NCBI RefSeq assembly: GCF_037042905.1 | Contig: NC_087250.1 | Location: 5,520,001 to 5,584,000 of the forward strand | DNA from: Lytechinus pictus | Taxonomy: Eukaryota | Length of the DNA stretch: 64,000 nucleotides | Direction of reading: 5' to 3' | Part shown: piece by piece, positions 1 to 64,000 of the stretch | Layout: every line of letters starts with the position of its first letter | Numbering within the stretch: the first letter of the stretch is position 1 | Notes under the pieces: model-generated | The model's database searches: none | What the model was told of the DNA's origin: nothing | Seen by the model: the letters and a program-made list of their open reading frames with translations, nothing else | Translations under genes and position numbers: made by a program

Positions 1-424
1 AGACAAATAATACCCCTGATTTTATTTCAAACCAGTACCATAATTATCATTTCACTCCATTATTAAATCTCGTTTTTAATTTGTTACCAAAATGCTCATA
101 TTGCCAAAAGTTTGTAGGCAGCATATACCATCTACTTCGAAAAATTGGTCAAGTCATTTTTTTTTTCATTTTTATGTGATTGAAGACCATAACAAGGAAC
201 AGCTTCCAACTTGGTGACAAATTTCTAATGGTCACCATGACCATGTGAGGGATCAAAATCGGATCATAAGGTTGAATTTCTGAAAATGCCCCGATTTTGT
301 CGAGTGATACCTCAAATTGTTTGTCTTGTGACACTAAACAAAAACCCATACAAAACAGTATACTCTTGACCTCCCCTTAAAAGGTTTTGCCCGGAAGGTC
401 ATAAGGTAAACGAACTTCCATTAA

Positions 425-777
425 AGGTCAAGTCCACTCAGGAAAATTGTTGATTTGAATCAATAATCAATCAGGCCAAAATTTCATCAAAGTCGGATGC
501 GAAATAAGAAAGTCATGGCATTTTAAACCTTTGGCTTATTTTTTTCAAACCAGTTATATGCACATCTCAGGGATATGCAAATGGGAGTGGTGATGATGTC
601 CATCACTTACTATTTATTTTCTCTTTTTTTGGTATCATGTTTATTGTTTGAATTGTATTCTGTTTGATTTCTTACATAGTTCTTATTTTACGTCCGATTT
701 TGATAAAATTTTCTGTGCTAAGCTTTTTGATTTTTTCTTTTATTCGAAACATTCTTTTGTTGGGGTGGACTTGTCTT
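425..777. mobile_element. Kolobok-like MITE, family A
   Basis: TTAA|AGGTCAAGTCCAC ... GTGGACTTGTCTT|TTAA; interior similar to the copies at 7790 and 16471. Confidence 0.7.
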
Positions 778-2290
778 TTAAATTAATATGTTAAAAATCT
801 ATTTTGTTTCTGCCCCCCTTTTTGCATAGTATTTTTTTTTTTTTTAAGTGTCATCACCAGAGATCCTTATCCAGAAGAGATAAACGGTCGGGCCAAGGTA
901 ATGGGGGGGGGGGGGGGATTGAGCTTTTTGGGGTTAATATTGATGAATAAGGGCGATGTGTATTGTTTTATTTTAGGTGTATATGCCCACAGTATACGTG
1001 TAACAGGACATAATAAGTTTACAGGATATTTTGGGGGGTTAAAACCAATCTTACATTGTGCAAATATGAAGTTGCTTGATTGCTTGTTATCTGGCCAACT
1101 CTACGCTTGATTATTGTGGTTTGTAATATCTGAATTGTTGCAAACACATGATGGATAGGTGTAGTAGCTTACGCAGAGTCAGAAACGTAATGTCAGTCAT
1201 CAGGAGTCAGATCTTGTCAAATGATTGTTATTATTGTTGTTGGCATGAGGTTTGTCAAACATGTGGCATGAGCATATGTAAGGTTGGTCATCTAGGTGCA
1301 TCAAAGTATACTCGTTTGATGCTGTTGGCATCGTTTATCTGCGCCATTGCTTATGGTAGACTTAACAATAATCTTGCATTCTCAGTTTACAATCTTCGGC
1401 ACCAGTCTTTGTAATATCTAGGATTCTTGCCCGGGGGGAGGGGGCACTTCCATTGACGATTGGATACCATGCGTGACCACGGGGTCTTGAAAAGTAACCT
1501 AAACACGTATTTCCATATCCTGAAAATGCACCCCTTAACAAGTATTGGAGTGTGAAACCCTTCCCTTAACAAGTATTGGAATCATAAGTATTCCCAGAAC
1601 TGAGCCCCTAAACAAGTTCAGCGATGTATTTTCCATATTTTGAAAATGCACCCCTTAACAAGTATTGAAAACAAAACGAAACTCGCAAAGTAAAGTAAAC
1701 ACGCCATGATCATGATGATGTTGGGCCTATGACCAAAGCCAAGGGTGAACATGGAGAAAAAAGGGAGATGACTATAGAGAGGGAGAGGGGACATACAGCT
1801 ACAAGACAGAGAAAGCATGAATGCTCGTAAGCAAGCAACCAGAGGCACGCTAAAAGCGACAGATACAATTGGATAGTATTATCCTGAAATATAATAAACT
1901 CCTCAAAAAAGTTTGGAAATCTGACTTTGACCGATAATCCCTCCTCGATATTAGTGAATATTAATATGTGATTGATAAAACAAGATATATAATTTAATAC
2001 CCTTTAACATGATAGCCTACATGATATGATTATGGTTCACATGGAGGTGCATTGCCCTGAAAAGTGGGGCAAGGTCAAAATTCAAAAGTTGCAAAATGAC
2101 ACAATATTGAAAGTCACTGTTCATTTTTTTCCATGGTGATGAGTGAGTATCTCATCGGTTAATTTTGTTTTAATGCACCTTAAACATAAAAAATGGCATG
2201 GAATCAAACACATAACAAACAAACATGCATGGGCATTTCAAACCATGTTATCTCACAGAACCATCACTACATAAACCACAACAAAACATA

Positions 2291-4562
2291 AACAAGTGGA
2301 ACGCCTCTGGCAGTCTCGCCTGCATTAGGCGATTCGATATAGCGGCAGTGCTGGCTTTGAAAACAGCTATTACATAATTATTCACAAAAGAATACTATGT
2401 CCATAGACCCAACATGACCTTTGACCATGATCATGTGACCTAAGACAAGTGCAAAACAATCATTTATACTTGATTACCCTTATGTCTATGTTTCATGAAC
2501 TACATGTGTAGATCCATACACTTTCCAAGTTTTGATGCAAATTCAACAAATACCCCAAACATGACCAAAGTTCATTGACCCTAAATTACCTTTGATTTTG
2601 GTCATGTGACCAGAAGCAAGCACAAGATATTCAGGGATACATGGTTAATCTTATGGCTCAAGTTTTATGAACTAGATCTATAAAAGTTATGATAATTCCA
2701 CCAATACCCCCAACATTATCTAATTTCGTTGACCCTAAATGACCTTTGACCTAAATCATGTGACATGAAACTTGCGCAAGATGTTCAGGGATACTTAATT
2801 GCTCTTAGGTCTAAGTTTCATGAACTAGATCCATAAAATGTCAAAGTTATGATGACAATTCTACAAATACCCACAACATGGTCAAAGTTCGTTGACCCTA
2901 AGTGACCTTTGACCTTGGTCATGTGACCTGAAACTCAGGCAGCATCCTCAGTGATACACTATCAACTTTATGTTCAAGTTCCATGAACTAGGTCTATATA
3001 CTTTAGAAGTTATGATGACATTTCAAAAACTTAACCTTGGTCAAGATTTCGATATTGATTCCCCAAACATGGTCTAAGTTCATTGACCCTAAATGACCCT
3101 TGACCTTAGTCATGTGTCCTGAAACTAAGGCAGTGTGTTCAGTAATACTTGATTACCCTTCTGTCCAAGTTTCATGAACTAGGTCCATATACTTTTTAAG
3201 TTATGATGACATTTTAAAACTTTAACCTTTGTTAAGATTTCAATGTTGACGACGCCGCCGTCGCCGCCGCCGCCGCCGCCGCACAGTGGGCCAGAATGAG
3301 TTGAAAGTGCGCCAAAATTATATTCCGTGTTAGATTTTTACTTTAACATGTTGTTTTTGGGTAATTTTTGGCGTAGAATCGACTGAACATAATCTAAAGC
3401 CGATATGACGTCACCTTGATACAAAATTTGGATTGGCTGCTTAAAACCTATTTGTGAAAAGACAAATTACGCTAAACAATATGTGGTATATAAATTTTGT
3501 GTTATGTGCTACTTTATGATTGACCAGAGTGAATGTTGGTTTATGCTTTTCACATGCCTAAAAGGTGTGTATGATATGCCGAAAATAATTATATGGCATC
3601 AAAATGATCATTAATTAGATTTATAAAAAAAAACTTTAAAATCTGAAAAATATTAACCGCGCTTAATCAAGCTGTGTTGACTTGTGTAAAACGCAGAGTA
3701 TATAACACCACGAATGTATCACTATGACGAGGGTTTTTGGCTGAAATTATTCTACAAGTAAGTTTAACTCTAGAAGAGTTGTGGATATAGCCCTTATTTG
3801 CGTTAGCAACCTTTATTTTGTTTATTATGCCCGGAATTCATGTCATTTTCATGGAATAGAAGGGGAATTGTCCTCGCCGTGCAAAAGCGAACGGCAATGT
3901 ACACCCATAGGGTGCGCTACAATGACTGCGCGGTATAAAAATGACCGTTTTTTAACAGGTTTTTGGGGTGTTGTGTCAATTAAAATCGGCTCTAACATGA
4001 CAACGGGCAAAAACGGGCAGCTAAATTTGGTATCGACTTAAAGCTTAGACATCGGGAAAAATGATGCTTATAGAATGTAGACGGAAATCCACGGAGATCT
4101 AAACGTTTCTAATGTAAATGCAAAAAACATGGATTTTCAGCCTATTTCGAGAAATAATCATCCTATAAACCGCCTGAAAAGTGTCTTTTATCTACTTTGA
4201 ACCCTTTCCTACGAAAAAAGAATATTTCAGGATTATGTTGGAGCCATTTTAGATTCCTACATGAAAAACCTCCTGTGAAATGGCATGTTTTTCAACTAGG
4301 TTATCATATACGCGAAATTTCGCAAAATGTCACATTTTACGATTTGAGGTAGGGAATTAACAACCTTTATGCAAATTCCGGAATGAAATATTTTGCTGAA
4401 GTATTCTTCAAAACGTTGTCTTTCAGCTAGGCATAACAAAAATTAAAAATCTGAAATTGCCCAAAATGACTTTTGGCGCACTTTTGTTTCGCCCCGGCCC
4501 ACTGTGCGCCGTCGGAAAAGCGGCGCCTATAGTTTCGCTCTGCTATGCAGGCGAGACAAAAA
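2291..4562 (-). mobile_element. Helentron-associated non-autonomous element (HINE/DINE-1-like)
   Basis: Minus strand reads T-run, 13-bp subterminal IR (4545-4557 pairs with GTCTCGCCTGCAT at 2313-2325), 5' hairpin, (GGC)n microsatellite, tandem 'tgacctttgacc' units, then a short 3' hairpin and CTTGTT. Confidence 0.6.
3282..4506. mobile_element. Non-autonomous Transib-type DNA transposon
   Basis: CACAGTGGGCC...GGCCCACTGTG termini; 5-bp GC-rich TSD CGCCG at 3277-3281 and 4507-4511. Confidence 0.85.
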
Positions 4563-5120
4563 TGAAGAAGCAGGGGTTTGATTTGAGTGGATTTTCATCT
4601 CGAGTGACGCAGACAAAATAATAATGTTTGTTATTGACCATTTATGACTATTTCTGCTCGTTTTGCAGCTTTTCAATTCAGACCTCATCCAACACTTTTG
4701 AATCCTACTCTTTTCGTGATGGCATGATCATAACAAGCATGGTTCCATTTTAAAGAAAATCAATTGATCTTTTGAATGATATCAAATAAGCATTGTGTAA
4801 AATTGGGAGTTGGGAGAAATGAATGGCCAAACTCAGATTCCTAACTTTTTGAGGGGTTTATTGTTCTTAAGAATAAACTTTAAAAAATGCTCCTCTGTCT
4901 TTCTTTCAAAGACTAATAAATTGAAATTAAATTGAATTAAATTCTTAAAGTCGGAAACTCGAAAAGAGTTGGTTTTACTTGAAACATCGTGAAGATGGTA
5001 TGATTTTAAGGGCATGATTTGCTGCAAGGGTGTGTCAAGTCATTTCGAGATATTCCTGCTATACAGAATGTATACTCCATGTATTCGACGTCTATCTCTG
5101 TTTATATATTTTATTCTTAA

Positions 5121-5715
5121 AGGGGAATCCAACCCAAATAAAAACTTGTTTTTATAAGGAAAAGACAAATCAGACAAGTTGATAGGTGAAAGTTTGAACA
5201 ATATTGGACAAACAACAAGAAAGTTATACATTTTTAAAAGTTGTAAATATTGGTAATCACTATACCCATGGAGACTTCAAATTGGCCGCATATGGGATGG
5301 CATAGTGATGTAAGGCAAGGACTACTCTTGGATGTACTCCAATACATACTATGGCTAAAATGTAATTTTTCACAAAAGTTTTATTTTAAGTTATATTTTT
5401 CTTTCATGGGGACATAAAACAGTATACTACCTGGGTTATATTTAGATTACTGTCCCCAGGGGAATGGGTACTTAGGAGAAAACCACAAATCCCTGATAAT
5501 AAAGTACATGGCCTATGGGAAAGTTGTCCTTGCCCCTTGTCATAATTTACTTACCCAGTTGCCAATTTGAAATCTACATATTATTAGTGATCTCAAATAT
5601 AAAGCAGCTATAACTTTCTTATTGCTTGACCGATTTCTTTCAAACTTTCACCATTCTGTTTAATTTAGTTTCTCCTTCCCAACACAATATTTTATGGCCA
5701 AGGCTGGATTCCCCT
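5121..5715. mobile_element. Kolobok-like MITE, family B
   Basis: TTAA|AGGGGAATCCA ... TGGATTCCCCT|TTAA. Confidence 0.75.
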
Positions 5716-7789
5716 TTAAATGAGCTTATTTGACCTACTTTTTTTACAAATGGATAAGGGAGACTTTTCAAAAAGAAAAGGACCCACGAAAAATTAGGAT
5801 TTCTAAGATAATAATTGCTTTGAGTGCATTTTGCCTTCCAATCTATGTTCGTTGACCTTTTGACCTTTCATTGACTTTGCCTTGACCCTTTTATTATCTG
5901 GATAAGGACTTCTAAAGATTTACTTATCAAAATTGAAAATAAAAATGTACACACAGCAAAAAATATAAACGAAAAAATTAGCTTTCTTAACATTTAAAGT
6001 GTAATTTGCCAGTTCATTGTCCTTTTTGACGTTTCCGATCATAACCTTTTAACGGGAGTTCAAGGGTATATGGTTTTGTACACTTTTTTGTTAAGTATAA
6101 TACAACAAATGATTTGACGTGTCACTTGGCAAGTCCTTCCGTTCAGATAATTTTATCCTCAATATTTGTTATGAAATGTTATAGAACTGTATGTATTATT
6201 TTGAACATGTATTTACACTTTACTTGGATTATATCTTTTGTTTGAACGGAAATAAATAAATAAATATAAATCTAAATCTAAGGGCATTTTGAAATATTGA
6301 GCCCATAGACCCCTAACATGGTCAAGATGACCATAAGAAATGTATCACCAAGTTGAAAGTTGTTCAAGGTGATGTCACCAATCACATAAAAGTGAAAAAA
6401 TCAGACTTGTCTAATTTGTCGAAGTAGCAGGTAAATCATGACACATGCCTGACTTAACGTTATGACTGCACATTCTGATAATGGTCCAGGAACAAATGAT
6501 TTTGTGGGTCAACCCGCTCTTACTAATTGCAAATTGTTTTTTACCTCAACATGCTCAATGCCTTTCCTTGAACTCCCCAAAATGACATATTGAAAGTCCA
6601 GAAAAATCTTAATAGTAAAAAGACATCTAATTTGTATAAATCCTAATGGCTGAATTGTTCTGTTGTTTCTTTTTGATATGTTATCTTTTATTTTTTAATA
6701 TTCCTTCTTTAACCAAATTTTCAACCGAAGTATATGGGAGAGCGTGTATTTGTTATTTAATACATTTCATTGTGTGCTACAATGGTTATGGTGCCTTTGA
6801 ACAGTGGAGTACAGATGGGTGGTGGCTCGGGGTGTTCCCCCAATAAAAAAAAGTGGAAAAGAAATAAAAGGAAATATGCAAAGTGAAATATAATTTATTT
6901 TCTGAATATTATGTCAAAATCTATCACAACATTTGATATTTTGATTTAAAAAGTTGAAATTTTTTCCTGCTCGCTTCGCTCGCTCACATCCTTTTAATAT
7001 ATTTTATCCGATCTGCCATATCTAGCTTTTTCAAAATTGACTTTAATACACCATTGCCATCGAAAGACATGAAATATTTTCTGCTTGTCCTGTCAAGCAC
7101 ATAGTTAAACTTGGTCAAGGAATTAATAACCCCTTCAAAATAGGATTCATGTTTTTAAGGTACCATGACATAACTCGTTTCACACAAGAAGGATTTGAAT
7201 AAACACAAGTTCTCCCAATTAATAATGCAAATCTTCTTGCTTGGGTTGACAAAAGTCTTCTTTTCTTACTTATGAAGGAAAATTCAAAGGTAAAATAGTT
7301 TTGAATGAAAAACAAAATAATTCAAATGAATAAATAAATTTTGTAAATGAAATTTGAAAATTTGACAGCATAATTCGAAAATCATGGCAAAGAAATGAAA
7401 AGGTTAAGAGGAAGTCTGCTGATTAGCAAGAAGTCTGATCATCAAATTTCTAATTTCTGCCATTTTGGCGCAAGCCTCTTTTTAAAACCCCCACAAAAAC
7501 GCCCCGCGTTTGCTCAAGCATGAACAAAATTGCTTTTTTTAAATGGCATTTCAAAGATAGGATTTCAGAGCATCTATGAATATCAAAATACATATATCAT
7601 AATTTAAAACAAATTTTGTATAGACTTTTCAAAACTCTCCCGTTCTTTTTTTTATACGCACTGTATAAAGTCAACATATTGTTCGATCCTTTCGCTCGCT
7701 CGTGACTTTTTAATGTTTCCCTTTACTCTCCTACTAAATGTATACTAATGTATATAATATCCCCCCATCTTTAACTGAAAAGAAAATAA

Positions 7790-8347
7790 ATGACAAGTCC
7801 AGCCCAACATAAGGTATTTTTTTTAATAAAAAGGGAAATATCCAACAAGCAGAACACTGAAAATTTCATCGAAATCGGATGTAAAATAAGAAAGTTATGA
7901 CATTTTAAAGTTTTGGTTAATTTCAGAAAATAGTTATATAGCACATCCTGATCGGTATGCAAATGTTGAGACTAAAGCCGTCACTCACTCACTATTTCTT
8001 TTGTATTTTATCATATGAATTAACAATTAATTTCTCCCTGAACATGTGGAATTAGTATTGTTTGATATTATATGGTTCAAGCAAGTAAAAAAATATGAAG
8101 AAATTAAAAAACAAAAATGAAATATTGCATAATTCAAACAATAAAACAATATAAAAATAGTGAGGGGCATCATCGACTGTCTCATTTGAGTTGTACATAT
8201 CACTATTTTGTGACAAATAAGAAAAACTATAAAATGTCACAATCTTTTATTATTTCACATCCTATTTCATAAGATTTTCAGCGTTTTGCTAGTTTTATTT
8301 TTCTCTATTTATTCAAATCAAAATTTTTTCCGGGGTGGACTTGACCT
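7790..8347. mobile_element. Kolobok-like MITE, family A (opposite orientation)
   Basis: Degenerate left TIR atgacaagtcca; right end GTGGACTTGACCT|TTAA; shared 'aaatttcatcgaaatcggatgtaaaataagaaagttatgacatttt' core. Confidence 0.7.
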
Positions 8348-8426
8348 TTAAATATAATTAACAGAGAAAAATATTTGCATCGGTTGCCACCCCCCCCCCC
8401 CCCCCCCGGATACAACCCATTCTCAC

Positions 8427-8606
8427 CGTTACAACTTGGAACATTAGGACGGAGTTTTCCATCGTCTTGGCAAATTGTTGTGAATGTCTGTGATTGTGTA
8501 TTGGAAAAACCAGCATTACACCTCACAATGAGCGATTCGCCTTCGAGAATGGGCGGATCCAACGAAGTAGCATCTGAGTTAGCAAGTATAGGCCGGCTGC
8601 ATTGGT
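8427..8606 (-). CDS. Sushi/CCP exon 9 in window (3'-most found) of a multi-Sushi host gene
   Basis: tttctcatAG|...|GTgaga splice sites; 180 nt, phase 1-1; DQCSRPILANSD...VRCNAGFSN...ICQDDGKLRPNVPSCN has the 4-Cys CCP spacing. Confidence 0.85.
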
Positions 8607-8809
8607 CTATGAGAAAGGTAAGGAATGTGTTGCAGAATATAATTCATCATTATTGTATCATTTACAAGTGTAAGAGTAGTTATTACAATATAGAATTATA
8701 TTTGTCATGCATGCCATGGTCAATGGTGAAAAATCCCCACATACGTATACGTGTATGATATACATATGTATATATATATATATGTATATATATATATACA
8801 TATATATAT

Positions 8810-9638
8810 GAAGAGTTTAAAGAGTTTAGTTGCAAAAGGGGAAAGGTCCACTTAGGACCATTCCTAGAAAAAAAAATTTTTATTCTCACTTATTGCAATA
8901 TTCTTATGAGAAACTAAACTGTCATGATGTACTACCCTATCATGTGAACATAAAATTGGGCATAAAATAAATTTACCCGACTTCAATTTTTTTCTATATA
9001 TTAAAAAAAAAACATTATTATTGTGGACCTAACCCCTTTTGCAAATAAACTGAAATGAATCCAATCTCTTTTGATTAAAAAAGAGATTTTTCTTTGCCAC
9101 TTTTATTCACGTTTTCATTTGAATTTCAAATTGTCTTTGGTATCATCAGAGTGACTAAAAATTTAGAGGTTTAAGAGACAGAAAACAATAAAATTTATGA
9201 AAAATGGACTTAACCCCTTTTGACAAATGAGTTCTTCAGAAGAGTTTAGTTGCAAAAGGGGTTAAGTCTACTCAAAGAAAATCATTTTTTTTAATCTCCC
9301 ATATTGCAATATTCTTATGCGAATCTGAATTTTCATGATACCCTACCATGAGAACATGAAATTGGGTATAAGAGAAATCTATTTGTCTTCATATTTTTAA
9401 AGATATTCTTAAAAAGAAATTATGTGTGGACCTAACCCCTTTTGCAACTAAAGTGAGATGGACCTAACCCCTTTTGAAAGAAAAGTGATTTTTCTTTGCC
9501 ATTTTAGTTCACTTTTTGATAGGAATTTAAACTTTTCTTTGGTATCATCTTATAGAGCTACTAAAAATCTATACAGTAAGACATAAAAATCAAATTTGAT
9601 GAAAAATGGACCTAACCCCTTTTGCAAGTGAGCTCTTC
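8810..9638. mobile_element. Head-to-tail dimer of a MITE inserted in (TA)n
   Basis: Two ~400-430-bp units (8810-9237 and 9239-9638), each GAAGAGTTT...TTGCAAAAGGGG ... CCCCTTTTG..TGAG(T/C)TCTTC; flanked by ATAT on both sides. Confidence 0.65.
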
Positions 9639-9645
9639 ATATCTA

Positions 9646-9697
<52 letters not shown>

Positions 9698-9704
<7 letters not shown>

Positions 9705-9809
9705 GAGGCAAAGTGGTAATGCATTGTACTTAGTTCCAACAGTTTATATTAAATTCCAAATAAACTGTTGGAACTAAGTACAATGCATTACCACTTTGCC
9801 TCATTAATA
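9698..9809. repeat. Perfect 50-bp hairpin with a 12-nt loop next to (TA)n
   Basis: 9698-9747 is the exact reverse complement of 9760-9809. Confidence 0.9.
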
Positions 9810-10222
9810 CCTTCTAAGTCCAACACGCGGAACGTAATATCGTCATATATATATATATATCCTTAGATGTGTAGATGCCGATGATTATGCAAAGTGCTCA
9901 ATGCTATATTATAGCAAAGCATAATCATACCTGCTGAGCATCTGCTACCGGCGGTTTCATCGGCATATATGCATCTAAGATCCGACCTTTTGTTAAGTGA
10001 GTTTCTGTTTCAGAAACTCACTAAACAAAAGGTCGGAACTGATTTCAAAATGCAGGCACCGAACGAGACCAAACCGGAGACCACCGAAGCATCAAATTGA
10101 CCCGCCACATCACTCAAATAGTCAATAACGTCAGTCTGCCCTGAACATGCTGAAGATCGCCTCAAGTTTGGGCGTGAAACCGCCGTTAGCAGACGTTCGA
10201 CATGTATGATATATATATATAT

Positions 10223-10295
<73 letters not shown>

Positions 10296-10380
10296 ATATA
10301 TAGCAATCATCCCCATCCCATTCATCTCCAACCGACAAGGGTTACATTTATACCAAATGAGTCTAAAATGAGTGTCTTAC

Positions 10381-10557
10381 TGTAGCATGACGGCAGGGAA
10401 GGGGAGAATATTCCGTGACTACAGACCGATGTTGATTTATACGATAATCCGTTTGAAAATCCTTGGTCACAAGTTACAGTTAAGGAGTGTCCATGACGAA
10501 TATTAGGGCCTGGTACAGCAGCGTCAGAATGTGGAATAGTGATTCGTCTACAGTTCG
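10381..10557 (-). CDS. Sushi/CCP exon 8
   Basis: ttttccAG|...|GTaaga; 177 nt, phase 1-1; ANCRRITIPHSD...VTCDQGFSNG...VCSHGIFSPSLPSCY. Confidence 0.88.
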
Positions 10558-10877
10558 CTGGAAAAAAAATCAACGGTTGTCTGAAAGTCACTCTTATCAC
10601 GATTATGAATCGCAGTAATTGCAAAGATTTAGACTTTTAGTCTTTTAGACCAGGCACATGGCCATAGTGACCAATTTATGAGGCGCCGAATGCACCAATA
10701 TTATATAGAACAATTATTTGTTATATAATCATTATTTATTAAATAATAACTATTATTTATATATAATTTACATTTTATTTGTAAATAACTACTATTATAT
10801 AAAATATCATTTCTAATTATTTATATATAATTCCAAGTAATACTTCATTATTTGTAAATAATAATAGTTCGACATTC

Positions 10878-11265
10878 CATTATTTATAAATAATGATTAT
10901 TTGTTTTTCATTATTTATAAATAATGATTATTTGTTTTTCATTATTTATAAATAATGATTATTTGTTTTTCATTATTTACAAATAATGATTATTTGTTTT
11001 TCATTATTTATAAATAATGATTATTTGTTTTTCATTATTTACAAATAATGATTATTTGTTTTTCATTATTTATAAATAATGATTATTTGTTTTTCATTAT
11101 TTATAAATAATGATTATTTGTTTTTCATTATTTACAAATAATGATTATTTGTTTTTCATTATTTATAAATAATGATTATTTGTTTTTCATTATATACAAA
11201 CAATGATTATTTGTTTCTCATTATTTATAAATAATGATTATTTGTTTCTCATTATTTATAAATAA
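10878..11265. repeat. 31-bp AT-rich minisatellite in the left arm of the palindrome
   Basis: Repeated TTATTTATAAATAATGATTATTTGTTTTTCA. Confidence 0.9.
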
Positions 11266-13899
11266 TTTGTTGAGTTTTCCATTATTTATAAATAATGATT
11301 ATTTGTTAAATAATGAAAAAGTCTACTTCATTATTTATGAATAATTTTTTCGAGTGCACCATTATTTTCATTATTTATAAATAATCATTATTTATAAATA
11401 ATGAAATATCTACTTCATTATTTGTAAATAATAATTTAGTTTCAATATCCCATTATTTATAAATAATCATTATTTATAAACAATTTTTACAGTTTGCCAT
11501 TATATACAAATAATCATTATTTATATACAAATAACCATTATTTATTAAATAATGCCATTATTTATTAAATAATGGAAAACTCGCTATAACATGCAAAAGT
11601 GGGACCGCCCATGATATGAATATTCATGATGCGATTTCCTTTTTCGTGATTTTTCTTCACAAATTTTTGTCCATTTCCTCTTCATAATGACATTTCTTGA
11701 AGCAATTTTCTAGGGATATGGTCTGATTGTGATATTCTTCATTTTCTATATAACTTCGTCTTCGTAGAAATATCAAAAAGTGTAATTTTATACGATTTTT
11801 CCCACAGTTCACAATCCCCATAGGCGCGCGTGTATCGTAGGGACAACCGGTGAATCGACGGAGTGCTCTTCATCGAAATACTACGTTGGTTGGTCCCCGG
11901 AAGTGGCGGGCGGAATTTAGCCCGAATCCTCGATGGAAGTCGATCAAGTGCATATGAGCTGAGAGAGTGAAATATCAGTGTACTTGTACAGGCCCTTCTA
12001 CTTTTTATAAATATTTCTTGTTGCTTTTTTTGTTAAGTTAATTTTTCCTGGTGTAGAGATAAGTTTCAGTTCTAATGCAGTTCAAATACATTTTGGAGTG
12101 TCTGTTTGAGGCGTTTGGGGCGATTTCACCCTGGCCCCAAAATGCTCGCAACGACAATACGGGGGCATGATGACCCCTACATTTTTAAAAACTTATTTTT
12201 CTATTGAAAATTATCACAAAATTCACCAAAAGTGTGCACAAAAGCCTTCGTATTTCTCTTTTAAAACTCCAAAAAGTGCCCAAATGACAAGCTTGGTCGC
12301 TTCGCTGTGTCGCTTTCAACTTGAGAAAGTTTACGCGTCTGCTTCCCACCCCCCTCTGAAAGAAATTCTGTATACGGCCATGCTCTAAAGAGCCTGGCAC
12401 ATTGATTTATGTATACTTTATTTTCATTATTTTTATCTCATTATCATCATGGCCTTACGCAGAATTTTTTCCGGGGGGGGGGGTGGGGGGAGCAGGACGC
12501 GCGTAAACTTTCTCATAAAAATCTTGAAAAAGCGAAGCGACCAAGCTTGTCATTTGAGCTTGGTCGCGTCGCTGTCTCGCTTTCAAGATTTTTTTGAGAA
12601 ACTTTACGCGCGTCATGCTCCGGCCCCGGCCCCCCTGGAAAAAATTCTGCGTAAGGCCATGTTGATAATGAGATAAAAATAATGAAAATGAAAGTATACA
12701 TAAATCAATGTGCCATATGCTCTTTTGAGCATGGCCGTTCACAGAATTTCTTTCGGAGGAGGGGGGGGGGGGGAGAAGCAGACGCGTAAACTTTCTCAAG
12801 TTGAAAGCGACACAGCGAAGCGACCAAGCTTGTCATTTGGGCACTTTTTGGAGTTTTAAAAGTGAAATACGAAGGCTTTCGTGCACACTTTTGGTGAATT
12901 TTGTGATATTTTTCAATAGAAAAATAAGTTTTTAAAAATGTAGGGGTCATCATGCCCCCGTATTGTCGTTGCGAGCATTTTGGGGCCAGCTAGGTGAAAT
13001 CGCCCCAAACGCCTCAAACAGACACTCCAAAATGTATTTGAAGTGCATTATTAGAACTGAAACTTATCTCTACACCAGGAAAAATTAACTTAACAAAAAA
13101 AGCAACAAGAAATATTTATAAAAAGTAGAAGGGCCTGTACAAGTACACTGATATTTCACTCTCTCAGCTCATATGCACTTGATCGACTTCCATCGAGGAT
13201 TCGGGCTAAATTCCGCCCGCCACTTCCGGGGACCAACCAACGTAGTATTTCGATGAAGAGCACTCCGTCGATTCACCGGTTGTCCCTACGATACACGCGC
13301 GCCTATGGGGATTGTGAACTGTGGGAAAAATCGTATAAAATTACACTTTTTGATATTTCTACGAAGACGAAGTTATATAGAAAATGAAGAATATCACAAT
13401 CAGACCATATCCCTAGAAAATTGCTTCAAGAAATGTCATTATGAAGAGGAAATGGACAAAAATTTGTGAAGAAAAATCACGAAAAAGGAAATCGCATCAT
13501 GAATATTCATATCATGGGCGGTCCCACATTTGCATGTTATAGCGAGTTTTCCATTATTTAATAAATAATGGCATTATTTAATAAATAATGGTTATTTGTA
13601 TATAAATAATGATTATTTGTATATAATGGCAAACTGTAAAAATTGTTTATAAATAATGATTATTTATAAATAATGGGATATTGAAACTAAATTATTATTT
13701 ATAAATAATGAAGTAGATATTTCATTATTTAACAAATAATCTTTATTTATAAATAATGGAAAACTCGAACATTAAATAATGATTATTTATAAATAATGAG
13801 AATAATGGTGCACTCGAAAAAATTATTTATAAATAATGAAGTAGACGTTTTCATTATTTAACAAATAATCATTATTTATAAATAATGGAAAACTCAACA

Positions 13900-14320
13900 A
13901 ATTATTTATAAATAATGAAAAACAAATAATCATTATTTATGAATAATGAAAAACAAATAATCATTATTTGTAAATAATGAAAAACAAATAATCATTATTT
14001 ATAAATAATGAAAAACAAATAATCATTATTTGTAAATAATGAAAAACAAATAATCATTATTTATAAATAATGAAAAACAAATAATCATTATTTATAAATA
14101 ATGAAAAACAAATAATAATTATTTGTAAATAATGAAAAACAAATAATCATTATTTATAAATAATGAAAAACAAATAATCATTATTTATAAATAATGAAAA
14201 ACAAATAATCATTATTTGTAAATAATGAAAAACAAATAATCATTATTTATAAATAATGAAAAACAAATAATCATTATTTATAAATAATGAAAAACAAATA
14301 ATCATTATTTATAAATAATG
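13900..14320. repeat. 31-bp minisatellite in the right arm (reverse complement of the left array)
   Basis: Repeated TGAAAAACAAATAATCATTATTTATAAATAA. Confidence 0.9.
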
Positions 14321-15380
14321 GAATGTCGAACTATTATTATTTACAAATAATGAAGTATTACTTGGAATTATATATAAATAATTAGAAATGATATTTTATA
14401 TAATAGTAGTTATTTACAAATAAAATGTAAATTATATATAAATAATAGTTATTATTTAATAAATAATGATTATATAACAAATAATTGTTCTATATAATAT
14501 TGGTACATTCGGCGCCTCATACCAATTCGGACTTTTGTGAGGTGCGAAATTGTCAAAATAAATTGATATACATGAATTTGTATTATGCAATGTTTGGTTT
14601 GGGTTTTATTCACCGTATAAATATCACAACAAAATACATAATACAAGATGTTACGATTAAATACATGAATAATTTAGAAGACACGAATGGATCACTAAAT
14701 TCAGAGCCATTTATATAATGGGTCTGTTCTTCCTAGAGGTCAAATGACGGTTAGCGCTCTATTTTAAGGGATGTGCAATGAATTCATTCTAAGGGGTGCA
14801 CCACTATATTTTAATTTTTACAGGGTGTGCTCGCATCTTCCACCACTCCCTTGGCCCACGCCTGGCGACTATACCAAAAGTTGTGTGTCTTTATTTATTT
14901 ATCATGTTTATGACAAAGGATCTGAGAACGATGTAAATATGCCCAATGGATAATTCTACTCATGTTAGCAGAGGCAGTATACAGAATCATATGGCAATCT
15001 GCATAATCGAATGTAGGATGCCCCCCCCCCCCCCCACTGCATGTGCAACAAAAAAAGGTTTGACAAGAGTAAGAAAGAAGGGACGACCAAAAGAAAGATA
15101 TAGGACAAGAGAAAGAAGTAATGAAAGAGCTTGTAAATAAAGTAAAGTAAAGTAAAGTAAGAATAGGAAATACGTTCAGGTCAGTATAAGACTAATAGAA
15201 AAGTCCATTAGTGATCCGTGCTCGCATTGGCTACTCAATGTGATGCATAATCATGATGCATAACAAGAATTCATTCCGTATTTTAGATATCCTTTTTCCA
15301 ATTCTAAATAAAAAAACGACCTGAGGTCGCAGATTATTTTGTATAGCGAACTACGGATTACATACACACATTTTTTTTTT

Positions 15381-15810
15381 AATGCGTCTTTCTGAGGTCT
15401 ACATGTAGACAAATTATCAGACCGGGCTCCTGAACATTTGAGTAGTGTGTTGCGTTTTCTTTTTTTTTATTCCTATAAACCATCCTAAAAAATATTATTT
15501 CAGGTCAAACTATTCAATATTTCATCTCACGTCTCGCGCTCTCGTTAATTGTCTAGACAAATGTGCATCATTCAAGGTAAAAAATGGTTCTTTAAAATGC
15601 GTCTTTCTGAGGTCTACATGTAGACAAATTATCAGACCGGGCTCCTGAACATTTTAGTAGTGTGTTGCGTTTTCTCTTTTTTTAAATTCCTATAAACCGT
15701 CCTAAAAATTATCATTTCAGGTCAAGCTATTACATATTTCATCTCACGTCTCACGCTCTCGTTAATTGTCTAGACAAATGTGCATCATTTAAGGTAACAA
15801 ATGGTTCTTA
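15381..15810. repeat. Local tandem duplication, 2 x ~215 bp
   Basis: aatgcgtctttctgaggtctacatgtagacaaattatcagaccgggctcc at 15381 and 15596. Confidence 0.85.
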
Positions 15811-16036
15811 CAATTTGCTCATTTACGTATAATAATTAAAAAAAAACACTGTTTGGTGCTCAAATTATTTATTTAGTGAACTATGTATGTATTCATCATT
15901 TTATTAAATATCGCTTAAACCTCTCAGCATTTCAGTGAGATAAGCCCACAAAAAATAACTTCCCGCTGGGAGCTCCAATTATTTATTTAAGAAGTACATC
16001 TTCTATAGATGTGTTTCTTTTCCAATATTATCTTAC

Positions 16037-16213
16037 CATAGCATAAAGGAATTGTTGGAATAAAAATTCCGTCACTGCACTTAGATGAAGAGCTCTCTGA
16101 TCGTCCATTCGAGAAGTCGGTATCGCATGTAACTGTAATGATTTTATCGTGATGAATCAACGTACTGTTTGAAGACGTAGTTGAATTCGGTATACTCGGT
16201 TGATCACATGAGG
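16037..16213 (-). CDS. Sushi/CCP exon 7 (absent from ORF track)
   Basis: tactgtAG|...|GTaaga; 177 nt, phase 1-1; manual translation ASCDQPSIPNST...VTCDTDFSNGRSESSSSKCSDGIFIPTIPLCY. Confidence 0.88.
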
Positions 16214-16470
16214 CTACAGTATGTAAGAAAACGCAATCAGAAACCAGAGAAATGAAATATTGATGACAAGAAGGCTGGCGGAAATAAGCCTGCTTTTAGA
16301 AATTTGGCTCGGAGTTGGACCACTACATGTATTTTTTTAAATTCAAAATGCATGGTCTCTCTTTCTAGGGACTGAAAATCCCAAATTCATTTCACTCAAA
16401 AATATCTTGTGAGGAAAATACAGACGTCATCTTAATTTCTTTGGACAAGGATTTGGATTGGCATGATTAA

Positions 16471-17053
16471 AGGTAAAGTCTATCCCAGAAAATGATGATT
16501 TGAATAAATAGATAAAAGTTCAACAAGCAAAACGCTAAAAATTTCATCAAAATCGGATGTAAAATAAGAAAGTTATGACATTATAAAGTTTCGCTTATTT
16601 TTTACAAAACAGTGACATGCAAATAAGACAGTCGATGATGTCCATCACTCGCTATTTATTTGTTTTTTATTGTTTGAATTCTACAATATTTCATTTTTTA
16701 CAGATTTGACAATAAGGACCAACTTGACTGAACCATATAGTATTAAAACAATGCTAATTCCACATGTTCAGGGTGGAATTAATCTTTTTTTCACTTGACA
16801 ATGAGGAGGAAATTAGAATATTTCATATTTCATATAATGAAATATAAATGAAATAGTGAGTGGATGACGTAATCAGTCTCCTCATTTGCATACTGACCAG
16901 GATGTACAAATAACTGTTTTGTGAAATTATGCAAAACTTTAAAATGTGATAGCTTTCTTATTTTACATCCGATTTTGATGAAATTTTCAGTGTTATGCTT
17001 GTTGGATTTTCTCTTTTATTCAATTCAACTAATGGTTGGGGTGGACTTGTCCT
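16471..17053. mobile_element. Kolobok-like MITE, family A
   Basis: TTAA|AGGTAAAGTCTA ... GTGGACTTGTCCT|TTAA. Confidence 0.75.
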
Positions 17054-17668
17054 TTAAAGAGCATGTTGCCTTTCAGCTCATATCTCGGTGTAAGAGTGGC
17101 ATGGCTGTACAGGGGCTGTAGAACAGAGGTTGAAAGTGGTGGGGGAGGAGCTAAAAGTGTTGGCTGACCATCCAAAAAAAAATGCTAATCAGGTGGTCAT
17201 TTATTACGCTTTTGGACACGGTATTAGAAAATGAACATGATTTAAAACGAGTTCACGTCACCTTGATACTTAATTTTGATTGGCTTCTTATAACCTATAT
17301 GTGAAGTGAAAAATAACGACAATTTTCACTATATAAAGTTGTGTTAGGTGTTACTTTAAGATTGAGCTGATTGAACCTTATTTCATGCTCCTCAGTGTGC
17401 ATGAAATCCTGAAAATAACATCAACATAAAAAAAAAGGAAAGTTAAAATTCCTATTAAGAAGTTAACAAAAATGACAAAGAAAATTGTGAATCCAATTTT
17501 TTCAAAAGGGTATAGGTCCTCTCCAGTTTGTTTGCAAAAGAGGCTAGATCTACAAAGGTTATTTTGTGGGGAAAATATTTTTAATAATGTGAAGACAAGC
17601 ACATTTCTTTTATACCCAATCCTATGTTTGTATGGGAGTTTTTCATAACAATTTAGTTTTACGCTCAC

Positions 17669-17845
17669 CGTAGCAAAATAAAACCGGTGGTTCGAGGGTT
17701 CCTTCCTTGCATACAGCCGACATGCTTTGTGATTCGCCATTTGAATATCCCTCATTGCATGTCACAGTAATCGTTTCTCCATGGTGGATTAAGGGAGTAG
17801 GGGACGTCGCGTTTGAAGCTCGAACTGTCGGCCTGTTACACTGTG
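17669..17845 (-). CDS. Sushi/CCP exon 6
   Basis: catttcAG|...|GTgagc; 177 nt, phase 1-1; AQCNRPTVRASN...VTCNEGYSNG...VCKEGTLEPPVLFCY. Confidence 0.88.
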
Positions 17846-18539
17846 CTGAAATGTAGGAAAAACAAGGCATTTTTATTGTTCTATGAAATTTGATTTATTT
17901 GATTAAATAATTTAGGATACAGCAAGGTATACAGTTGTCTACATTCCAAATATTCCATGCCCAAGCAAGATGAAAATATGGACAAAGACGGCAGATAAAA
18001 CAACTAACTATTGGGTATTTCTACCAAGTAATCATGTCAAAATTACCTGTGCTGCTTGAAGCAAGATACCTCACTATTTGTAGGTGTTTTTAGAGTTACA
18101 ACTTTAGCAGTAGGCCTATAATTTTTTGTGAACTTCATGTATTTTAAGTTGGACAAAGTAATGTGGTTCCTTTTCTGTCTCTTATAAAGTTGCTTAGGCT
18201 GCTAAAAAGCCAATGATCACCACCCGTATTACTTGCAATCAAACGTTGAAAAAAATGGAATTTTACACAGCAGATGCAGAAATTAATATTCGTATACACT
18301 ATATTAGAGAGAGTTACATGATATCGAAACAATCTAAACGTGGAGGGAGAATGGCCAATGGTTAAAGAACGGATATTGCAGAGAAGAGGGATGGCCCCAA
18401 AAGAGGAGTAATTAATGTTATCTATTTATTATAGGCGTATTTCGGGGGAAAAATAATCCAGCTTTATCCCGATTGCTGGAGAATTGTCAACCGGTGTAAT
18501 CATCTTTAGCAACAGTAATCTCATGAATTGCTACGTTAC

Positions 18540-18716
18540 CTAAACATTGAGGATGCTCAGGGGGAGATAATACGCCTTCAGAACAAGTCACGTCTGTTGT
18601 CCGGCTTGTTCCAGTCGAATACCCGTAGTCGCATGTGATCCGCAAAGTTTCACCATGGGGCAACGTGTGACCCGATGTAGAATCAGAATTCGGAACTGAT
18701 TTGAACCAACACTGGG
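18540..18716 (-). CDS. Sushi/CCP exon 5
   Basis: gtatccAG|...|GTaacg; 177 nt, phase 1-1; AQCWFKSVPNSD...ITCDYGYSTG...VTCSEGVLSPPEHPQCL. Confidence 0.88.
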
Positions 18717-19163
18717 CTGGATACAGAATAATAGACATACCCCAACAATTTCAATCAAATGATCATGTTATAGAAGCACTGCAAAATCTGGAACCCCCTC
18801 TACACTACTTTGTTATTTCATACTGCTCATAACTGATAAATAAAGATGAAACTCATTTTTATAATCAAACATTTCACTACATGACATTCCCGACCTTTCG
18901 TTTGAGGACGCGCACGCTTATTTACGACGGTAGTTGATTTTGGAAGAGACTTTTTGGGCCCGTCATCATGGTCGTAAAACTCTGTCCTGCAATGCAAATT
19001 GTGTGACATGAGATTATTTTTTTCGTTTCGCATCTGCGACGGAAACATTCAATATGCGTTTCGTGTGCAAAATTCTGGTTGCTACTATGGTAACAGCGAT
19101 ATATCCGATTGAGGACGACTTTCCAAAGCCACATTTGACTCCTCCTAGAGCTCGAGAGGCCGC

Positions 19164-19462
19164 CCGGGGGGCCCACTTCCATTGATTAGTGGATACCAGG
19201 AGCGAACACACGTAAAAGGGGACAGAGTGGGCAGGTACGTTACTTATAGGCCTATGTAACGTAATAAGGGTGTCAAAACGATGTTTAAAATGCTGAAAAA
19301 AAAGGGATATATATCCAATACTTGTAGGGTTTCACAGCCAAATACTTGTTAAGAGATGCATTTTCATAATCTGGAAAAGAATTGCTTCCCTTGTTTAGGG
19401 TCCTTTTCGAAACCTCATGGTCGTGCCTGGTATCCACTCATCAATGGAAGTGGTCCCCCCGG
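19164..19462. mobile_element. MITE with ~37-bp TIRs (a related end also at ~1430)
   Basis: CCGGGGGGCCCACTTCCATTGATTAGTGGATACCAGG ... CCTGGTATCCACTCATCAATGGAAGTGGTCCCCCCGG. Confidence 0.7.
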
Positions 19463-20855
19463 AATTTGAATCTAATCCCCCATTTCTGGGGAAAGTAAAA
19501 CATAATGCCCATTACATCGTGTGCGAGAGGCATATCGTTTGTGTAGAAGGAGTAAACAAAAGAAACAAAAGAAACAAAAGAAACGAGTTCAAACGTATTG
19601 CATATGCTGTGCACATATCAACGCGTGCGAAATTTTCGGCTGGAGAGGTTGATCTGACCCATGAAATCAATTGCCAGTGATCCACCAATAATCCACATTA
19701 AATGTAATATCGATTCGATGGACTGTAATGATCTATATCTAAGCCTTCATTCAGTAAGTTTTTCCTCACTCAATATGTACTCAATTTGTTTGAAAAACCA
19801 ATTTCTTATCCATGTCATAATATATTTTAGGTCCTGCATTTCGAATATCTCCAGCCATCAGTCGTAATATACATGCATGTATGGTGGGTGTCGCGGAAAA
19901 GGATTTTGCACACGAAAAGCAGATCTGTAGGGCCTGTAACCCCCCTGTAACACAAAGCTTAGCATTGATTGTAGAGCAGTTTTCTACGTTTGATTCTATT
20001 GACTATAATGCACAATCAATCTTAAAAATCAAGTGTATGATTAAGCGTTAACTTTTGTGTTAGGGGACCCTAATATTAGCGTCCGTGAGGATTGCGAAAG
20101 GTCCCAAATCTTTCAGGGACGTCGATCCATTTTTCAGATGGGGGGGGGGGGAATCATAAATCAACATTCCAAAGGCACTCTATCACATAAAACAAACTCT
20201 CCCCCTCTCTCACTTACACACACACACACCCTCACACACACACACACACACACAGCTGTTGTACATTTATAAATATATAGGGAAAACCAAATCGTTTTCT
20301 ATTGTACTCAACCATCTTGTTTAATTCATAACCCCCTCTTTTGTTGTTATCTTACTGTTATCATTCTGTTTTGCACCTTTTGTTACCCTTTATTTACTTT
20401 GTTGTTATTACAATTTTAAAATCATAATTTTGTATTATACTATAGATTTAAGAACCAAATTTTATTCTGTATTTGGTTAATTTGCCAATGTCTGTGTAAC
20501 TTTATAGTTTTATTTTCTGTTTGCACCTACTGAGAAAGTGGGGGCAAAACGATTTGCTTGCCCCTCAATATTTATGTTTGCGGGGCAATCCCCCCCCCCC
20601 CCGGATCGACGCCTCTGGAATCTGAGTAAAAGAAGGGCGTATACAAATTTATATAAGAGCACATCTAACGCATTCTACATTAAGTATACTAAGCATTATT
20701 CCTCAGGCAAGGTATGCGTTGACTATTGGAAATTAACATCAAGATTCACAATATCGTATTGGCGGAATGCACAATAAGAACAAAAACCTAGGAATATCAG
20801 CATCTTCAATTAAGGGATTACCAACTATAAATGATTATGCATTTTCATCACTAAC

Positions 20856-21032
20856 CTTTGCAGGTCGGTTCGGAGTCACTCCAAATCCCATCATTACAGG
20901 TGATTTTAATCGGACCGACTAAGGTGAAGTTTGCATTGCATTCGTACAGCAGTTGATGACCGTTGGTATATGGTGGACCTTCTCCAAAAACATTCCCGTT
21001 ATCAATGCTTTCGCTGACCAATGGACAGTTGG
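20856..21032 (-). CDS. Sushi/CCP exon 4
   Basis: ctctacAG|...|GTtagt; 177 nt, phase 1-1; canonical CCP ANCPLVSESIDNG...YECNANFTLVGPIKITCNDGIWSDSEPTCK. Confidence 0.92.
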
Positions 21033-22172
21033 CTGTAGAGCATAGGATTGGGAATAATTCATTTCGAGAAATACAAATGAAATTATCTGCTCTCTTTGTC
21101 AATGACAAAGCTTTATTGTTTCATTCCGTTACCTGTTTCATTTAATTTGCTATAATAAAATAGGCTGCATTATACACCAAGGGGGCCTTTTAAAAATTCT
21201 AGGTTTTTTTTTTTCAAATTTGTAGCTTTGTTTAAGAAAATGAGGACTGGAAACCTAAATTTACCTTCTATGACGTATTTGTCCACATATTGTGTGTACT
21301 TTTACGAAGTTGTTTTGTTTATTCCTAAAATTTATTATGTTGATTGTGAAGGTGGAAAATTGACATATCTCAATTTAATCACAGTTGAATACTGAGTAGG
21401 GAAGTTAGTCTTAAGTGGCTTGCAACATGAACTCTCGTAATCCCGTCACGGCGCGCTATCACATTTAGAGTACTTTCGTAAAAAACACGTACTCTAATCT
21501 ACAGAATATAACGTCTACACTTTGTTATTTTGAACGCCAATAAATCACGAAAAGTCGCCGTTCTGCAATGCGTGACATGCGTGACTTCAATGCGTGACTT
21601 CAATTTTTACGATTTTTCTGTAATTGCAAGTGCTTGTTAGCAAGATTAACCATGACGTCAGAAGGCAAAATGCACTCGCACACTGATTGCAATTTATGTG
21701 TTAAACAGAACATGCAAGTCCGAAAGTGTCATCCTTTCAAAAAAACTTTTTCCTATTCATTTCAATTTCCAAAAGTAATAACCTATGAAGCAGCTTAATC
21801 CGTAATCATAACCTGCCATTCGTTTTCGGTAAGTTTTTGCACTTGCATAAAAACGAGAGAAATTCTGGCGGTTCTTAGATTCGATTCACAAAATCACCTC
21901 TGCCCGGCGGTCACCCGTATATACCGTGCGAGGGTGTTGGTCTGCTCTCGATGACAATTTACATTTACTTTGTGAACGTAACGTGATAATTCGTATTTGC
22001 TTGTAGCAGTTCACCGAATTGTTGGGCCACATAACCCAACTTTTCGTAGAATAGGGGTATGTTTTTTGGAATTTTGTTTACGACGAATGTACCAATAGCG
22101 TGATCGCACGCCGTGACGTGATTACGTGAGTTAACGTAACAAGTTGTCCTTAATTTACAAGAGAACAATCAC

Positions 22173-22346
22173 CGTAGCAAAATGTAATTTCTGTTGGATC
22201 AAATACCCCATTACGACACGTGATAAGTGAGGGTCCTCCTATAGTAAAATTTTCGTGGCAATCGAAAGTAATCACTTGGCCATCTGTGACGGTGTTGGTA
22301 TCAGGAACAATGATACCATCCTCAATGTTAGGAGTGATACAACCCG
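22173..22346 (-). CDS. Sushi/CCP exon 3
   Basis: ttattttcAG|...|GTgatt; 174 nt, phase 1-1; AGCITPNIEDG...FDCHENFTIGGPSLITCRNGVFDPTEITFCY. Confidence 0.9.
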
Positions 22347-23194
22347 CTGAAAATAAGTAAAAGAACAAACAATATTGATACAGAAAACGTTCATTAGTAG
22401 GTGGTAGTCAAATGAAATAACGATAACATTTGTACCAACATTAACAACATTTTTACTGTTTTTTAATCAGGCAAAACTCTGGATAGTTTCAGTTTAGTTT
22501 ATTTTCATTTCAACTCAAACCAATTTAACAGTAAAAGAAATAATTACAAAGATATAAATGAATATACAAATATATACAGTATGACAATATGACACAGATA
22601 AATACATATTTACAAAAGACACTAAACAATATGATGATTATATCAATAATGATATTTACAATGAACTAGATATTCATGATAATAATTACTGTAGAATATT
22701 CATGATAAAGCATTTTGCATATAACTTCTTTTATTCATCTTTACTATTTAAATAAATGTTGAGGAAATGGAGGGATCTTATTAAAAGCAGGGCTTGTTGA
22801 GTGTGGATTCCTCAATAAACTACCGAGGGAAGATTTGAAAATAACATCTAAAAAAGAAAAGTGAAGGGATCACTGTGGATGATAACGGATTGACCTAGTA
22901 CTGAATTCAGCATCTGGATATTTGATCCGAGCTTTCGCATCCACAACAATGGAACGTTACGCGTTAGATCTGCGATCCCTGTGCAAAATTTTTGTTGCTA
23001 CTATGGTAACAGCCATCTCCGATTTGGGGTGATTTTATTTTTTGCATGCGTGGAACTCGTCGTAGAGCTCGACAGCGCCTCTGTTATATGGAAACGATGG
23101 TCAGTCGAGTCGCCTGCATTAATAGGTTTTATATTCTTACACTCTGTACAGGAAACCTATGCCCAAAAATGATATTTTTTTTCCATTCAAACAA

Positions 23195-23608
23195 TATGTG
23201 ACCTACCACCCCCAAACCACCAATAAGTCGCGAGGTAAGGTTCTCTATAATAAATAGCCGAAATAGTAATTTAGTCTCCAAAAACCAACAATAAAAAAAA
23301 ATTGAATTAAAGAAAAGATACAAGAGTTTCTTGGACACTACTTTTTCGGACTGCTCAGTTTCACTGAGATTAAACAGTACACACATCTCATGCTTGAGTG
23401 AGCCCCAAACCATAAACTTTTCTTCCTATTTTTTGAGCAATTGCTGAATTTCCTTTGCTTCAATCAAGTGCTTGTAATGGTTATTGTTGGTCAATTTTAA
23501 CACATTACATATCCTTTTAAAGCTTAAAAAATAATTTCCATGCTAAAAAAAAAATCTCAATTTTCATTTGGGTCGACTAATTGTTGGTTTGGGGTGGCAG
23601 GTCACATA
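23195..23608. mobile_element. MITE
   Basis: TATGTGACCTACCACCCCCAAACC ... GGTTTGGGGTGGCAGGTCACATA terminal inverted repeats. Confidence 0.65.
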
Positions 23609-24592
23609 TTTCCTCAGAATATAGTTATATAATGGATTCAGGTTTTGAAAATCAATAGAATCTAGTAATCCTCACCAATTCTGTTCAGTTTCCGAACACT
23701 GTTCGAATATTTAGAAATCACCCCCCCCCCCCCCAATTTGGGAGGAATTAGAATATAATAACCACATTGCACATGGCTTTTACATGATGTGTGTAGGAGG
23801 AGGCAAATGACAAGAGAGAGAACAAATTCAGACGGAATTTAAAGGCATTAGCTAACTTTAATTTGACTTTTAAATAATCTGAGCTGCGAGGTCCCATCTG
23901 TCACCTGTGTCTGTGATATGTTAAAAAAATATGCCTAGAAAACTTGCGTCCAAAAATCATAATTTAGTGCTTCCAAAAAGTTAAATATAAGGTGACTGGA
24001 AACACAAACTTAATTTTATCCCATGCACGTATGTGTTCTAATATTATCGACGCGATAGGAATTACACAAAATCTGCGATTATAACGTGTCAAAAACTTTT
24101 AATTGTTTTTAGATTGTTCTTAGGGTCTGATGTTGCCATCATAAAATGATGAAAAGTGGTCCGTGACTGCCACGTAAAAACCATAATTACATGAAAAGTA
24201 CTAAATTTTACATCAAGCTAATTAAACATGAATTAACACTATTCTTAAATCTGTCCGTTTTGGGAGCTAAAGGGTATGTGTTGGCAGGAAGTGAATTGCA
24301 CAGCCGAGCCGCCCTTGGAATGTATGAAGATTGATGAAAAGAAGTATTTTACTTTGGGACAGTGACTTTGTAGGGGTGGGCAACTGCTTTCTCTCATATT
24401 GATTTTTTTTTTTGGGGGGGGGGTTGGTCTTAAAGTTTTAAGGTTGAAATAAAAACCTACATATTTCATCCCTTCTTTTTTTATTGCATGGCTACAATGT
24501 TAAATTATGTCTTTAAGCTATGAAGATCAACACAAGCGTCACCTTGCCTTAACCATTTCGCAAATTGTGCAAAGTAAGTAATTCGTCTAATG

Positions 24593-24962
24593 TCAATTGC
24601 CATCTCTTTTACTATCACTTGGTCTAGCATCAGTTCGTCCACTCACCATATGGTCTACTTTCATTTAGTCTAATGCCATTCCGTCTATAACCAGTTGGTC
24701 CAATAGTCATTTAGTCTGTATACCATTTGGTCGAACTAAAGTGTTAATTGTGCTAAATGAAGGGGGGAAATGGGTATAAGGCCAACTGGTTATTAGACAA
24801 AATGGTAATAGACGAACTTGTGATTAGACGAAGTGATGATTGGGCCAAATGGTTATTGGACCAAATGGTAGTTAGTGTTGATGGACGGAATGGCATTAGA
24901 CTAAATGAAGGTAGTTCATATGGTGAGTGGACGAGTTGGCAATGGAAGGATTGGCAATTTAC
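24593..24962. mobile_element. Palindromic MITE built from ~20-bp 'ttagac' units
   Basis: ccactcaccatatg...catttagtctaatgccattccgtc is inverse to gacggaatggcattagactaaatg...catatggtgagtgg. Confidence 0.6.
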
Positions 24963-26136
24963 CCTTTCAAGTACGACTGCTCAACTGAGCAACCCCGTGA
25001 GTGAAATTATTTTTCCACACGATTTCTGGACCCCGATATGAATATTCATGACTTGCTTCATCGGAATCAGAGTACGCATGCGCGTGGAATACTAAATGGT
25101 GTACTAAATTTCCGGTACCCTTCTACTAGGCCTTAGGCTTAGATCTATATCTAGATCCATTTCATAAATACTTATCGAATTGCCATAAATGACAAGACAA
25201 AATGCTATGCAAGGCTGTGGCTAAGCGTAGGCGAGGGCATTAACTTTCTCTCATTAGTTTAACATAAGTAAACGTAAAGTTCGGAATTAAAAATGAATAC
25301 CAGTTGTGGTAACAAAATAAAAAAGAGTTCGAACAGAATTCAATGAAATTACATGTACCACCAAAGTGTTTGTATGGATAGAAATATTCGCCAAATAGCT
25401 CTGAAAGAAAATGCGTGAAAGTGCTGATAAAGGTGATAAGGTGTGCGGGTCTGCTGATAAGGTCTGCAAGCGTAACTTACACGTCAGAATGAGTCATGGC
25501 TGCTACCAAGATGGTCGACGTGATGTCGCAGCTAACCCCCAAAACCTGTATAGTGTTATCAAACTATTTCGAACTGGTCTGTTTTTGCCTCCAAACTGAC
25601 TATTGAAATAGCTAAACAAAATATTCATAACAAATTACATGATCTAATGGCTTTGTAGCTTTTGGAATTCCCAAACTGCATAACTATTGCTTATTTTCGT
25701 CCATAATGGTGCAAAACAATGATTTAAACGAGACATAAAAATGTTTACCATATACGTATCCACACAATCAAGTATATTATATTTTCGTTCCTTTCTTCAT
25801 AATAATGTTACTCTGATGAAATTCGACCATTATAAGCTACAATGTCCCCACCTTGTTTTGTAAATATGCATGCAATGATGTAATGATTATGAGTGTGATA
25901 TAGTTTTCATCATCATCTATATAATCGATATATAGGCCTAATTATAAGAATTATCTCGTCATCGATAGTCCTTCATGGTGGGGTTTTGCGCTCAGCAGCC
26001 CTACCCCCCGGCTCTACCCCTCTGGATCCTGGCGACAGTATTAACTGATGCATGGTATTTATCCATTACGTACCTTATTTGTTAATTCTAGATAAAATAA
26101 ATAATAAGGAATGATATTTTATTAGAATAAATGGAC

Positions 26137-26570
26137 ATTAGACCAAGTGTGAATTAGACCAAATAGAAATTAGACCGAGTGACGATTATCCCAACTGGGC
26201 ATTAGTCCAATTGGCGATTAGAGCAAGTGTGAATTAGACCATTTGGCTATTAGGCCAAGTGGTCATTAGACCAATTGGATATATGACCAAATGGAAAATT
26301 AGACCAAGTGGTAATTACCCGAAGTTGAAATTAGACCAAGTGGTGTTAGACCAACTGGAAATTAGAATTGATGGTTTTAGCCAAACTGCTCATTAGACGA
26401 ATTGGATATTAGACCAAGTGGGGAATTAGACGAATTGGATATTAGACCAAGTGAGAATTAGACGAATTGGATATTAGCCAAACTGGTTGTAGACGAAATG
26501 AGTTTAGACTATGTGAAGTCGGACGAACTTATAAGTAGACCAAGCGGTATTAGACCATCCGATAATTCAC
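26137..26570. repeat. Degenerate ~20-bp tandem repeat (ATTAGACCAAGTGG-like)
   Basis: attagacc/attagacg recurs about every 20 nt; motif resembles the 24.6-kb MITE. Confidence 0.75.
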
Positions 26571-27148
26571 CCTAAAATGGACATTAAATTTCAAATTGTT
26601 TTGCATTGTTAGGATTTTATACTGAGGTGGTGATGATTATCAGATTAATTTTTTTTTCAAAACCTGAATTCGTTATAAACCTTCATTTGAATGAATGTTT
26701 ACATAGCAATTAAAAATGCATCTTAATTTCAAAAATATATTATCAAAATATCAAAATGTTTTCGCAAAAAATCTGAAGAATGGGCATAGAGAAAAAATGG
26801 GTCTTGTCACTTTTTTTCAGTCATTGCAAAGCAACCTGGAGTTCTTTTAAAGGTTACACACTTACCCTTGAATCAACACACACAATTCCACCCGAATCTT
26901 GCATATATTGCAAAAAGTTGTTGTAAATAAAGAATGACGTTCACGACCACAACTTGTTTCAAGCGAACATATTGAATGTATGGAATACGCAATGGCATAC
27001 CTCTTAAGATTCAACATTGATATATTCACGGTTATATAATATTTTTTTATTTTTTATCCATTTGTAATAAGAAAGGGAACATGAAATTTTCATTTACTGT
27101 CAACTAGCACCAATTTTTTTATTCAAATCAAAACTTTCTCCTATTTAC

Positions 27149-27337
27149 CATTGCACGTTGGAGGTGTCGGTGGATTCCACGATCCTCCTAACTCACATAC
27201 TGCCTCCGATGGCCCAACTAGGGTGTAGTTTTCGTTACAAGAGTAGTAGACCTTGTCGGTATAGTCAAAAATAGGTTTATCTGGATACATGCTCCCATGC
27301 TCTGGGATGCCCGTTGTATTGCATTGTGTCACTTGAT
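27149..27337 (-). CDS. Sushi/CCP exon 2
   Basis: ctctttcAG|...|GTaaat; 189 nt, phase 1-1; QCNTTGIPEHG...YYSCNENYTLVGPSEAVCELGGSWNPPTPPTCN. Confidence 0.92.
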
Positions 27338-28472
27338 CTGAAAGAGATACAAGAACAGATGACACAGACTAATAAAATTCCGACTTGAATGAACGGCATT
27401 CTAATAAATAATGGCATGACGTTTTCACGACTTTGAGGCCAGACTAGGTTACCACTGGTTCTCGCATCACTTCTTTCCACGTCGTGAAGTATGCTCGCCC
27501 GACTTATTGCTGCATAATTCGATCGCCCGCACACTCAGTCAACAACAGACTGTCCTACATTTCCTCTTGGAAACGAGAAAGGTCTGAAATCAGATAAATT
27601 CACAGGCACGGAATTCCCAATTTTCAATATATTTGAGGAAGTTCTCCAAATGGATTGAATGCCCTCGAAGTAAAAAAATGTTGTACTTTAACACCGTTTT
27701 ATTCATGTATAAGCTATCGCGGGTCTTATACCAAAAACTTATATGATTTTCTTTTTCATAAAACAAAATCTTACCCATTCCATAAACACAAGGGAAAATA
27801 ATGAATACAGAACTGAGCTATTTCAATTTACCTCTTTACGAAATCAGTTGATCATTAAAAATGGTATAAACGTTCGGAAATAAATTAATAACTCGAGTAA
27901 AGTTTTATGATTTTCAGGATTCAAGAGAAACCTCAAGAAATCTTTCCTGATGTCATACTTGCCGTAGTTCATTCAATTTTTGAAATATATTTTTACCATA
28001 TGGATGTATATATTCATATTGATTTTCAGTTTGAATTGTAAACATACATGTACATTTTGTTTACTTATACATATTATATGACGCAGTATGAACATGATGA
28101 ACCTATGCATTTCATTGTATGTATGATTTTATTATTCCCATCATGATTATGCATGTCTCATGTATCTACGGTCATTCATTATTTTATCTATTTTATGTTG
28201 AATTGTTAGCTTCTCGAGGTGCTATCCGTGTTATCACTTTTGTCATGTTTGTACATTCTCTATTGTAGCATCAAAAAATAAATAAATGATTTGAATTGAA
28301 TAGTGCATGTGCGTTTCATGATATATGGGAAAGCCGCTCAATTATGACGTCACGAAAGTCAGCCACGACAATGAATAGGGGTAAACTTTAGACATCCCAA
28401 GGTAATACCCTGCTTGGTTGATGCAGCGAAAAGCTGTATTACTTTAACAGAAACAAAAACAAATTAAAATAG

Positions 28473-29699
28473 AACTGGAATCGTATCAGAACGATGTGCA
28501 TGCATTGTGATTTAATAAAGGGCAAGAAACTGACAGGAGATACATAAATAAATGTATATAGATGAGTTACATTTTCAAAATATTAGAGGGCGCCATTTCT
28601 TAAAGTAATGGTCACTGATGCGTAAAATGCTGTTGGATTATGTTAAATGATACATTTGGCAAACCCTGAAAATATGAAACCAAAATACCAAAAAACAAGG
28701 AAGTTATGGCTATTTTACTATTTTCCGATTTTGCAATAGAGGGCGCTTTTTCTAAAGGTAATGGTCACTGATGCGTACAAAAACATTTGGCATTTGAGGG
28801 ATGATACCATAAGCAAACCCTGAAAATGTGACACCAAGATGAATGAAAACAAGGAAGTCCTGGCCATTTTACTATTTTCCGACTTTGCATAGAGGGCGCT
28901 ATTTCTAAAGGTAATCGTTACTGATGCGTAAAAAACATTTGGCATATGAGGAATGATACCATTAGCAAACCCTGAAATTTTGAGACCAAAATTAATGAAA
29001 ACAAGAAAGTTATGGCCATTTCACTATTTTCCAACTTTGCAATAGAGGGCGCTTTTTCTAAAGGCAATGGTCACTGATGCGAAAATATAATTCGATTATG
29101 AGTGAAAACAAGGAAATTATGTCCATTTTACTATTTCCAACGTTGTTATAGAGGGCGCTATTTCTCAAGATAATGGTTACTGATGCGTAAAAAACTAACT
29201 AGCATGTATAATATAATGCAATAAACAATTTATGTAAATATGAGATCGAAATGAATAAACACAAGAAAGTTAGGGCCATTTTACGATTTTCTGACTTTAC
29301 ATTTCAATAAATATCTAGTTTTAGAAGAAAGACAATTTCGGATTTAAATTTAGGGCATGAAGGGTGACGGAGCAACTCTTTGCCTATCTATAACAATTTG
29401 TTAGAAGTCTGTAGCATCCGGGATAACGGAGATATGAAATAATAAAGAATGGTATGCAAATGGACTTGAAATGGACAAAATGGCATCTGCACGGTCATGC
29501 ATGAGTGATTATAGAAAATGAAATAGGAGGTGCACAACAATCATGGGTCATGGACAAAATGTGTTCCAAATTTGGGAGAACCATGTGTTAAACGAATGGG
29601 ATTTTGTGGAAAAAGAAGCAGACAGAAAAGACGACGGAATAGGAATACAGAAGAACAACAAGGCATTGTCGCCATTGATAGCGTCAATGCAATAAAAAA
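28473..29699 (-). mobile_element. Probable second HINE/Helentron-like element with a ~153-bp internal tandem repeat
   Basis: About five copies of tagagggcgc(t)ttttctaaaggtaatggtcactgatgcgta; minus-strand start is a T-run plus hairpin (gcattgacgc...gcgacaatgc); small hairpin at the other end. Confidence 0.45.
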
Positions 29700-29797
29700 T
29701 ATATATAATTCTTTAATGGATTTCTTCAAACCTTCGCAAATATTGTTCTGCTTTTATTGAAACCAATTTATTGTCAAGGAGAACCTCTAAAGCATAC

Positions 29798-29980
29798 CTT
29801 CACAAGTTGATCCAAAACTATACAGCCAAGCCCCTGAAACACACACATTCTCTGGTGGCCCAATAAGACCTCCAGAACACACGATATCCACAAGTTCCCC
29901 ATTTAGGTAGCATTCCTTTACTGGATCATATGTGGTTTGGCCGTCACCTCCGATGGCAGGTAAAGTTTCGTAGCTGCACT
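29798..29980 (-). CDS. Sushi/CCP exon 1 (absent from ORF track), with a fifth Cys
   Basis: tttcgttacAG|...|GTatgc; 183 nt, phase 1-1; ECSYETLPAIGGDGQTTYDPVKECYLNGELVDIVCSGGLIGPPENVCVSGAWLYSFGSTCE. Confidence 0.85.
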
Positions 29981-30894
29981 CTGTAACGAAATGGACAAAA
30001 CATAATGGTCAAACATTGTCATGTGTGCGCGCGCAGGGGGGTTATAGGAGATAAGTTAATTCCTTTTCTAAAGATTGAGGAAAAATGATGAAAAGTGGTC
30101 CATGACTGCCACATAATAAACCATAATCAAGTAATGTGAAAGTAGTAACTAGATGGAATGGGCAGTCAGACTACACCAAATATAGGCAGGGGCCGAAGCA
30201 ACTTGTTCCTGTGACTGAAACAGAGTTTTCCCTTCACAGCTAGGGATGTCATCCCCAAAGAGAGCCTGGTCAGCTAGGAACCGAGCTAGACAAGCTGTTG
30301 TTAACCTTTAGTTCTAACCTCCTCTCTTTGAAGAAATCGTAATTTGGGTATTAAAAATGATGCCGCAGATGTCTCCCAGTGACGATGAGCGAAAGCATTA
30401 TATTACTGAATCGGTGTATGTTGTAACATAAATATGAAAGGCAATACTTGAAAATTAATGTAGTCATCCCTTTTGCGGCTCTTGCAAGAAGCTATACTGG
30501 GATGATGAATAAAACGAGCCACTGGAAGGAATGCCAGAAGTGCCATGAAGATAGACAAAGCGTTTGTATATACACTAAAACATGCTATGCAGAGTGCCAG
30601 AAGAAATTGATCTCTTTACTTTAAATTATTTGGGATCCAACTGAAGGAGAGCAGCCTTCTTGAAACTGGACATTCCTTTGGTGTTCACAGCTTAGCTGGG
30701 TAGGTTGTTCCAGTTCCTTATTGTTCTTGGATAGAAGGAGAACTTGAAGTGATCGATTTGTAGCTTTAAGTGTAATGTACTTCAAGTTGCGATCATGTCT
30801 TGTAAAACAAATGTTGCTGGGGTGACGAAAGGTGGATGAGTTTTGAAGACATGCTGGCAGTGGATTTTGTAAAAGAGGGAACATTGGGCAAGTA

Positions 30895-30971
30895 TTCTAC
30901 CGAGTGAAGAGTCTAGTGGTTAAGGCACCGGTGTTCATAGCTGGGGCCCGGGTTCGATTTCCGGCAGAGAC
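30895..30971 (+). pseudogene. tRNA-like sequence (tRNA pseudogene or SINE head)
   Basis: A-box TAGTGGTTAAGG and B-box GGTTCGATTTCC at tRNA spacing; imperfect acceptor and anticodon stems. Confidence 0.45.
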
Positions 30972-31859
30972 ATTTTTTCGGCATCGCCAATTTTTCCAAA
31001 GGACATATAGCTCTGGGGAACCTTGATTTAAGCTACGCCTACTATTGTTCTCTTCATTTATTTATTTCACAATATCCATAGAGGGATCGGTCAATACGCA
31101 ATCATGTGACAAAGTATCATTTCAATAGAAAAACACATCGCTCAAAATAGCTCCGTATATTTTTCGATATAGTTTCATGATGAGAACTGCGCACGCTCAT
31201 ACTCGATATGTTCTCTCAACGTTGAACTGCGCATAGTCCCTGATTTGATCGGATCCAGTACCGTATCGTTATCCGCGCTAAGAAATTTAAAAAAAAGACA
31301 AGCTCTCCCTCAAATTTCCTACCGATAATCTGAAAAGTTAGTGTGGAATTGGGTCTACATTATCATGCTCTAAATATAATTCCGTACGGCCATTCATGAA
31401 GGATTCATAATTGTGACTTATACCAAAGGGGTTAGTCGAGATCCGAAACTATAGAGTAAAGTTAGCCTTCACGTTTACAATTTACATCTAGAGTAAAACT
31501 ACAGTGGCCTGCTCAGGGCAGCGGACCTCTCATTAACCATGGAGCTATATAGCTCTATGCATTAACTGTGTCAGGTACAGGCTCCGCGCAGCCTCCCCGG
31601 GAACTGGTTAGCAGGAACTCAACAGGTCTAACGTTAGGACTAGGTCCGGCAACGTTATAATTGCTCGAGATTGGTTACACATCAGCAATGACTAGGTGAA
31701 CAAGTTAAAGAGGGATATAAAACAAATATATCAGGCGTTTCCTGCGAATGCATAGTGGGATTATCAATCCTCGGTTGGTCTGGCAATATAACTTTTTTTT
31801 TTCCTCTGGGAAAGTATAAATTGCCAGACCAACCTCTGATAAATAACTCCCACTAAGCG

Positions 31860-31894
<35 letters not shown>

Positions 31895-31930
31895 TATTGT
31901 AATTACGAGAAAAAAAAGAATAACACTTAC

Positions 31931-31957
31931 CATTGGGGCTACATTGTGAGGCAAATG
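31931..31957 (-). CDS. 27-nt micro-exon (AFASQCSPN), probable end of signal peptide and mature N-terminus of the Sushi gene
   Basis: Strong acceptor tttttttatctctgcAG, consensus donor GTaagt; phase 1-1 and in frame with the next Sushi exon. Confidence 0.65.
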
Positions 31958-32962
31958 CTGCAGAGATAAAAAAAAAAATTAAATTATTTATGTATACAAT
32001 CAGTTAATATTCATGCTTGGAAATTTTTATAATCGCCTTTGAAAACTAACTATTATTCGTCACATGCGGGACCTGTTGGAGAGAAGGCTGATTAAACGAT
32101 ACTCTCTATATTTTACGAAACTTAATTTTCATCTAATCAAAAGCGACCGTTCCAGCGTTTATAACGTAGGCCTGACTTTTCTTCCAACAAGCGCCTGGAT
32201 TTACTAGCTTATCACAGTCTTATAAAGCGTGTGTTTTGTTGAGAAACTAATAGGCCTTCGTTCTGCAGTATAGCTGCCACCGTAAAACTAACTTGGGACA
32301 TAATAATCTTGCAACGTACTAGCTTGCGATAAGCTAGTTTGCAAAAAATATTTAAATTTTAGATATTTAGATAATTTTAGATACAAAATTAGCTTACATC
32401 AAGCTCACAAAAAGGTTTAACCTGTGTTATAGCTCGTGTATTAGCTTGCATGAGAACAAGCTACTTTCTGCATGTAGGGCTAGATAGTGAAACGCTCGTT
32501 ATAGATTTTTTTAACATAGTTACAAGCTAATTTGAGCGAGCGAGGGTGTATTTCCACATTCCAATAACAAAAGTATATACAAGTGTAATACATTTTTTTC
32601 TCCCAGCATAACATAACAATAAGCAAATGACATCATAAATAACATACGCATACATACATTCTAACACTCTAATTGAAATATATTTACACATGATAAATTT
32701 ATTTTTTTAATTATTAAAACAAACAGCAGAAAAAATATATAAATACATATATCGAAATAATAAATTTTGAAATGTGAGAGACCTCCATTTAAGCTTAGAG
32801 CTTAAAATTGATAAAGGCCTCGAAAGGAAAAGGGAAGGAAAGCCAGACAAACAGTGAAATAAATCAGAGACACAAACGAAATATGAAATATGTATAGAAA
32901 AATAACATTCATGAACTCACTGTCATGAAGAAATATCTTCTTCGACATTATTTAGAGACCAG

Positions 32963-35900
32963 GGCCCGTATTCCATAAACGAGATAAGCATGCTTAAGTC
33001 AAACATCTAAGCATTTTGTCTTAGTTTTCTGTCTAAGACAAAATTCTTAGCCAAAACGCGTATTCCATAAAGAATTGGCTAAGAATTTTGTCTAAGAATT
33101 TGGCTAAGAATTTTTGCGCGACTAAGACAGATTTAGGATGAATGGCTAAGTAACTTTTCTTAAATATGCAGAGTCTGTATTTCATAAATTCTACATGGCT
33201 AAGAATTTTGCCCTAACTTTTAGACAGTGGTGAGTTGTCTTAATTGCTTTAAGACAACGTTTAAATCCAACAAATCATGGCCAATTTTTTTTTAGAATTC
33301 ATACCTATATTGCATTTCGAGCTACTTCCTCAGTTTTTAACCAATTTTCATGAAATTTGGAACACACATTGGTCTTAAGGTAAGGAGGTGTAAGAATTTT
33401 TTTTTTGCTTTTTCAGAAATTGTGTTGCCATGGTAACAGTATATTATGGCCAAAATTTAAAATTTAAATTACTTCATCGGTTTTCTACCAATTCTCATGA
33501 AAGTTGGCTCACACATTGGATTTGAGGAAAAGATGTGCAAGACACAATTTTGCATGTGTCGGAAATTGTGTTGCCATGGTAACAGTATATTATGGCAAAA
33601 ATTATGTATAAATCTTGCTATTCCAACTACTAGCTTCCTCAGTTTTTAACCAATTCTCCTGAAATGTGGCACAAACATTAGTCTTGATGTGAAGATGTGC
33701 AAAACATATTTTATGCCTATATACAAAAATTGCGTTGCCATGGTAACAACATATTAAATAACGAAAATTAGGTGAAAAATTTGTGGTTTTAACAAGTTTA
33801 CAATATTTCAACCACTTCTCATGATGTTTGCCACAGACATAAGTCTTGAGGTAAAGATGTGCAAGACACATTTTCGCATGTGTCGGAAATTGTGTTGCCA
33901 AGGTAACGGTATATTAGGGCAAAAATTATGTAAAAATCTTGCAGAATTTCCAACGACTTCTTCAGTTTTTAATCAATTCTCATGAAATGTGGCACAAACG
34001 TTAGTCTTGATGTAAAGATGTGCAAAGTATATTTTATGCCTTTATAAAAAATTGCGTTGCCATGGCAACAAATAAAATAACAAAAACTAGATGAAAATCT
34101 TGTAATTTGAATTACTTTATCAGTTTTCAACTGGTCAATTCTCCTAAAATGTTGGCGCACACAATAGTCTTGAGTTGAAGATGTCTAAGATATACTTTTG
34201 CCTGTATCAGAATTCGTGTTGCTATATGGTAACAACATATTATATAAAGAAATTAGGTGAAAATCTTGTGGTTTGAATCCGTTTATTAGTTTTACCAATT
34301 CTTATACAAGTTGGCTAACACATTGATTTTGAGGTGTAGATCTGCAAGACATATATTTGAAAATTTGTTGCCATGGTAACAGCATATCAGATCAATAAAT
34401 GTGTAAACAGCATGATGTGTATTGAACTACTTCTTCATTTTATGACATTGGCCTATATGTCCATGAAATGTAGGTTTTGAGCTAAAATAATCTGCAAGAC
34501 ACATTTTCTCATTCATCAAAATATGTGTTTGTATGATAACTACATGTATACGCCAAAAAAGATTAAGACAATGGTCAATGCTAACTTTTGTTTGGCTACA
34601 TAGAGAACTACATGTAGCTGAGGGCTTAGTTCTAGTTTTTTTTTTTTTTTTTTTTTTTTGGGGGGGGGGGGGCTAGACCTCAAGATTTCGAACTACAGCC
34701 CCTAGTTTAGATCTAAGCCTAGATCAAGATTCTTTAGTCCTAGAAATAACCCAATGCTAGATCCCTAGCCTACTTCCTTTCTCAGGCCTAACGTTAGATG
34801 AGAAGAACTAGACTAGATCTAGCCTACATTTACTATTTTTAGATCTAGAATCTACATTGAGATAGAGTCTACAAGTCTCTAGATCTACACCTATTACTAT
34901 GACCCTATGTACACCTAGATTGGTATAGTTCTAGATCTAGATAGGGTCTAACTTTTAGTCTAAGTGAGTAAGTCATTTAGTCTAGATCTAGGCCTAGGTT
35001 AGAGATTTCTAGATCAAACAGTAGACTAGATCAGCCAGTCCTAACGTTAGGGCTACCGGATAGGCTAGAAATAAAATCTAGAATGAATAGAAGAAAGCAC
35101 AGGCTAGGCCGCCTAGGCCCTAGATCTAAATTCTTATATAAATCTAGGCCCTAGTCTAGACTGAGCTGTTGCCAGTGTTGGTCTAGGTTTAGGCCTGTTT
35201 TCTAGTCCTGGAAACCTAGATCTAAACAAGTCCTCAAAATGTATAAAATAAAAACTCCAAACAAACAGATGGACCTAAAGCAGGAGTAGATCTAGATAGA
35301 TGTCTAGACTACTACTAGGACTAGATCTAACTTTAGGCATAGTTGGCAAGCAATGCATAGTGATATATCTAGCACTGTTGACAGGAATAACCGTCGTTTC
35401 TGGGGATTTATTTAAAAGTTTCTGACATTTACTGTCATATCACATTGGTGAGTCTAGGCCAACGTAACGTTAGACTGTTTAGTGTCGTACTCGTAATACT
35501 AAAATAGCGGAACAACCAAAATACAGTCGGAGACTGAAGCTTTTGGTCTAGGCCTAAGTCAGATCTATATTTCTACATTTCTAGACCTACATGTAAATCT
35601 AGATAGATCTATCCCTGTCTTAAGGCTAAGCCAGGCTAAGTCCTGCATGTTCTAGGCCTAGACCAATACTAATATAGGTCTATCGTTAGATCTAGGCCTA
35701 GTATGTAGCTTCAGTCTCAGTTGCTCCACTACGGCACTAGACTAACAAAGTTACGTTTTGCTTCAGCCTTCAGGAAAGTAAAAAGTAAAAACAATGTTCA
35801 ATTCTCCTCCAAACAGACGGATATTAGTTGTAGATCTTGGGCCTAGGCTAGATCTAGGCCTAATGTTAGACCCAAGACTTGTCTCAAATGTTACAAATGT

Positions 35901-36414
35901 TTTCCCTTAGACCCTAGGTCTACTTCAACTGAAGTAGAATAAAGATGTCGAGAGGAATCTACCCTATCCCATTTAGATTTTGACAAACAATACATGAAAA
36001 GTAATGAATGGGACTGATACATAAAAAACTGTGCAAGTCACTCGGTTTGGGATTGAAATGTTTTGGTAATTAACAAAATATAGAATAATCTGAATAAAGA
36101 ATTCTTACCATATATGGGTGATGAATGCTCTTCTTTTACTACAATAGTTGTAATTAGTTTCAATAAAATCAAACTTGTTAAGAAAAAACAACTTCAATGA
36201 CATTTTTGCTATTTTGTTGCAGTCACCCCTGCAGCAGTTTAGAAGGTCATAGAATTTGACTTTGAGACTTTGGCTTAGCCATATCGTCTGACTTGAGACA
36301 AATGTCTTAAAGTTTATAGAATATCGTTAGGGAAGATTTCTTAGACAAGCAAAATGCTAAGACAAATTGCTAAGACTTAAGCAAAAAGCTTATCTCGTTT
36401 ATGGAATACGGGCC
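32963..36414. mobile_element. Non-autonomous PIF/Harbinger-type transposon 1
   Basis: TIR GGCCCGTATTCCATAAACGAGATAAGC / GCTTATCTCGTTTATGGAATACGGGCC; 3-bp TSD CAG; no transposase ORF. Confidence 0.8.
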
Positions 36415-36570
36415 CAGGTGTTCATGCTTTGAATGTCAAGAGACATTTAATTTTTTTGATGTAAAAAAAAAATCCCCAAAGTCGCATCTCAAGTAAGGCA
36501 TGACTGTAATGAATATGATAAATTATGTCCATGACATCATACTGTAATCCAATGTAAGTTGCATTAAACC

Positions 36571-36607
<37 letters not shown>

Positions 36608-37645
36608 CATATTAGATTTAATTCTCGTTGGTATTAATATTCTAAGGTATTGATGTAATTATTATATGTATTTTATGATATATTGTACTGCAGTTCTTCT
36701 AGATTTTGGTTTAACTCCCGTCTGGGAAGCATTTCATGAACCTTTGTTAACCGAAACTTTATAAGATTTGATATTCGTTGGTTTTGATTGGCGTAGAGGC
36801 ACAATCGATCCACCATTATTATAGTAACTGTCGGATAAATCAGACAAGCCCTTTCATGAAACACTCATCAGGATTCATTCATTTTGGAGCTATTATTGGG
36901 TAGTTATTGTGGTCATTCTATGAAAGCCAGTGGCTTACAGATGGAGGAGGGCTTGAGGGCGCTTTCCCTACCCCCCCCCTCCAAAAAACACGACTATGCC
37001 AAAAGGAGAACACCACAGAAAAGGAAAGAGAGAAAGTTGAAGTATGATATTATTTTCTCAATATTAAGTCAGAATCTATCACAAATTGGAAATCTGTAAT
37101 GAAAATGTTGAAATCTTTGCTTGCTCGCTTTGCTTTCTCAAAACTTTTTAAATAAATTTGCCCGATGCGTCATATCTAGCACCCTCACAATGTAAGGGTC
37201 ATTACGCTACTGATGAAAGCAGTTTATAATAATAATAATAATAATAATAATAATGGTATTTTATTCAAAGACTGTTCGCAAGCAAGAGCTGAATTGTACA
37301 GAACTTTTACATAAAAACACAACATAAAACATAACAGTATCAAAATAGAATTATAAAAATATACAAAGCATGAAAAAATGAACTATCATTAATACTTTGG
37401 GGGTTAATATGAATCAACAGAATATTTTCAAATATAAGCAATTGCAGAGGTTTCAAAATGTGCTTAAGATATAGTACATGTATACGAGAAAGCGGATTGG
37501 AAGGATTTATGATGTAGGTGAATTGGATTGGATAAATTTGACTTGAGGATATCGAGATTTTGAATTAGTGACGTATTTAGAGTATAAGGAGAAATGGAAG
37601 TGGGTAACAAGGGGTAAATAATTAGAATAAAAATTTATATACAGA

Positions 37646-40600
37646 GGCCCGTATTCTGATAGCAGGTTTAATTTAACCCTAGTCTAAAGTTAACCCTGGT
37701 TTAACTAAACCTCCTCTAAACCTCACCTCTGGTCTAAGTGTAGTTTAATTATTTTGGTATTCTGATAGCCAGGTTTAACTAAACCTGGGTTAAACCCAGG
37801 TTTAAAATTCTTTTGGGAAATAATAACCCTCTTTTAACCAACACTAGCACTTTTTTGGTAAATTACTGCTGCAGGGATGACTGCAACAAAGTTGAAAAAA
37901 TGTCACTAAAGTTGTTTTTTCTTAAAAATTTGGATTTTTATGGAAACTAATTACAACTATTGTAGTGAAAGAAAAGCATCCATCATCCATATATGGTAAG
38001 AAATTTCCATTCACTTTATCTTAATTTTTTTTAATTACTAAAACATTTCAACCCCAAACCGAGTGATATGCACAGTTTTGTGTGTATCAGTCCCATTTAT
38101 TGCTTTTCATGTTTTTCAAAATCTAAATTGACTAGATTCCCCTCACCCACTCTAGACTAGAGTCTAGACTCTAGTCCTAGATCTAAAACAATAAGTTAAA
38201 TGGTCGACATCTTTATTCTAACTTTAAGTAAGGGAATTGTTTTTGTAACTTTTGAGAGTAGTCTTGGGTCTAACATTAGGCCTATAGTTAGATCTAGCCT
38301 AGGTCAATTGTTTGGAGGAGAATTGAACATTGTTTTGACTTTTTTACTTTCCTGAAGCAAAACGTACCGTAGTTTATTTTATTTAGTGGAGCAACCAAGA
38401 CTGAAGCTACATATTGGTCTAGGCTAAGAACAACATTCAGGACTTCGGCTGGCTTAGCCTTGGGACAGGGATAGATATAGATTGCTTTTCTAACCTTAGA
38501 TCTAGTGGAATAGATCTGATTTGTCTTACATAGACAAAAAGCTTTGAACAGTCTCTGCATTGGTTGTTCCGCTGAACTATGACAGTCTACGTTGGCCTCT
38601 CTCACCAAGGCAATGTGATGTGACAGTAAAATGTCAGAATTTTTAAAATAAATCCCGTTAGATCTGACTATCGCTGCATTGCTTGCCAAGTAACTAGGCC
38701 TGGCAAAATTTAGAATTAGTCCTAGACATCTCTCTACTCCTGTTTTAGGTCCATATCTGTTTCTTTGAAGTTTTTTTTATTTAAACATTTTTGGGGACTC
38801 GATTATTTAGGTTTCCAGGTCCAGGACTAGAAAACAGGCCTCAACCTAGACCAACGGCTCAGTCTTGACTAGACTAGGCCTGACCTAGATTTATGTAAGA
38901 ATTTAGATCTAGGCCTAACGTTAGTCTGTGATATCTATTCATTCTAGATTCTATTTCTAGCCTAGCCGGTAGCCCTAACGTTAGGACTGGCTGATCTAGT
39001 CTAGCCTACTGTATGATCTAGAATCTCTAACGCTGGCCTAGGCTAGATCTAGACTAAATAACTTAGACTAAAAGTTAGACCCTATCTAGACCTAGAACTA
39101 GATCTATATCAATCTAGGTCTACATGTAATAGGTCTAGATCTAGAGATTTGTAGACTCTCAACATGCTCAATGTAGATTCCTAAATCAAAAAAATAGTAA
39201 ATGTAGGCTAGTCTACAGTAGATCTTAACGTTACTCATCTAACGTTAGGCTTTTAAAGGAAGTAACGTTAGGCTAGAGATCTAACGTTGGATTATTTATA
39301 TTGCTAGATCTAAAGGATCTAGATCTACATGTAGGCCTAGATCTAAAGCTAGGGACTGTAGTTCGAGATCTAGAGGTCTAGCACCCCCACCCCCTTAAAA
39401 CTAGAACTAAGCCTACAGCTACATGTAGTTCTCTGTGTAGCCAAACAAAAGTTAGCATTGACCATTGTCTTAATCTTATTTTGGTGTGTGTAGTTACCAT
39501 ACAAACACATATTGTGATGAATGAGAAAATGTGTCTTGCAGATTAGTTTACCTCAGTCAAAACCTACATGTATGTGTTCTAAATTTCGTGAGCATAGGCC
39601 TATGTCATAAAATGAAGTAGTTCAATCCATTAGATGTATTTACACATAATATGCTGTCACCATGGCAACACAGTTTCCAACACACACAAATATATGTCTT
39701 GCAGATCTATACCTCAAAACCAATGTGTGAGACAACTTTTATAAGAATTGGTTGAAAACTAATGGCGGAGTTCAGATTTTCACCTAATTTCTTTATGTAA
39801 TATGTTGTTACCATGGCACATCTTCAACTCAAGACTAATGTGTGGGCCAATTTTTATGAGCATTGGTTGAAAAAAGATGAAGGAGTTCGAACTACAAAAT
39901 TTTCACCTTATTTTCGTTATTTAATATGTTGTTGCCATGGCAACATAATTTCTGATACAGGCAAAAATATGTCTTAGACATCTTCACCTCAACATTAATG
40001 TATGTGCCAATTTTTAAAGAGAATCGACCAGTTGGAAATTGATAAAGTAGTTCAAATCACTAGATTTTCATCTAACTTTGATATTTGATTTGTTACCATG
40101 GCAACTTGATTTTTTTATTAAGTCATAAAATATATTTTGCACATCTTCACATCAAGACTAATGTTTGTGCCACATTTCATGATTATTGGTTAAAACTGAG
40201 AAAATAGTTGGAATTGCAAGATTTTAAATAGTTTTTGCCATAATATACCGTTACCATGGCAACACAATTTCCGACACATGCAAAAATGCGTCTTGCAAAT
40301 CTTCACCTCAAGACTTATGTATGTGCCAAATATCATGAGAAATGGTTTAAAAATTATAAAGTAATTAATACCACAATTTTTTCACCTAATTTTCGATATT
40401 TAATATGTTGTTATCATGGCAACGCAATTATATACTTTAGGCATAGAATATGTTTTGCACATCTTCACAATAAGACTAATGTATGTGCCAAATTTCATGA
40501 GAATTCGTTAAAAACTGAGGAAGTAGTTGGAACAGCAAGATTTATACATAGTTTTTGCCATAATATACCGTTACCATGGCAACACAATTTCCGACACATG

Positions 40601-41074
40601 AAAAAATGTGTCTTGCACATCTTTACCTCAAAACCAATGTGTGAGCCAACTTTCTTGAGAATTGGTAGAAAAGTGATGAAAGTAATTAAAACGGCAAAAT
40701 TTTGGCCATAATATACTGTTACCATGGCAACACAATTTCCAAAAAAGGGGGAAAAAATTCTTACACCTCCTTACCTTGAGACCAATGTGTGTTCCAAATA
40801 TCATGAAAATCGGTTACAAACTGAGGAAGTAGCTTGTAATGCAATATAGGCATAAATTCTAAAAAATTGTTGGCCATGATTTGTTGGATTTAAACCAGGC
40901 TCAAACTACCCCCTGCGCGAGTTTAACTTTTTGAGGATTTATTACCACACTTAGACCAGGGTTAACTTAAACCTTGCTATCGGAATACGAAACTTAAACC
41001 TAGGTTTAAATATGGCAGTTTATTACCACACTTAGACTAGGGTTAAGTTAAACCACGCTATCAGAATACGGGCC
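37646..41074. mobile_element. Non-autonomous PIF/Harbinger-type transposon 2
   Basis: TIR GGCCCGTATTCTGATAGC / GCTATCAGAATACGGGCC; 3-bp TSD AGA; interior is an inverted homologue of element 1. Confidence 0.8.
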
Positions 41075-41256
41075 AGAGAGTTTTGTATACTTATTTCGTT
41101 CTACTGAAACATTACAGATAGTCGCTGATTATTCTAATTCTATAATAATAATAAAAAGTCACATTGCATGGTGAGATAGAGAAATAATTGGAAAGAATGA
41201 TGGACGAGGGAAAGAGAGAGAGAGAGATAAAGAAATGGAGGGTGAGATAGAAAAGG

Positions 41257-41288
<32 letters not shown>

Positions 41289-41375
41289 AGATATGAAAAA
41301 AAAAGATTGAGGAAGAGGTCATAATACAGATCATAACAAACAGATTGTCTTTTTATCTAGCATTCATGGATTCTC

Positions 41376-41705
41376 TCACACAACCTCTAAGTCTTCTGGG
41401 ACGGGTATGGAAACAGTTCTCGGCTGCATGCCGTCACTAATGTACTGAGAGACACCCCCTCCTTTGCGATTAGTACGGCATTTTGAGAAATGTAAGAATC
41501 CATCCACATTGAAAGAGTTTGCTGTATACGCTGTGAACCATGTCTCGGTAATGGCGCACACTTCCAGTTTGTTTATTTGGATAAAAGTTTCAAATTCGTC
41601 AAACTTGTTCGATAGAGACCTGATATTAGACATGAAAATACGGGGGAAATCTTATTTTTCATGTTTCACCTCTTTCTCATTTGTCACATGTAAGGGTGAG
41701 ATGGA
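41376..41705 (-). mobile_element. LINE fragment: N-terminus of an APE/EEP endonuclease, interrupted by the Gypsy insertion (duplicated at 49736-50065)
   Basis: FPRIFMSNIRSLSNKFDE...VCAITETWF...RTNRKGGGV are non-LTR retrotransposon endonuclease motifs. Confidence 0.75.
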
Positions 41706-41966
41706 TATAGTGTAAGGGGGTTATAGTTAAGCAGACGACATCATGCACCCAAGTGACACAAGTCACATGACACATCGGCGGGAGGAACCACAACACAATA
41801 CAGTACACACGCCACTAAAACACTCCACTCCATACTCAACCCCCGAGAGGTACAGACGTCCTGAGAGCTGTGCATAACAAGAATAAGGTAAGGCTTTCTC
41901 CCGGTGTATATTGTGTGTAAGTTATAGTGAGTGTATGATTATTTATGTTATCGGCCCCCCTCTTTA
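41706..41966 (+). repeat. LTR copy 1 (261 bp)
   Basis: TATAGTGTAAGGGGG...CCCCCCTCTTTA; matches 50066-50326 and 60346-60606. Confidence 0.93.
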
Positions 41967-41967
41967 C

Positions 41968-41980
41968 TGGCGACGAGGAT
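41968..41980 (+). promoter_or_regulatory. Primer-binding site, tRNA-Ser(GCU) type (also 50328-50340)
   Basis: TGGCGACGAGGAT 1 nt after the LTR; complementary to the ...ATCCTCGTCGCCA 3' end of metazoan tRNA-Ser(GCU) as recalled. Confidence 0.8.
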
Positions 41981-43413
41981 TAAAGCGATTTTTATTTTAT
42001 TTTCGGCAAAACATTTTCTTTACTTCGCCACAGCCAACGCCGTTGCAGAATCTGCGTTGGCCGTGGCCGAATATAAAAAAGCCGCCGCCATCTTGAAAAT
42101 TTTAGGCTTTTTATTAATTTGAGCTGTTTGACTCTGTTTCGTCCATAATATTAAATAAAACAAAAAGTAACATATTATTTTAGTTTGAGATTTCATTTTT
42201 TGGTGGGAAAAGTTTGATTTTTAGTTCCGTAAATATACTCTATTTTTTTACCGATCGGCACTGCCGTGCTGGCCTTGAAGGAATTCAGTGGCTAGCTCGA
42301 CAGGAGCTAATCGGATTTTTTTGGACAAAACATTATACGTTGTACTATTTAGGGTAAATATCCACTCATTTTGTTGACCATATATTTAAATCTTCCCTCG
42401 TTAGGATATATTTTTGTGGCCACGGAGTGTGATTGACTTTGATGAAATTTTGATTGCGTTTGACTGTGTTTACTGATGTGGTGTGAATGGATTGCTGAAT
42501 ATTATTGATGTTGTGAGTTGATTATTTTATTACAAGCCTGAATTTGCTTTTCTCCTTTGACCGCCGCGCTGCTGCTGCTGCTGCTGTTGTTAGTATTTTT
42601 TTTGTAATTATATTTCTGGGTGTTTTTTGGAGAAAACACCAGACATTTGCTGCTGCTGCTGCTGCTGCTGTTAATTGTTAGGAATTTATTATTTTTGGTC
42701 ACGCGTCTCAGGAGATAATGAAATTCAGTCTTGTATTAATTATTGTGTTGTTGCTGCTGCTGCTGTATTGAATATTTTGCTGCTGTTGCTCTGCTGTTGT
42801 ATTGTTGCTGCTGCTGCTGTATTGAATATTTTGTTGTTTATTGCTGCTGCCGTTGTGTAATTGAATTGTTGCTGCTGCTGTTGTATAATATATTTTGTTG
42901 CTGGTGCTGCCGTTGATGTGAGCTGTGCTGCTGACATTTGTATTAAATTCATATTCAATCAATTAATTATAAATTGTATAATTAAATAAATTTTGTATAT
43001 ATTTAGATAAATTGTACTTGTAAATATTAACTTTTGTTCAAAAAACAGAAAAAAAATAAATAAATAATAATAATTTATTTATTTGAAATTATTTCTATAT
43101 ATTTTTCATATCTTTCTTTGAACAAGTGAGCGTTCGATTGTTTGCATTTTTTCTTTTCTTTCCTAAGAATTAAATCATACAGGAATTTTATTTTTTAGGA
43201 AAGTAGCCTCTGGATTTTAATTTGATTACATTCTCAGGATATTGTGAGGTTAGTTCTGTTAATTCTCTTTCATTTTTTTTTCAAAAAGTTAATTTTGTCC
43301 CAGATTTATTTTGATTTTATCCGCAAGACAAAGTAGTCTGCAGGATAATTTTTGGCTAATTACAGTTCAATTTTGGAATTTAATTTTTGTTACTGATTAA
43401 TTTCTACATCAAG

Positions 43414-44877
43414 ATGGCGAGCAACATACCAAGAATCAAAATCAACTTGTGTTCGTCTGAGGAATTGATGAGTCTGCCCGGAGTGGGTATGGCCACCGCC
43501 AACCGCATTCTACATGCGAGGGAGGCGGCCGACCTTACTCCGGATACATTCTTGTCGATACCTCATATACCGAAGGCGGAACTGTTAGTTTACGCCTTTG
43601 ATTATGAGCCAACAACAACGGCTCATAATGTGGACCGCAGAGAAGTGCGCTCCGAAGGAGACGAGCCTTCTACGAGCGTTCCACTTATTCCGTCTAAGGA
43701 GCCCCCCGTAAGCCAGGCGTTTGAGGCTTGGCCACAGCACACCCATGCACATAGCGCACAGGGTGCTGTAGGCCAATCTTCTCAGACACAGGCCGGGGAG
43801 GCCCCCTCATTTTTCACAGGGGGGAGGCCAGGTGGCGCTTTTACTCAGCAGCCTTCGGCCTCTCCAGAAGATAGGGCTAAGTCCCTCTGGGCTAATCAAT
43901 TTGGGTTTTCAGGATGGAACGATGGTCTGTTCCCACCACAGGGTCCCCACCAAGTTACCCCACCAGGACCCCAGTTCCAATGTGGTCCTCGTGCCCAGGT
44001 AGCTACCCCACCAGGACCCCAGTTCCAATTTGGTCCTCATGCCCAAGTAGATTTGCATGGTCAGGCTCCCGGTACTCAGGGTGGCCGACCAGCAATGTTC
44101 AATCAAACAACCCAGACACCTCCACATAGCTATCCACAGGCCGTTCCACACTTTACACAAGCACAGTACGAGGAAATGTATGGCGTGATGTTTAGGATGA
44201 TGCAGATGATGCCATTCGGAGGAACTGGACAGCCAGCTCCTCCATACTGCAACCCTGCTGCCGCCTACGGTGGGTATTGCCCACCATGGGCTGGAGGCAG
44301 ATATCCGCCACACTATCCTAACACTGTGGCCCCGCAAACCTCTCCCCAAGGACCATGTGACTTGCAATATGGGGGTAGCAACCCTGTGTATCAAGGCGCT
44401 GGACCTCAAGGAGATGGACATGGAGGCCCAGTATACAGTGAACATAGAAACACCACAAGGCCATCAGTAAGCCCTGGATACAGGGGGCTGTCAACAAGAA
44501 ATCAGCCGCCCCGCGTCACCAGACTTACTTCGGCCTCAAGACCTGTGGTACCGGAGTATGACGACAGAAGGCCCCCTTCTAGACCAACCTCTTTGCCGAA
44601 GACTATTTCGTTCGACGGCAAAGGAAGTTGGGCGGCCTTCTATTCAAAGTTCCAACTATACACCGAAAGACACGGCATGTCTGATGCAGACAAGAAATAT
44701 CAGCTGTGTCTGGCGTTGGAGGCCGAAGCTAGTAAGTTCATGGCTCTCATTCAGGAGAGCAACCCAAATATCGCCTTCTCTGACTTGGTTACCAAGTTGG
44801 AGAAGCGGTTCGCTCTCCAGGATAAAGCCGGAAGTTACTCGGATGCAATTTCAATAGGCTTTTCAACGCTCGGATGA
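43414..44877 (+). CDS. gag: Gag N-terminal part (HhH domain, Pro/Gln/Gly-rich linker, start of capsid), copy 1; frameshifted near 44825
   Basis: ATG in aagATGG context; INLCSSEELMSLPGVGMATANRI; PKTISFDGKGSWAAFYSKF gag motif. Confidence 0.8.
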   Translation: MASNIPRIKINLCSSEELMSLPGVGMATANRILHAREAADLTPDTFLSIPHIPKAELLVYAFDYEPTTTAHNVDRREVRSEGDEPSTSVPLIPSKEPPVSQAFEAWPQHTHAHSAQGAVGQSSQTQAGEAPSFFTGGRPGGAFTQQPSASPEDRAKSLWANQFGFSGWNDGLFPPQGPHQVTPPGPQFQCGPRAQVATPPGPQFQFGPHAQVDLHGQAPGTQGGRPAMFNQTTQTPPHSYPQAVPHFTQAQYEEMYGVMFRMMQMMPFGGTGQPAPPYCNPAAAYGGYCPPWAGGRYPPHYPNTVAPQTSPQGPCDLQYGGSNPVYQGAGPQGDGHGGPVYSEHRNTTRPSVSPGYRGLSTRNQPPRVTRLTSASRPVVPEYDDRRPPSRPTSLPKTISFDGKGSWAAFYSKFQLYTERHGMSDADKKYQLCLALEAEASKFMALIQESNPNIAFSDLVTKLEKRFALQDKAGSYSDAISIGFSTLG

Positions 44878-44905
44878 AGACATCATCAAGTGGGCAGATA
44901 GGCTT

Positions 44906-45754
44906 ATGACCCTTGCAGGTCAGGCCTTTGTAGGCCTTCCCGACAAGTTCGTTCAAGAACTTGTAGTGGCAAGGTTCTGCCAAGGTGCCCAAGACAAAGA
45001 TGCAGGGCATCATGTCCTGACTTCTCGGCCTGGGACCTTAGATGAAGCCATGACTAAGTACAAATGGTTTCAGTTTACCCAGAAGACCATGCACACGCAT
45101 GGCCCTAGGTCGAGAAAAGAGGTAAGGCAGCTCTCGATGGGAGATGGCGATAGTGACCTAAGGGTGCAAAAGTTGTCTCCCCCAGAGGCTGCCAAGAAGG
45201 GAAATTCTAGCCTTGAGGCTAGACTAAGTGCTCTGGAAGCCCAAAATGCAGTATGGGCATCCAAGATGGATTCGATGGTCGCTGCGATCACGGATCTATC
45301 TAGAAGCACAAAGGAACTCTTGTCGGTGTCGGGAGGCCGGTCGAGGTACCCCTCAGGCCGTGCCCCTGTTACACCTGACAGGCAGAAATACACCTCCGGC
45401 CGAGTTCCTGGTACCCCGGACAGACCAAAGTATACCTATGGTCGGGCTCCAGGTACGCCAGACAGGCCGAGGTTTAACTCAAATTTGACACCAGATCGGT
45501 CAGTAGGAGGCCGAAGGCCATTTTTTGGCCCTTCGCCAACTACAACTGATCGTCAGCGAAACTTCACAGGCTGTTTCAACTGTGGGGAAGAAGGCCATTT
45601 CAGCAGGGCCTGCCCCATGGGAAGATCGCCTGTGAACAGTAGACAAGTAAGGGCTGTAACCTTCGAGGAGGAGGGAAATGGACAGGGATCGGCGGAGATG
45701 GGGAGTCCCCGATCCGATCAGAGATCCCCTCCCCCGCCATCCCCATTCCATTAA
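44906..45754 (+). CDS. gag: Gag C-terminal part with CCHC zinc knuckle, copy 1
   Basis: WADRLMTLAGQAF...RFCQG capsid-like segment; CFNCGEEGHFSRAC. Confidence 0.85.
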   Translation: MTLAGQAFVGLPDKFVQELVVARFCQGAQDKDAGHHVLTSRPGTLDEAMTKYKWFQFTQKTMHTHGPRSRKEVRQLSMGDGDSDLRVQKLSPPEAAKKGNSSLEARLSALEAQNAVWASKMDSMVAAITDLSRSTKELLSVSGGRSRYPSGRAPVTPDRQKYTSGRVPGTPDRPKYTYGRAPGTPDRPRFNSNLTPDRSVGGRRPFFGPSPTTTDRQRNFTGCFNCGEEGHFSRACPMGRSPVNSRQVRAVTFEEEGNGQGSAEMGSPRSDQRSPPPPSPFH

Positions 45755-45765
45755 AGGGCAGCCTA

Positions 45766-48700
45766 ATGCCACAAGACCAAGGGAACCAACGGGCACCGGA
45801 CTCACAAGCAAGCCCAGGGAGCCCGAAATTCTCTAAGGTAACTGAGCACCCTTGGAGGAACCCGCCATGGCCACCAGACATTTCTGGTGATGTTAAAGAT
45901 CAAGAGGTTGAAGAAGTCATTTGTAGAATTGTGTCTACTTCAACATTGAGTGTTGAGTTGGCAGTTAGCAAGGAGCCCATTACATCCGTTTTGGACACTG
46001 CGGCAGCTGTCACCATTATATCTGATAGGCTTTTCCATCGCCTCCAGCCTCGGCCGCCGATCCTTAAGCGTGTAGTTCTTAAGGGGGCTGGCCGAGACAT
46101 GACAATGGACGGCATTGTGATAGGACCTATCACGCTCCAGCTGGGTAACCAAATACTCAACGAGGAGATTCACGTAGCTCCGATAGCAGATGAGATGTTG
46201 TTTGGCGTTGATCTATTAAGAAAACACAATGCCAATATTAGCATTCCAAATGCTATCCTAACTTTGAACGGTGAAAACCTACCAATAATCCAACGCGAAG
46301 ATTCGGGGAGTACGGCAGAGGTGTGTGTAGATAAGGGCGTCTGTGTTCCTCCGTGTTCGGTTCGAAGGGTTAAGTGTTCGGTGGCACTTAATTCTAGCCC
46401 ATTCTTGGTGGAACCTTTGCCTTTCCTACCCATACCTGTTCTTATACCCCGGAGCCTTCATGAAAGTAAGAAAGATACAGAAGTTTTCCTGATAAATTCC
46501 TCTGATATGACCTACAAGTTACGAAGGGGTGATATGATTGGGAAAGCTTATCAAGTCTCGGTGATAGAACCTGAAATAGAACCCTCAGAGGATGTCACAG
46601 TTAGGAGTATTAACACTGTAAAAGCTTCGGACTCAGACATACCTCCTCACCTTCTGGACCTTTGGGGCCGCTCTAATGAGGGGCTGGCCCCAGAGGAACA
46701 GGAGGAGTTGAGAGGGCTGCTACTAAAATATCAATCAGTGTTCGCAAAAGATGAGTTTGACCTTGGTGGTTTCAACGAGGTAACTCATAGCATAGACACG
46801 GGTGATGCGAGGCCCATAAAACAAAAGATGAGGCGGACCCCCCTGAATTTCATTCAGGAGGAGCAGGCACATCTCGACAAGATGCTCGCCGCTGGAGTTA
46901 TCCAGCCGTCTATGTCTGAATGGGCATCGCCCCCTGTGTTAGTGAGGAAAAAAGATGGAGGAGTCCGATGGTGCATTGATTACCGCAAGTTAAACAATGT
47001 CACCAAAAAGGACGTCTACCCCTTACCATGTATTGAAGAATGCCTTGATATTTTAGCAGGCAACAAGTGGTTTTCCAAACTTGATGCCAACGCAGCTTAT
47101 TGGCAAATCAAGGTAAATGAAGCAGATAGGGACAAAACAGCCTTCGTTACAAAACATGGGCTGTATGAGTTCGTCCGCATGGGATTTGGCCTGTGCAATG
47201 CACCGGCCACCTTCCAACGTGTGATGAACTTAGTCCTGAGAGGTCTCACATGGGACGTGGCTCTTGCATTCTTGGATGATATCCTGGTATTGGGTAAATT
47301 ATTTCCAGACCACATCAAGAATCTAGGGGCAGTCCTGAGGCGTTTCAAGGACTACAGACTCAAATTGAAACCCAAGAAGTGTGCCTTGTTTCAACGAAAG
47401 GTGGAGTTCTTGGGTAGGGAAGTGGATGCTACAGGCTTGCATCTACCAGAGGAAAACATCCAAAGGGTAGTGGATTGGCCTACTCCTGCTTCCACTAAAG
47501 AAGTAGAGCAGTTCTTAGGGTTGGCCAACTATCACAGGGTGTTTATGAAAGATTATGCACGGGTGGCTGGGCCATTGTATGAGCTTACAGGCAATCATGC
47601 TTTCAGTTGGACAGAGTTTCATCAGGAGGCATTCGAACAAATCAAAGCTATATTAACCTCAGCCCCTGTGCTCACACTTCCAAACGCACATGACCCGTTC
47701 ATCCTAGATACGGATGCGTCTAGCACAGCGATTGGAGCAGAGCTGCTACAGGTTCAAAATGGTGAGGAGAAGGTCATAGCTTATGGCAGCTTGTCTCTTT
47801 CTCCTCAACAAAGGAACTATTGTGTCACTCGCCGCGAGCTCTTAGCGTTGGTGTTATTTTGCAGACAGTATAGGCATTACCTTTTAGGTAGGCCATTTAC
47901 TGTCAGAACGGATCATGGCAGCCTAACATGGCTGCTCAACTTCAAAACGCCGACAGGACAGCTGTCTCGCTGGCTGGAGGAGTTAGGGCAGTACAATATG
48001 AAAATCGAACACCGGCCCGGTAGGCGCCACTCTAATGCAGATTCTCTTTCGCGCATTCCTGATACAGAATCAGTGTGTGAAGGGTATGAGCATGGTGTGC
48101 GACTACAGGATTTGCCGTGTGGTGGGTGTTCATATTGTACCAAGAGACACAAAGAATGGGCACACTTTGTCGACTGTGTCGATGATGTTGTGCCATTAAG
48201 TCAAAGCCAAAGGGTCTCGAATGTGGCTGTTGAAGAAACTTTCCCTGTCACGCACATGGAAATATTGTTCAACAAGGCCAACTCATTTGAGATCCGAAGT
48301 ATCTCAGTTGACCCAACTGAGGTGGCAGAGGAACCGCCTTCTGACAATTTAGTCAAGCAAGAGCAAGAAAAAGACCAGGTTCTCGTGCCCCTCCGTGAGT
48401 GGTTAACCAACAAGAAAGAACTGGATGAAGGGACTCTGTTTCTCCTCCCGCCAGAGGGAAAGTTCTTGTGGACGAACAGAGAACTCTTCTACTTCAAAGA
48501 AGGAGTTATCTGGATGAAGAAGGATGTAGGTGATGTTATAGTGATTCCAGAATCACTACGGCATGACATCATTCGGCTGAATCATGACCCTCCTTCAGCA
48601 GGGCATGCTGGAATCAATCGCACTCGGGCTAAGCTAAAGTCCAAGTATTATTGGTATCGCATGTCAGAAGATATTCGCATTTACATAGCCAGGTGTACAA

Positions 48701-49074
48701 CTTGCAATCAGAACAAGAAAGCGACCCGCCCTGGGAGGCATCCTATGAAAAGTTTTCATGCGAGCGCCCCCATGGAACGTGTCCATCTTGACTTCATGGG
48801 CCCACTACCAAAGACAACAAATGGTAATGAAAACATCCTGGTTATGGTAGATCAATTTACCAAATGGGTGGAATGCGTACCTTTGCCTTCCCAAACCGCA
48901 GAGATGACAGCTCATGCAGCAGTGAGCAGTTTTTTCTGCCGGTTTGGATATCCATTTCAAATCTTCACGGATCAGGGCAGAAATTTTGAGAGTACACTTT
49001 TCAAGGACATGTGCCGTGTCCTTGATATTCACAAGTCAAAAACGACCGCATTCCGCCCCCAAGCAAAAAGTTGA
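45766..49074 (+). CDS. pol: Pol (protease-RT-RNase H-integrase), copy 1; frameshift near 49065, truncated at 49295
   Basis: VLDTAAAVTII; WCIDYRKLN; FLDDIL; TDASSTAIGA/TRRELLA/RTDHGSL; HDPPSAGH..CTTC; HLDFMGP; TDQGRNF; Gypsy domain order. Confidence 0.95.
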   Translation: MPQDQGNQRAPDSQASPGSPKFSKVTEHPWRNPPWPPDISGDVKDQEVEEVICRIVSTSTLSVELAVSKEPITSVLDTAAAVTIISDRLFHRLQPRPPILKRVVLKGAGRDMTMDGIVIGPITLQLGNQILNEEIHVAPIADEMLFGVDLLRKHNANISIPNAILTLNGENLPIIQREDSGSTAEVCVDKGVCVPPCSVRRVKCSVALNSSPFLVEPLPFLPIPVLIPRSLHESKKDTEVFLINSSDMTYKLRRGDMIGKAYQVSVIEPEIEPSEDVTVRSINTVKASDSDIPPHLLDLWGRSNEGLAPEEQEELRGLLLKYQSVFAKDEFDLGGFNEVTHSIDTGDARPIKQKMRRTPLNFIQEEQAHLDKMLAAGVIQPSMSEWASPPVLVRKKDGGVRWCIDYRKLNNVTKKDVYPLPCIEECLDILAGNKWFSKLDANAAYWQIKVNEADRDKTAFVTKHGLYEFVRMGFGLCNAPATFQRVMNLVLRGLTWDVALAFLDDILVLGKLFPDHIKNLGAVLRRFKDYRLKLKPKKCALFQRKVEFLGREVDATGLHLPEENIQRVVDWPTPASTKEVEQFLGLANYHRVFMKDYARVAGPLYELTGNHAFSWTEFHQEAFEQIKAILTSAPVLTLPNAHDPFILDTDASSTAIGAELLQVQNGEEKVIAYGSLSLSPQQRNYCVTRRELLALVLFCRQYRHYLLGRPFTVRTDHGSLTWLLNFKTPTGQLSRWLEELGQYNMKIEHRPGRRHSNADSLSRIPDTESVCEGYEHGVRLQDLPCGGCSYCTKRHKEWAHFVDCVDDVVPLSQSQRVSNVAVEETFPVTHMEILFNKANSFEIRSISVDPTEVAEEPPSDNLVKQEQEKDQVLVPLREWLTNKKELDEGTLFLLPPEGKFLWTNRELFYFKEGVIWMKKDVGDVIVIPESLRHDIIRLNHDPPSAGHAGINRTRAKLKSKYYWYRMSEDIRIYIARCTTCNQNKKATRPGRHPMKSFHASAPMERVHLDFMGPLPKTTNGNENILVMVDQFTKWVECVPLPSQTAEMTAHAAVSSFFCRFGYPFQIFTDQGRNFESTLFKDMCRVLDIHKSKTTAFRPQAKS

Positions 49075-49616
49075 GAGGGCGAATAGGACCGTGATGGATG
49101 CAGTGCGATGCTACGTCTCAAAGTCACAAAGGGACTGGGACAGGCATCTCCAGCAGATCGCAGGTGCTATTCGCTCCTCTGTAAATCGTACAACTGGATT
49201 TACCCCTAACAAGCTAATGCTGGGTCGGGAGGTTAATCTACCCTCTGATCTCGTATGCTCTGTTCCTCAACCCGCTCAAGAGCAGACCAAAGAAGGATTT
49301 ATTACCACACTTAGACCAGGGTTAACTTAAACCTTGCTATCGGAATACGAAACTTAAACCTAGGTTTAAATATGGCAGTTTATTACCACACTTAGACTAG
49401 GGTTAAGTTAAACCACGCTATCAGAATACGGGCCAGAGAGTTTTGTATACTTATTTCGTTCTACTGAAACATTACAGATAGTCGCTGATTATTCTAATTC
49501 TATAATAATAATAAAAAGTCACATTGCATGGTGAGATAGAGAAATAATTGGAAAGAATGATGGACGAGGGAAAGAGAGAGAGAGAGATAAAGAAATGGAG
49601 GGTGAGATAGAAAAGG

Positions 49617-49648
<32 letters not shown>

Positions 49649-50065
49649 AGATATGAAAAAAAAAGATTGAGGAAGAGGTCATAATACAGATCATAACAAA
49701 CAGATTGTCTTTTTATCTAGCATTCATGGATTCTCTCACACAACCTCTAAGTCTTCTGGGACGGGTATGGAAACAGTTCTCGGCTGCATGCCGTCACTAA
49801 TGTACTGAGAGACACCCCCTCCTTTGCGATTAGTACGGCATTTTGAGAAATGTAAGAATCCATCCACATTGAAAGAGTTTGCTGTATACGCTGTGAACCA
49901 TGTCTCGGTAATGGCGCACACTTCCAGTTTGTTTATTTGGATAAAAGTTTCAAATTCGTCAAACTTGTTCGATAGAGACCTGATATTAGACATGAAAATA
50001 CGGGGGAAATCTTATTTTTCATGTTTCACCTCTTTCTCATTTGTCACATGTAAGGGTGAGATGGA

Positions 50066-50326
50066 TATAGTGTAAGGGGGTTATAGTTAAGCAGACGACA
50101 TCATGCACCCAAGTGACACAAGTCACATGACACATCGGCGGGAGGAACCACAACACAATACAGTACACACGCCACTAAAACACTCCACTCCATACTCAAC
50201 CCCCGAGAGGTACAGACGTCCTGAGAGCTGTGCATAACAAGAATAAGGTAAGGCTTTCTCCCGGTGTATATTGTGTGTAAGTTATAGTGAGTGTATGATT
50301 ATTTATGTTATCGGCCCCCCTCTTTA
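50066..50326 (+). repeat. 5' LTR of the full-length element
   Basis: Matches 41706-41966; followed by the PBS. Confidence 0.93.
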
Positions 50327-51773
50327 CTGGCGACGAGGATTAAAGCGATTTTTATTTTATTTTCGGCAAAACATTTTCTTTACTTCGCCACAGCCAACGC
50401 CGTTGCAGAATCTGCGTTGGCCGTGGCCGAATATAAAAAAGCCGCCGCCATCTTGAAAATTTTAGGCTTTTTATTAATTTGAGCTGTTTGACTCTGTTTC
50501 GTCCATAATATTAAATAAAACAAAAAGTAACATATTATTTTAGTTTGAGATTTCATTTTTTGGTGGGAAAAGTTTGATTTTTAGTTCCGTAAATATACTC
50601 TATTTTTTTACCGATCGGCACTGCCGTGCTGGCCTTGAAGGAATTCAGTGGCTAGCTCGACAGGAGCTAATCGGATTTTTTTGGACAAAACATTATACGT
50701 TGTACTATTTAGGGTAAATATCCACTCATTTTGTTGACCATATATTTAAATCTTCCCTCGTTAGGATATATTTTTGTGGCCACGGAGTGTGATTGACTTT
50801 GATGAAATTTTGATTGCGTTTGACTGTGTTTACTGATGTGGTGTGAATGGATTGCTGAATATTATTGATGTTGTGAGTTGATTATTTTATTACAAGCCTG
50901 AATTTGCTTTTCTCCTTTGACCGCCGCGCTGCTGCTGCTGCTGCTGTTGTTAGTATTTTTTTTGTAATTATATTTCTGGGTGTTTTTTGGAGAAAACACC
51001 AGACATTTGCTGCTGCTGCTGCTGCTGCTGTTAATTGTTAGGAATTTATTATTTTTGGTCACGCGTCTCAGGAGATAATGAAATTCAGTCTTGTATTAAT
51101 TATTGTGTTGTTGCTGCTGCTGCTGTATTGAATATTTTGCTGCTGTTGCTCTGCTGTTGTATTGTTGCTGCTGCTGCTGTATTGAATATTTTGTTGTTTA
51201 TTGCTGCTGCCGTTGTGTAATTGAATTGTTGCTGCTGCTGTTGTATAATATATTTTGTTGCTGGTGCTGCCGTTGATGTGAGCTGTGCTGCTGACATTTG
51301 TATTAAATTCATATTCAATCAATTAATTATAAATTGTATAATTAAATAAATTTTGTATATATTTAGATAAATTGTACTTGTAAATATTAACTTTTGTTCA
51401 AAAAACAGAAAAAAAATAAATAAATAATAATAATTTATTTATTTGAAATTATTTCTATATATTTTTCATATCTTTCTTTGAACAAGTGAGCGTTCGATTG
51501 TTTGCATTTTTTCTTTTCTTTCCTAAGAATTAAATCATACAGGAATTTTATTTTTTAGGAAAGTAGCCTCTGGATTTTAATTTGATTACATTCTCAGGAT
51601 ATTGTGAGGTTAGTTCTGTTAATTCTCTTTCATTTTTTTTTCAAAAAGTTAATTTTGTCCCAGATTTATTTTGATTTTATCCGCAAGACAAAGTAGTCTG
51701 CAGGATAATTTTTGGCTAATTACAGTTCAATTTTGGAATTTAATTTTTGTTACTGATTAATTTCTACATCAAG

Positions 51774-53237
51774 ATGGCGAGCAACATACCAAGAATCAAA
51801 ATCAACTTGTGTTCGTCTGAGGAATTGATGAGTCTGCCCGGAGTGGGTATGGCCACCGCCAACCGCATTCTACATGCGAGGGAGGCGGCCGACCTTACTC
51901 CGGATACATTCTTGTCGATACCTCATATACCGAAGGCGGAACTGTTAGTTTACGCCTTTGATTATGAGCCAACAACAACGGCTCATAATGTGGACCGCAG
52001 AGAAGTGCGCTCCGAAGGAGACGAGCCTTCTACGAGCGTTCCACTTATTCCGTCTAAGGAGCCCCCCGTAAGCCAGGCGTTTGAGGCTTGGCCACAGCAC
52101 ACCCATGCACATAGCGCACAGGGTGCTGTAGGCCAATCTTCTCAGACACAGGCCGGGGAGGCCCCCTCATTTTTCACAGGGGGGAGGCCAGGTGGCGCTT
52201 TTACTCAGCAGCCTTCGGCCTCTCCAGAAGATAGGGCTAAGTCCCTCTGGGCTAATCAATTTGGGTTTTCAGGATGGAACGATGGTCTGTTCCCACCACA
52301 GGGTCCCCACCAAGTTACCCCACCAGGACCCCAGTTCCAATGTGGTCCTCGTGCCCAGGTAGCTACCCCACCAGGACCCCAGTTCCAATTTGGTCCTCAT
52401 GCCCAAGTAGATTTGCATGGTCAGGCTCCCGGTACTCAGGGTGGCCGACCAGCAATGTTCAATCAAACAACCCAGACACCTCCACATAGCTATCCACAGG
52501 CCGTTCCACACTTTACACAAGCACAGTACGAGGAAATGTATGGCGTGATGTTTAGGATGATGCAGATGATGCCATTCGGAGGAACTGGACAGCCAGCTCC
52601 TCCATACTGCAACCCTGCTGCCGCCTACGGTGGGTATTGCCCACCATGGGCTGGAGGCAGATATCCGCCACACTATCCTAACACTGTGGCCCCGCAAACC
52701 TCTCCCCAAGGACCATGTGACTTGCAATATGGGGGTAGCAACCCTGTGTATCAAGGCGCTGGACCTCAAGGAGATGGACATGGAGGCCCAGTATACAGTG
52801 AACATAGAAACACCACAAGGCCATCAGTAAGCCCTGGATACAGGGGGCTGTCAACAAGAAATCAGCCGCCCCGCGTCACCAGACTTACTTCGGCCTCAAG
52901 ACCTGTGGTACCGGAGTATGACGACAGAAGGCCCCCTTCTAGACCAACCTCTTTGCCGAAGACTATTTCGTTCGACGGCAAAGGAAGTTGGGCGGCCTTC
53001 TATTCAAAGTTCCAACTATACACCGAAAGACACGGCATGTCTGATGCAGACAAGAAATATCAGCTGTGTCTGGCGTTGGAGGCCGAAGCTAGTAAGTTCA
53101 TGGCTCTCATTCAGGAGAGCAACCCAAATATCGCCTTCTCTGACTTGGTTACCAAGTTGGAGAAGCGGTTCGCTCTCCAGGATAAAGCCGGAAGTTACTC
53201 GGATGCAATTTCAATAGGCTTTTCAACGCTCGGATGA
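51774..53237 (+). CDS. gag: Gag N-terminal part (HhH domain), copy 2; frameshifted near 53185
   Basis: Same translation as copy 1. Confidence 0.8.
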   Translation: MASNIPRIKINLCSSEELMSLPGVGMATANRILHAREAADLTPDTFLSIPHIPKAELLVYAFDYEPTTTAHNVDRREVRSEGDEPSTSVPLIPSKEPPVSQAFEAWPQHTHAHSAQGAVGQSSQTQAGEAPSFFTGGRPGGAFTQQPSASPEDRAKSLWANQFGFSGWNDGLFPPQGPHQVTPPGPQFQCGPRAQVATPPGPQFQFGPHAQVDLHGQAPGTQGGRPAMFNQTTQTPPHSYPQAVPHFTQAQYEEMYGVMFRMMQMMPFGGTGQPAPPYCNPAAAYGGYCPPWAGGRYPPHYPNTVAPQTSPQGPCDLQYGGSNPVYQGAGPQGDGHGGPVYSEHRNTTRPSVSPGYRGLSTRNQPPRVTRLTSASRPVVPEYDDRRPPSRPTSLPKTISFDGKGSWAAFYSKFQLYTERHGMSDADKKYQLCLALEAEASKFMALIQESNPNIAFSDLVTKLEKRFALQDKAGSYSDAISIGFSTLG

Positions 53238-53265
53238 AGACATCATCAAGTGGGCAGATAGGCTT

Positions 53266-54114
53266 ATGACCCTTGCAGGTCAGGCCTTTGTAGGCCTTCC
53301 CGACAAGTTCGTTCAAGAACTTGTAGTGGCAAGGTTCTGCCAAGGTGCCCAAGACAAAGATGCAGGGCATCATGTCCTGACTTCTCGGCCTGGGACCTTA
53401 GATGAAGCCATGACTAAGTACAAATGGTTTCAGTTTACCCAGAAGACCATGCACACGCATGGCCCTAGGTCGAGAAAAGAGGTAAGGCAGCTCTCGATGG
53501 GAGATGGCGATAGTGACCTAAGGGTGCAAAAGTTGTCTCCCCCAGAGGCTGCCAAGAAGGGAAATTCTAGCCTTGAGGCTAGACTAAGTGCTCTGGAAGC
53601 CCAAAATGCAGTATGGGCATCCAAGATGGATTCGATGGTCGCTGCGATCACGGATCTATCTAGAAGCACAAAGGAACTCTTGTCGGTGTCGGGAGGCCGG
53701 TCGAGGTACCCCTCAGGCCGTGCCCCTGTTACACCTGACAGGCAGAAATACACCTCCGGCCGAGTTCCTGGTACCCCGGACAGACCAAAGTATACCTATG
53801 GTCGGGCTCCAGGTACGCCAGACAGGCCGAGGTTTAACTCAAATTTGACACCAGATCGGTCAGTAGGAGGCCGAAGGCCATTTTTTGGCCCTTCGCCAAC
53901 TACAACTGATCGTCAGCGAAACTTCACAGGCTGTTTCAACTGTGGGGAAGAAGGCCATTTCAGCAGGGCCTGCCCCATGGGAAGATCGCCTGTGAACAGT
54001 AGACAAGTAAGGGCTGTAACCTTCGAGGAGGAGGGAAATGGACAGGGATCGGCGGAGATGGGGAGTCCCCGATCCGATCAGAGATCCCCTCCCCCGCCAT
54101 CCCCATTCCATTAA
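53266..54114 (+). CDS. gag: Gag C-terminal part with CCHC knuckle, copy 2
   Basis: CFNCGEEGHFSRAC. Confidence 0.85.
   Translation: MTLAGQAFVGLPDKFVQELVVARFCQGAQDKDAGHHVLTSRPGTLDEAMTKYKWFQFTQKTMHTHGPRSRKEVRQLSMGDGDSDLRVQKLSPPEAAKKGNSSLEARLSALEAQNAVWASKMDSMVAAITDLSRSTKELLSVSGGRSRYPSGRAPVTPDRQKYTSGRVPGTPDRPKYTYGRAPGTPDRPRFNSNLTPDRSVGGRRPFFGPSPTTTDRQRNFTGCFNCGEEGHFSRACPMGRSPVNSRQVRAVTFEEEGNGQGSAEMGSPRSDQRSPPPPSPFH
54033..54106 (+). promoter_or_regulatory. Predicted -1 ribosomal frameshift signal (also 45673-45746)
   Basis: G GGA AAT heptamer in the gag frame; pol frame is -1 and open from 54003; 7-bp stem GGATCGG/CCGATCC starts 6 nt downstream. Confidence 0.65.
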
Positions 54115-54125
54115 AGGGCAGCCTA

Positions 54126-57100
54126 ATGCCACAAGACCAAGGGAACCAACGGGCACCGGACTCACAAGCAAGCCCAGGGAGCCCGAAATTCTCTAAGGTA
54201 ACTGAGCACCCTTGGAGGAACCCGCCATGGCCACCAGACATTTCTGGTGATGTTAAAGATCAAGAGGTTGAAGAAGTCATTTGTAGAATTGTGTCTACTT
54301 CAACATTGAGTGTTGAGTTGGCAGTTAGCAAGGAGCCCATTACATCCGTTTTGGACACTGCGGCAGCTGTCACCATTATATCTGATAGGCTTTTCCATCG
54401 CCTCCAGCCTCGGCCGCCGATCCTTAAGCGTGTAGTTCTTAAGGGGGCTGGCCGAGACATGACAATGGACGGCATTGTGATAGGACCTATCACGCTCCAG
54501 CTGGGTAACCAAATACTCAACGAGGAGATTCACGTAGCTCCGATAGCAGATGAGATGTTGTTTGGCGTTGATCTATTAAGAAAACACAATGCCAATATTA
54601 GCATTCCAAATGCTATCCTAACTTTGAACGGTGAAAACCTACCAATAATCCAACGCGAAGATTCGGGGAGTACGGCAGAGGTGTGTGTAGATAAGGGCGT
54701 CTGTGTTCCTCCGTGTTCAGTTCGAAGGGTTAAGTGTTCGGTGGCACTTAATTCTAGCCCATTCTTGGTGGAACCTTTGCCTTTCCTACCCATACCTGTT
54801 CTTATACCCCGGAGCCTTCATGAAAGTAAGAAAGATACAGAAGTTTTCCTGATAAATTCCTCTGATATGACCTACAAGTTACGAAGGGGTGATATGATTG
54901 GGAAAGCTTATCAAGTCTCGGTGATAGAACCTGAAATAGAACCCTCAGAGGATGTCACAGTTAGGAGTATTAACACTGTAAAAGCTTCGGACTCAGACAT
55001 ACCTCCTCACCTTCTGGACCTTTGGGGCCGCTCTAATGAGGGGCTGGCCCCAGAGGAACAGGAGGAGTTGAGAGGGCTGCTACTAAAATATCAATCAGTG
55101 TTCGCAAAAGATGAGTTTGACCTTGGTGGTTTCAACGAGGTAACTCATAGCATAGACACGGGTGATGCGAGGCCCATAAAACAAAAGATGAGGCGGACCC
55201 CCCTGAATTTCATTCAGGAGGAGCAGGCACATCTCGACAAGATGCTCGCCGCTGGAGTTATCCAGCCGTCTATGTCTGAATGGGCATCGCCCCCTGTGTT
55301 AGTGAGGAAAAAAGATGGAGGAGTCCGATGGTGCATTGATTACCGCAAGTTAAACAATGTCACCAAAAAGGACGTCTACCCCTTACCATGTATTGAAGAA
55401 TGCCTTGATATTTTAGCAGGCAACAAGTGGTTTTCCAAACTTGATGCCAACGCAGCTTATTGGCAAATCAAGGTAAATGAAGCAGATAGGGACAAAACAG
55501 CCTTCGTTACAAAACATGGGCTGTATGAGTTCGTCCGCATGGGATTTGGCCTGTGCAATGCACCGGCCACCTTCCAACGTGTGATGAACTTAGTCCTGAG
55601 AGGTCTCACATGGGACGTGGCTCTTGCATTCTTGGATGATATCCTGGTATTGGGTAAATTATTTCCAGACCACATCAAGAATCTAGGGGCAGTCCTGAGG
55701 CGTTTCAAGGACTACAGACTCAAATTGAAACCCAAGAAGTGTGCCTTGTTTCAACGAAAGGTGGAGTTCTTGGGTAGGGAAGTGGATGCTACAGGCTTGC
55801 ATCTACCAGAGGAAAACATCCAAAGGGTAGTGGATTGGCCTACTCCTGCTTCCACTAAAGAAGTAGAGCAGTTCTTAGGGTTGGCCAACTATCACAGGGT
55901 GTTTATGAAAGATTATGCACGGGTGGCTGGGCCATTGTATGAGCTTACAGGCAATCATGCTTTCAGTTGGACAGAGTTTCATCAGGAGGCATTCGAACAA
56001 ATCAAAGCTATATTAACCTCAGCCCCTGTGCTCACACTTCCAAACGCACATGACCCGTTCATCCTAGATACGGATGCGTCTAGCACAGCGATTGGAGCAG
56101 AGCTGCTACAGGTTCAAAATGGTGAGGAGAAGGTCATAGCTTATGGCAGCTTGTCTCTTTCTCCTCAACAAAGGAACTATTGTGTCACTCGCCGCGAGCT
56201 CTTAGCGTTGGTGTTATTTTGCAGACAGTATAGGCATTACCTTTTAGGTAGGCCATTTACTGTCAGAACGGATCATGGCAGCCTAACATGGCTGCTCAAC
56301 TTCAAAACGCCGACAGGACAGCTGTCTCGCTGGCTGGAGGAGTTAGGGCAGTACAATATGAAAATCGAACACCGGCCCGGTAGGCGCCACTCTAATGCAG
56401 ATTCTCTTTCGCGCATTCCTGATACAGAATCAGTGTGTGAAGGGTATGAGCATGGTGTGCGACTACAGGATTTGCCGTGTGGTGGGTGTTCATATTGTAC
56501 CAAGAGACACAAAGAATGGGCACACTTTGTCGACTGTGTCGATGATGTTGTGCCATTAAGTCAAAGCCAAAGGGTCTCGAATGTGGCTGTTGAAGAAACT
56601 TTCCCTGTCACGCACATGGAAATATTGTTCAACAAGGCCAACTCATTTGAGATCCGAAGTATCTCAGTTGACCCAACTGAGGTGGCAGAGGAACCGCCTT
56701 CTGACAATTTAGTCAAGCAAGAGCAAGAAAAAGACCAGGTTCTCGTGCCCCTCCGTGAGTGGTTAACCAACAAGAAAGAACTGGATGAAGGGACTCTGTT
56801 TCTCCTCCCGCCAGAGGGAAAGTTCTTGTGGACGAACAGAGAACTCTTCTACTTCAAAGAAGGAGTTATCTGGATGAAGAAGGATGTAGGTGATGTTATA
56901 GTGATTCCAGAATCACTACGGCATGACATCATTCGGCTGAATCATGACCCTCCTTCAGCAGGGCATGCTGGAATCAATCGCACTCGGGCTAAGCTAAAGT
57001 CCAAGTATTATTGGTATCGCATGTCAGAAGATATTCGCATTTACATAGCCAGGTGTACAACTTGCAATCAGAACAAGAAAGCGACCCGCCCTGGGAGGCA

Positions 57101-57434
57101 TCCTATGAAAAGTTTTCATGCGAGCGCCCCCATGGAACGTGTCCATCTTGACTTCATGGGCCCACTACCAAAGACAACAAATGGTAATGAAAACATCCTG
57201 GTTATGGTAGATCAATTTACCAAATGGGTGGAATGCGTACCTTTGCCTTCCCAAACCGCAGAGATGACAGCTCATGCAGCAGTGAGCAGTTTTTTCTGCC
57301 GGTTTGGATATCCATTTCAAATCTTCACGGATCAGGGCAGAAATTTTGAGAGTACACTTTTCAAGGACATGTGCCGTGTCCTTGATATTCACAAGTCAAA
57401 AACGACCGCATTCCGCCCCCAAGCAAAAAGTTGA
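54126..57434 (+). CDS. pol: Pol (PR-RT-RNase H-integrase N-terminus and core), copy 2
   Basis: Same motifs as copy 1. Confidence 0.95.
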   Translation: MPQDQGNQRAPDSQASPGSPKFSKVTEHPWRNPPWPPDISGDVKDQEVEEVICRIVSTSTLSVELAVSKEPITSVLDTAAAVTIISDRLFHRLQPRPPILKRVVLKGAGRDMTMDGIVIGPITLQLGNQILNEEIHVAPIADEMLFGVDLLRKHNANISIPNAILTLNGENLPIIQREDSGSTAEVCVDKGVCVPPCSVRRVKCSVALNSSPFLVEPLPFLPIPVLIPRSLHESKKDTEVFLINSSDMTYKLRRGDMIGKAYQVSVIEPEIEPSEDVTVRSINTVKASDSDIPPHLLDLWGRSNEGLAPEEQEELRGLLLKYQSVFAKDEFDLGGFNEVTHSIDTGDARPIKQKMRRTPLNFIQEEQAHLDKMLAAGVIQPSMSEWASPPVLVRKKDGGVRWCIDYRKLNNVTKKDVYPLPCIEECLDILAGNKWFSKLDANAAYWQIKVNEADRDKTAFVTKHGLYEFVRMGFGLCNAPATFQRVMNLVLRGLTWDVALAFLDDILVLGKLFPDHIKNLGAVLRRFKDYRLKLKPKKCALFQRKVEFLGREVDATGLHLPEENIQRVVDWPTPASTKEVEQFLGLANYHRVFMKDYARVAGPLYELTGNHAFSWTEFHQEAFEQIKAILTSAPVLTLPNAHDPFILDTDASSTAIGAELLQVQNGEEKVIAYGSLSLSPQQRNYCVTRRELLALVLFCRQYRHYLLGRPFTVRTDHGSLTWLLNFKTPTGQLSRWLEELGQYNMKIEHRPGRRHSNADSLSRIPDTESVCEGYEHGVRLQDLPCGGCSYCTKRHKEWAHFVDCVDDVVPLSQSQRVSNVAVEETFPVTHMEILFNKANSFEIRSISVDPTEVAEEPPSDNLVKQEQEKDQVLVPLREWLTNKKELDEGTLFLLPPEGKFLWTNRELFYFKEGVIWMKKDVGDVIVIPESLRHDIIRLNHDPPSAGHAGINRTRAKLKSKYYWYRMSEDIRIYIARCTTCNQNKKATRPGRHPMKSFHASAPMERVHLDFMGPLPKTTNGNENILVMVDQFTKWVECVPLPSQTAEMTAHAAVSSFFCRFGYPFQIFTDQGRNFESTLFKDMCRVLDIHKSKTTAFRPQAKS

Positions 57435-58155
57435 GAGGGCGAATAGGACCGTGATGGATGCAGTGCGATGCTACGTCTCAAAGTCACAAAGGGACTGGGA
57501 CAGGCATCTCCAGCAGATCGCAGGTGCTATTCGCTCCTCTGTAAATCGTACAACTGGATTTACCCCTAACAAGCTAATGCTGGGTCGGGAGGTTAATCTA
57601 CCCTCTGATCTCGTATTCTCTGTTCCTCAACCCGCTCAAGAGCAGACCAAAGAAGAATATGTGGCCGAGTTGACTTGTGCAATGCGTAATGCTCATATTT
57701 CAGCTAGGGCTGCAATCAAATCTGCTCAGCGCAAGATGAAACGAGACTACGATATCAAACAATACACTCGGGAATTCGAGGTAAATGATCGTGTCTACAT
57801 TAGAGACACGGCCTGTGCCAAGGGGAAATCTCGTAAGTTAAACCCCCCTTGGAAAGGGCCGGCGATCATCGTAGAGAAGAGGTCCCCATATCTTTACAGA
57901 GTGGCCTTCAGAAAAACAATAGCCACTTACAATCACGACCGCTTGAAAAAGTGTACGGATCAGAGTAAGGCGGTTATTGAGACTCCTGGCAAAGACAAAC
58001 TATATTGTTTTTGCCGGAAGGCTGATGATGGCTCTCTGATGATATGTTGCGACGAATGCAATGAATGGTACCACGGAGCGTGCGTTGGTATCACAGAGAC
58101 GGAAGGATTAGAAAACGTGAAATGGTTTTGCCCCCCCTGTACTAAGAGGAGGTAG
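57427..58155 (+). CDS. pol: Integrase C-terminal part after the frameshift: catalytic Glu, GPY/F-like motif, PHD finger
   Basis: KVERANRT; PPWKGPAII; LYCFCRKADDGSLMICCDECNEWYHGACVGI...WFCPPC (C4HC3). Confidence 0.9.
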   Translation, partial: KVERANRTVMDAVRCYVSKSQRDWDRHLQQIAGAIRSSVNRTTGFTPNKLMLGREVNLPSDLVFSVPQPAQEQTKEEYVAELTCAMRNAHISARAAIKSAQRKMKRDYDIKQYTREFEVNDRVYIRDTACAKGKSRKLNPPWKGPAIIVEKRSPYLYRVAFRKTIATYNHDRLKKCTDQSKAVIETPGKDKLYCFCRKADDGSLMICCDECNEWYHGACVGITETEGLENVKWFCPPCTKRR

Positions 58156-58198
58156 AATATTTAGAAACAAATGTGTCGTCTATTATTATGCATGTACT

Positions 58199-59587
58199 AT
58201 GATAAGTCGTCTAATAACCACGTTTATATTTCTTTTCCTTCCCCAAATTCTCTCCCCCTCCCCCCATTTGTGCATCATTCTTCTCTTCCCATACAGAGAG
58301 AAAAAGGAGAGAGAGGAAATCCTGCTACCACCGGGGGTGGAGTTAAACGACATAGAGGTAGACGTTGGTTCGGCCCCAGAGGAGGCCCTTCCTGAGCCCC
58401 CCTCTGAAGCCGAACCAACAAAAATTGAATGTATGCAGCAGGCCTCGGAGACCCGTTCCGAAAATCCGCCTCCTGCACCAGCAGGGGCAGATGCTCGGAA
58501 GAAAGAGTTCTCTGAGGCCGAGCTTGCTAAAAAAAAACGTGAGCTTAATAGGCGTAGAAAAGAACGGGCCAAGCGTGCCAAAAAGACAAAAAAGCTGGCG
58601 CAAGACCCGCTTCCGGGAACAAATGCCGGTCCCTCGACCAGTGGAGGCCTTACGGTTGGGGTTGGTCGTGGCCGTGGACTACTGTCCACTTGGCCTAGAC
58701 CACCCCATCCAGTGGAGTGTTCCTCCATTGGAAGAGGGCGGGGAATCACCCCAAAAATGTTAGAGGAAGCTTTGGAGGAGAGCCCACGGCCACTGCGTGC
58801 ATTCGATGCACACTTTCATCCCGATCGCATAAAAATAAGAAAAGGAAAAACTGAACTTCAGGGACAGCCTCTACACCCGGTCGAGGTAGTCGGAGGGGTA
58901 TGGAACTTCTGTGATCCAGTAAGATACTCCGCCCCCGGCTTCCTCGACAGGGTATTCGAGGAACTCCCTGAAGGCTACGCAGTGGCGGTGGGCATCCACC
59001 CGAAGCAGGCCTATGGCCTGAAGCGTTACTATCTTGAGGCGCTGCGATCGGCTCTCGCCGACCCGAGAGTCAGAGGCCTGTCGGAGTTGGGCCTCGATTG
59101 GTCCACGGATGACTCCGAGTGGGGGGCACAGGAGCAGCTTTTTGAGCAGCTCCTAGGGCTCTCCACCGGAAGAGTCCTGGTACTCCATCTCCGGGGGGCC
59201 AATGGCTCTCGTCCCGGCAATGAGCCGATCCCTCGTGCTGTGCACAAGCTGGCGCGCGACGCGATTCGCCGACGGTGTCCGGCCGCTCAGCGCATCCATT
59301 TGCACTGTTTCATGGGTTCGCCGGACATCGTCGACGAATGGACGTCAGCGTTCCGTTATGCGTACTTTGGTGTCACGGGCAGTGCCTCTTACTACAATGG
59401 AGCGAATGCCAAGCTTAAGAGGCTTGGCATTCGGTCCATTCCAGGAAATCGTCTCCTGATCGAGACAGACGCCCCCTACCTGCCCGTCCGCCCTCGCCAC
59501 GGCTGGCAAACAGAAGCCTTTATCGGCGATGTCGGGCAGGTGGTGGCGTCTATCCGAGGGGTTCCTCTACCAGAGTTACTCGATTAA
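58199..59587 (+). CDS. tatD: ORF3: TatD-family metal-dependent nuclease preceded by an acidic/Pro-rich segment and a basic NLS-like segment; true start uncertain
   Basis: FDAHFHPD, VGIHP, LSELGLD, LVLHLR, IHLHCFMG, FGVTG and LLIETDAPYL occur in TatD order (family-level call). Confidence 0.9.
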   Translation: MISRLITTFIFLFLPQILSPSPHLCIILLFPYREKKEREEILLPPGVELNDIEVDVGSAPEEALPEPPSEAEPTKIECMQQASETRSENPPPAPAGADARKKEFSEAELAKKKRELNRRRKERAKRAKKTKKLAQDPLPGTNAGPSTSGGLTVGVGRGRGLLSTWPRPPHPVECSSIGRGRGITPKMLEEALEESPRPLRAFDAHFHPDRIKIRKGKTELQGQPLHPVEVVGGVWNFCDPVRYSAPGFLDRVFEELPEGYAVAVGIHPKQAYGLKRYYLEALRSALADPRVRGLSELGLDWSTDDSEWGAQEQLFEQLLGLSTGRVLVLHLRGANGSRPGNEPIPRAVHKLARDAIRRRCPAAQRIHLHCFMGSPDIVDEWTSAFRYAYFGVTGSASYYNGANAKLKRLGIRSIPGNRLLIETDAPYLPVRPRHGWQTEAFIGDVGQVVASIRGVPLPELLD

Positions 59588-60331
59588 CGCCAGGGAGCTG
59601 TATTGCCTCAAATAAAGGGGCAATGCTGCTCCCTTGCACCTGTCTCTGCCTTTTACCTTAATTGTAAGGCTATTTTATATACAAAAGTTGTATTTTATAT
59701 GTGTTTATTATGCTTTATATATGTCATACAGAAAATGGACGCCTATGAGTTACAATTCTTATTATATATACTAGTTATGCTTTTTGTTGAAATTGGAAAA
59801 TCAGATAAGCAACAATATTTTATATATATATGTATGTATTCATTGATTTAAAAATTTGTTTATTTTTACTTAGGTACATAGCAGTGAGCTTATTTAATTT
59901 ATGTCAAGGCAGAGACAAGGTAAGAATATTTTTTACAATTGGTAATGATGTACAATGTATATATTTATGTATTTGTGTTATATTTATGTTTATGAACATA
60001 AAGAAAAGAAAATGATCACAAAAAAAGAAAATAAAAAGATCACAGAAGAAGATGAAGAAAAAAAAAGAAGGACAAAAAGATCAAAGATAAAGAAAAGAAA
60101 AAGATTACAAAAGAAGAAAATAAATATTACAGAAAGAAAAAAGAGATCAAAGAATACAAGAAAAAAGAAAGAAAAGATATGCTTGAGAAAAAAAAAAAAA
60201 AATAAATGAAAAATAAATGTATGTTGATGTATATTTTATGTTAGGTTAAGTTGAGTTATACCTTACGTTAAGAATGTTAAATATATTAAGTTATGTTAAG
60301 TTGTATTGGAAATAGGCCCCCCAATTTTTTT

Positions 60332-60345
60332 AGGGTGGGGGGGAG
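60332..60345 (+). promoter_or_regulatory. Polypurine tract
   Basis: AGGGTGGGGGGGAG immediately before the 3' LTR. Confidence 0.85.
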
Positions 60346-60606
60346 TATAGTGTAAGGGGGTTATAGTTAAGCAGACGACATCATGCACCCAAGCGACACA
60401 AGTCACATGACACATCGGCGGGAGGAACCACAACACAATACAGTACACACGCCACTAAAACACTCCACTCCATACTCAACCCCAGAGAGGTACAGACGTC
60501 CTGAGAGCTGTGCATAACAAGAATAAGGTAAGGCTTTCTCCCGGTGTATATTGTGTGTAAGTTATAGTGAGTGTATGATTATTTATGTTATCGGCCCCCC
60601 TCTTTA
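60346..60606 (+). repeat. 3' LTR
   Basis: 261 bp; differs from the 5' LTR at aagTgacaca/aagCgacaca and cccCgagagg/cccAgagagg. Confidence 0.93.
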
Positions 60607-61200
60607 TGGATATCAAGTTCGATCGATCAATAGATGATCTATTTTGGGAGAGATCTCTTAGTCCATCGTTTCGATAATTTACGCGAACGGGTATTTTCGC
60701 AGTTTACGAGAGCCCCCTCTGCATCCTCGAGTTCTTGTAATCCCGTACTGATTAGCAACCAAATTCGTTTGTGACGGCAACGGCACCTTTTGTTTGTTAC
60801 GTAACCTATAAAGGTCATTCCCTGAGTACGTGAGGCGCCGAGGTAAGTCTATTGTCCGTTGCTCGATTAGAGTGGTCATTTTATCATCAATGACCAAACG
60901 ATCTTCTTCCAAGTTCAAAGCCGTTTGAGAAGATAATACTCTTCGGTTTAACACACTGCAAACAGGTATACGTGGTAACAACACAAATGAAAAGCATCCA
61001 GAGTTTCATGAAACTTGAAAATACAACAACAGCCATAGTTCAATATTGCACAAAAGTCAGTTCATAATTATCACAGATTCACATGCAACGAGACTTACTA
61101 GTACTTGAAAGAATCACTTTTCTTAGTCGTCTACGAAAGAAGAGAAATTTCAGCAACACAAATTGCTCTCTGCGCTAGGGAAACAGCGCCCTCAGTTTGT
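60607..61200 (-). mobile_element. 5' portion of the LINE split by the Gypsy element (outer end approximate)
   Basis: RTRGCRGG basic motif; the empty-site join reads ...DRSNLISISPLH...(one stop)...DFPRIFMSNIRS in one frame. Confidence 0.55.
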
Positions 61201-62852
61201 AGCAGAACAAATATTGAATGCTCAAAATATAAGATAACAGTTTATATTAAATGTATGTGGCTTTCACTTGAAAGCTTTAATCAAAACGCAAAACAAAATC
61301 GACGATCATTTAAAAGTATTATCTTAAATTATGCATTTGGGGGGTGGGGTTTTAAAGGACAAGTCCATCTTAACAAAAAAGTTGAGATGCATAAAAAAAA
61401 TTGAAATTTAACAAACATGACACTGATAAATTTATCAAAACTGGATGTTAAATTAACTTGACCCGTTCCACCCGAAGAACATGATAACTTGTTCTAGTTT
61501 TCCACACTTACAGCCTAAGAACGAGATAACTCGTGCACCGGTTGCATAACTTTGAGGATTTTTTCTAACAAATTTTTAACACAGTCTTACTTATGAGATT
61601 GGTCATGATATTTACATCAGTCGAAATTTAAAATATTTTAATTATCAATCAAGGTGGTCCCTTTATCAAAAGGTGTAATTTGCCCTCGGAAAGATGTTAT
61701 TTCCCTAGTAATTGTCTCGAAACCATCCCCTAGTAACCAGCGTTTCATGTAAGAATAATCAGCCAATCAAAGCGCAGCTTGCGCTCAAACTCGGAATGTG
61801 TTGTCCTCATTTCCATACTCAACACGGGGACGTCCGTTGTTCGAGTGGAAAAACCAATCAAAATGCCGCTCTGCTTGATTAGGTGTTCAAAATGTTCACT
61901 GGGCGGTCGATCGTGACGTTACGTTTCTTTATTTACATACGTATTAAGCGGTAGTGAGATACAGTATTCAGGGCTTTCCGGATGTTAGGAAAGCCTAAAA
62001 ATATATACGTTTATCACGTTGGTACGGCATAATTATTACAGAAAAATCAGTCTTTGCAAATCACCTGGATTAAAACAATCAAGTAAATCTTTTTTTTAAA
62101 TGAATAAATGGGTTTTTCATGTATTTATCCACCATCAGGTGATAGCGTCATCGAAAAGAAAAATTATTTATCGATAATATTTTCAACGATATTAATAATG
62201 ATAATTATAATGATAATAATGTATAAGATGCCATATATCTTCACGGATGTTTCAAAGTAAGCATTCTTTCTGCATACATTGAAACATGCGGGTTAATATA
62301 GTCGTGTTTGTTCCGCCTTCCTTGTTCCGCAATGTCAATTTATAAAATATTTCTCTGAACAAAATCATTATTTATTAGATAGTTATCCGAAATATAAATT
62401 ATTGATATTCATAGGCGCGCAATCTCCAATAAATATCAGAGAGAGAGGAAGGGGTGCACAGAAAAACCCTTTTCCATTTCTGACACTTACATGTAAACGG
62501 TTTGGAGGGATATCCACTCTGTAAATGCCCCCCCCCCCCCAACTCATCAATGGCACATGAATGAATAAATTGGGGCACCAATTCTTATGACAATAGCCCA
62601 TTTCTTTTTCAATCAGTTATCAATCGATATTCAACGGGGTGCACCCGTTGTGATACTTCCTTTGTTTTGTCTCTAAAGAAAACTCCTTCACACCTCTTAT
62701 AACTTTCAACCTCTCAAAGGACAGGTCTACGCTATTAGTATGGCGGCTTGGTGGGGGGGGGGGGGTGGCCTGTAGTGGTCCTATAGGCATATACGTACGA
62801 ACATGTAACACGATTTCTGTAGTTTTAATTATACATGTAGTTCTTTATTATA

Positions 62853-63671
62853 CAGTGCGTCCCAGAAAAAACGAAACCGAGATTTAGCGATGATTTATCA
62901 TAACTTAATCACAAATGAAATAGACAAATGACCTACCAATGTAAAGCTTGGAATCTCCTCTTTCATCTGATATTACTAAGATTATTTTTTCTTCACGCAT
63001 GAGTGAGCAAAAACAATTTGAAGAGGGGATACCAAAAAGTAATTTGGCTGGTTGTATCTGGCTTTCAAAAGGAAAACCACATTGTTAAAGAATTCAATAT
63101 CTGCCCTTTAATTTGATACCTCAATTACAGAAAATGGTCAAGAAATAACAAAGTTCTGGTTATTTGAAATAAGGCTTGAATTTCAATAATTTCATAAAAT
63201 TAAGAGGTTTTACAGGCTAGCGTTCAAACTCACTCGACACTCCGTTTTGTTTACGATCAGCCATGTATTAAGTCTTTTGTTAACCGTGCGATAGCTTATG
63301 TGGGAAACCGGTGAAAACAGTTTATTTAATGAAATTATGGAAATTCAAGCCTTATTTCAAATAACCAGAACTTTGTTATTTCTTGACCATTTTCTGTGAT
63401 TGAGGTATCAAATCAAAGAGCGGATATTGAACTTTTAAGACATGTGATTTTCTTTTTGAAATTCAGATACTCCCCTCCAAATGACTTTTTGGTATCCTTT
63501 CTTCAAATTGTTTTTGCTCATTCATGCGTGAATGAGGAACATTCTAAGTAATATCACATGAAAGAGGAGATTCTAAGCTTTACCTTGGTAGGTCATTTGT
63601 CTATTGCATTTGTGATTAAGTTATGATAAATCATCGCTAAATCTCGGTTTCGTTTTTTCTGAGACGCACTG
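62853..63671. mobile_element. Tc1/mariner-type MITE with long inverted arms
   Basis: TA|CAGTGCGTCCCAGAAAAAACGAAACCGAG ... CTCGGTTTCGTTTTTTCTGAGACGCACTG|TA; arms ~350 bp. Confidence 0.85.
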
Positions 63672-64000
63672 TATATCGGACTATAATGTTTATCATGTTT
63701 ATAGGACTTTATAGTTTTTTTTTTTTTTTTTTTTTAACACCAACTACTTACGACATACTTTTCTTTCATAATTGGCAACGAAAGGCAAGTGGTATGATAT
63801 ATACATATATTGCAAAGCATGACTTGGAGAGCAGAAATTAATAACAGAACATACATTAGAGCGTGAACATCTCCGATGAAGAGATATAGATGATAAATTG
63901 GACAAGAAAAATAATTGTCTGTCTGTGAAAACAGTGGCGGCAAGGGGGCATTTATGCCCCCCTCCCCTGAAATTTGAAGAAAAAAATGTTTTGTAAATGC

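Follow-up and report, generated by a model that had tools for sequence, protein, structure and literature searches.

The window analysed here comprises 64,000 nucleotides of genomic DNA of the sea urchin Lytechinus pictus, in which positions 50066 to 60606 contained a single Ty3/Gypsy LTR retrotransposon, with all its features on the forward strand. The 5' LTR (50066..50326) and the 3' LTR (60346..60606), both 261 bp long, differed by two mismatches (at 50114 and 50204). Their identity stopped at 5'-TATAG...CTTTA-3', indicating that the element has ends (TA..TA) other than TG/CA. These properties, as well as the FLDD motif of the reverse transcriptase (RT) described below, had been put forward in an earlier sequence-only reading of this locus and were confirmed on the sequence. 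The element was flanked by a target-site duplication (TGGA; 50062..50065 and 60607..60610), which can also be read as the 5-bp duplication TGGAT, with the LTR boundary shifted by one base. A primer-binding-site-like sequence (TGGCGACGAGG; 50328..50338), which may correspond to tRNA-Ser, started 1 nt 3' of the LTR, and no tRNA genes were found in the 64,000-nt window. A polypurine tract (AGGGTGGGGGGGAG; 60332..60345) preceded the 3' LTR, and an A-rich low-complexity tract (59995..60210) lay between this tract and the third open reading frame (ORF3). The LTR pair, the target-site duplication, the primer-binding-site-like sequence, and the polypurine tract are those of a Ty3/Gypsy (Metaviridae-type) element, as is the order of the Pfam domains, namely zf-CCHC, Asp protease, RVT_1, RT_RNaseH, Integrase_H2C2, and rve. 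The SURL/Mag-type elements of sea urchins are likewise Ty3/Gypsy elements of echinoids. Two L. pictus proteins (P0001 and P0077) were 99% identical to ORFs of the window.

The window copy is a recent insertion that has been broken since. Three frame breaks were found, one in gag (near 53185-53237), one in the integrase core (near 57427), and one in the tail of ORF3 (near 59580), so that this copy, full-length but coding-defective, cannot be autonomous. In addition, the region contained an 8360-bp tandem segmental duplication (first unit 40934..49293, second unit 49294-57653), whose units were 99.98% identical with two mismatches (40934-49295 versus 49294-57655). The first unit consisted of 772 bp of flanking DNA, an LTR copy (41706-41966), and the 5' part of the element up to the integrase. 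An apparent upstream copy (41706-49295) was considered as a second, independent insertion and rejected, because the duplication spans both the flank and the 5' part of the element. Neither the frame breaks nor the tandem duplication had been noticed in the sequence-only reading.

The first gag part (51774..53237, with its ATG at 51774) started with a helix-hairpin-helix (HhH) tip, followed by a long Pro/Gln-rich stretch. The second part, in the +1 frame (53218..54114), contained a CCHC zinc knuckle (53929-53976). The +1 shift is read as a frame break, since relatives such as L087 have a single gag ORF; at about 53185, an X1 contig differed from the window by an indel of 1 nt. The ComEA-like HhH domain covered Gag residues 4-62 (51783-51959). 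Pfam matches to residues 4-38 were marginal, both for HHH_3 (PF12836; 27.3 bits, cut-off 27) and for HHH (PF00633; 25.6 bits, cut-off 24). Among the relatives, PF12836 scored above the cut-off in L114 (34.6 bits) and just below it in L087 (26.6 bits) and L111 (25.7 bits). An AlphaFold model of the tip displayed four helices, with pLDDT values exceeding 90 from about residue 11 to residue 60. Its two top PDB fold matches (Foldseek) were both ComEA, with weak E-values (0.07 and 0.49); one had an rmsd of 1.8 Å over 62 columns and 32% identity, the other 31% identity. The modelled Gag tip is thus a ComEA-like double HhH fold. With a profile derived from seven members of the family, five more Gag N-termini were matched (E-values of 1.5e-13 to 1.7e-9). 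When the Gag-HhH profile was run against 1.84 billion representatives, 34685 matches were obtained, of which the best 150 all lay in 3 to 16 stretches; as these were read as repeat HhH proteins, this search is uninformative on the spread of HhH-bearing Gag proteins.

The pol gene (54003..57434, with the frame break at about 57427) encoded a protease (about 54315-54581), an RT (55302-55778) with the FLDD motif at 55629-55640, an RNase H (55968-56354), an integrase zinc domain (56904-57080), and an integrase core (57123-57416). A candidate -1 frameshift heptamer (GGGAAAT; 54033..54039) was located in the gag/pol overlap, through which gag-pol might be translated from a full-length RNA. The C-terminal part of the integrase, in the +1 frame (57286..58155), ended in a PHD finger (PF00628; 58003-58140; E-value 1.2e-11; 44.9 bits, cut-off 24) and a stop. 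No chromodomain, as borne by chromoviruses, was matched by Pfam at the integrase C-terminus, where the PHD finger takes its place. The Cys4-His-Cys3 zinc ligands were invariant in 35 Pol proteins. The nearest solved PHD fingers were those of Pps, DIDO1, CFP1, TAF3, BPTF, PHF2/8, and ING4, known as H3K4me3 readers, and the tryptophan of the NEWYHG motif aligned with their cage tryptophan, two residues ahead of the zinc-binding histidine. By sequence, the integrase PHD finger belongs to the H3K4me3-reader subtype. Of the 120 Pol proteins closest to that of the element, 96 carried PF00628.

Downstream of pol, ORF3 (58297..59587, frame-shifted in its tail at about 59580) encoded a TatD domain (58802-59578; TatD_DNase, PF01026; E-value 5.9e-27; 95.1 bits, cut-off 27), preceded by a basic NLS-like and RGG stretch. 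The Pfam matches thus bore out the presence of three extra modules within one element, i.e. HhH on Gag, PHD on the integrase, and TatD in ORF3. All six metal-ligand motif positions (HxH, E, H, H, D) were present, in HFH, ELGLD, LHLRG, HLHCF, and ETDAP, and were invariant across 26 sequences. The TatD family profile matched bacterial YcfH (1e-33), human TATDN3 (1e-14), and human TATDN1 (about 3e-11). The ORF3 product is accordingly classed by sequence as a TatD protein of the YcfH/YabD type, predicted to be a metal-dependent nuclease. Relatives of this type act on RNA and RNA:DNA hybrids besides DNA ends, so that DNA-end processing, the function proposed for it before, is but one option. An envelope or fusion glycoprotein, as in an errantivirus-like element, was not recognised, as ORF3 matched no env family. 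Sixty-nine TatD relatives of near length and seven longer ones were retrieved, none of which was a Pol-TatD fusion; P0008 contained a partial PHD finger running into TatD. The long ORF3 forms possessed a zinc-finger-like N-domain without a match to a known family; in the ESM Atlas, the N-terminal region of the long ORF3 of L087 gave no usable match and ORF3 itself matched only generic eukaryotic TatD clusters. Alignment of the TatD domain to viral contigs yielded six weak matches (25-31% identity). Among the genome contigs, L001 was useful; the other 79 matches (23-37% identity) were taken as ordinary bacterial tatD genes, based on record titles and low identity.

The expression of ORF3 may involve splicing. 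A splice-donor-like sequence (AAG/GTAAGG; 50245..50253) occurred in the LTR, where the exon would end at 50247, and a polypyrimidine tract with CAG, resembling a splice acceptor (58222..58296), lay directly 5' of ORF3. The first in-frame ATG of the window ORF3 (58433) lay 136 nt past this acceptor, and no ATG occurred at the position where the ORF3s of relatives start (MDS...). An X1 contig had a loose end at 58295 consisting of 27 LTR-variant-like letters, ending just short of the LTR donor, and this one contig end is the splice evidence from a run whose RNA nature is a guess and for which no joint was reported. The word depth of the X1 contigs was 7-10 times higher over ORF3 than over pol; if X1 is RNA, ORF3 may be the most abundant transcript. 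No splice joint was found in three runs on record as RNA, which provided just 34, 10, and 59 reads. In the relatives L138, L104, L111, and L101, too, an acceptor-like site was present, immediately 5' of the ORF3 ATG. When the relatives were searched for the LTR donor motif with fuzzy, too permissive matching, a close look-alike emerged in L101 only (position 31), which may be due to chance. A subgenomic RNA joining donor 50247/50248 to acceptor 58296/58297 would produce ORF3 in the way of retroviral env. Should X1 be DNA, the junction would mark a DNA copy without gag-pol, and the contig end would then stem from a deletion derivative (LTR-ORF3-LTR) rather than from splicing. Extra DNA copies would also account for the 7-10 times higher depth over ORF3, and the annotation of P0001 and P0002 as separate genes would fit, as would the guessed nature of X1. 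However, both breakpoints fall on splice-site sequences, namely a consensus donor and a polypyrimidine-CAG acceptor, and the ORF3 start of relatives is immediately preceded by acceptor-like sites, which makes a deletion derivative somewhat unlikely. Both readings are compatible, because reverse transcription of a spliced RNA gives identical DNA.

The three modules are traits of a lineage, conserved in the same positions across relatives. The context sample consisted of L001 and 13 metagenome contigs carrying the PHD finger, and is biased, as it stems from few collections. Twelve of these 14 foreign contigs encoded TatD downstream of the PHD finger on the same strand. Both contigs lacking it are cut by the contig end, L099 after a homologous ORF3 N-terminus alone and L110 at 465 nt after the PHD finger. 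The HhH domain was found in all seven contigs of the PHD-bearing lineage that include the gag start. Six foreign contigs held all three modules; L101 and L089, each with all three, are circularly assembled units. In a tree of RT, RNase H, and integrase sequences, all 26 rows with a PHD finger fell into one clade of 33 rows (support 100); six of its seven rows without a PHD call were cut before the C-terminus. The FLDD motif occurred in 25 of 25 rows of this clade versus 0 of 55 rows outside it. The lineage is therefore defined by the FLDD motif of the RT and the PHD finger at the integrase C-terminus, and occurs in echinoderms, bivalves, and many marine contigs. Contigs of these animal-host retroelements were also found inside several bacterial metagenome-assembled genomes (MAGs). 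In the TatD tree (both trees were built with FastTree only), the TatD domains of the PHD-clade elements formed one clade (support 97), which also contained nearly all annotated echinoderm and bivalve proteins named YabD-like or TATDN2.

The nesting of these annotated proteins among element-borne copies indicates that TatD-family 'host genes' in sea urchin and bivalve genomes are, judged by their sequences, probably transposon genes. Conversely, the TatD gene of the window might be a host gene captured by one copy, or part of a nested, unrelated insertion, the YabD-like genes then being ordinary host genes. In line with this, NCBI annotates each of P0001 and P0002 as a stand-alone gene for a metal-dependent hydrolase, and no Pol-TatD fusion protein was found. 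Yet, TatD lies inside the LTR pair and has the same position and strand in the 12 PHD-bearing contigs and in four contigs of the sister clade; two circularly assembled units contain it as well, and P0044 is identical to the TatD of L107. Based on the conserved position and the nesting in the TatD tree, a one-off capture was rejected as highly improbable.

The sister clade of the PHD-bearing lineage possessed HhH and TatD together with an integrase without PHD finger (L111). In its members L091, L092, and L112, the integrase ended in PF22938. With the family profile, HhH was not detected in the gag ORF of L092 (995 residues), and the Gag of L112 was matched weakly (E-value 0.004). The TatD domains of this clade were separate from those of the PHD clade, the TatD tree mirroring the pol tree. 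L093, on the nearest non-PHD branch, had a GDSL lipase as ORF3 instead of TatD. These findings suggest that the modules were assembled stepwise, HhH and TatD probably having been gained earlier and PHD and FLDD later. The view that the three modules may be independent additions, acquired at different times and for different purposes, with ORF3 as an exchangeable cassette and no coordinated toolkit, draws on the same distribution, as the modules differ in tree depth, HhH and TatD occurring in the PHD-less sister clade and PHD and FLDD only in the clade of 33 rows. The GDSL lipase of L093 and the Tpt1/KptA domain carried by P0097, a Pol protein of the PHD clade, fit this view too, as do the exchangeable enzymatic ORF3s of rotifer LTR elements, as far as the available text of PMC5408684 describes them. 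It is plausible, at somewhat less than an even chance. Against it, no assessable contig of the PHD clade lacked TatD (12 of 12) or HhH (7 of 7), and the division seen in pol recurs in the TatD tree, which speaks for a prolonged common inheritance under selection. Hence, of the earlier proposal of a distinct Gypsy lineage with a coordinated toolkit, the lineage and the co-conservation stand, as relatives bearing PHD form a clade of their own with support 100, FLDD is exclusive to it, and TatD (12 of 14) and HhH (7 of 7) accompany it; the coordination is conjectural, given the unequal tree depths, the PHD-less sister clade with HhH and TatD, and the GDSL ORF3 of L093.

As a whole, the locus is probably best explained as a defective Ty3/Gypsy copy of the FLDD/PHD lineage, with three conserved modules gained stepwise and acting along the following lines. 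Firstly, the PHD finger would tether the integration complex to H3K4me3 chromatin, as chromodomains do for chromoviruses. Secondly, the HhH tip of Gag may bind double-stranded DNA without sequence preference, either cDNA or chromosomes. Thirdly, TatD might trim intermediates or by-products that arise during reverse transcription, be they RNA, single-stranded DNA, or RNA:DNA hybrids. Alternatively, TatD could be a counter-defence factor that clears cytosolic cDNA by-products or RNA:DNA hybrids sensed by innate immunity, or that degrades small silencing RNAs. The separation of ORF3 from Pol, its NLS-like basic stretch, and its possible abundance as a transcript, if X1 is RNA, are consistent with such a role; the zinc-finger-like N-domain of the long ORF3 forms, however, suits nucleic acid targeting under either model, and counter-defence is considered unlikely. 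A more far-reaching picture, held tentatively, is that of a Gypsy lineage widespread in marine invertebrates, with a spliced third gene for TatD, a PHD finger aiming the integrase at H3K4me3, and a ComEA-type DNA clamp on Gag, in which most or all echinoderm and bivalve YabD-like or TATDN2-like genes would be ORF3s and the nuclease would have intermediates of reverse transcription as its substrates or conceal them from the sensors of the host. If true, the latter would be a retroelement function without described counterpart. In general, accessory enzymes and chromatin readers on LTR retrotransposons show how insertion sites are chosen and nucleic acid intermediates handled, to which this lineage makes three testable additions, namely an integrase PHD finger of the H3K4me3-reader type, a predicted DNA-binding tip on Gag, and a TatD nuclease gene. 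No published description of PHD, HhH-Gag, or TatD modules in Gypsy elements was found in the literature covered, which excluded Repbase and subscription journals, and the literature searched contained no report of a TatD nuclease gene in LTR elements.

Several known systems share single features with this element. Chromoviruses, such as MAGGY and Tf1, are Ty3/Gypsy elements whose integrase ends in a chromodomain. The present element resembles them in that its Gypsy integrase bears a C-terminal histone-mark reader, presumed to serve as a tether to marked chromatin, and differs in the kind of reader, a DIDO1/TAF3/BPTF-type PHD finger, and in the accompanying HhH-Gag and TatD ORF3. With PHD instead of a chromodomain, one would expect H3K4me3, a mark of active chromatin, and not H3K9me, so that insertion into active chromatin would be predicted, opposite to that of chromoviruses. 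A Gypsy-type integrase with a C-terminal PHD finger also occurs in Ginger1-9_HM, one of the Ginger1 DNA transposons, whose Gypsy-integrase-related transposases carry extra C-terminal domains; according to the accessible part of that source, Ginger1 is a cut-and-paste element with PHD beside an Ulp1 protease and without RT, Gag, or TatD (PMC2836005). The Gag tip shares the HHH_3-type double helix-hairpin-helix of the ComEA DNA-binding domain (PDB 8dss, 2duy), as far as its model goes, unlike ComEA being placed at the N-terminus of a retrotransposon Gag, ahead of a PNMA/Ty3-like capsid and a CCHC knuckle. The TatD domain belongs to the same Pfam family as bacterial YcfH/YabD (PDB 1yix, 2gzx), with all six metal-ligand motifs, and the long ORF3 forms combine a long N-terminal region with a C-terminal TatD domain, as in human TATDN2 (PMC10711561); unlike cellular TatD proteins, it is encoded within an LTR retrotransposon, and a zinc-finger-like motif of its own is present in the N-terminal region. 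Regarding ORF3, the Vesta/Juno LTR retrotransposons of bdelloid rotifers, as portrayed in the available text of PMC5408684, similarly possess a post-pol ORF for a hydrolase or nuclease (DEDDy exonuclease or GDSL esterase) with intact catalytic residues, ORF3 types being modular between families, and the GDSL ORF3 of L093 resembles theirs. The word TatD is absent from that paper; the present ORF3 differs in encoding a TatD TIM-barrel metal hydrolase instead of a DEDDy exonuclease, and in its echinoderm and mollusc hosts. Finally, retroviruses and Cer1 (CERV) produce an accessory protein from spliced RNA and gag-pol from unspliced RNA, as stated in the accessible portion of PMC10309623. The ORF3 of the present element is presumed to be expressed likewise, as judged by the splice-site motifs and a single contig end, and its product is a predicted nuclease rather than an export factor or envelope protein.

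The region contains a single LTR retrotransposon of the Ty3/Gypsy type (50066-60606, + strand), which carries three extra modules, namely HhH on Gag, PHD on the integrase and TatD in ORF3, the third reading frame after pol. Its LTRs are 261 bp long, differ from each other at two positions (50114 and 50204), and have TATAG...CTTTA as identity limits, so that the ends are not TG/CA; they are flanked by a target duplication TGGA (4 bp), or TGGAT (5 bp) when the boundary is shifted by one base. A primer-binding-site-like sequence (TGGCGACGAGG) begins 1 nt past the 5' LTR and a polypurine tract (AGGGTGGGGGGGAG) adjoins the 3' LTR. The G+C content of the element is approximately 48%, versus approximately 35% for the host background. 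The host is a sea urchin of Lytechinus type: two annotated L. pictus proteins show 99% identity to ORFs of the window, and an L. variegatus protein shares 83% identity with ORF3 in the TatD region and 73% across the whole ORF3. The sequence-only reading of one element with three non-canonical modules, two LTR differences in 261 bp, non-TG/CA ends and an FLDD motif was confirmed. The leader between LTR and gag (50327-51773; 1447 nt) is unusually long and contains six ATGs ahead of gag as well as imperfect repeats rich in CTG/TTG (51103-51260). Much of the surrounding host DNA consists of AT-rich satellite arrays (10844-11307 and 13860-14354; 39816-40703; 33461-34268), with units of 31 bp (two blocks) and 320-324 bp; positions 1-40000 of the window lack a long ORF.

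All coding frames lie on the + strand. Gag starts at an ATG (51774) and contains a long Pro/Gln-rich stretch downstream of the HhH, followed by a +1 frame shift into a second gag piece (53218-54114) with the CCHC knuckle. The pol frame (54003-57434) is -1 relative to this second piece, the overlap containing a GGGAAAT heptamer, and encodes protease, RT (FLDD; 55629-55640), RNase H, and the zinc and core domains of the integrase. A frame break occurs within the integrase core near 57427, the remainder being in another frame up to the PHD, with a stop at 58155. The third frame (58121-59587) bears the TatD domain (E 5.9e-27). In relatives, such as the one on contig L087, gag is one ORF; the L. 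pictus paralogue P0077 reads through without the integrase break; and the annotated proteins P0001 and P0002 extend 13 residues beyond the ORF3 stop, the same residues being found in another frame of the window. Contigs assembled from sequencing run X1 show indels of 1, 5 and 11 nt relative to the window, located exactly at the gag, integrase and ORF3 breaks. Thus, LTR divergence marks a recent insertion, yet the copy is not intact, and break-free versions are present in the species.

A tandem duplication of 8360 bp, missed in the sequence-only reading, occurs in perfect register with two mismatches (40934-49293 and 49294-57653). It begins in the host flank, 772 bp ahead of the 5' LTR, takes in this LTR and the adjoining part of the element, and ends within the integrase. 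A second insertion upstream was rejected, since the third LTR copy (41706) and the gag-pol there belong to this duplication, duplicating the flank plus the 5' part of the element. The repeat could be a true segmental duplication or an assembly artefact.

The three-module architecture is conserved across relatives. The context sample consisted of L001 (an animal-derived contig in a bacterial MAG) and 79 metagenome contigs found by Pol alignment, which were scored by tblastn, by a Pfam scan of 219 ORFs from 46 contigs and by our own HhH and TatD profiles. Fourteen contigs carried the PHD (L001, L087-L090, L098-L101, L104, L107, L109, L110 and L138). Co-conservation, implied by the proposal of a common toolkit, held among the relatives scored, as 12 of these 14 contigs bear TatD downstream of the PHD in the same orientation, and HhH occurred in all seven that contained the Gag start (own profile, E 7e-30 to 1.7e-9; five of the seven matches outside the seed of the profile). 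Concerning the two contigs without TatD, L099 has just an ORF with homology to the N-terminal part of other ORF3s (E 3e-32), which runs past the contig edge, and L110 stops 465 nt past the PHD. The three modules occurred together in six contigs (L087, L089, L090, L101, L107 and L138). Two of these display exact 99-nt terminal overlaps (L101:1-99 = 11727-11825; L089:1-99 = 8937-9035) and are circular assemblies of the repeat unit (a single LTR plus the internal part); therefore, TatD is part of the unit. Animal retrotransposon contigs and proteins (L001; P0014, P0121, P0124 and P0192) were assigned to MAGs of bacteria (Sedimenticola, Candidatus Thiodiazotropha), probably because DNA of the host was binned together with that of its symbionts. 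Fragments of an NXPE-like sequence and of a mariner-type transposase are also present on L001.

The proposal of a distinct Gypsy lineage was supported by a pol tree (FastTree; 804 RT-RH-IN columns, PHD columns excluded; 90 rows, broken frames X-bridged). All 26 PHD rows fell into one 33-row clade (support 100), and FLDD was found in 25/25 rows covering the motif inside this clade versus 0/55 outside, which displayed YLDD, YIDD or YVDD. Six of the seven PHD-less rows of the clade are cut before the C-terminus, the other being a Lingula protein of 1576 residues with no PHD listed. The next branch was contig L093, with an integrase ending in PF22938; this nearest non-PHD relative has a GDSL/SGNH lipase ORF3 (L093:3514-4680; PF13472, E 2.1e-09) in the place of TatD. 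It was followed by a 10-row sister clade without PHD (support 95), in which TatD (L091, L092, L111 and L112), ORF3 N-terminal homologues that are cut short (L094 and L095) and HhH (L105, L111 and L114) were retrieved. None of the three modules was seen in the 46 remaining Gypsy rows of the tree.

In a TatD tree of 105 rows, the sequences belonging to PHD-clade elements formed a single clade (support 97), those of the sister clade formed a group of their own, and bacterial TatDs stood apart. The trees fit a long joint descent of TatD and pol, PHD and FLDD apparently having been gained later; the TatD of the elements may have arisen only once (support 62). The element clade takes in nearly all annotated echinoderm and bivalve 'YabD-like', 'YcfH-like' and 'TATDN2' proteins, which, judged by this placement, are probably retrotransposon ORF3s and not host genes. 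It includes P0001, P0002, P0007, P0015-P0017, P0025, P0026, P0029, P0030, P0039, P0053 and P0061, and HI_0454-like is a further annotation among its echinoderm and bivalve genes.

The ORF3 of the window retains all TatD motifs (HFH, ELGLD, LHLRG, HLHCF and ETDAP), and the metal-ligand positions are invariant across 26 family members. In a structure set without TATDN2, the family profile matched bacterial YcfH/YabD-type structures (approximately 1e-33), human TATDN3 (1e-14) and TATDN1 (approximately 3e-11). TatD relatives (69 of near length and 7 longer) were mostly 500-900 residues long with a C-terminal TatD domain, and no Pol-TatD fusion occurred among them; similarly, the best 120 Pol relatives in the protein collection listed PHD in 96 cases and TatD in the same protein in none. 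P0008 consists of half a PHD finger running into TatD. Long ORF3s (L087, L088, L098, L101, L107, L138, L104 and others) have in common a motif of C2H2-like type (CPxxGC...H....H) and, N-terminal of the TatD domain, a conserved block, neither of which matched anything in Pfam or the Atlas; in the Lytechinus ORF3, a basic/RGG stretch takes the place of this motif.

As to the Gag module, residues 1-60 match two helix-hairpin-helix (HhH) families, PF12836 (27.3 bits, cut-off 27) and PF00633 (25.6 bits, cut-off 24). The AlphaFold model of this tip (11-sequence alignment) has a pLDDT above 90 across approximately residues 11-60, with four short helices, and its top two PDB fold matches, with weak E-values, were both ComEA (8dss, 0.07; 2duy, 0.49), the former superposing with an rmsd of 1.8 Å over 62 columns at 32% identity. 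The PHD finger at the integrase end (E 1.2e-11) is closest, among solved sequences, to those of Pps, DIDO1, CFP1, TAF3, BPTF, PHF2/8 and ING4, which are H3K4me3 readers, and retains the tryptophan preceding the zinc-binding histidine. The metagenome protein P0097, a PHD-clade Pol, lists a Tpt1/KptA RNA 2'-phosphotransferase domain (PF01885), which may be a further accessory enzyme of the lineage.

Candidate splice signals accompany ORF3, which may be expressed from a spliced mRNA. An acceptor-like 70-nt pyrimidine tract with CAG (58296) lies immediately upstream of it, and a donor-like AAG|GTAAGG is present within the LTR (50247/50248). In relatives L138, L104, L111 and L101, the ORF3 start codon directly follows the pyrimidine tract and AG, and their protein often starts with MDS, as does L. 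variegatus P0002; in the window this usual start lacks an ATG, the earliest in-frame one being at 58433. One contig of X1, which is RNA by guess only, carries 27 letters resembling an LTR variant, ending at the donor and abutting 58295, and the X1 word depth was 100-133 in ORF3 versus 11-15 across most of pol. If X1 were DNA, the junction would represent a copy without gag-pol, perhaps reverse-transcribed from spliced RNA. The LTR-ORF3 joint was not found in three runs recorded as RNA (34, 10 and 59 reads from approximately 6% of each), and expression of the element is low in these samples. In each of the three, 3-8 reads match only a 36-nt stretch at the acceptor (58269-58304), with unrelated sequence on both sides; this stretch also occurs in another transcribed locus.

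The functions of the modules, and their coordination in one toolkit, can be put forward as hypotheses. Firstly, the PHD would anchor the integration complex to H3K4me3 nucleosomes, which can be likened to the chromodomains that tether chromoviruses to H3K9-methylated chromatin. Secondly, the ComEA-like Gag tip would grip double-stranded DNA, either cDNA or chromosomes. Thirdly, TatD, which bears a basic stretch resembling an NLS, would trim RNA, single-stranded DNA or hybrid intermediates; alternatively, it would clear by-products able to alert the host. Human TATDN2 has RNA and R-loops as substrates (excerpts of PMC10711561). The DNA-end processing first proposed is hypothetically one among several options. 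Searches of the full-text literature, Repbase and subscription journals aside, retrieved no TatD in an LTR element, no PHD on a Gypsy integrase and no HhH on Gag, and the lineage is of solid interest for transposon biology. PHD fingers have been described in elements of the CR1, Rehavkus, Chlamys and Chlamydomonas kinds (excerpts of PMC8557442) and in one Ginger1 transposase family (excerpts of PMC2836005). The closest analogue of the TatD ORF3 is found in rotifer LTR elements, whose enzymatic ORF3s, as far as excerpts of PMC5408684 describe them, encode a DEDDy exonuclease or a GDSL esterase, the latter being the type encountered in the ORF3 of L093.

Follow-up and report, generated by a model that had tools for sequence, protein, structure and literature searches.

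The window, a stretch of 64,000 nucleotides of Lytechinus pictus DNA, contains a Ty3/Gypsy element of 10.5 kb at positions 50066-60606. The features of the element and of the sequence joined to it are as follows:

40934-49293, plus strand: first 8360-bp unit of a tandem duplication, with 772 bp of host flank, a copy of the 5' LTR (41706-41966) and internal sequence to mid-integrase
50062-50065 (5') and 60607-60610 (3'): 4-bp target site duplication TGGA, read directly from the sequence
50066-50326, plus strand: 5' LTR of 261 bp with TA...TA ends
50328-50338, plus strand: primer-binding site TGGCGACGAGG, 1 base past the 5' LTR and kept in the sister copies
51774-53237, plus strand: first frame of gag, from the ATG at 51774, breaking near 53185-53237
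about 51783-51965, plus strand: N-terminal helix-hairpin-helix (HhH) domain of Gag, of the ComEA/EEPD1 type (Pfam, profile and AF2/Foldseek)
53218-54114, plus strand: second frame of gag, encoding what remains of the capsid and, at about 53929-53976, a CCHC zinc knuckle (Pfam zf-CCHC, 29.7 bits)
54003-57434, plus strand: first frame of pol, with protease, reverse transcriptase (FLDD), RNase H, the HHCC part of integrase and the larger part of the rve core (Pfam)
54033-54109, plus strand: candidate -1 frameshift signal G GGA AAT (54033-54039, gag frame) with a putative stem-loop
57286-58155, plus strand: second frame of pol, with the C-terminal part of integrase and a PHD finger at 58006-58140 (Pfam), right after which pol stops
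58220-58296, plus strand: polypyrimidine tract and acceptor-like site ...ACAG just 5' of the coding part of ORF3, a motif kept in all five copies examined
58433-59587, plus strand: ORF3 from the first in-frame ATG past the acceptor, 384 amino acids and cut short, with a TatD domain at about 58802-59578 (Pfam, ATG map)
59588-60345, plus strand: 3' untranslated region with purine-rich repeats and, at its end (about 60332-60345), the polypurine tract
60346-60606, plus strand: 3' LTR of 261 bp

The window copy has direct LTRs flanked by a target site duplication, a primer-binding site and a polypurine tract, and Pfam found a Gag with a CCHC knuckle followed by protease, reverse transcriptase (RT), RNase H and integrase, in that order (ORFs 53218-54114, 54003-57434 and 57286-58155). 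The class Ty3/Gypsy was set by this anatomy and not by the named (GyDB) Gypsy clades; our tree was built from relatives and one outgroup. The LTR termini of the window copy read 5'-TATAGTG...CTCTTTA-3', with TA...TA instead of TG...CA. The same termini recur in two sister copies from other contigs, each flanked by a 4-bp duplication of its own (GCGA and AAAT). The primer-binding site TGGCGACGAGG presumably matches the 3' end of a tRNA-Ser. The RT motif is FLDD, within ...ALAFLDDILVLG..., and AFLDD was invariant across the 13 aligned Pol proteins of the clade, while both outgroup elements have YLDD. Pfam found no chromodomain, as chromoviruses have, in the window ORFs and no envelope glycoprotein of the errantivirus type in ORF3, where TatD_DNase was the sole match. 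The preliminary description had placed three unusual modules, HhH, PHD and TatD, in one element with 2 LTR differences in 261 bp, ends other than TG/CA and an FLDD motif, and all of this was borne out by Pfam and by the sequence.

The same description had called the element young. The two mismatches between the LTRs, at 50114 and 50204, agree with this; the copy, however, is already dead. Its gag is split over two frames, its integrase core is likewise split by a frame break inside the rve core (within 57286-57434), and its ORF3 ends 13 codons short of the stop used by the two sister copies. The window copy is a recent insertion that is already defective, and it cannot encode full-length Gag, integrase or a complete ORF3. 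The sister copies are full-length, are internally about 96.8% identical and have uninterrupted frames: a gag ORF starting with HhH (786 and 790 amino acids), a pol ORF ending in PHD (1385 amino acids) and an ORF3 with TatD (476 and 501 amino acids).

Comparison of the window with itself by BLAST showed that 40934-49295 equals 49294-57655 at 99.976% identity; the two stretches differ at 2 of 8362 bases and overlap by 2 bp where they meet. What appeared to be an upstream second copy (41706-49295) was rejected as an independent insertion, since it belongs to a tandem duplication of flank, LTR and part of the internal sequence. It is conceivable that the frame breaks and the 8.4-kb duplication are both assembly errors and that the true copy is intact and single. 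A mis-assembly could give so nearly perfect a duplication and such a 2-bp overlap, and contigs of the sequencing run X1 show small length changes relative to the window at the three broken places. However, these contigs, which probably represent sister copies, differ from the window at many further positions, and both duplicated units carry identical breaks. We therefore consider an assembly error unlikely.

The N-terminal domain of Gag was recognized by two Pfam profiles at amino acids 14-48 of the ORF at 51744-53237, HHH_3 with 27.3 bits (cut-off, 27) and HHH with 25.6 bits (cut-off, 24). The HHH_3 score reached 42 bits in other families of the L. pictus genome and 44 bits in elements from contigs labelled as symbiont MAGs. 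A profile built from the Gag HhH of 13 relatives matched EEPD1 at 6e-17 and ComEA at 1e-10. The AF2 model of the domain had a pLDDT of 84.9, and its best Foldseek match was ComEA (8dss_B; probability, 1.00; TM, 0.65; rmsd, 1.8; 62 columns); the shortness of the domain accounts for the weak E-value of 0.04. As judged from sequence scores, the HhH assignment is marginal in the window family and is convincing only together with the relatives. The Gag head has the fold and the signature of the ComEA/EEPD1 HhH (INxN..eEL..lPGIGp.A..I..R), but here it heads a retrotransposon Gag, a fusion of which a narrow literature search found no report. DNA binding by this domain is reasonable by homology; a Gag (HhH)2 would bind double-stranded DNA independently of sequence and could retain the cDNA or anchor the pre-integration complex on chromatin.

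At the other end of gag-pol, the PHD finger scored 44.9 bits (cut-off, 24) at amino acids 241-285 of the ORF at 57286-58155. Every Cys/His column of its C4HC3 zinc pattern was invariant in the 13 aligned sequences. The nearest solved sequences were the PHD fingers of Pps, DIDO1, CFP1, TAF3, BPTF and PHF2/8 (E = 7e-15 to 1e-8), with ING4 also among the best matches, all of which we take to be readers of H3K4me3. The residues Y, M and W of the integrase finger align with those of the matched solved fingers, presumably at the aromatic-cage positions. Reading of a histone mark by integrase is reasonable by homology. By docking the intasome on nucleosomes methylated at H3K4, the finger may bias insertion to active promoters.

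In chromoviruses, a group of Ty3/Gypsy elements, the integrase reportedly has a C-terminal chromodomain (Gao et al. 2008, as cited in PMC6673714), and PHD fingers have reportedly been described in CR1-like non-LTR elements (Kapitonov and Jurka 2003) and in REM1 of Chlamydomonas (Perez-Alegre et al. 2005), both likewise cited there. Like the elements studied here, chromoviruses have a histone-tail reader fused to the terminus of their integrase, where it would presumably steer integration via chromatin marks; they have a chromodomain where the elements studied here have a PHD finger, and the latter are found in marine invertebrates and also carry an HhH-Gag and a nuclease gene. The CR1-like elements and REM1 are also retrotransposons that encode a PHD finger, but these belong to unrelated lineages, and a TatD gene or an HhH-Gag is not reported for them. 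CopiaMBD of arthropods is a lineage that likewise retained a captured host chromatin-binding domain beside integrase; CopiaMBD, however, is a Copia lineage with one module, an MBD, whereas the lineage here is Gypsy, with a PHD finger and three modules (PMC6673714).

The third gene, ORF3, encodes a TatD-type nuclease domain, which matched TatD_DNase with 95.1 bits (cut-off, 27) at amino acids 228-486 of the ORF at 58121-59587, covering profile positions 1-240 of 253; the TatD domains of the relatives' ORF3 scored 102 to 142 bits. The motifs D-x-H-x-H-x-D, SE.G.D, H, H.H and ETD.P were invariant in all 17 aligned ORF3 domains, and the metal-site motifs are present in the window copy. We take the metal-binding residues to be HxH, Glu, His, His and Asp, as in the TatD family. 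The dN/dS ratio of the TatD domain was 0.068 in one unsaturated pair of loci (L039 and L044; dS, 0.61; 271 codons) and 0.146 and 0.206 in two near-saturated pairs; that of the N-terminal part was 0.43. The catalytic motifs of TatD are intact and the domain is under purifying selection. The N-terminal part is acidic, then basic, and has two GRGRG motifs; the window family is without the CCHH and helical domain present in most ORF3 proteins.

In a set of solved structures from which TATDN2 was absent, the nearest TatD sequences were those of Staphylococcus aureus and the Escherichia coli YcfH type (E = 1e-17 and 7e-11), followed by TATDN3 (5e-4). With the TatD family (PF01026, comprising bacterial YcfH/YabD, E. 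coli TatD and human TATDN1-3), ORF3 shares a full-length match and every metal-binding motif, but ORF3 is borne by a retrotransposon, is intron-less and multi-copy, and has a long variable N-terminal extension.

ORF3 is probably translated from a spliced subgenomic RNA (50247|50248 to 58296|58297). The 5' LTR contains a donor-like AAG|GTAAGG at 50247|50248, and this site and the acceptor are both of textbook form. In one X1 contig, LTR letters ending ...ACAAGAATA were joined at 58295-58297; the LTR part is of a relative's type, and the letters match the relatives' LTRs exactly, with GTAAGG next there. The kind of run X1, RNA or DNA, is only guessed, and this one contig makes up the splice evidence. 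The depth of run X1 was about 100 to 130 across ORF3 and about 11 to 25 across pol. A gene model of Lytechinus variegatus begins right behind the equivalent acceptor. In three raw RNA runs we found 34, 10 and 59 reads, from both strands, and no splice joints. The unspliced RNA would give gag-pol, probably via -1 frameshifting: pol lies in the -1 frame relative to gag within their overlap (54003-54114), and the stem-loop behind the candidate slippery site folds at -37.7 kcal/mol (z = -2.33), with 4 of 200 shuffled sequences folding equally well. Errantiviruses with env (PMC13524379) and Cer1 with CERV (PMC10309623) likewise have gag, pol and a third protein that is expressed from a spliced RNA. 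The third gene here is a nuclease and encodes neither an envelope nor an RNA-export protein.

Using the RT-RNase H region as a query in the L. pictus genome, we scored 103 of 1443 candidates. Thirty of these 103 were 66 to 100% identical, and after a gap the rest were at most 53% identical. A TatD match lay on the same strand within 9 kb downstream in 25 of the 30 clade members and in none of the 73 next-best outgroup loci scored (at most 53% identity). By comparison of coordinates, all 29 clade loci matched an integrase C-terminal query through the PHD finger (two of them partially or in split form), whereas outgroup pol loci matched only its first 85 to 96 or so residues and stopped before PHD. 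With Pfam, rve and PHD were found directly before the TatD ORF at three loci (L037, L039 and L040), and PHD before it at a fourth (L047). In at least five diverged families, Gag N-termini of the HhH type lay some 7 kb upstream of TatD, and the motif was readable in three more. HhH, PHD and TatD are features of a lineage and no accidents of the window copy.

The TatD gene is not kept without exception. One clade family with two copies (C3 and C29) lacks ORF3 and has kept pol with PHD, and in another family ORF3 is deleted in one copy and truncated in one. TatD is therefore dispensable at least in the short term and is not required by every member. The most numerous relative is an internally deleted derivative with gag and protease.

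It could be supposed that a single element, or a single young family, caught a host gene or a piece of one by chance, and that the resulting TatD ORF does nothing for the element. LTR retrotransposons do acquire host sequences, and NCBI pipelines label ORF3 proteins as ordinary genes ('YabD-like', 'TATDN2'). Nevertheless, the ORF is found at the same place in at least 10 diverged families of the genome and in elements about 50% identical elsewhere; it is intron-less, with invariant catalytic motifs and dN/dS of 0.07 to 0.2; and a single recent segmental duplication of the TatD loci is excluded by their protein identity of 33 to 48%. Because the ORF is co-conserved, we regard chance capture as refuted and give it almost no credence.

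The three modules were also found together in elements of other hosts. We collected 17 loci from contigs that are labelled as symbiont MAGs; identity to the query Pol was 46 to 54% in 15 of them. Among these loci, HHH_3 was present at 9 of 9 Gag N-termini (E ≤ 0.01; 6 above and 3 below the curated cut-off), PHD at 9 of 9 pol C-termini, and a TatD ORF3 of 408 to 1101 amino acids after PHD in all 8 with downstream DNA, whereas an outgroup element, 38% identical, had none of HhH, PHD and TatD. Among the best 120 Pol relatives, a sample gathered with an integrase-PHD query and hence tilted to PHD carriers, 111 had PF00628, with Ostrea, Pinctada, Nucella and Acanthaster among the hosts. One Acanthaster model unites rve, PHD and TatD, and one protein of 2111 amino acids unites HHH_3, pol and PHD. 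There were 113 long TatD proteins (486 to 1167 amino acids), from hosts including Strongylocentrotus, Lytechinus, Diadema, Dreissena, Pinctada, Mya, Argopecten, Saccostrea, Mytilus, Crassostrea, Tegillarca and Haliotis. Where TatD-ORF3 and Pol-PHD proteins carry a species name, the hosts are echinoderms and molluscs.

These data bear on the possibility that the modules were gained independently and merely co-occur, with no single lineage sharing a toolkit. Integrases of unrelated retrotransposons also bear PHD fingers (PMC6673714), and one clade member bears a Tpt1/KptA domain instead of or beside the other additions, so the lineage does shuffle modules. On the other hand, the three modules occupy the same positions across the whole sampled clade, the nearest outgroups are without them in two independent data sets, and the five ingroup sequences of the Pol tree in which Pfam found no PHD are single tips next to PHD carriers. 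Independent gain is highly improbable on this evidence. Close RT relatives lacking the modules, and modules occurring with no co-conservation, had been named beforehand as observations that would speak against a distinct Gypsy lineage; instead, the modules persist in close relatives and are all absent from the nearest outgroups, and co-conservation holds both within the genome and in the elements of other hosts that are about 50% identical. The claim of a distinct Gypsy lineage with three modules is supported accordingly.

From the anatomy, domain identities, co-conservation and selection demonstrated above, we consider it quite probable that the window copy represents a deep echinoderm and mollusc lineage of three-gene Ty3/Gypsy elements with three co-inherited additions, whose roles, splicing and frameshifting we infer. 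We found no paper on a Gypsy lineage with HhH, PHD and TatD, and the lineage, although widespread among marine invertebrates, is apparently undescribed. Of the earlier interpretation, the evolutionary part stands, and the coordinated functional toolkit is inferred only. The DNA-end processing then ascribed to TatD is one among several possible roles. We tentatively suggest that ORF3 may act as a nuclear 3'-5' exonuclease or endonuclease on RNA:DNA hybrids or single-stranded ends of the element's own replication and integration intermediates, although the odds are somewhat against this specific role.

ORF3-TatD might instead be no helper of replication or integration but an accessory factor for counter-defence with an mRNA of its own. 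In that role it would remove element-derived cytosolic DNA or RNA:DNA hybrids that would alert innate sensors, in a TREX1-like manner, or attack the nuclear silencing machinery of the host. RG motifs are sites of arginine methylation or Tudor docking, and the GRGRG motifs of the window subclade could serve in this way. ORF3 is a separate gene that is probably expressed from a subgenomic RNA, as retroviral accessory genes are; its N-terminal part evolves fast, with domain loss and gain besides the elevated dN/dS, as an arms race predicts; and the element still leaves copies after losing ORF3. On the other hand, a nuclear nucleic-acid enzyme of any purpose could have such a basic, NLS-like stretch and a domain resembling a zinc finger, and TatD enzymes are generalists. 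We consider a counter-defence function possible but rather unlikely. More doubtful still is the fuller proposal of an ancient mollusc and echinoderm Gypsy lineage in which an accessory nuclease from a spliced mRNA serves counter-defence or immune evasion and a PHD integrase targets active promoters.

If ORF3 did serve counter-defence, the nuclease would destroy hybrids or cDNA of the element or disturb nuclear small-RNA silencing. TATDN2 of animals has a long N-terminal region and a C-terminal TatD domain, and a corollary of an accessory nuclease in these elements is that animal TATDN2 would share ancestry with ORF3, in either direction.

The Ty3/Gypsy LTR retrotransposon at positions 50066-60606 of the window is encoded on the + strand in the order gag, pol and ORF3. 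Its non-coding landmarks are as follows.

50066-50326, + strand: 5' LTR, 261 bp, direct repeat read from the sequence
60346-60606, + strand: 3' LTR, 261 bp, direct repeat read from the sequence
50062-50065 and 60607-60610, both flanks of the element: target-site duplication TGGA, 4 bases
One base after the 5' LTR, + strand: primer-binding site TGGCGACGAGG, from the sequence
Directly 5' of the 3' LTR, + strand: purine run, from the sequence

The 5' and 3' LTRs differ at 2 sites, and their ends are 5' TATAGTG and 3' CTCTTTA. Two sister copies on other contigs have identical LTR ends and 4-bp duplications of their own (GCGA and AAAT), so the non-TG/CA ends are a family trait and not damage. Pfam searches identified HHH_3 (27.3 bits, cut-off 27) and HHH (25.6 bits) at the Gag N-terminus, together with a CCHC knuckle in Gag. 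On the + strand, pol encodes protease, RT with an FLDD box, RNase H, the integrase HHCC and the rve core, and its last 50 residues form a PHD finger (44.9 bits). The third ORF contains a full TatD_DNase domain (95.1 bits). Every feature listed in the preliminary description, namely the HhH-Gag, the integrase PHD finger, TatD, the unusual LTR ends and the FLDD box, was confirmed by Pfam and by the sequence. At the protein level, ORF3 shares 99% identity with an entry named under Lytechinus pictus and 73% with one of L. variegatus. The G+C content is 44-54% in the element and 28-40% in the flanks. The leader holds four copies of a CTG-rich 60-nt unit (50904-51260), and the 3' untranslated region holds an array of purine-rich repeats (59995-60210).

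The domain assignments were then compared with solved structures. A profile of 13 Gag N-termini matched EEPD1 (6e-17) and ComEA (1e-10 to 5e-10), and an AF2 model of the HhH head (pLDDT 84.9) was closest to ComEA 8dss_B (TM 0.65, rmsd 1.8 over 62 columns, E 0.04). The solved sequences closest to the PHD finger were those of Pps, DIDO1, CFP1, TAF3, BPTF, PHF2, PHF8 and ING4, and their Y, M and W are kept in the alignment with the element. The PHD fingers of these proteins are known as H3K4me3 readers. For TatD, the closest solved sequences were YcfH-type proteins (1e-17), with TATDN3 at 5e-4, and a search of the protein atlas returned generic TatD clusters only. The motifs D-x-H-x-H-x-D, SE.G.D, H, H.H and ETD.P were invariant in 17 of 17 TatD sequences. 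Synonymous sites were saturated in 11 of 16 pairs, and in the one cleanly informative pair (271 codons, dS 0.61) the dN/dS of the TatD domain was 0.068; two near-saturated pairs gave 0.15 and 0.21. The N-terminal part of ORF3 had a dN/dS of 0.43.

The ORF3 TatD protein also contains a basic NLS-like stretch, and most relatives add a CCHH zinc-finger-like motif and a helical domain. In most ORF3 proteins these form a conserved domain of about 150 aa before TatD, with an invariant C..C..H..H and an ...NSPA.L.HWR.L motif; the domain is absent from the window's family. Two examples from alignment A4 are given.

L077:9436-9882: ~150-aa ORF3 domain
L038:2437-2877: ~150-aa ORF3 domain

The AF2 model of this domain had a pLDDT of 93. 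Searches of the PDB nonetheless turned up no likeness: the best sequence E was 0.52, Foldseek had no match at E<=0.001 and the best VIA Z was 3.1.

In the window copy, two frames are needed to read gag (51744-53237, 53218-54114) and likewise the integrase core (54003-57434, 57286-58155), and ORF3 stops at 59585-59587. The two sister copies, about 96.8% identical to it over the internal region, each have a single gag ORF (786 and 790 aa) and a single pol ORF of 1385 aa ending right after the PHD finger, and their ORF3 extends 13 codons past the window copy's stop. Because its frames are broken and its ORF3 is shorter than in the sister copies, the window copy is dead despite its near-identical LTRs. 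Three further copies are interrupted or internally deleted. While the internal regions of the sister copies at L021-L024 match the window at about 96.8%, their LTRs are only 84-89% identical to it, pointing to an exchange of LTRs among subfamilies or to a much higher rate of LTR change.

What looked like a second copy upstream was rejected as a separate insertion, since 40934-49295 repeats 49294-57655, host flank included, with 2 differences in 8362 bases and a 2-bp overlap at the junction. The 8360-bp tandem units (40934-49293 and 49294-57653) span 772 bp of host flank, the 5' LTR and the element to mid-integrase, and could reflect a real tandem rearrangement or an assembly artefact. Two large inverted repeats with internal tandem arrays elsewhere in the window (10677-14291 against 14521-10844, 3.7 kb, 91%; and 33259-35290 against 40895-38733, about 2 kb, 78-86%) are probably other mobile elements.

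In the searched genome, G000 (812 Mb), internally deleted derivatives are the most frequent relatives; they retain gag, protease, two pol scraps and the 3' end and are devoid of the RT core, integrase, PHD finger and TatD. Examples are listed below (C, contig).

L010, C11:12.88 Mb: internally deleted derivative
L012, C8:11.65 Mb: internally deleted derivative
L014, C16:26.74 Mb: internally deleted derivative
L018, C3:0.55 Mb: internally deleted derivative

Open frames of 769-790 aa hold 14 of the 25 Gag-start matches with at least 94% identity, and 2 of these 14 belong to the full-length sister copies. The HhH-headed Gag thus stays intact in non-autonomous copies.

We then analyzed whether the modules travel together in G000. 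Queried as DNA, the integrase-PHD-TatD-3' part had full-length matches of 87-93% on four further contigs. The TatD domain, used as a protein query, gave 80 matches, many of them intron-less multi-copy ORFs of 33-48% identity; Pfam placed an rve core and PHD finger immediately 5' of the TatD ORF at L037, L039 and L040, and a PHD finger 5' of it at L047. The first 70 Gag residues found 49 matches and the Pfam HHH_3 model 54. Most of these are Gag starts with a same-strand TatD match about 7 kb downstream, and just four or five resemble host genes. The Gag starts of three further diverged families carry the ..IN.CS..EL...PG.. signature.

The RT-RNase H query yielded 1443 candidates, and the 103 rows scored fell into 30 at 66-100% RT identity (the clade) and, after a gap, 73 at 49-53% (the outgroup). 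A TatD match lay within 9 kb downstream on the same strand in 25 of the 30 clade rows versus 0 of the 73 outgroup rows. The five TatD-less clade rows were the partial duplicated unit of the window, the two copies of a family that has no ORF3 and in which about 1.4 kb after pol is common to both, one ORF3-deleted copy of another family, and one copy that is cut off beyond ORF3 residue 265. By coordinate comparison, the integrase C-terminal query matched through the PHD finger (residues 2-148 of 151) in all 29 clade loci, the match being partial or split in two of them, and at outgroup pol loci it covered the first 85-96 residues only. The preliminary description had proposed a distinct lineage marked by the joint presence of the modules, and among the 103 scored rows the close RT relatives do keep them. 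In a TatD ORF variant of 763-775 aa at L045 (C15:31.24 Mb) and L046 (C18:26.15 Mb), one conserved His is replaced by Gln; the G000 searches found no clade PHD or RT match near either locus, and the variant is perhaps a relative that has decayed or is organised differently.

The lineage extends to other hosts. Scanning prokaryote genome contigs with a Pol alignment gave 17 loci (L070-L086), 15 of them 46-54% identical to the query, on contigs filed under symbiont MAG names (Sedimenticola, SUP05 and other Gammaproteobacteria; protein names add Thiodiazotropha). These contigs, part of published MAGs, hold complete eukaryote-type LTR retrotransposons, which cannot be bacterial, so the elements are most likely host DNA binned in error. 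Pfam found a PHD finger at the pol end in 9 of 9 MAG-contig loci and a TatD ORF3 of 408-1101 aa 3' of it in all 8 loci with downstream DNA. HHH_3 was present at the Gag N-terminus in 9 of 9 at E<=0.01 (17-44 bits; 6 of 9 above the cut-off), a count that omits one Gag cut by a contig end. A 38%-identical outgroup element had none of the three modules in Pfam, and its third ORF encodes a C2H2 protein.

Of the 120 named public proteins that are the best relatives of Pol, 111 have a PHD finger, with oysters, a pearl oyster, a dog whelk and a starfish among the sources. One starfish protein model joins rve, PHD and TatD, and one 2111-aa protein joins HHH_3, pol and PHD. When a profile of 17 ORF3 TatD domains was run against long proteins only, it matched 113 (486-1167 aa). 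Their sources are four genera of sea urchins, eight of bivalves and an abalone, and the ten lowest-ranking matches are unrelated bacterial fusions. A FastTree phylogeny of 104 Pol cores (26 of 130 rows were dropped for not spanning RT to integrase) grouped all relatives together, apart from the outgroup. Rows without a PHD finger were few, each a single tip next to PHD carriers, the pattern expected of truncated models or single losses, in a sample biased towards PHD carriers because it was drawn with an integrase-PHD query. The regular expression used for PHD misses P0054, to which Pfam assigns one. Another clade protein, P0114 (JGI, 1379 aa), carries an RNA 2'-phosphotransferase Tpt1/KptA domain (147.9 bits) between the integrase core and the PHD finger, a predicted further nucleic-acid-processing module of the same lineage.

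As for expression, pol is in the -1 frame relative to gag and overlaps it at 54003-54114, and the sister copies are arranged alike. The heptamer G GGA AAT occurs in the gag frame at 54033-54039, followed by a stem-loop of -37.7 kcal/mol (z -2.33) that 4 of 200 shuffles equalled. ORF3 is preceded by a long pyrimidine tract ending ...ACAG at 58296, and the LTR holds a donor-like site, AAG/GTAAGG, at 50247/50248. In one contig from X1, the sequencing run used for contigs and word depth, ...ACAAGAATA is joined at 58295-58297; the letters ending in ACAAGAATA match the LTRs of two relatives exactly, where GTAAGG comes next. The first ATG in the ORF3 frame of the joined form is at 58433, and an L. 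variegatus gene model begins directly after the equivalent acceptor. The X1 word depth was about 100-130 in ORF3, 11-25 in pol and 23-57 in gag. Since ORF3 exceeds gag although gag has many more genomic copies, our guess is that X1 is RNA. These observations are suggestive of ORF3 expression from an RNA spliced from the LTR donor to the 58296/58297 acceptor. Three raw RNA runs contained no splice joints, with just 34, 10 and 59 reads on the element, too few to judge expression. Short reads pile up at 58269-58304 with unlike letters to either side; they come from a related locus and were rejected as a signal of the element. A locus at 1.87 Mb of C8 was rejected as a retrocopy of spliced RNA; it keeps the acceptor tract and is a 5'-truncated relative.

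Beyond the anatomy, domain identities, co-conservation and selection, which the data show, the named domain families point to possible roles. The HhH head would be a sequence-independent binder of duplex DNA that retains Gag on cDNA or chromatin. The PHD finger would anchor the intasome at methylated H3K4, comparable to the docking of chromoviruses on heterochromatin by their chromodomains (Gao et al. 2008, cited in PMC6673714). The TatD protein would work on hybrids or single-stranded ends inside the nucleus; human TATDN2 cleaves RNA in R-loops (PMC10711561). Of the candidate roles for TatD, help with the element's own intermediates comes slightly ahead of counter-defence, each being less likely than not.

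Chromodomain readers fused to integrases and PHD fingers in other retrotransposon lineages are known (PMC6673714), as are three-gene Gypsy elements with spliced RNAs. The literature searched, which lay outside subscription journals and Repbase reports, held no description of a TatD gene as a standing LTR-retrotransposon gene or of an HhH-Gag, and neither PHD nor TatD is mentioned in papers covering LTR elements of molluscs and annelids or Gypsy elements with env. We rate the element as a distinct, old, three-module Gypsy lineage. Genome pipelines label its TatD ORFs as host genes ('YabD-like hydrolase', 'TATDN2' and 'TatD'), and gene counts in sea-urchin and mollusc genomes are thereby inflated. 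A figure of the giant-squid Hox cluster (PMC6962438) draws 'TATDN2' among transposon-derived genes, and as drawn there it may be an ORF3 of the TatD-carrying lineage mistaken for a host gene. The TatD gene is conserved over at least two phyla, together with a predicted DNA-binding Gag head and a predicted histone-reading integrase. The lineage thus offers a natural system for asking what a retroelement gains from its own nuclease, how an integrase uses H3K4 methylation in place of heterochromatin marks, and how the accessory genes of retroelements are expressed.

Follow-up and report, generated by a model that had tools for sequence, protein, structure and literature searches.

A PHD finger of predicted H3K4me3-reader type at the end of a Ty3/gypsy integrase in Lytechinus pictus

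How does a retroelement choose the place where it inserts? Site choice is understood for only a few systems, for example that of chromodomains, which lead to heterochromatin. Others known are the LEDGF and BET tethers of retroviruses and the Pol III factors of Ty1 and Ty3. A 64,000-nucleotide stretch of the Lytechinus pictus genome (NC_087250.1, positions 5,520,001 to 5,584,000; the window) raises the question again, because an integrase encoded there is followed by a small cysteine-rich module, in the position that the chromodomain has in chromoviruses. A sequence-only reading took the module for a complete PHD finger with the aromatic cage of H3K4me3 readers and suggested that integration may be steered towards H3K4-methylated chromatin. 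What is the module, what might it bind, and could it guide the integrase?

The module belongs to a 10.5-kb Ty3/gypsy LTR retrotransposon (50066-60606; all features given here lie on the + strand), flanked by the 4-bp target-site duplication TGGA as a direct repeat (50062-50065 and 60607-60610). It has the hallmarks of the Metaviridae type: LTRs, target duplication, primer-binding site, polypurine tract, a CCHC gag, and a pol in the order protease, reverse transcriptase, RNase H, integrase. The 5' LTR of 261 bp (50066-50326; repeat family D3/D2, delimited with the LTR pairs of nine copies) begins TATAG and ends CTTTA, and the 3' LTR (60346-60606) is 99% identical to it by repeat and LTR-pair comparison. 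One base past the 5' LTR is a primer-binding-site-like TGGCGACGAGGATTAAAGC (50328-50346), whose first 17 bases (TGGCGACGAGGATTAAA) are identical in the nine copies compared and whose last two vary in two of them; the polypurine tract AGGGTGGGGGGGAG (60332-60345) is near-identical in all nine. The LTR pairs of these copies are 97.4-100% identical and each is flanked by clean 4-bp direct repeats (9/9). The lineage has been active recently.

Gag (51744-54114), recognised from Pfam matches and open reading frames, contains an HhH motif, a PNMA-like capsid region and a CCHC knuckle. It is split in the window into two frames, 51744-53237 and 53218-54114; a sibling copy encodes the same domains in a single 786-aa frame. 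Upstream lies the first unit of a tandem duplication of about 8360 bp (40934-49295), which blastn aligns with 49294-57655 at 99.976% identity over 8362 bp. Flanking DNA (772 bp, 40934-41705) comes first in the unit, followed by the LTR and by 7.3 kb of the element as far as the integrase. Its end falls short of the PHD finger, and so the window contains only one. The 772 bp before the 5' LTR (49294-50065) were considered as diverged element sequence, which would make the locus a triple-LTR recombinant array, but they are unrelated to the element.

The first pol frame (54003-57434) matches Pfam models for protease, reverse transcriptase (RVT_1, E 3.6e-30), RNase H (RT_RNaseH_2, 1.1e-31), the integrase zinc domain (Integrase_H2C2, 2.6e-19) and the catalytic core (rve, 8.5e-11). 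It ends at a +1 break within the integrase (57420-57434), and the integrase continues in the frame 57286-58155. The break lies upstream of the finger, so that only sibling copies have finger and integrase core in one piece. The claim that the integrase ends in the finger is therefore true of the siblings and not of the window copy. One sibling has a single frame of 1385 aa running from protease through integrase to PHD finger (residues 1337-1381), and 17 matches in the genome sit in open Pol frames of at least 1385 aa (1385-1469 aa). The terminal position is also usual elsewhere: the Pfam PHD match ends 1-7 residues from the C-terminus in seven of eight PHD-labelled Pols of other assemblies, and the finger is 0-17 residues from the protein end in 30 of 34 database proteins.

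By sequence, Pfam and model, the C-terminal region of the integrase (57427-58002) comprises a helical part, an SH3-like or GPY/F-like module (about 57793-57954) and a flexible linker. The module reads 'WKGPAIIV', with 'GPA' in place of the GPY or GPF of relatives, and gives a weak Pfam SH3_Tf2-1 match (residues 170-223, E 0.009). A structural model of the tail has three strands at model residues 7-29 and a pLDDT of 58 at residues 41-50; a linker of about 17 residues, of low model confidence, separates the SH3-like module from the finger. Chromo-family Pfam matches were absent from the Pol pieces of the window (E <= 0.01), from the intact sibling Pol (E <= 0.001) and from 12 related Pols (E <= 1e-5). 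The finger sits, as had been proposed, behind a GPY/F-like module where chromoviruses have their chromodomain, and the element is chromovirus-like in layout but not a chromovirus.

The module itself is a genuine PHD finger. In the standard code the frame 57286-58155 ends in GKDKLYCFCRKADDGSLMICCDECNEWYHGACVGITETEGLENVKWFCPPCTKRR, with the stop (58153-58155) three residues past the final cysteine of the finger, which makes up about the last 50 residues of Pol. In the numbering of P0001, L239 begins at 58000 and the last cysteine ends at 58140, and the finger proper (58003-58140) has all eight zinc ligands in C4HC3 order and cross-brace spacing: C241, C243, C255, C258, H263, C266, C282 and C285, or C-x-C-x11-C-x2-C-x4-H-x2-C-x15-C-x2-C. 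The third ligand is the second cysteine of 'ICCDEC' (C255). Coordinates and spacing are exactly those of the sequence-only reading, and the Pfam search it had called for finds the whole PF00628 model (positions 1-47 of 47) at residues 241-285, with E 1.2e-11 and 44.9 bits against a curated cut-off of 24 bits; the intact sibling scores 41.1 bits. A phmmer search of PDB sequences with the 55-residue tail returns 104 distinct sequences at E <= 0.01 (best 4.5e-15). These profile and sequence matches show that the finger is not a chance pattern of cysteines.

The solved fingers nearest to it, in sequence as in predicted fold, all read H3K4me3 (Pps, DIDO1, Cfp1, TAF3, BPTF and PHF2). The top PDB sequences are the PHD finger of Pps (5wle/5wlf, 4.5e-15), DIDO1 (4l7x, 4.1e-14) and Cfp1 (9c0o), and further top matches are TAF3, BPTF, PHF2, ING4, KDM7, PHF8 and Spp1. 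An AlphaFold2 model built on a 30-row alignment (pLDDT 81 overall, 78-88 across the finger blocks) has 20 Foldseek matches in the PDB at E <= 0.001, every one a PHD finger. Crystal structures among them match at an rmsd of 1.0-1.5 A. The top Foldseek ranks are the same fingers as in the sequence search, at 1.0-1.4 A over 50-57 columns with 40-45% identity, and with 56-58% identity to TAF3 over 42-43 columns; many of the entries are titled as H3K4me3 complexes.

Do the residues that read methyl-lysine accompany the fold? All three cage residues that had been claimed are in the window copy: Tyr directly before the first cysteine (Y240, 58003-58005), Met three residues before the third (M252, 58039-58041) and Trp two residues before the histidine (W261, 58066-58068). 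Y240 aligns with a Tyr of DIDO1 and a Trp of Pps, and M252 with the Met of DIDO1 'FMICCD'. Candidate acidic residues of an Arg2 pocket are present as D256, after the third cysteine, and E260, before the Trp; the residues contacting Arg2 are presumably those assigned from the ING2 and BPTF structures. According to parts of PMC3241642, H3K4me3-reading fingers have a cage of two to four aromatics, an invariant Trp that separates the Lys4me3 and Arg2 pockets, and acidic residues lining the latter, whereas readers of H3K4me0 are described there as lacking the cage and having an acidic cluster before the first cysteine. PMC8246079 adds a conserved Met on the back face, without which DIDO1 and TAF3 no longer bind. 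The L. pictus finger has every signature that these sources name: the Trp, a second aromatic, the back-face Met, acidic Arg2 residues and no acidic cluster before the first cysteine. The comparison with BPTF needs one correction: at the 'Met' position BPTF has a Tyr (Y23), according to PMC8246079. By sequence, predicted fold and signature residues, assignment of the finger to the H3K4me3-reader type is supported.

The cage idea had been said to fail if most members of the family had lost these residues. They have not: among 42 representatives (34 database clusters and eight families of the L. pictus genome) the Tyr/Phe position is kept in 40 (Tyr in 34, Phe in 6), the Met in 38 and the Trp in 41. 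The position after the third cysteine is Asp in 33 of the 42 and Glu in two more, the residue before the Trp is acidic in 35, and 28 have at most one acidic residue in the six positions preceding the Tyr. The fourth-wall loop position is Asp in 25/34, the alternatives being Tyr, Trp, Glu and His. In the 30-row alignment, whose mean column identity is 23%, no columns are invariant except those of the eight zinc ligands and the Trp. Exceptions exist. In protein P0037 the zinc ligands are retained, but Ile, Val and Lys stand where the cage residues would be, and it does not reach 1e-5 in Pfam; one old copy (L005/L011) lacks two zinc ligands.

At least eight diverged families in the L. pictus genome share the integrase-PHD layout. 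Between the eight families surveyed, non-synonymous differences in the finger are 0.12-0.34 and synonymous ones 0.6-1.2; the latter are saturated, and so pN is set against pS in place of a dN/dS ratio. The pattern matches that of the integrase's own SH3-like domain, and the finger is conserved under purifying selection. When the integrase C-terminal region, with the finger left out, is put into a tree (179 columns, quick search, midpoint rooted), a clade with SH-aLRT 95 takes in 23 of the 26 PHD rows, and the 74-row sister group has 57 rows lacking the finger and two having it. Inside the PHD clade four rows end in long finger-less tails, which may reflect errors in the gene models or real losses. 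The fusion of integrase and PHD finger thus looks like a lineage trait. About 50 residues are too few to single out a host donor, if there was one. Related Pol proteins are found in mollusc-rich protein clusters, a host range based on the Atlas summary and a few named TatD matches. Histone H3 is present in the L. pictus genome.

I propose that the intact Pol polyprotein, in the order protease, reverse transcriptase, RNase H, integrase, flexible linker and PHD finger, would carry its own reader of histone H3's N-terminal tail, one of the class that binds H3K4me3/me2. Residues 1-6 of H3 would pair with the finger as a third beta strand. The walls of the pocket for methylated Lys4 would be the Tyr that precedes the first cysteine, the Met before the third and the Trp before the histidine, with an Asp of the conserved PDDG loop in the place of the fourth wall; D256 and E260 would hold Arg2. 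Since integrase and finger are one protein, an intasome with new cDNA would be tethered to nucleosomes bearing H3K4me3/me2. Such nucleosomes mark the 5' ends of active genes, and insertions would therefore be biased towards these, mirroring the role of the chromodomain of chromoviruses at H3K9-methylated heterochromatin. I give this reading, tethering and bias together, a somewhat better than even chance; that the finger may steer integration to H3K4-methylated chromatin I infer from its sequence class and its place in Pol.

Binding to H3 need not amount to a choice of region, and no result on the insertions speaks for a bias. The ratio of observed to expected CpG has a median of 0.74 in 18 flanks of nine insertions and is 0.76 in 32 background tiles taken from the window, a crude proxy with a single window as background, which I consider too weak to weigh on either side; the nine target duplications share no motif; tRNA genes, near which Ty3 habitually inserts, were found at none of 28 LTR loci. 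Around the insertion in the window the DNA is AT-rich (35% GC), has few ORFs and is gene-poor by its looks, and none of the six ORFs of at least 110 aa outside the element in the window has a convincing gene domain. All of this would suit a finger that grips the H3 tail as a general chromatin anchor, perhaps holding the pre-integration complex on chromosomes or stimulating strand transfer on nucleosomes, in which case insertions would not gather at H3K4me3 sites. What makes such an anchor unlikely is that Trp, Tyr/Phe and Met, the residues kept most strictly, are those of methyl-lysine specificity. For non-specific binding of H3 a cage is superfluous (H3K4me0 readers do without one, according to PMC3241642), and the scarcity of acidic residues before the Tyr is unlike those readers. 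A partner other than a histone, with an H3-like N-terminus or otherwise, so that the finger would bring some host factor to integrase or particle and not read chromatin directly, is quite improbable in my view. The PHF2 finger, a close structural match, has been crystallised with an N-terminal peptide of VRK1 (7m10, 8f8y), and mimicry of the H3 N-terminus is described as an interaction network in the abstract of PMC8166343. Such partners, though, occupy the H3K4me3 pocket, leaving histone reading compatible with them; no candidate is known, and retention of the finger across families and assemblies better fits the invariant H3 tail than a lineage-specific protein.

It is also conceivable that the finger, within Pol or as a cleavage product, has its role once integration is over or independently of it, occupying H3K4me3 at the element's own promoter or competing with host readers and so sustaining transcription or escaping silencing. 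This I consider very improbable. Little Pol protein is produced, and that inside particles, which makes it a poor regulator of chromatin. In this lineage, moreover, the finger always forms the very C-terminus of the integrase and follows a flexible linker, in the position of the chromodomain tether of chromoviruses (Gao et al. 2008, as cited in PMC6673714). The idea has its precedents, in that two sources propose 'chromatin remodeling' or 'restructuring' for transposon PHD fingers (bioRxiv 10.1101/2022.06.16.496473; PMC8557442), and the first of them places the finger of Gypsy-7a_cRei between RNase H and integrase instead of at the end of the integrase. Finally, the broken gag and pol of the window copy and the old copy that has lost zinc ligands might suggest a finger that does no work, whether an exon picked up from the host, a chimera produced by annotation or a relic in decay. 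That is hardly credible: the finger is in frame in 1385-1469-aa Pols at 17 places, lies inside LTRs with target duplications, is shared by eight diverged families and by a supported clade of other assemblies, and has pN far below pS. Together these refute it. Tethering of the integrase to H3K4-methylated nucleosomes is the reading I carry forward.

The element has a further oddity. Behind pol is a third open frame (58121-59587) for a TatD-family metal-dependent hydrolase, with a domain at about 58802-59578 (PF01026, E 5.9e-27, 95.1 bits against a cut-off of 27). A sibling copy matches model positions 1-252 of 253 (E 1.2e-29, 103.9 bits), and the frame is conserved behind the PHD finger in sibling copies and in three other families. 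It has the motifs 'DAHFH' (of HxH type) and 'ETDAPY', which I take to be metal-binding. After its animal relatives the next homologues are bacterial TatD proteins, at about 30-35% identity; in public annotation it passes for a host gene, 'YabD-like' or 'TATDN2'. Like TatD/YabD hydrolases it has a full-length profile match, and it differs from them in lying inside an LTR retrotransposon behind pol and in its long basic N-terminal extension. The literature search for TatD in LTR elements found no description.

The third gene is apparently expressed by splicing. The 5' LTR (within 50066-50326) contains a donor-like AAG/GTAAGG, kept in 11 LTR variants, with which an exon would end at 50247, and just downstream of pol a pyrimidine tract with CAG (58280-58296) resembles an acceptor, from which an exon would start at 58297. 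One contig (run X1) joins an LTR leader to this site at 58296/58297, and families B and C have the same acceptor arrangement followed by ATG within 0-7 nt. About 6% of each of three raw RNA-seq runs with the same species label gave 34, 10 and 57 placed reads, scattered and on both strands, and so no useful guide to expression of pol or the finger. As a tentative extension, one I think possible but would not bet on, this animal Ty3/gypsy lineage could be a euchromatic mirror image of the chromoviruses, with a TAF3/DIDO-type finger that takes it to H3K4me3 promoter nucleosomes and a bacterial-type TatD nuclease made, like retroviral env, from a spliced subgenomic RNA; the nuclease might trim the element's own cDNA or clear away an excess of it, to which the DNA sensing of the host would otherwise respond.

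If the proposal is true, an integrase with its own reader of the H3K4me3 type would be a self-contained, promoter-directed counterpart of the tethers mentioned above, and a natural template for tools of chromatin-guided insertion. It is easily testable, the finger being an autonomous domain of 50 residues with textbook mutants and the host apparently a sea urchin used in laboratories. The genome offers at least eight families with young insertions, and the finger-less sister lineages seen in other assemblies are possible controls. The TatD gene, publicly annotated as a host hydrolase, would be a second accessory function to explain.

How does the finger compare with those already known? Those of Pps, DIDO1, TAF3, Cfp1/Spp1, BPTF and PHF2/PHF8/KDM7 share its C4HC3 spacing, Trp, Met, N-terminal aromatic and acidic Arg2 contacts. 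In the PDDG loop it has an Asp where DIDO1 aligns a His, and TAF3 has an Asp at the equivalent position (excerpt of PMC8246079). Fingers of the Pps/DIDO1/TAF3 type belong to host transcription and chromatin proteins and their binding has been measured, whereas the L. pictus finger is the C-terminus of an integrase, placed in its class by homology.

Among animal Ty3/gypsy integrases, the literature search found no description of one ending in a PHD finger, and nothing nearer than general statements, the algal elements and CR1; Repbase reports may describe such families. Dupeyron et al. 2019 is among the works cited in connection with transposon PHD fingers. The main text of PMC5890265 has neither 'PHD' nor 'chromodomain' and hence offers no precedent. 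PHD fingers are recorded in CR1-like non-LTR elements, in Chlamydomonas REM1 and Gypsy-7a_cRei, in the Penelope-like Chlamys elements and in Rehavkus DNA transposons, and there, as in L. pictus, the finger is suspected of a part in chromatin action or in the choice of insertion site. Intergenic insertions of Gypsy-7a_cRei are given as 2.6 times commoner than expected (bioRxiv 10.1101/2022.06.16.496473, in part). The finger of Chlamys lies inside the reverse transcriptase or endonuclease (part of PMC8557442), unlike the integrase-terminal finger of L. pictus.

A close parallel is offered by the chromoviruses, which belong to the same class of element and likewise have, as a lineage trait, a methyl-lysine reader behind a GPY/F or SH3-like module. 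Gao et al. 2008, as cited in PMC6673714, reportedly found that their chromodomain guides integration into heterochromatin. Targeting has been demonstrated for chromodomains and is predicted for the L. pictus finger. The chromoviruses use a chromo barrel and H3K9 methylation; the L. pictus element has in its place a zinc-bound PHD finger and would use the H3K4me3 of active promoters.

Window 57286-58155 (+) translates into the C-terminal part of a retroelement integrase, ending LYCFCRKADDGSLMICCDECNEWYHGACVGITETEGLENVKWFCPPCTKRR*. The sequence-only reading had placed a complete C4HC3 finger at 58000-58140, with the Tyr, Met and Trp of an H3K4me3 cage. Translation bears out all of its spacing and residues, the interval running exactly from the Leu preceding the cage Tyr to the last Cys. 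Pfam finds a full-length PHD finger at residues 241-285 (E 1.2e-11; 44.9 bits against a cut-off of 24), and the three cage residues are there as Tyr240, Met252 and Trp261, together with Asp256 and Glu260.

When the 55-residue tail is compared by phmmer with all PDB sequences, 104 distinct sequences match at E <= 0.01, the best being the PHD finger of Drosophila Pps (4.5e-15), with those of DIDO1, Cfp1, TAF3, BPTF, PHF2, ING4, KDM7, PHF8 and Spp1 among the other top matches. Modelled by AlphaFold2 from an alignment of 30 natural sequences (mean pLDDT 81), the last 102 residues form an SH3-like part of three strands and a confident finger, joined by a linker of low confidence (pLDDT 58 at model residues 41-50). 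The same fingers lead a Foldseek ranking against the PDB (rmsd 1.0-1.4 A over 50-57 columns, 40-45% identity; for TAF3, 56-58% across 42-43 columns), and many of the top matches are titled as H3K4me3 complexes.

In the accessible text of PMC3241642, H3K4me3 is read by a cage built from two to four aromatics, an invariant Trp separating the Lys4me3 and Arg2 pockets, with acidic contacts to Arg2 and capture of Ala1 via the backbone, while readers of H3K4me0 have an acidic cluster ahead of the first Cys and no cage. The available portion of PMC8246079 adds a Met conserved at the cage's back (Tyr23 in BPTF), whose loss abolishes binding in DIDO1 and TAF3, and a fourth cage position filled by His in DIDO1 and Asp in TAF3. 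In the phmmer alignment, an Asp of the window finger's DDG loop lies opposite the loop His of DIDO1. By all sequence criteria checked, the finger is of the type that reads H3K4me3/me2.

How well is it kept? The window's family has six copies in the assembly by DNA search, five with a full set of zinc ligands and an old one that has lost two. When the last 102 residues were searched at the protein level, the assembly gave 60 matches at E <= 0.001. The top 36 span almost all of the query (44-100% identical), and 17 matches are in open frames of at least 1385 aa. Thirty loci sampled make up eight families, 45-57% identical to the window in the C-terminal region, and the finger is intact in at least 26 of the 30 loci. 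Beyond this genome, phmmer was run exhaustively against 1.84 billion representative proteins and returned 137 matches below 1e-30. The strict finger pattern occurs in 34 of the best 150, and three further ones among these have a finger that is cut, altered in spacing or ING-like. Pfam confirmed the order PR-RT-RH-IN-PHD in seven of eight PHD-labelled Pols tested (seven of the eight exceed 1260 aa; the finger of one, P0037, fails at 1e-5). The architecture is visible already in automatic annotation, in the name of an 80-member protein Atlas cluster, 'Integrase zinc binding/PHD-finger/Integrase core domain-containing protein', for which Mollusca is the commonest phylum recorded.

Loss of the cage in most family members, which the sequence-only reading had named as what would speak against it, is not the case: among 42 representatives, Tyr/Phe is kept in 40, Met in 38 and Trp in 41, and one of the two Tyr misses (the database Pol P0108) is a misregistered pattern match with the Tyr present by eye. 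At the fourth-wall position in the loop, 25 of 34 have Asp and the others Tyr, Trp, Glu or His. Across a 30-row alignment whose mean column identity is 23%, only the eight ligands and the cage Trp are invariant. Non-synonymous differences in the finger, for pairs among the eight families, are 0.12-0.34 against saturated synonymous sites, a figure equalled by the adjoining SH3-like domain. That the finger is a real, selected integrase domain is close to certain.

When the C-terminal region of the integrase, minus the finger, is put through a quick maximum-likelihood tree search, 23 of 26 PHD rows fall into one clade (SH-aLRT 95), together with 14 truncated rows and four without a finger; the sister group of 74 rows has 57 without a finger and only two with one. 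One more PHD row groups with an ING-like row elsewhere. Conservation and tree together make the finger an old trait of a lineage, possibly gained more than once. Among individual Pols, P0117 ends in an ING-like PHD finger of different spacing, and P0023 and P0028, both PHD-bearing, fall within the PHD-less clade; these are hints of repeated gain or exchange.

The finger belongs to a Ty3/gypsy LTR retrotransposon of 10,541 bp (50066-60606), with LTRs of 261 bp each, 99% identical to each other, and TGGA as the 4-bp target duplication; one base past the 5' LTR comes TGGCGACGAGG, which resembles a primer-binding site, and ahead of the 3' LTR a polypurine tract. First in its coding order comes gag, with an HhH motif and a CCHC knuckle, followed by pol and by a third frame with a TatD-family hydrolase domain; pol runs through protease, RT, RNase H, the H2C2 and catalytic core domains of the integrase, a C-terminal SH3-like module and the linker to the PHD finger. 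Damage has reached the window copy, whose gag is split between two frames, whose pol is broken (+1) near 57420-57434 and whose third frame is without the start codon present in a sibling copy. An intact sibling elsewhere in the assembly has single frames for gag (786 aa), pol (1385 aa, with the PHD finger at residues 1337-1381) and TatD (501 aa).

The element is also caught up in a tandem duplication of 8360 bp (40934-49295 and 49294-57655, 99.976% identical), the unit being 772 bp of flank, the 5' LTR and 7.3 kb of element. It ends within the integrase, so there are three LTRs and one finger, and two gag copies but a single PHD and a single TatD. Recombination between LTRs as the origin of the triple-LTR structure is ruled out, since the duplicated flank has no relation to element sequence; what is left is an artefact of assembly or a segmental duplication, which would be very recent.

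Several other features of the family and the window may be recorded. Gag opens with a helix-hairpin-helix DNA-binding motif (51744-51890, and the gag frame of another locus; PF12836/PF00633, E about 5e-6), unusual on a Gag, and also has a PNMA-like capsid region (E 1.6e-6). The LTRs start TATAG/TATGG and finish CTTTA (50066-50070 and 50322-50326; nine copies) rather than the usual TG...CA, their boundaries set by 4-bp target duplications in nine of nine copies. In the siblings L046-L049, the integrase-PHD DNA is 100% identical to the window across 461 bases, and the LTRs merely 83-88% identical to the window LTR (50069-50328), so the LTRs have not shared the history of the coding parts, whether subfamilies recombined or LTRs turn over fast. 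In shorter relatives, whose LTRs are related and stand about 6.1-6.2 kb apart, such as L074 (G000:C8:11649100-11655450; open 775-aa gag frame), most of pol, the PHD finger and TatD are gone. Several have LTR pairs 99-100% identical; the group has the look of gag-only derivatives, young, non-autonomous and presumably mobilised in trans. At 10677-14521 lies a large inverted repeat, near-perfect (arms up to 682 nt at 100%, partly 31-nt tandem units) and unrelated to the retrotransposon.

This retrotransposon lineage has a conserved third gene, the TatD hydrolase. Its frame (58121-59587, +) follows the finger in sibling copies at 98.6-98.8% over 488 codons and recurs, about 40% identical, in three more of the genome's PHD families, hence in four of the eight checked; P0087, a Pol of another assembly, has TatD-like motifs at its end. 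Public annotation lists the gene as a host 'YabD-like' or 'TATDN2' gene. Named matches are few: a 99% identical relative recorded in nr under the sea urchin Lytechinus pictus, remoter ones bearing oyster names, and one, named as a sea-slug 'Pol polyprotein', that has both an RT and a TatD domain. Just past the pol stop, families A, B and C have a pyrimidine tract and CAG, with the TatD-frame ATG 0-10 nt on. The donor-like AAG|GTAAGG of the LTR (50245-50253, +) is conserved in 11 diverged LTR copies; the candidate acceptor lies at 58280-58296 (+). In one contig from sequencing run X1 (library presumed RNA), the LTR leader ends at the donor and joins window 58295 onwards directly, its 27 loose letters matching another copy's LTR exactly; X1 depth is 100-127 over the TatD region against 11-15 across most of pol. 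Signals, contig and depth suggest that TatD is made, like env, from a spliced subgenomic mRNA running from the LTR donor to the acceptor past pol, a suggestion drawn from one contig and comparative sequence. Reads of three RNA-seq runs match only the 36-base pyrimidine-rich stretch at 58269-58304 and leave it on both sides into unrelated sequence, so some other transcript contains a brief stretch like it.

I propose that the finger would tether the intasome to H3K4-methylated nucleosomes. It probably binds H3K4me3/me2; that it biases insertion is predicted with less assurance, and the whole chain is somewhat favoured. Against the proposal, 18 insertion flanks were no different from 32 background tiles by a promoter-chromatin proxy. 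Also against it, the window insertion lies in AT-rich DNA with no convincing gene nearby, nine target duplications share no common motif, and a look for Ty3-like targeting found no tRNA genes in 28 loci. A general chromatin anchor, needing no such bias, is the less likely reading of the finger; binding to a non-histone partner is improbable, and a role after integration slightly more so. That a finger intact in so many loci is a relic is scarcely credible.

PHD-less sister integrases carry, after an acidic stretch, a short conserved basic end motif, [ST]R-x-GR-x2-K-x-P-x2-L-x-DY (database proteins P0038, P0049, P0074, P0091, P0099, P0100, P0116, P0134, P0136, P0137, P0142, P0143 and P0034). 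The motif resembles the arginine anchors by which peptides of CENP-C and LANA dock on the acidic patch of the nucleosome, and might give these integrases another kind of chromatin tether where the others have the finger.

PHD fingers are in print, to judge from the accessible text of the reports, for CR1-like elements, REM1 and Gypsy-7a_cRei of Chlamydomonas, Chlamys Penelope-like elements and Rehavkus transposons. In Gypsy-7a_cRei, as far as its description is available, the finger lies between RNase H and integrase, whereas here it ends the integrase. In the literature searched, which did not extend to Repbase reports and subscription journals, no account was found of an animal Ty3/gypsy integrase ending in a finger, nor in the literature of TatD in LTR elements. 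The likeness offered with the tether reading is to chromoviruses, whose chromodomain directs them to heterochromatin (Gao et al. 2008, as cited in the available text of PMC6673714). In both, a reader sits at the same position of the integrase, behind a flexible linker, but theirs is a chromodomain and this one a PHD finger: the layout is like that of a chromovirus, the reader is another, and the predicted chromatin target is the opposite one.

Follow-up and report, generated by a model that had tools for sequence, protein, structure and literature searches.

A Ty3/Gypsy retrotransposon of Lytechinus pictus with a predicted TatD nuclease as its third gene, and its relatives in other invertebrates

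LTR retrotransposons are usually seen as gag-pol elements that sometimes also carry env, and an env-like third open reading frame is known in the Ty3/Gypsy group from insect errantiviruses such as gypsy and ZAM. In this work we describe a Ty3/Gypsy element within a 64,000-nucleotide stretch of the Lytechinus pictus genome (contig NC_087250.1, positions 5,520,001 to 5,584,000; hereafter the window) that shares with the errantiviruses gag, the pol order protease (PR), reverse transcriptase (RT), RNase H (RH) and integrase (IN), and a third open reading frame (ORF3) between pol and the polypurine tract (PPT). A further likeness may lie in a putative spliced subgenomic ORF3 RNA with its acceptor just before the ORF3 start, the joint being seen here in one contig. 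However, the third gene of errantiviruses encodes a membrane glycoprotein, whereas ORF3 encodes a predicted soluble TatD nuclease with a stretch resembling a nuclear localization signal (NLS), and it is not an envelope glycoprotein by its Pfam content, which consists of TatD_DNase and no other family. PHD and chromodomains are known in retrotransposons, and CopiaMBD is an established case of an element taking up a domain from its host (PMC6673714). The integrase of the window element likewise ends in a PHD finger, but the domains of chromoviruses, PHD-bearing elements and CopiaMBD are fused to pol and guide integration, whereas here the enzyme has a gene of its own. Among cellular proteins, TATDN2 (PMC10711561, PMC12709183) resembles ORF3 in combining a long N-terminal region that matches no Pfam family with a C-terminal TatD domain carrying the same catalytic motifs; the gene of the element differs in sitting inside an LTR retrotransposon and in finding its best solved-structure matches among bacterial TatD proteins of the YcfH/YabD type. 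The modelled fold and the metal ligands of ORF3 are common to these bacterial TatD/YcfH/YabD 3'-5' exonucleases, but identity in Foldseek alignments is only 21-22%, and the element proteins have long N-terminal extensions. Taken as a whole, we consider it probable that the window holds a member of a Gypsy lineage with a fixed gag-pol(PHD)-TatD order, in which ORF3 is expressed by env-like splicing and would act as a nuclear nuclease on intermediates of the element or on target chromatin.

Window positions 50069-60606 are a copy of a Ty3/Gypsy LTR retrotransposon, with direct LTRs, a target-site duplication, a primer-binding site (PBS), a PPT, pol in the order PR-RT-RNase H-IN and a CCHC-containing gag; all features described here lie on the + strand. 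The LTRs are 258 bp long and differ by two mismatches in their alignment (5' LTR at 50069-50326, with three ambiguous bases at its start; 3' LTR at 60349-60606). On both sides they are followed outward by the same TGGA(TAT) (50062-50068 and 60607-60613), a duplication whose length, 4 to 7 bp, varies with the choice of TATAGTG or AGTG as the LTR start, and ORF3 thus lies within duplication-bounded LTRs, as the first-pass annotation of this locus had claimed. A consensus-like splice donor within the 5' LTR (AAG|GTAAGG, 50247|50248) and a primer-binding-site-like TGGCGACGAGGA one base past it (50328-50339) were read from the sequence, and a second donor, G|GTAAAT, is found in the 5' leader (50713-50714). 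Open reading frames and Pfam matches place gag at 51775-54114, with an N-terminal HHH motif (HHH_3, 4e-6) and a CCHC knuckle (zf-CCHC, 5.9e-7), and pol at 54003-58155, in the -1 frame relative to gag. The latter encodes protease, reverse transcriptase (RVT_1, 3.6e-30), RNase H (RT_RNaseH_2, 1.1e-31), integrase (Integrase_H2C2, 2.6e-19; core rve, 8.5e-11) and a C-terminal PHD finger (about 58006-58140; PHD, 1.2e-11), with its stop codon at 58153-58155. A polypyrimidine tract with an AG splice acceptor (58228-58296, the AG at 58295-58296) precedes the ORF3 exon, which begins at 58297; ORF3 itself (58297-59615) opens with a low-complexity N-terminal part that is acidic and K/R-rich, after which comes the TatD domain (about 58802-59578). 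Downstream are an AT-rich 3' untranslated stretch (59616-60331, with an A-rich low-complexity block at 59995-60210) and the PPT AGGGTGGGGGGGAG (60332-60345).

An earlier reading of TatD motifs in a sense frame between pol and the PPT was borne out by a 488-residue stop-to-stop translation (58121-59587) that carries DAHFH, GIHP, ELGLD, LHLR, HCFMG and ETDAPY in this order. Its residues 228-486 match Pfam TatD_DNase (PF01026) over profile positions 1-240 of 253 with an E-value of 5.9e-27 and 95.1 bits, against a curated cut-off of 27 bits, and chance is therefore excluded. Every metal ligand is present in the window ORF, namely the HxH pair, the glutamate of ELGLD, the histidines of LHLR and HCF and the aspartate of ETD, and the C-terminal 260 residues of ORF3 are predicted to form a complete TatD_DNase domain. 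An AF2 model of this domain is a TIM barrel (pLDDT 91.3, pTM 0.89), with 6l25, 2gzx, 1xwy, 1j6o, 2xio, 2y1h and 1yix as its best Foldseek matches (E 2e-15 to 4e-12); sixteen of the 17 top-listed PDB entries are named TatD, and the remaining one, yeast 3e2v, entered the PDB as an uncharacterized amidohydrolase. A sequence search of the PDB with ORF3 gave YcfH/TatD matches at 1e-17 and TATDN3 at just 4.5e-4, its best solved relatives being of the bacterial YcfH type. ORF3 residues 1-227 match no Pfam family, and, PHD or CCHC remnants aside, the same is true of the N-terminal region in all 35 relatives compared. This region does hold the K/R-rich, NLS-like stretch reported earlier (58529-58594), as well as two GRGRG motifs. 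The latter were rejected as a family-wide trait, since only 10 of 116 long N-termini contain them.

The window copy is inactive because of frame breaks in gag, integrase and ORF3 and the missing start codon of ORF3. Autonomy would call for open gag and pol, and both are interrupted. A break near 53185, where reads and contigs differ in length, splits gag over two frames (51744-53237 and 53218-54114), and another lies near 57427 in pol, where X1 and X4 contigs differ in length. In ORF3 there is no ATG at the position where the start codon of a relative lies (58304-58306), and a frame break near 59580 leads to a premature stop at 59585-59587. The extent of 58199-59615 first proposed for the gene consequently stands in part: its end does not apply to the frame of the window copy, which stops at 59587, and is right for the annotated L. 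pictus relative (P0082/P0001) and for contigs of two other runs, all of which reach the later stop. The proposed start, an ATG at 58199, was not upheld, as it lies upstream of the AG acceptor and inside the intron of one contig. The annotated protein P0082 is 98.6% identical to the window ORF3 over 426 residues.

A key concern with any unusual gene at such a location is that it arrived there once, through transduction of a host TATDN2-like gene, a nested insertion, or an assembly chimera between pol and the 3' LTR. Two observations point that way: near-identical proteins are annotated at NCBI as ordinary genes ('YabD-like', 'TATDN2'), and the window contains a suspicious 8.36-kb tandem duplication, in which 40934-49295 is a near-exact copy of 49294-57655 (blastn, 8362 nt, 99.976% identity). 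The duplicate covers the upstream flank, the 5' LTR, gag and most of pol, but it ends at 57655, short of ORF3, and TatD is present once within the window. Furthermore, ORF3 is bracketed by the PPT and the target-site duplication, and the same gene order recurs in other elements and proteins, which already contradicts a single arrival; we regard this explanation as extremely unlikely. Judged by this recurrence of gag-pol(PHD)-TatD order in Strongylocentrotus purpuratus, in a contig designated L087, and in mussel-like and unplaced proteins, the third gene belongs to the lineage of the element and is not a passenger of the window copy. P0084, a 3157-residue S. purpuratus gene model, is collinear with the element as gag-PR-RT-RH-IN-TatD, and is 64% identical to the window in pol and 38% in TatD. 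L087 (11.7 kb) is bounded by LTRs at 187 and 11598 and is 52% identical in pol and 34% in TatD; it contains an open gag (1650-3965), an intact 1425-residue pol ending in PHD and then ORF3, which matches TatD at 2.5e-41 and carries one in-frame stop. At the place matching the PBS of the window L087 has TGGCGTCGTCGA, and its PPT, AAAACGGGGGAG, immediately precedes the 3' LTR. The L087 element sits in a bacterial metagenome-assembled genome as contamination. P0119, from a cluster whose named members are Mytilus, runs from an integrase C-terminus and PHD into TatD, and in P0008 the first 38 residues match the final 38 of the window pol at 55% identity and lead into TatD. Across these four cases pol is 36-64% and TatD 30-43% identical to the window, and TatD is accordingly not confined to the window copy, so that the first-pass annotation is not refuted on this point. 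Pol remnants and TatD occur together in 3 of 264 retrieved proteins; PHD, RT or IN was found in none of 71 representatives scanned, and a search for longer fused proteins returned eight matches, none with RT or IN. In Mya arenaria, 13 TatD loci share at least 90% identity and are dispersed, the scaffolds that carry them coming in at least 10 different sizes.

The relatives of ORF3 form a diverse clade with 99% support that comprises at least 161 rows and draws on echinoids, bivalves and a hemichordate. The element TatD proteins are separated from bacterial-like rows in the tree, and the pol-linked rows fall in two distant parts of the clade. A homologue search gave 65 clusters at E<=1e-30, and its best 150 representatives at 50% identity are all at 1e-24 or better; a search with alignment A3 returned two proteins, low-complexity words having probably displaced candidates. 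In 149 of the 161 family rows none of the six ligands is lost, and no change at D-H-x-H, E, H, H or E-x-D is seen in any of the 18 aligned relatives. When the proteins of L. pictus and L. variegatus are compared, 241 of 284 positions are conserved in the TatD domain and 102 of 154 in the N-terminal region; the Lytechinus form has neither the CPxxGC..H..H nor the PAxLxHWR module found in the long forms. A broken window ORF3 that is without a start codon would fit a neutral passenger with no function for element or host, but the retention of the ligands among sequences just 30-45% identical, together with the fact that the TatD domain is better conserved between the two Lytechinus species, makes such neutrality highly unlikely.

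With respect to expression, one X4 contig joins 50712/3 to 58296/7, skipping 7583 nt with GT..AG ends and thereby defining an intron at 50714-58296. The joint has a depth of 3.38, a shorter side of 30 nt and this single contig behind it, in a run whose library type is given as '?', and it could be a DNA copy of spliced RNA. Another X4 contig, number 16, starts at 58296. In X1 (type 'RNA?', a guess), depth rises from 17.7 before 58296 to 131.8 at that position and stays at 100-132 across ORF3, and two X1 contigs end loosely before 58295 in letters that, judged by eye, resemble the LTR donor region; these two sequences are absent from the window. The acceptor AG lies 8 nt before the ORF3 start and P0082 begins three codons after it. 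In L087, both read by eye, a YAG lies 16 nt ahead of the ORF3 ATG and CAG|GTAGGA occurs in the LTR. When some 6% of each of two raw RNA-seq runs was sampled, 43 and 12 reads were placed, with a depth of 0 across 58640-59671 and no joint. The joining of a leader GT to the AG ahead of ORF3 in one contig, combined with these signals, suggests that ORF3 is likely expressed in the manner of a retroviral env, through splicing to a subgenomic RNA.

Upstream of 58296 the high-depth X1 form departs from the window, and its depth drops past about 59671; it stems from a different locus, where the gene is possibly no longer inside an element. This form is central to the proposal that most family members are now host genes, the TatD having been domesticated from the element or borrowed by it long ago, with the abundant L. 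pictus form being cellular and retaining an old acceptor and the window ORF3 being a decaying relic. In line with this, the ORF3 exon of the abundant form is flanked on either side by different sequence, P0082 carries a gene annotation on a scaffold of 42 Mb, and most relatives appear as stand-alone proteins. Stand-alone predictions would, however, be expected from a separate ORF3 in any case, and the upstream letters of X1 resemble the LTR donor region; moreover, the 13 near-identical Mya loci, being dispersed, have the appearance of a mobile family, and L087 retains both LTRs with open gag and pol and a single in-frame stop in ORF3. We therefore find widespread conversion to host genes unlikely and favor ORF3 as a working gene of the element lineage.

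Under this lineage-gene reading, a donor in the LTR or leader would be spliced to the acceptor a few bases before the ORF3 start to give a subgenomic RNA, whose protein would enter the nucleus and act as a Mg2+/metal-dependent nuclease on the nucleic-acid intermediates of the element or on target chromatin. If human TATDN2 is taken as a guide, 3' ends and the RNA strand of R-loops and RNA:DNA hybrids would be the likeliest substrates, and PHD-guided integration may direct the element to transcribed, R-loop-prone chromatin. As proposed in the first-pass annotation, a nuclease that may have been captured by the element could also trim cDNA ends, repair integration gaps, clear abasic or RNA-containing intermediates, or reduce host sensing of cDNA. 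According to PMC10711561, TATDN2 degrades the RNA strand of R-loops in an activity that needs E593, E705 and D707; ORF3 keeps the matching residues in its ELGLD and ETD motifs. A different role, which we rate as rather unlikely, is that of a counter-defence or host-sparing factor that destroys surplus cDNA, RNA:DNA hybrids or damage signals and so spares sensors or DNA-damage checkpoints. Host TREX1 and SET-complex nucleases act likewise for HIV-1. The element pol already has its own RNase H, and a second hybrid nuclease is therefore not obviously needed for replication. TatD enzymes are moreover 3'-5' exonucleases, and three reports describe removal of hybrid RNA by TATDN2 (PMC10711561), protection of primordial germ cells by medaka Tatdn2, which is expressed in germ cells (PMC12709183), and host nucleases that help a retrovirus (PMC2644782). 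Against this, the NLS-like stretch indicates the nucleus and not cytosolic cDNA, and no datum separates a counter-defence role from that of a replication factor.

In a full-text literature search, Repbase and GyDB being outside its scope, no description of TatD in a Gypsy element was found, and the first-pass annotation is not refuted by an earlier account of the linkage. If Metaviridae-like elements were to carry a conserved nuclease gene that is expressed separately, their accessory functions would gain a new class, one concerned with the handling of reverse-transcription intermediates, R-loops or cDNA ends, and an element-borne TatD would represent a natural experiment on the role of TATDN2-type enzymes. 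Furthermore, several relatives bear automatic NCBI names such as 'YabD-like' and 'putative deoxyribonuclease TATDN2', and transposon genes may underlie dozens of the 'TATDN2-like' gene models of invertebrates. Extending this further, the 'TATDN2-like', 'YabD-like' and 'uncharacterized' TatD genes of sea urchins, hemichordates and bivalves could mostly be ORF3 genes of a single ancient Gypsy lineage with a PHD integrase. Cellular TATDN2 of animals likewise combines a disordered N-terminus with a TatD domain, resolves R-loops and, in medaka, is expressed in germ cells, and it could share a direct origin with them, either as a domesticated ORF3 or as the gene from which one very old capture was made. 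We put this forward as a doubtful proposition; if true, an RNase for R-loops and hybrids would have been a regular component of the life cycle of a retroelement.

Beyond annotated animal proteins, a scan of viral_contigs gave six loci at 25-29% identity (47% over 42 residues), and a BFVD fold search gave one TatD-like viral protein, from Yasminevirus (7e-11), with none from a reverse-transcribing virus among the 50 matches listed. In a metagenome scan with the TatD alignment, 79 of the best 80 of 565 relatives match at E 3e-20 or weaker with 22-37% identity and are probably ordinary, bacterial TatD proteins, while L001, a 2.7-kb contig too short to show what flanks the gene, is the sole member of the element TatD family among these best 80 (36% identity, 5e-45).

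The element at 50069-60606 is a Ty3/Gypsy LTR retrotransposon with a third gene, ORF3, in the position of env. It is bounded by direct repeats (50069-50326 and 60349-60606) that differ at 2 positions, and TGGA(TAT) stands at both outer ends, giving a target site duplication (TSD) of 4-7 bp because TAT can be assigned either to the LTR or to the duplication. A PBS-like TGGCGACGAGGA lies one base after the 5' LTR and the PPT, AGGGTGGGGGGGAG, ahead of the 3' LTR. Between the LTRs, Pfam identifies a gag with an HHH motif and a CCHC knuckle, followed in the -1 frame by a pol encoding protease, RT, RNase H, the zinc-binding and core domains of integrase and a C-terminal PHD finger. The pol stop is at 58153-58155; ORF3 comes next in a different frame, and from its end to the PPT there are ~0.7 kb of AT-rich sequence. 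The LTR pair with its flanking duplication, the PBS and PPT, and the gag-pol domains uphold the first-pass annotation of a Gypsy element with TSD-bounded LTRs and ORF3 in the env position.

The plus-strand frame of ORF3 spans 58121-59587 (488 aa, stop-to-stop translation) and contains all six TatD motifs that had been read from the sequence, in the order claimed: DAHFH, GIHP, ELGLD, LHLR, HCFMG and ETDAPY. The profile search that had been suggested as a check assigns residues 228-486 to Pfam TatD_DNase (E 5.9e-27, 95.1 bits against a cut-off of 27), and no Pfam family was found in residues 1-227. With profile assistance, AlphaFold2 models the domain confidently (pLDDT 91.3, pTM 0.89), and 16 of the 17 top-listed PDB entries retrieved with this model by Foldseek are TatD-named, from S. 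aureus, E. coli (TatD, YcfH, YjjV), T. maritima and human (TATDN1 and TATDN3), the remaining entry being yeast 3e2v, deposited as an uncharacterized amidohydrolase. By sequence, the closest solved structures are of the bacterial YcfH/YabD type (~1e-17), with TATDN3 scoring 4.5e-4 among solved proteins. Given the agreement of domain profile, structural model, fold matches and solved-protein sequence matches, the TatD observation is real and far beyond chance.

That the TatD gene is a property of the element lineage is argued by four independent lines of evidence. First, P0084, a gene model from S. purpuratus (3157 aa) in one cluster with the TatD protein P0007, is collinear with the element through gag, protease, RT, RNase H, integrase, the start of the PHD finger and the TatD protein, beyond which it continues into unrelated host exons. 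Identity to the window is 64% over 894 aa for its pol and 38% for its TatD, and reaches 43% for P0007, which represents the same S. purpuratus TatD protein. Second, L087, an 11,691-bp LTR-bounded metagenome contig deposited under a bacterial MAG, has LTR starts at 187 and 11598 (99% identical over the 94 nt compared, the 3' LTR being cut by the contig end), a gag with a CCHC knuckle (1650-3965), an uninterrupted pol of 1425 aa with a PHD finger at its end, an ORF3 (8209-11442) in a single frame with one in-frame stop and a C-terminal TatD (2.5e-41), and a purine tract immediately 5' of the 3' LTR. Its pol and TatD are 52% and 34% identical to those of the window, and since Ty3/Gypsy elements are eukaryotic, it is presumably host DNA binned into a bacterial MAG. 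P0013, another protein of the TatD family, is likewise filed under such a MAG label. Third, P0119 (798 aa), whose cluster has Mytilus as named members, opens with an integrase C-terminus and PHD finger (E 2e-16 against that of the window) and ends in TatD. Fourth, residues 1-38 of another relative, P0008, are 55% identical to the last 38 of the window pol, and TatD then follows. The linkage, which the first-pass annotation had proposed to trace beyond this copy, thus recurs in all four, and we reject a one-off pickup of TatD by the window copy. Remnants of pol accompany TatD in only 3 of the 264 proteins fetched (P0084, P0119 and P0008), and Pfam found PHD, RT or integrase in none of the 71 representatives scanned, as expected if TatD is a separate ORF. 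A PHD finger or its remnant sits on the integrase in 5/5 linked cases.

An exhaustive search for relatives of ORF3 returned 3929 representatives at E<=1e-3, 653 at <=1e-10 and 65 at <=1e-30. In a tree of 168 full-length domains, built with FastTree only and subject to long-branch warnings, 161 rows form one clade with 99% support, which excludes bacterial-like rows and a small protist-like group with CCHC. Within it, the window sits with Lytechinus proteins in a subclade of 36 rows, together with those of S. purpuratus and P0008; the mussel-like row is distant from these, still within the 161-row clade. The named members belong to Lytechinus, Strongylocentrotus, Diadema, Ptychodera, Mya, Mytilus, Pinctada, Mizuhopecten, Argopecten and Tegillarca. 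At least 4 divergent TatD lineages are present in L. variegatus. In Mya arenaria, the P0207 cluster comprises 13 loci, spread over scaffolds of no fewer than 10 different sizes, whose proteins share at least 90% identity, a pattern suggestive of recent activity of the family in the soft-shell clam; several of these 13 proteins are full length (824 aa). All six metal ligands are kept in 149 of the 161 clade rows, and between L. pictus and L. variegatus 241/284 residues are identical in the domain and 102/154 in the N-terminal region. Long forms carry conserved N-terminal modules with no Pfam family, the zinc-finger-like CPxxGC..H..H (45/116) and PAxLxHWR (43/116), seen in the N-terminal halves of P0007, P0008, P0014, P0119 and others; the Lytechinus short form has neither. 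In searches confined to openly available full-text articles, we found neither a description of a TatD gene in a retrotransposon nor any earlier report of the TatD-Gypsy linkage. For the giant-squid genome, a figure legend merely lists a TATDN2-like gene beside transposon-derived genes (PMC6962438). BFVD holds one TatD-like viral protein, from a giant virus, and reverse-transcribing viruses account for 0/50 of its fold matches among the rows listed. Within the literature searched, this is a previously undescribed Ty3/Gypsy lineage with a conserved accessory nuclease gene.

The window copy is dead. Its gag is split near 53185 and its integrase near 57427, and the final residues of ORF3 are lost through a frame break near 59580; at exactly these breaks the window differs in length from contigs of two other runs, and in gag from raw reads too. 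P0082, an annotated L. pictus protein of 440 aa, is 98.6% identical to the window ORF3 over 426 aa, and its frame continues to a later stop at 59613-59615. Because P0082 begins three codons after 58297, with a Met where the window has no ATG, the ATG at 58199 is probably not the start. Of the extent first given for ORF3, 58199..59615, the end therefore holds for P0082 but not for the window's own frame, which stops at 59587, and the start probably does not stand.

A long pyrimidine tract directly 5' of ORF3 ends in AG at 58295-58296, and one contig of sequencing run X4 (depth 3.38) connects 50712/3, within the 5' leader, directly to 58296/7; the 7583 nt left out begin with GT and finish with AG. 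In run X1, summed contig depth rises from 17.7 in the bin before 58296 to 100-132 in the four ORF3 bins, and two contigs have letters in front of 58295 that are absent from the window and, by eye, end like the LTR donor AAG|GTAAGG at 50247. By eye, L087 has the same design, its LTR containing CAG|GTAGGA and a YAG lying 16 nt before the ORF3 ATG, 27 nt after the pol stop. These features fit an env-like expression of ORF3, likely from a subgenomic RNA made by splicing; X1 and X4 are runs of unrecorded type, so the joined form may stand in DNA. The abundant X1 form, unlike the window on both sides of the ORF3 exon, is for that reason assigned to another locus. From ~6% of each of two RNA-seq runs, 43 and 12 reads matched, none of them in 58640-59671 and none with a splice joint. 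For 8 and 4 of the reads the sole matched part was the pyrimidine-rich 58269-58304 (36 nt), from which they run into unrelated sequence on both sides; this stretch is common to another transcript, so these reads are not evidence of ORF3 expression. X1 contigs also have loose ends before 59882 and behind 59922, and with a window AG just before 59873 and a GT at 59921, 59873-59920 resembles a short exon of the 3' untranslated region, joined by splicing to sequence outside the window.

Gene order, domain identity, ligand conservation and recurrence in distant elements are matters of observation, and the first reading of this locus is confirmed in its observation and supported in its interpretation. 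Human TATDN2, which appears to have the same build as ORF3, is described as a 3' exo- and endonuclease on structured RNA that strips the RNA strand of R-loops and requires E593, E705 and D707 (PMC10711561). These residues correspond to the Glu of ELGLD and the Glu and Asp of ETD, all kept in ORF3. Medaka Tatdn2 is reported to be expressed in germ cells and required for DNA repair in primordial germ cells (PMC12709183), and retrotransposon PHD fingers are described as histone-tail readers (PMC6673714). We suggest that the K/R stretch at 58529-58594 may bring the ORF3 protein into the nucleus, where, as a metal-dependent nuclease, it would act on intermediates of retrotransposition or on target chromatin; one idea is that PHD-guided integration into transcribed chromatin is coupled with removal of R-loop RNA. 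As the main rival mechanism, ORF3 may spare the host or avoid its sensors.

The HHH of gag, a DNA-binding motif, scores barely above cut-off (HHH_3 27.3 bits, HHH 25.6 bits) at residues 14-48 of the ORF 51744-53237, at the extreme N-terminus ahead of ~350 residues of P/Q/G-rich low complexity; a helix-hairpin-helix motif was not found in the L087 gag. The 5' leader (1.4 kb between PBS and gag start) has CTG/TTG-rich imperfect repeats at 50904-51260, in units of ~54-64 nt. Positions 40934-49295 and 49294-57655 form a head-to-tail duplication of 8.36 kb (99.976% identity), either a real segmental duplication or an assembly artefact, whose unit takes in the 5' LTR together with 0.77 kb of flank upstream of it, gag, and pol as far as the integrase core, the second unit continuing into the complete element. 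By eye, a minus-strand ORF fragment in this flank (49736-50011; also 41376-41651) resembles the start of a non-LTR retrotransposon, with its apurinic-type endonuclease. Upstream of the element lies a block of tandem units, each ~320 bp long, and 6 kb from it an inverted copy (39816-40830 and 33259-34277), and downstream an inverted repeat pair of 355 bp at 90% (62849-63203 and 63321-63675).

Follow-up and report, generated by a model that had tools for sequence, protein, structure and literature searches.

The 64,000-nucleotide stretch of Lytechinus pictus DNA analysed here (the window) harbours a 10.5-kb Ty3/Gypsy (Metaviridae) element, which spans positions 50066-60606 on the + strand and carries a third open reading frame (ORF3) with a TatD nuclease domain between pol and the 3' LTR. 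The element has two LTRs with a short flanking target-site duplication (TSD), and its pol shows the Gypsy domain order of protease, reverse transcriptase (RT), RNase H and integrase, with the integrase after RT; the same order is found from Pfam positions in nine relatives. The features of the locus are:

40934-49294 (+): upstream duplicate of 49295-57655, taking in the flank, the 5' LTR, gag and pol as far as mid-integrase, 99.976% identical over 8362 bp by self-BLAST
50062-50065 (+): 5' TSD, TGGA, with identical bases at 60607-60610; up to TGGATA is readable
50066-50326 (+): 5' LTR, 261 bp, aligned to 60346-60606 with 2 mismatches (259/261 identical)
50245-50253 (+): candidate splice donor AAG/GTAAGG in the 5' LTR (exon end 50247), the best donor-like site of the LTR with a score of 11.3 from a heuristic matrix
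50328-50339 (+): PBS-like 12-mer TGGCGACGAGGA, beginning with TGG one base past the 5' LTR, as read from the sequence
51774-54114 (+): gag, with an N-terminal helix-hairpin-helix (HHH_3/HHH) and a zf-CCHC knuckle (Pfam)
54003-58155 (+): pol, with protease, RT, RNase H, integrase (zinc-binding and core), an SH3-like domain and a PHD finger (Pfam)
58006-58140 (+): PHD finger (PF00628, E=1.2e-11) closing pol at its C-terminus
58230-58296 (+): candidate splice acceptor, a pyrimidine-rich tract in the sequence ending in AG at 58295-58296
58297-59587 (+): ORF3 as probably used, comprising an acidic N-terminal region, the basic helix, the pair of GRGRG boxes and the TatD domain, from alignment with L009, L011, L013, P0001 and P0002
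58493-58603 (+): K/R-rich stretch in the sequence, NLS-like or a nucleic-acid-binding helix
58664-58744 (+): two GRGRG (RGG-like) boxes in the sequence
58802-59578 (+): TatD_DNase domain (PF01026, 95.1 bits with the cut-off at 27, E=5.9e-27; profile positions 1-240 of 253 aligned to residues 228-486)
58805-58819 (+): motif DAHFH
58991-59002 (+): motif GIHP
59084-59098 (+): motif ELGLD
59183-59194 (+): motif LHLR
59297-59317 (+): motif HLHCFMG
59462-59479 (+): motif ETDAPY
59611-59616 (+): AATAAA in the sequence, a possible internal polyadenylation signal 24 nt past the ORF3 stop
60332-60345 (+): polypurine tract in the sequence, immediately 5' of the 3' LTR
60346-60606 (+): 3' LTR, paired with 50066-50326
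60607-60610 (+): 3' TSD, TGGA, in the sequence

The copy in the window is dead, as gag, pol and ORF3 each carry damage. Its gag falls into two frames near 53185-53237, with a one-base length difference relative to an X1 contig at 53185, and pol loses its frame within the integrase core near 57427, where a five-base length difference is found. In the relative L009 gag is uninterrupted (790 aa) and includes a PNMA-like capsid, and the pol of relatives is open throughout (1385 aa). The PHD finger that closes pol is also present in eight other loci and in the metagenome contig L043 described below. The upstream duplicate is without ORF3 and may be a genuine tandem duplication or else an artefact of assembly.

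Stop to stop, ORF3 covers 58121-59587 (+) and comprises 488 codons with a first ATG at 58199. An earlier note on this DNA had described a long sense ORF between pol and the polypurine tract and 3' LTR, enclosed by TSD-bounded LTRs and showing six TatD motifs in a fixed order behind a K/R-rich stretch. All of this holds: the 261-bp LTRs have TGGA on both outer sides, each motif is found at the position given above and the K/R-rich stretch is real. The limits which the note assigned to the frame need correction. Its end, 59615, lies 28 nt beyond the ORF3 stop, at the AATAAA. Its start, ATG 58199, is probably not the native one, which the alignment places just 3' of the candidate acceptor at 58296. 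In relatives ORF3 begins at a Met codon that follows the acceptor-like AG by 8 nt; at this position (58304-58306) the codon of the window copy is not a start, and the hydrophobic stretch following ATG 58199 is the pyrimidine tract in translation. At the opposite end an 11-nt length difference near 59580 deprives the window copy of the last 13 residues present in relatives.

TatD_DNase is a family of metal-dependent nucleases in the amidohydrolase superfamily. The match to its Pfam profile, which the earlier note had proposed as a check, is far above the cut-off in the window and recurs with 45-127 bits in 13 ORF3s from 12 other loci. We then compared folds, using models of relatives and not the shortened ORF of the window. 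The AlphaFold model of an ORF3 from the same family has a mean pLDDT of 78.7, with mostly 85-98 in the blocks of the barrel, and the K/R-rich stretch forms one long helix (residues 71-99, block pLDDT 79-91). In Foldseek the best 17 listed matches of this model are all TatD-family proteins, with 6l25 at the top (E=3.6e-17, TM(target) 0.79). In a VIA comparison a long-form ORF3 model reaches Z=29.7 to 6l25 and 1yix (rmsd 2.5 over 244 residues), compared with Z of at most 18 for other amidohydrolases. The models of the relatives thus adopt the TIM-barrel (beta/alpha)8 fold of TatD proteins. By sequence the closest proteins are of the YcfH/YabD type (E=1e-17 to 1e-11), followed by TatD, YjjV and TATDN3.

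The metal-ligand and catalytic residues of TatD, which from the family literature we take to be HxH, H, E, H, H and D, are retained in the window and in 26-29 of 29 aligned ORF3s, depending on the column. D, H and H are invariant (29/29), H232, D265, H295, H332 together with H334, and E387 are found in 28, D389 in 27 and E261 in 26, at an overall identity of 30-45%. This conservation bears on the idea that the TatD domain is an inactive scaffold and that ORF3 only binds nucleic acid or chromatin. The basic helix, RGG boxes and zinc finger do resemble binding modules, and the domain fails to reach the cut-off of the NCBIfam subfamily; yet a dead enzyme is not expected to keep each ligand column in nearly all sequences at such low overall identity, and we therefore regard a pure scaffold as very improbable. 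The top-scoring NCBIfam model, TIGR00010 of the YchF/TatD (YabD/YcfH-type) subfamily, gives 65-102 bits in the seven ORF3s scanned (82 among them) against a cut-off of 206, so that ORF3 does not fall within this subfamily and its substrate cannot be read from orthology.

Upstream of the barrel two forms can be distinguished. RGG-type ORF3s are found in the family of the window, in L014, L015 and L016 and in P0001 and P0003-P0006, and most other families carry an N-terminal C2H2-like zinc finger and a helical domain. From its sequence this N-terminal part looks nucleic-acid-binding. A search of the ESM Atlas with the long-form zinc-finger/helical domain gave scores of at most 0.83 and no lead, and the VIA-wide matches of the long-form model all fall on the TatD part, so that this search barely probes the N-terminal domain. 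No env hallmarks were found in ORF3: TatD is the sole Pfam match in the window and in the relatives scanned, and in the models of relatives the N-terminus is disordered and accompanied by a single helix or a zinc-finger/helical domain and by the TIM barrel, which is not the layout of a fusion glycoprotein.

Is the association of TatD with Gypsy more than an accident of one copy? A tblastn search with the TatD of the element yields at least 91 matches in the genome. Of 18 other loci, 12 have a Gypsy pol immediately 5' of the TatD ORF in the same orientation (11 of 13 in a first sample, 1 of 5 in a second); in four the preceding 4.4-6 kb contain no pol (L017, L023, L052 and L055), L053 has a distant RT only and L051 is rearranged. 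The complete gag-pol-ORF3 layout is present in nine families of the same genome whose TatD domains share at most 50% identity. LTR pairs with 94-100% identity flank eight of nine elements besides that of the window, and several families are multi-copy with near-identical copies. The layout is also found in the unrelated metagenome contig L043, which encodes gag (HHH, PNMA, CCHC), a pol ending in integrase and PHD, and ORF3 with TatD. Thus the linkage that the earlier note had asked to be examined recurs in independent copies, in diverged families and in an unrelated contig.

Beyond this genome, a homologue search returned 2007 cluster representatives at E<=1e-30, the best 150 of the 2007 scoring at least 305 bits. 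Named relatives come from four sea urchins (Lytechinus pictus, L. variegatus, Diadema and Strongylocentrotus) and from five bivalves (Mya, Ostrea, two Saccostrea species and Dreissena). In a tree rooted with six short environmental TatDs, which were taken as bacterial-type, and containing no TATDN1, TATDN2 or TATDN3, the retrotransposon-type TatDs form one clade with an SH-aLRT of 99, apart from these six; P0027, one of seven sequences designated as outgroup, fell within the retrotransposon-type clade.

ORF3 is under purifying selection wherever divergence suffices to measure it, as a further check had envisaged. The sole well-diverged pair, L016 and its C17 variant, has a dS of 0.57 and a dN of 0.085 (ratio 0.15). 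Comparison of C14 with the decayed C1 copy gives ratios of 0.10-0.26 over in-frame TatD codons 120-300, the value pooled over seven pairs is 0.35 and the L017/L055 pair has 0.65. Within the own family of the window selection is unmeasurable, as ORF3 differs by 4-6 substitutions only.

These data weigh directly on a one-off transduction, i.e. a host TatD gene or retrocopy that was picked up by one element and has drifted neutrally since, a case which the earlier note had named as fatal to its proposal. Such a history would fit the damaged state of the window copy, which is shortened at the C-terminus and lacks a start codon where its relatives begin, and the paucity of substitutions in its family. 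It is ruled out, save for a minute residual probability, by the same architecture in nine families with TatD identities of 50% or less and in L043, by the conserved ligands and by dN/dS ratios of 0.15-0.35 where measurable. In addition, the sole multi-exon TatD locus seen (C3:58.2 Mb) is missed by tblastn with the TatD of the element. The profile match, the linkage and the selection together support the central claim of the earlier note that a Gypsy element carries TatD as an accessory third ORF and not as an env; the TatD gene was presumably captured.

A different reading of the same loci is that some or many of the TatD ORFs are domesticated, element-derived host genes, with element-borne copies in the minority. 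L017, L055 and L023 are long open ORF3s without pol upstream, L023 and P0036 of L. variegatus ('mucin-17-like') sit on branches of only 0.018 and 0.003, and many of these ORFs are annotated by NCBI as ordinary genes. Against this, pol is linked in 12 of the 18 loci and in the window, several families are present in multiple, near-identical copies, and in Mya arenaria 13 cluster members are scattered over many contigs, which is typical of transposons. We consider domestication on this scale unlikely.

How ORF3 is expressed was approached through its splice sites. The candidate donor of the 5' LTR is also present in copies C14 and C8, and one X1 contig has 27 LTR-type nucleotides abutting position 58295; in genomic LTRs the same 27 nucleotides are followed by AG/GTAAGG. 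They belong to a related LTR subfamily with about seven members in the assembly (6-kb elements, one of 9.7 kb), which are gag-only deletion derivatives, and the two members examined are without ORF3. The depth of X1, whose nature as RNA is a guess, ranges from 6 to 57 across gag-pol and from 100 to 127 across ORF3, rising from 58306 and dropping from about 102 to 11 after the bin 59349-59682. Two NCBI models, P0001 and P0003, begin at the Met right after the acceptor. A pyrimidine tract with an AG within 10 nt of the chosen start is found in only four of eight families, that of the window included. As a strong LTR donor is present and one contig joins donor and acceptor, a subgenomic mRNA resembling that of retroviral env is suggested, and we favour with moderate confidence that ORF3 is a separate cistron on such a spliced message.

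Three RNA-labelled runs, aligned to the stretch between the LTRs, gave 25, 8 and 35 reads without a joint, counts that say nothing about expression; the loose ends at 58269 and 58304 seen in them belong to another transcript with about 36 nt in common. Spliced retrocopies of ORF3 were sought among the copies lacking pol, but L052 is a truncated, rearranged F20 copy and L051 a rearranged F18 copy, and no junction between LTR donor and acceptor was found in either.

Alternatively, ORF3 might be a C-terminal extension of Pol, made by read-through, frameshift or a short intron. The stretch 58152-58296 starts with GT, contains the pyrimidine tract and ends in AG, and joining its ends keeps the frame; in L015, moreover, pol and ORF3 share one frame with a single stop between them. 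However, this intron is unsupported by other copies or families, and the frame relation between pol and ORF3 is not fixed across families and differs even between the near-identical C14 and C8. The Met after the acceptor in relatives, at which the two NCBI models begin, likewise argues for a separate start, and RT and integrase domains are absent by Pfam from all 29 database relatives of at least 800 aa. A search for longer homologues returned one match (921 aa, TatD only) and no fusion, which is weak evidence. We regard an extension of Pol as quite improbable.

Taken together, the window most probably contains a degenerate copy of a Gypsy lineage with a standard gag (with the helix-hairpin-helix), a pol ending in the PHD finger, and an ORF3 that combines a binding-like N-terminal part with a TatD nuclease domain (probability about 0.7). 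In this lineage ORF3 would be translated from a subgenomic mRNA spliced from the donor at 50247/50248 in the 5' LTR to the acceptor at 58296/58297, in the manner of retroviral env. The protein may then enter the nucleus or the replication complex and cut or trim nucleic acid made by the element, with the RNA strand or the 3' ends of RNA:DNA and cDNA intermediates as the most likely substrates. ORF3 would thus act as a helper to RNase H and integrase and not as an envelope, a role in replication that we suggest with little confidence. Among cellular TatDs, TATDN2 acts on R-loops.

The same activity could serve counter-defence, by clearing surplus cytosolic cDNA or RNA:DNA hybrids from sensors or by degrading the precursors of host small RNAs; host TREX1 offers an analogy. 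Expression separate from Gag-Pol, provided that the spliced mRNA exists, would suit this purpose, and the DEDDy 3'-5' exonucleases, an enzyme of another fold that rotifer elements acquired as ORF3 (PMC5408684), suggest a recurrent need. The sequence does not separate counter-defence from a role in replication, but the NLS-like helix and the chromatin-reading PHD finger on the integrase favour the nucleus over the cytosol, and we find counter-defence rather doubtful. As a tentative and more far-reaching possibility, the replication helper may belong to an old, large metazoan Gypsy lineage, present at least in sea urchins and bivalves, with TatD as a core gene that is expressed from its own spliced mRNA, is targeted by RGG boxes or zinc fingers, and degrades the RNA strand, trims 3' ends or hides intermediates from sensors. 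TatD would then take over a task for which other retroelements rely on RNase H or on enzymes of the host. Such a lineage would be convergent with the rotifer DEDDy elements, and some of its copies would now be host genes.

Animal LTR retrotransposons seldom carry accessory enzymes, and each such enzyme points to a stage of the life cycle that profits from an additional activity. TatD in many Gypsy families of two phyla adds a new enzyme class to this short list and provides a natural handle on how TatD proteins (TATDN1, TATDN2, TATDN3) act at RNA:DNA hybrids and cDNA ends. A search of the full-text literature found no report of TatD in retrotransposons, which answers the question of prior description raised by the earlier note as far as that literature goes. 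The finding also explains dozens of genes in invertebrate annotations, where NCBI lists relatives as ordinary genes under labels such as 'TATDN2', 'YabD-like' and 'mucin-like'; these are probably transposon ORFs, to be masked or re-labelled. The 'TATDN2' noted among transposon-like genes of the giant-squid Hox cluster (PMC6962438) may be another case.

With the cellular and bacterial TatDs ORF3 shares the Pfam family, the fold and the ligand set. The proteins compared were the S. aureus TatD/YcfH-type (2gzx, 6l25), E. coli YcfH (1yix), TatD (1xwy, 4p5u), YjjV (1zzm), and human TATDN1 (2xio, 8efg), TATDN3 (2y1h) and TATDN2. Unlike these, ORF3 lies inside a retrotransposon, is intronless and has N-terminal modules of its own; the ORF3s also score far below the TIGR00010 cut-off and form their own clade in the small tree, from which TATDN1, TATDN2 and TATDN3 were absent. 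Other accessory domains of LTR retrotransposons include dUTPase, the extra archaeal-type RNase H (aRNH) of plant Tat elements, the AlkB demethylase ORF of orchid Gypsy elements, and the chromodomain, PHD and MBD reader modules. As in these cases a host-like domain has become fixed in a retroelement lineage, but none of them is a TatD. A PHD in retrotransposons is mentioned in PMC6673714.

ORF3 shares its third-ORF position, and probably the use of a 5' splice donor together with an acceptor immediately before the ORF, with the env of errantiviruses and retroviruses, from which it differs as a predicted soluble nuclease instead of a membrane fusion glycoprotein. A 2026 survey recovered no env-carrying Gypsy elements from Echinodermata (PMC13524379). 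The closest known parallel is found in the bdelloid rotifer elements Juno and Vesta, whose ORF3 is a DEDDy-type 3'-5' exonuclease and, in Vesta, a GDSL esterase. The study of these elements (Rodriguez, Kenefick and Arkhipova 2017, PMC5408684) states that such ORF3s are as a rule expressed from spliced messages. Juno and Vesta too have a third sense ORF between pol and the 3' LTR whose product is a hydrolase or nuclease with its catalytic residues intact; it lacks transmembrane or env features and is assigned an auxiliary role. The fold is different, with a TIM-barrel TatD here and DnaQ-like DEDDy or SGNH enzymes there, and ORF3 shows no DEDDy or GDSL homology, TatD being its sole family match. 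The hosts differ as well, being echinoderms and bivalves instead of rotifers. Whereas that study reports no significant departure from neutrality for rotifer ORF3s within genomes, the gene described here is distributed among many diverged Gypsy families and is under measurable purifying selection. ORF3 would work in the manner of the enzymatic ORF3s of rotifer elements, without being a member of those ORF3 families.

The third sense ORF of the Gypsy element (ORF3), situated between pol and the 3' LTR, encodes a TatD nuclease domain. Over residues 228-486 the window ORF3 aligns with positions 1-240 of the 253-position Pfam TatD_DNase profile at 95.1 bits (E=5.9e-27; cut-off 27 bits), and the six TatD motifs listed in an earlier note made from the sequence alone are all present and in order, starting at 58805, 58991, 59084, 59183, 59297 and 59462. 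The same note had placed a K/R-rich stretch ahead of the domain and the whole ORF inside LTRs bounded by target-site duplications, and both are borne out by the features of the enclosing 10.5-kb Ty3/Gypsy element:

50066-50326 and 60346-60606, forward strand: the two LTRs, identical at 259/261 positions
Both outer sides of the LTR pair, forward strand: TGGA, from the sequence
One base past the 5' LTR, forward strand: PBS-like 12-mer starting TGG, from the sequence
Upstream of pol, forward strand: gag, with an N-terminal helix-hairpin-helix motif and a CCHC knuckle (Pfam)
Between gag and ORF3, forward strand: pol, with protease, RT, RNase H, integrase and a C-terminal PHD finger, E=1.2e-11 (Pfam)
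58121-59587, forward strand: ORF3 frame from stop to stop, 488 codons, first ATG at 58199
58493-58603, forward strand: K/R-rich stretch, then two GRGRG boxes, from the sequence
Immediately 5' of the 3' LTR, forward strand: purine tract, from the sequence

Given the ORF, its Pfam match and the LTRs, TGGA repeats, gag and pol around it, the observation of a TatD ORF within a Gypsy element is therefore confirmed. ORF3 is not an envelope, because TatD is its sole Pfam match and the structural models contain no membrane or fusion domain.

The window copy is degenerate. Its gag is broken near 53185-53237 and its pol near 57427, within the integrase core; the codon serving relatives as start Met is not a start codon in the window ORF3, which also lacks the last 13 residues of relatives owing to an 11-nt length difference near 59580. 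Two more copies of the family, on contigs C14 and C8 of the same assembly (~97% identical overall), have uninterrupted frames of 790/786, 1385 and 476/501 codons. The stretch 49295-57655 is repeated at 40934-49294 as an 8.36-kb direct tandem duplicate (99.976% identical) that begins in the 5' flank of the element and excludes ORF3; as it stops in mid-integrase, the window holds one and a half element copies. The duplicate is either a real tandem or segmental duplication or an assembly artefact. Against C14 and C8 the window element shows a mosaic divergence, with LTRs 84-88% identical and dS of 0.08 in gag, 0.02 in the first 3.4 kb of pol, 0.14 in its last part and 0.006 in ORF3, which suggests recombination between subfamilies. 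A short ORF on the reverse strand (49736-50011) adjoins the 5' LTR, and its translation appears to resemble the N-terminus of a LINE-type endonuclease. Positions 10677-14521 and 33259-40895 are taken up by large arrays of inverted and tandem repeats (72-94% identity), and no ORF of at least 180 codons was found anywhere in window positions 1-41000.

The TatD gene is not a one-off among Gypsy elements, and the linkage reported in the earlier note recurs in this genome and outside it. With the TatD domain as tblastn query, 91 sites in the 812-Mb assembly that contains the window match at E<=0.001 (the TatD Pfam model finds 59); most of the tblastn matches are intronless, and many fall inside open frames of 440-1267 codons. 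In a first sample of 13 loci picked down the score list, clade Gypsy pol lies directly upstream on the same strand at 11, with a Pfam-detected terminal PHD finger at 8 of those; ORF3 spans 448-1267 codons in these loci, TatD being C-terminal in every case. A second sample of five further loci with partial TatD matches has clade pol at one only (L054): the upstream RT of L053 is distant (~30% identity), L051 is rearranged, and no pol was found at L052 and L055. LTR pairs of 94.2-100% identity flank 8/9 elements other than that of the window, and the nine families with the full gag-pol-ORF3 layout are no more than 33-50% identical to one another across the TatD domain. An identical layout is present in L043, an 11.4-kb metagenome contig independent of this genome, whose gag has helix-hairpin-helix, PNMA-like and CCHC motifs, whose pol ends in integrase and PHD, and whose ORF3 of 1081 codons carries TatD last.

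Long open TatD ORF3s with no gag or pol upstream (none within 4.7-6 kb for L017 and L023) were seen at L023 (G000:C4:20312032-20322031), L017 and L055, possibly domesticated or 5'-truncated copies; the ORF3 of L023 is nearly identical to the L. variegatus protein P0036, annotated 'mucin-17-like'. The PHD finger (58006-58140 in the window) ends the integrase where chromoviruses carry a chromodomain and is also found in L009, L014-L016, L018-L021 and L043. As it is conserved throughout the TatD-bearing lineage, it may guide target choice by reading histone tails. At its N-terminus (51783-51887 in the window) gag has a DNA-binding helix-hairpin-helix (HHH_3/ComEA-like), an unusual feature in a Gypsy Gag that is kept in the same-family copy L009 and in L043.

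ORF3 is a conserved, selected protein of the TatD fold with the full ligand set, forming a separate third gene of this Gypsy lineage. In a 29-sequence alignment the ligand columns read D 29, H 29, H 29, H 28, E 26, D 28, H 28, H 28, H 28, E 28 and D 27. The AlphaFold model of a same-family ORF3 (440 residues, 29-row alignment, mean pLDDT 78.7) comprises a disordered N-terminus, a single long basic helix and barrel blocks mostly at pLDDT 85-98; in Foldseek each of its top matches is a TatD protein (6l25 at E=3.6e-17, followed by 2gzx, TATDN3 and E. coli TatD), and dihydroorotases come only at E ~1e-6. For a model of a long-form ORF3 the Z score is 29.7 against both 6l25 and E. coli YcfH and at most 18 against other amidohydrolases. 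In sequence comparison with solved proteins, the YcfH/YabD type comes closest (E=1e-17 to 2e-11), followed by TatD (5e-6), YjjV (8e-5) and TATDN3 (3e-4); NCBIfam TIGR00010 is the best model, yet at 65-102 bits far below its 206-bit cut-off. Comparison across copies, on which the earlier note had let neutrality hinge, yields dN/dS of 0.15 for L016 versus its C17 variant (dS 0.57; 103 synonymous and 66 non-synonymous differences), 0.10-0.26 for C14 versus the decayed C1 copy over in-frame TatD codons and 0.29-0.65 for the remaining pairs (pooled over seven pairs, 0.35), the 4-6 substitutions within the window family being too few for an estimate.

At E<=0.001 a profile of 29 ORF3s retrieves 27,330 cluster representatives, of which 2,007 pass E<=1e-30; ordinary TatD proteins are surely present among the lower-ranked ones. 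The best 150 matches score >=305 bits, and most of those longer than ~450 residues align over the N-terminal extension too. Sea urchins (Lytechinus pictus, with a member 99% identical to the window ORF3, L. variegatus, Diadema setosum, Strongylocentrotus purpuratus) and bivalves (Mya arenaria, Ostrea edulis, Saccostrea cucullata, Saccostrea echinata, Dreissena polymorpha) are among the members, labelled 'YabD-like', 'putative deoxyribonuclease TATDN2', 'mucin-17-like' or 'uncharacterized', among others; 13 Mya arenaria members of one 90% cluster are spread over many contigs. A quick maximum-likelihood tree was built from 55 TatD domains in hand-picked, non-exhaustive rows (six without a DxHxH match trimmed to their last 290 residues). 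In it the retrotransposon-type TatDs group as a single clade (SH-aLRT 99) that excludes six short unnamed environmental TatDs presumed bacterial-type and takes in P0027, one of seven designated outgroup rows. Four L. pictus families each have an L. variegatus protein as partner. The window's short RGG-box form, with a basic helix and RGG boxes as N-terminal modules, is nested among zinc-finger forms. In 80/141 top database matches a C2H2-like CPxxGC...H....H finger precedes a helical domain (pLDDT 86-98 in the model), together ~250 residues ahead of TatD and with no Pfam match or Atlas lead; in L018 they span ORF3 residues 70-215 (model ma04cdbfecf5a; alignment A4 consensus) as CPxxGC...K.H....H and a helical domain with an NSPAxLxHW motif. 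CCHC knuckles and TatD occur in one protein in P0023, P0024, P0110 and P0129, with RG repeats too in P0023 and P0024, which are the sister group of the retrotransposon clade in this tree. P0047, a 782-aa long-form relative whose record reads 'MAG: TatD family hydrolase [Sedimenticola sp.]', lies on a 4-kb contig that is probably of eukaryotic origin and was placed in a bacterial genome bin.

In E. coli, TatD acts as a 3'-5' exonuclease, and TatD and TATDN1 have AP-endonuclease activity. For the biochemical role of ORF3 we infer a metal-dependent nuclease whose N-terminal modules would bring it to nucleic acid; from knowledge of the TatD family, the most relevant substrates for a retroelement would be the RNA strand and the 3' ends of RNA:DNA and cDNA intermediates. 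According to a review, TATDN2 degrades the RNA strand of R-loops (PMC12754012). ORF3 might also counter sensing by clearing surplus cDNA, which at the sequence level would be inseparable from a nuclease role on intermediates.

As to its expression, the ATG at 58199 sits in a pyrimidine-rich tract ending in AG at 58295-58296. C14, C8 and C1 have a Met codon 8 nt past that AG, and the NCBI model of an L. variegatus relative has its start at the equivalent site. A candidate donor lies in the LTR:

50245, forward strand: donor-like AAG/GTAAGG in the 5' LTR, best-scoring by a heuristic matrix, kept in C14 and C8

Strong LTR donors are also present in L016, L018 and L021, and a pyrimidine tract with AG lies <=10 nt from the chosen ORF3 ATG in 4/8 families, including that of the window. 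Contigs of run X1, which is only guessed to be RNA, reach a depth of 6-57 over gag-pol, 100-127 over 58347-59682 and 11 beyond; one starts at 58306 and another carries 27 foreign letters directly ahead of 58295. This 27-mer has 13 exact genome occurrences, mostly in pairs ~6 kb apart in LTRs of a related subfamily, where it is followed by AG/GTAAGG. The joint, a single short piece, is what a splice from LTR donor to ORF3 acceptor would give, and thus suggests one. Those members of the subfamily examined in the assembly are gag-only deletion derivatives, and three true RNA runs contain almost no reads. The related subfamily comprises ~6-kb elements in at least 7 copies (L032, G000:C8:11648800-11656200; L033+L034 on C21; five further motif pairs); L032 and the 9.7-kb L033+L034 element keep LTRs, 5' UTR, gag and the protease start and lack RT-IN and ORF3. 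These elements are probably non-autonomous deletion derivatives. ORF3 could alternatively be reached by read-through or frameshift from pol, which is unlikely because the pol/ORF3 frame relation differs between families, even between C14 and C8. We lean, at about three chances in five, towards production of ORF3 from a spliced subgenomic mRNA joining the LTR donor to the ORF3 acceptor.

The Pfam match, the recurrent pol linkage and selection thus support the core reading of the earlier note, a Gypsy element with a TatD nuclease as third ORF. That note had left open whether the linkage was already described; no paper on a transposon-borne eukaryotic TatD and no description of TatD-Gypsy linkage was found in the full-text literature, a scope beyond which lie Repbase, Dfam and subscription journals, where a prior annotation may exist. 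A 2026 survey of env-carrying Gypsy elements records none in echinoderms, and a term search of its main text returned no mention of nucleases, hydrolases or PHD (PMC13524379). What makes the TatD ORF3 of interest is its wide spread, its selection and the apparent lack of an earlier description. An extra enzymatic ORF3 is already known from other LTR retrotransposons, and the closest known case is that of bdelloid rotifer elements, which carry such an ORF as here; their ORF3s are a DEDDy exonuclease and a GDSL esterase, whereas the TatD ORF3 is of another fold and family (PMC5408684).
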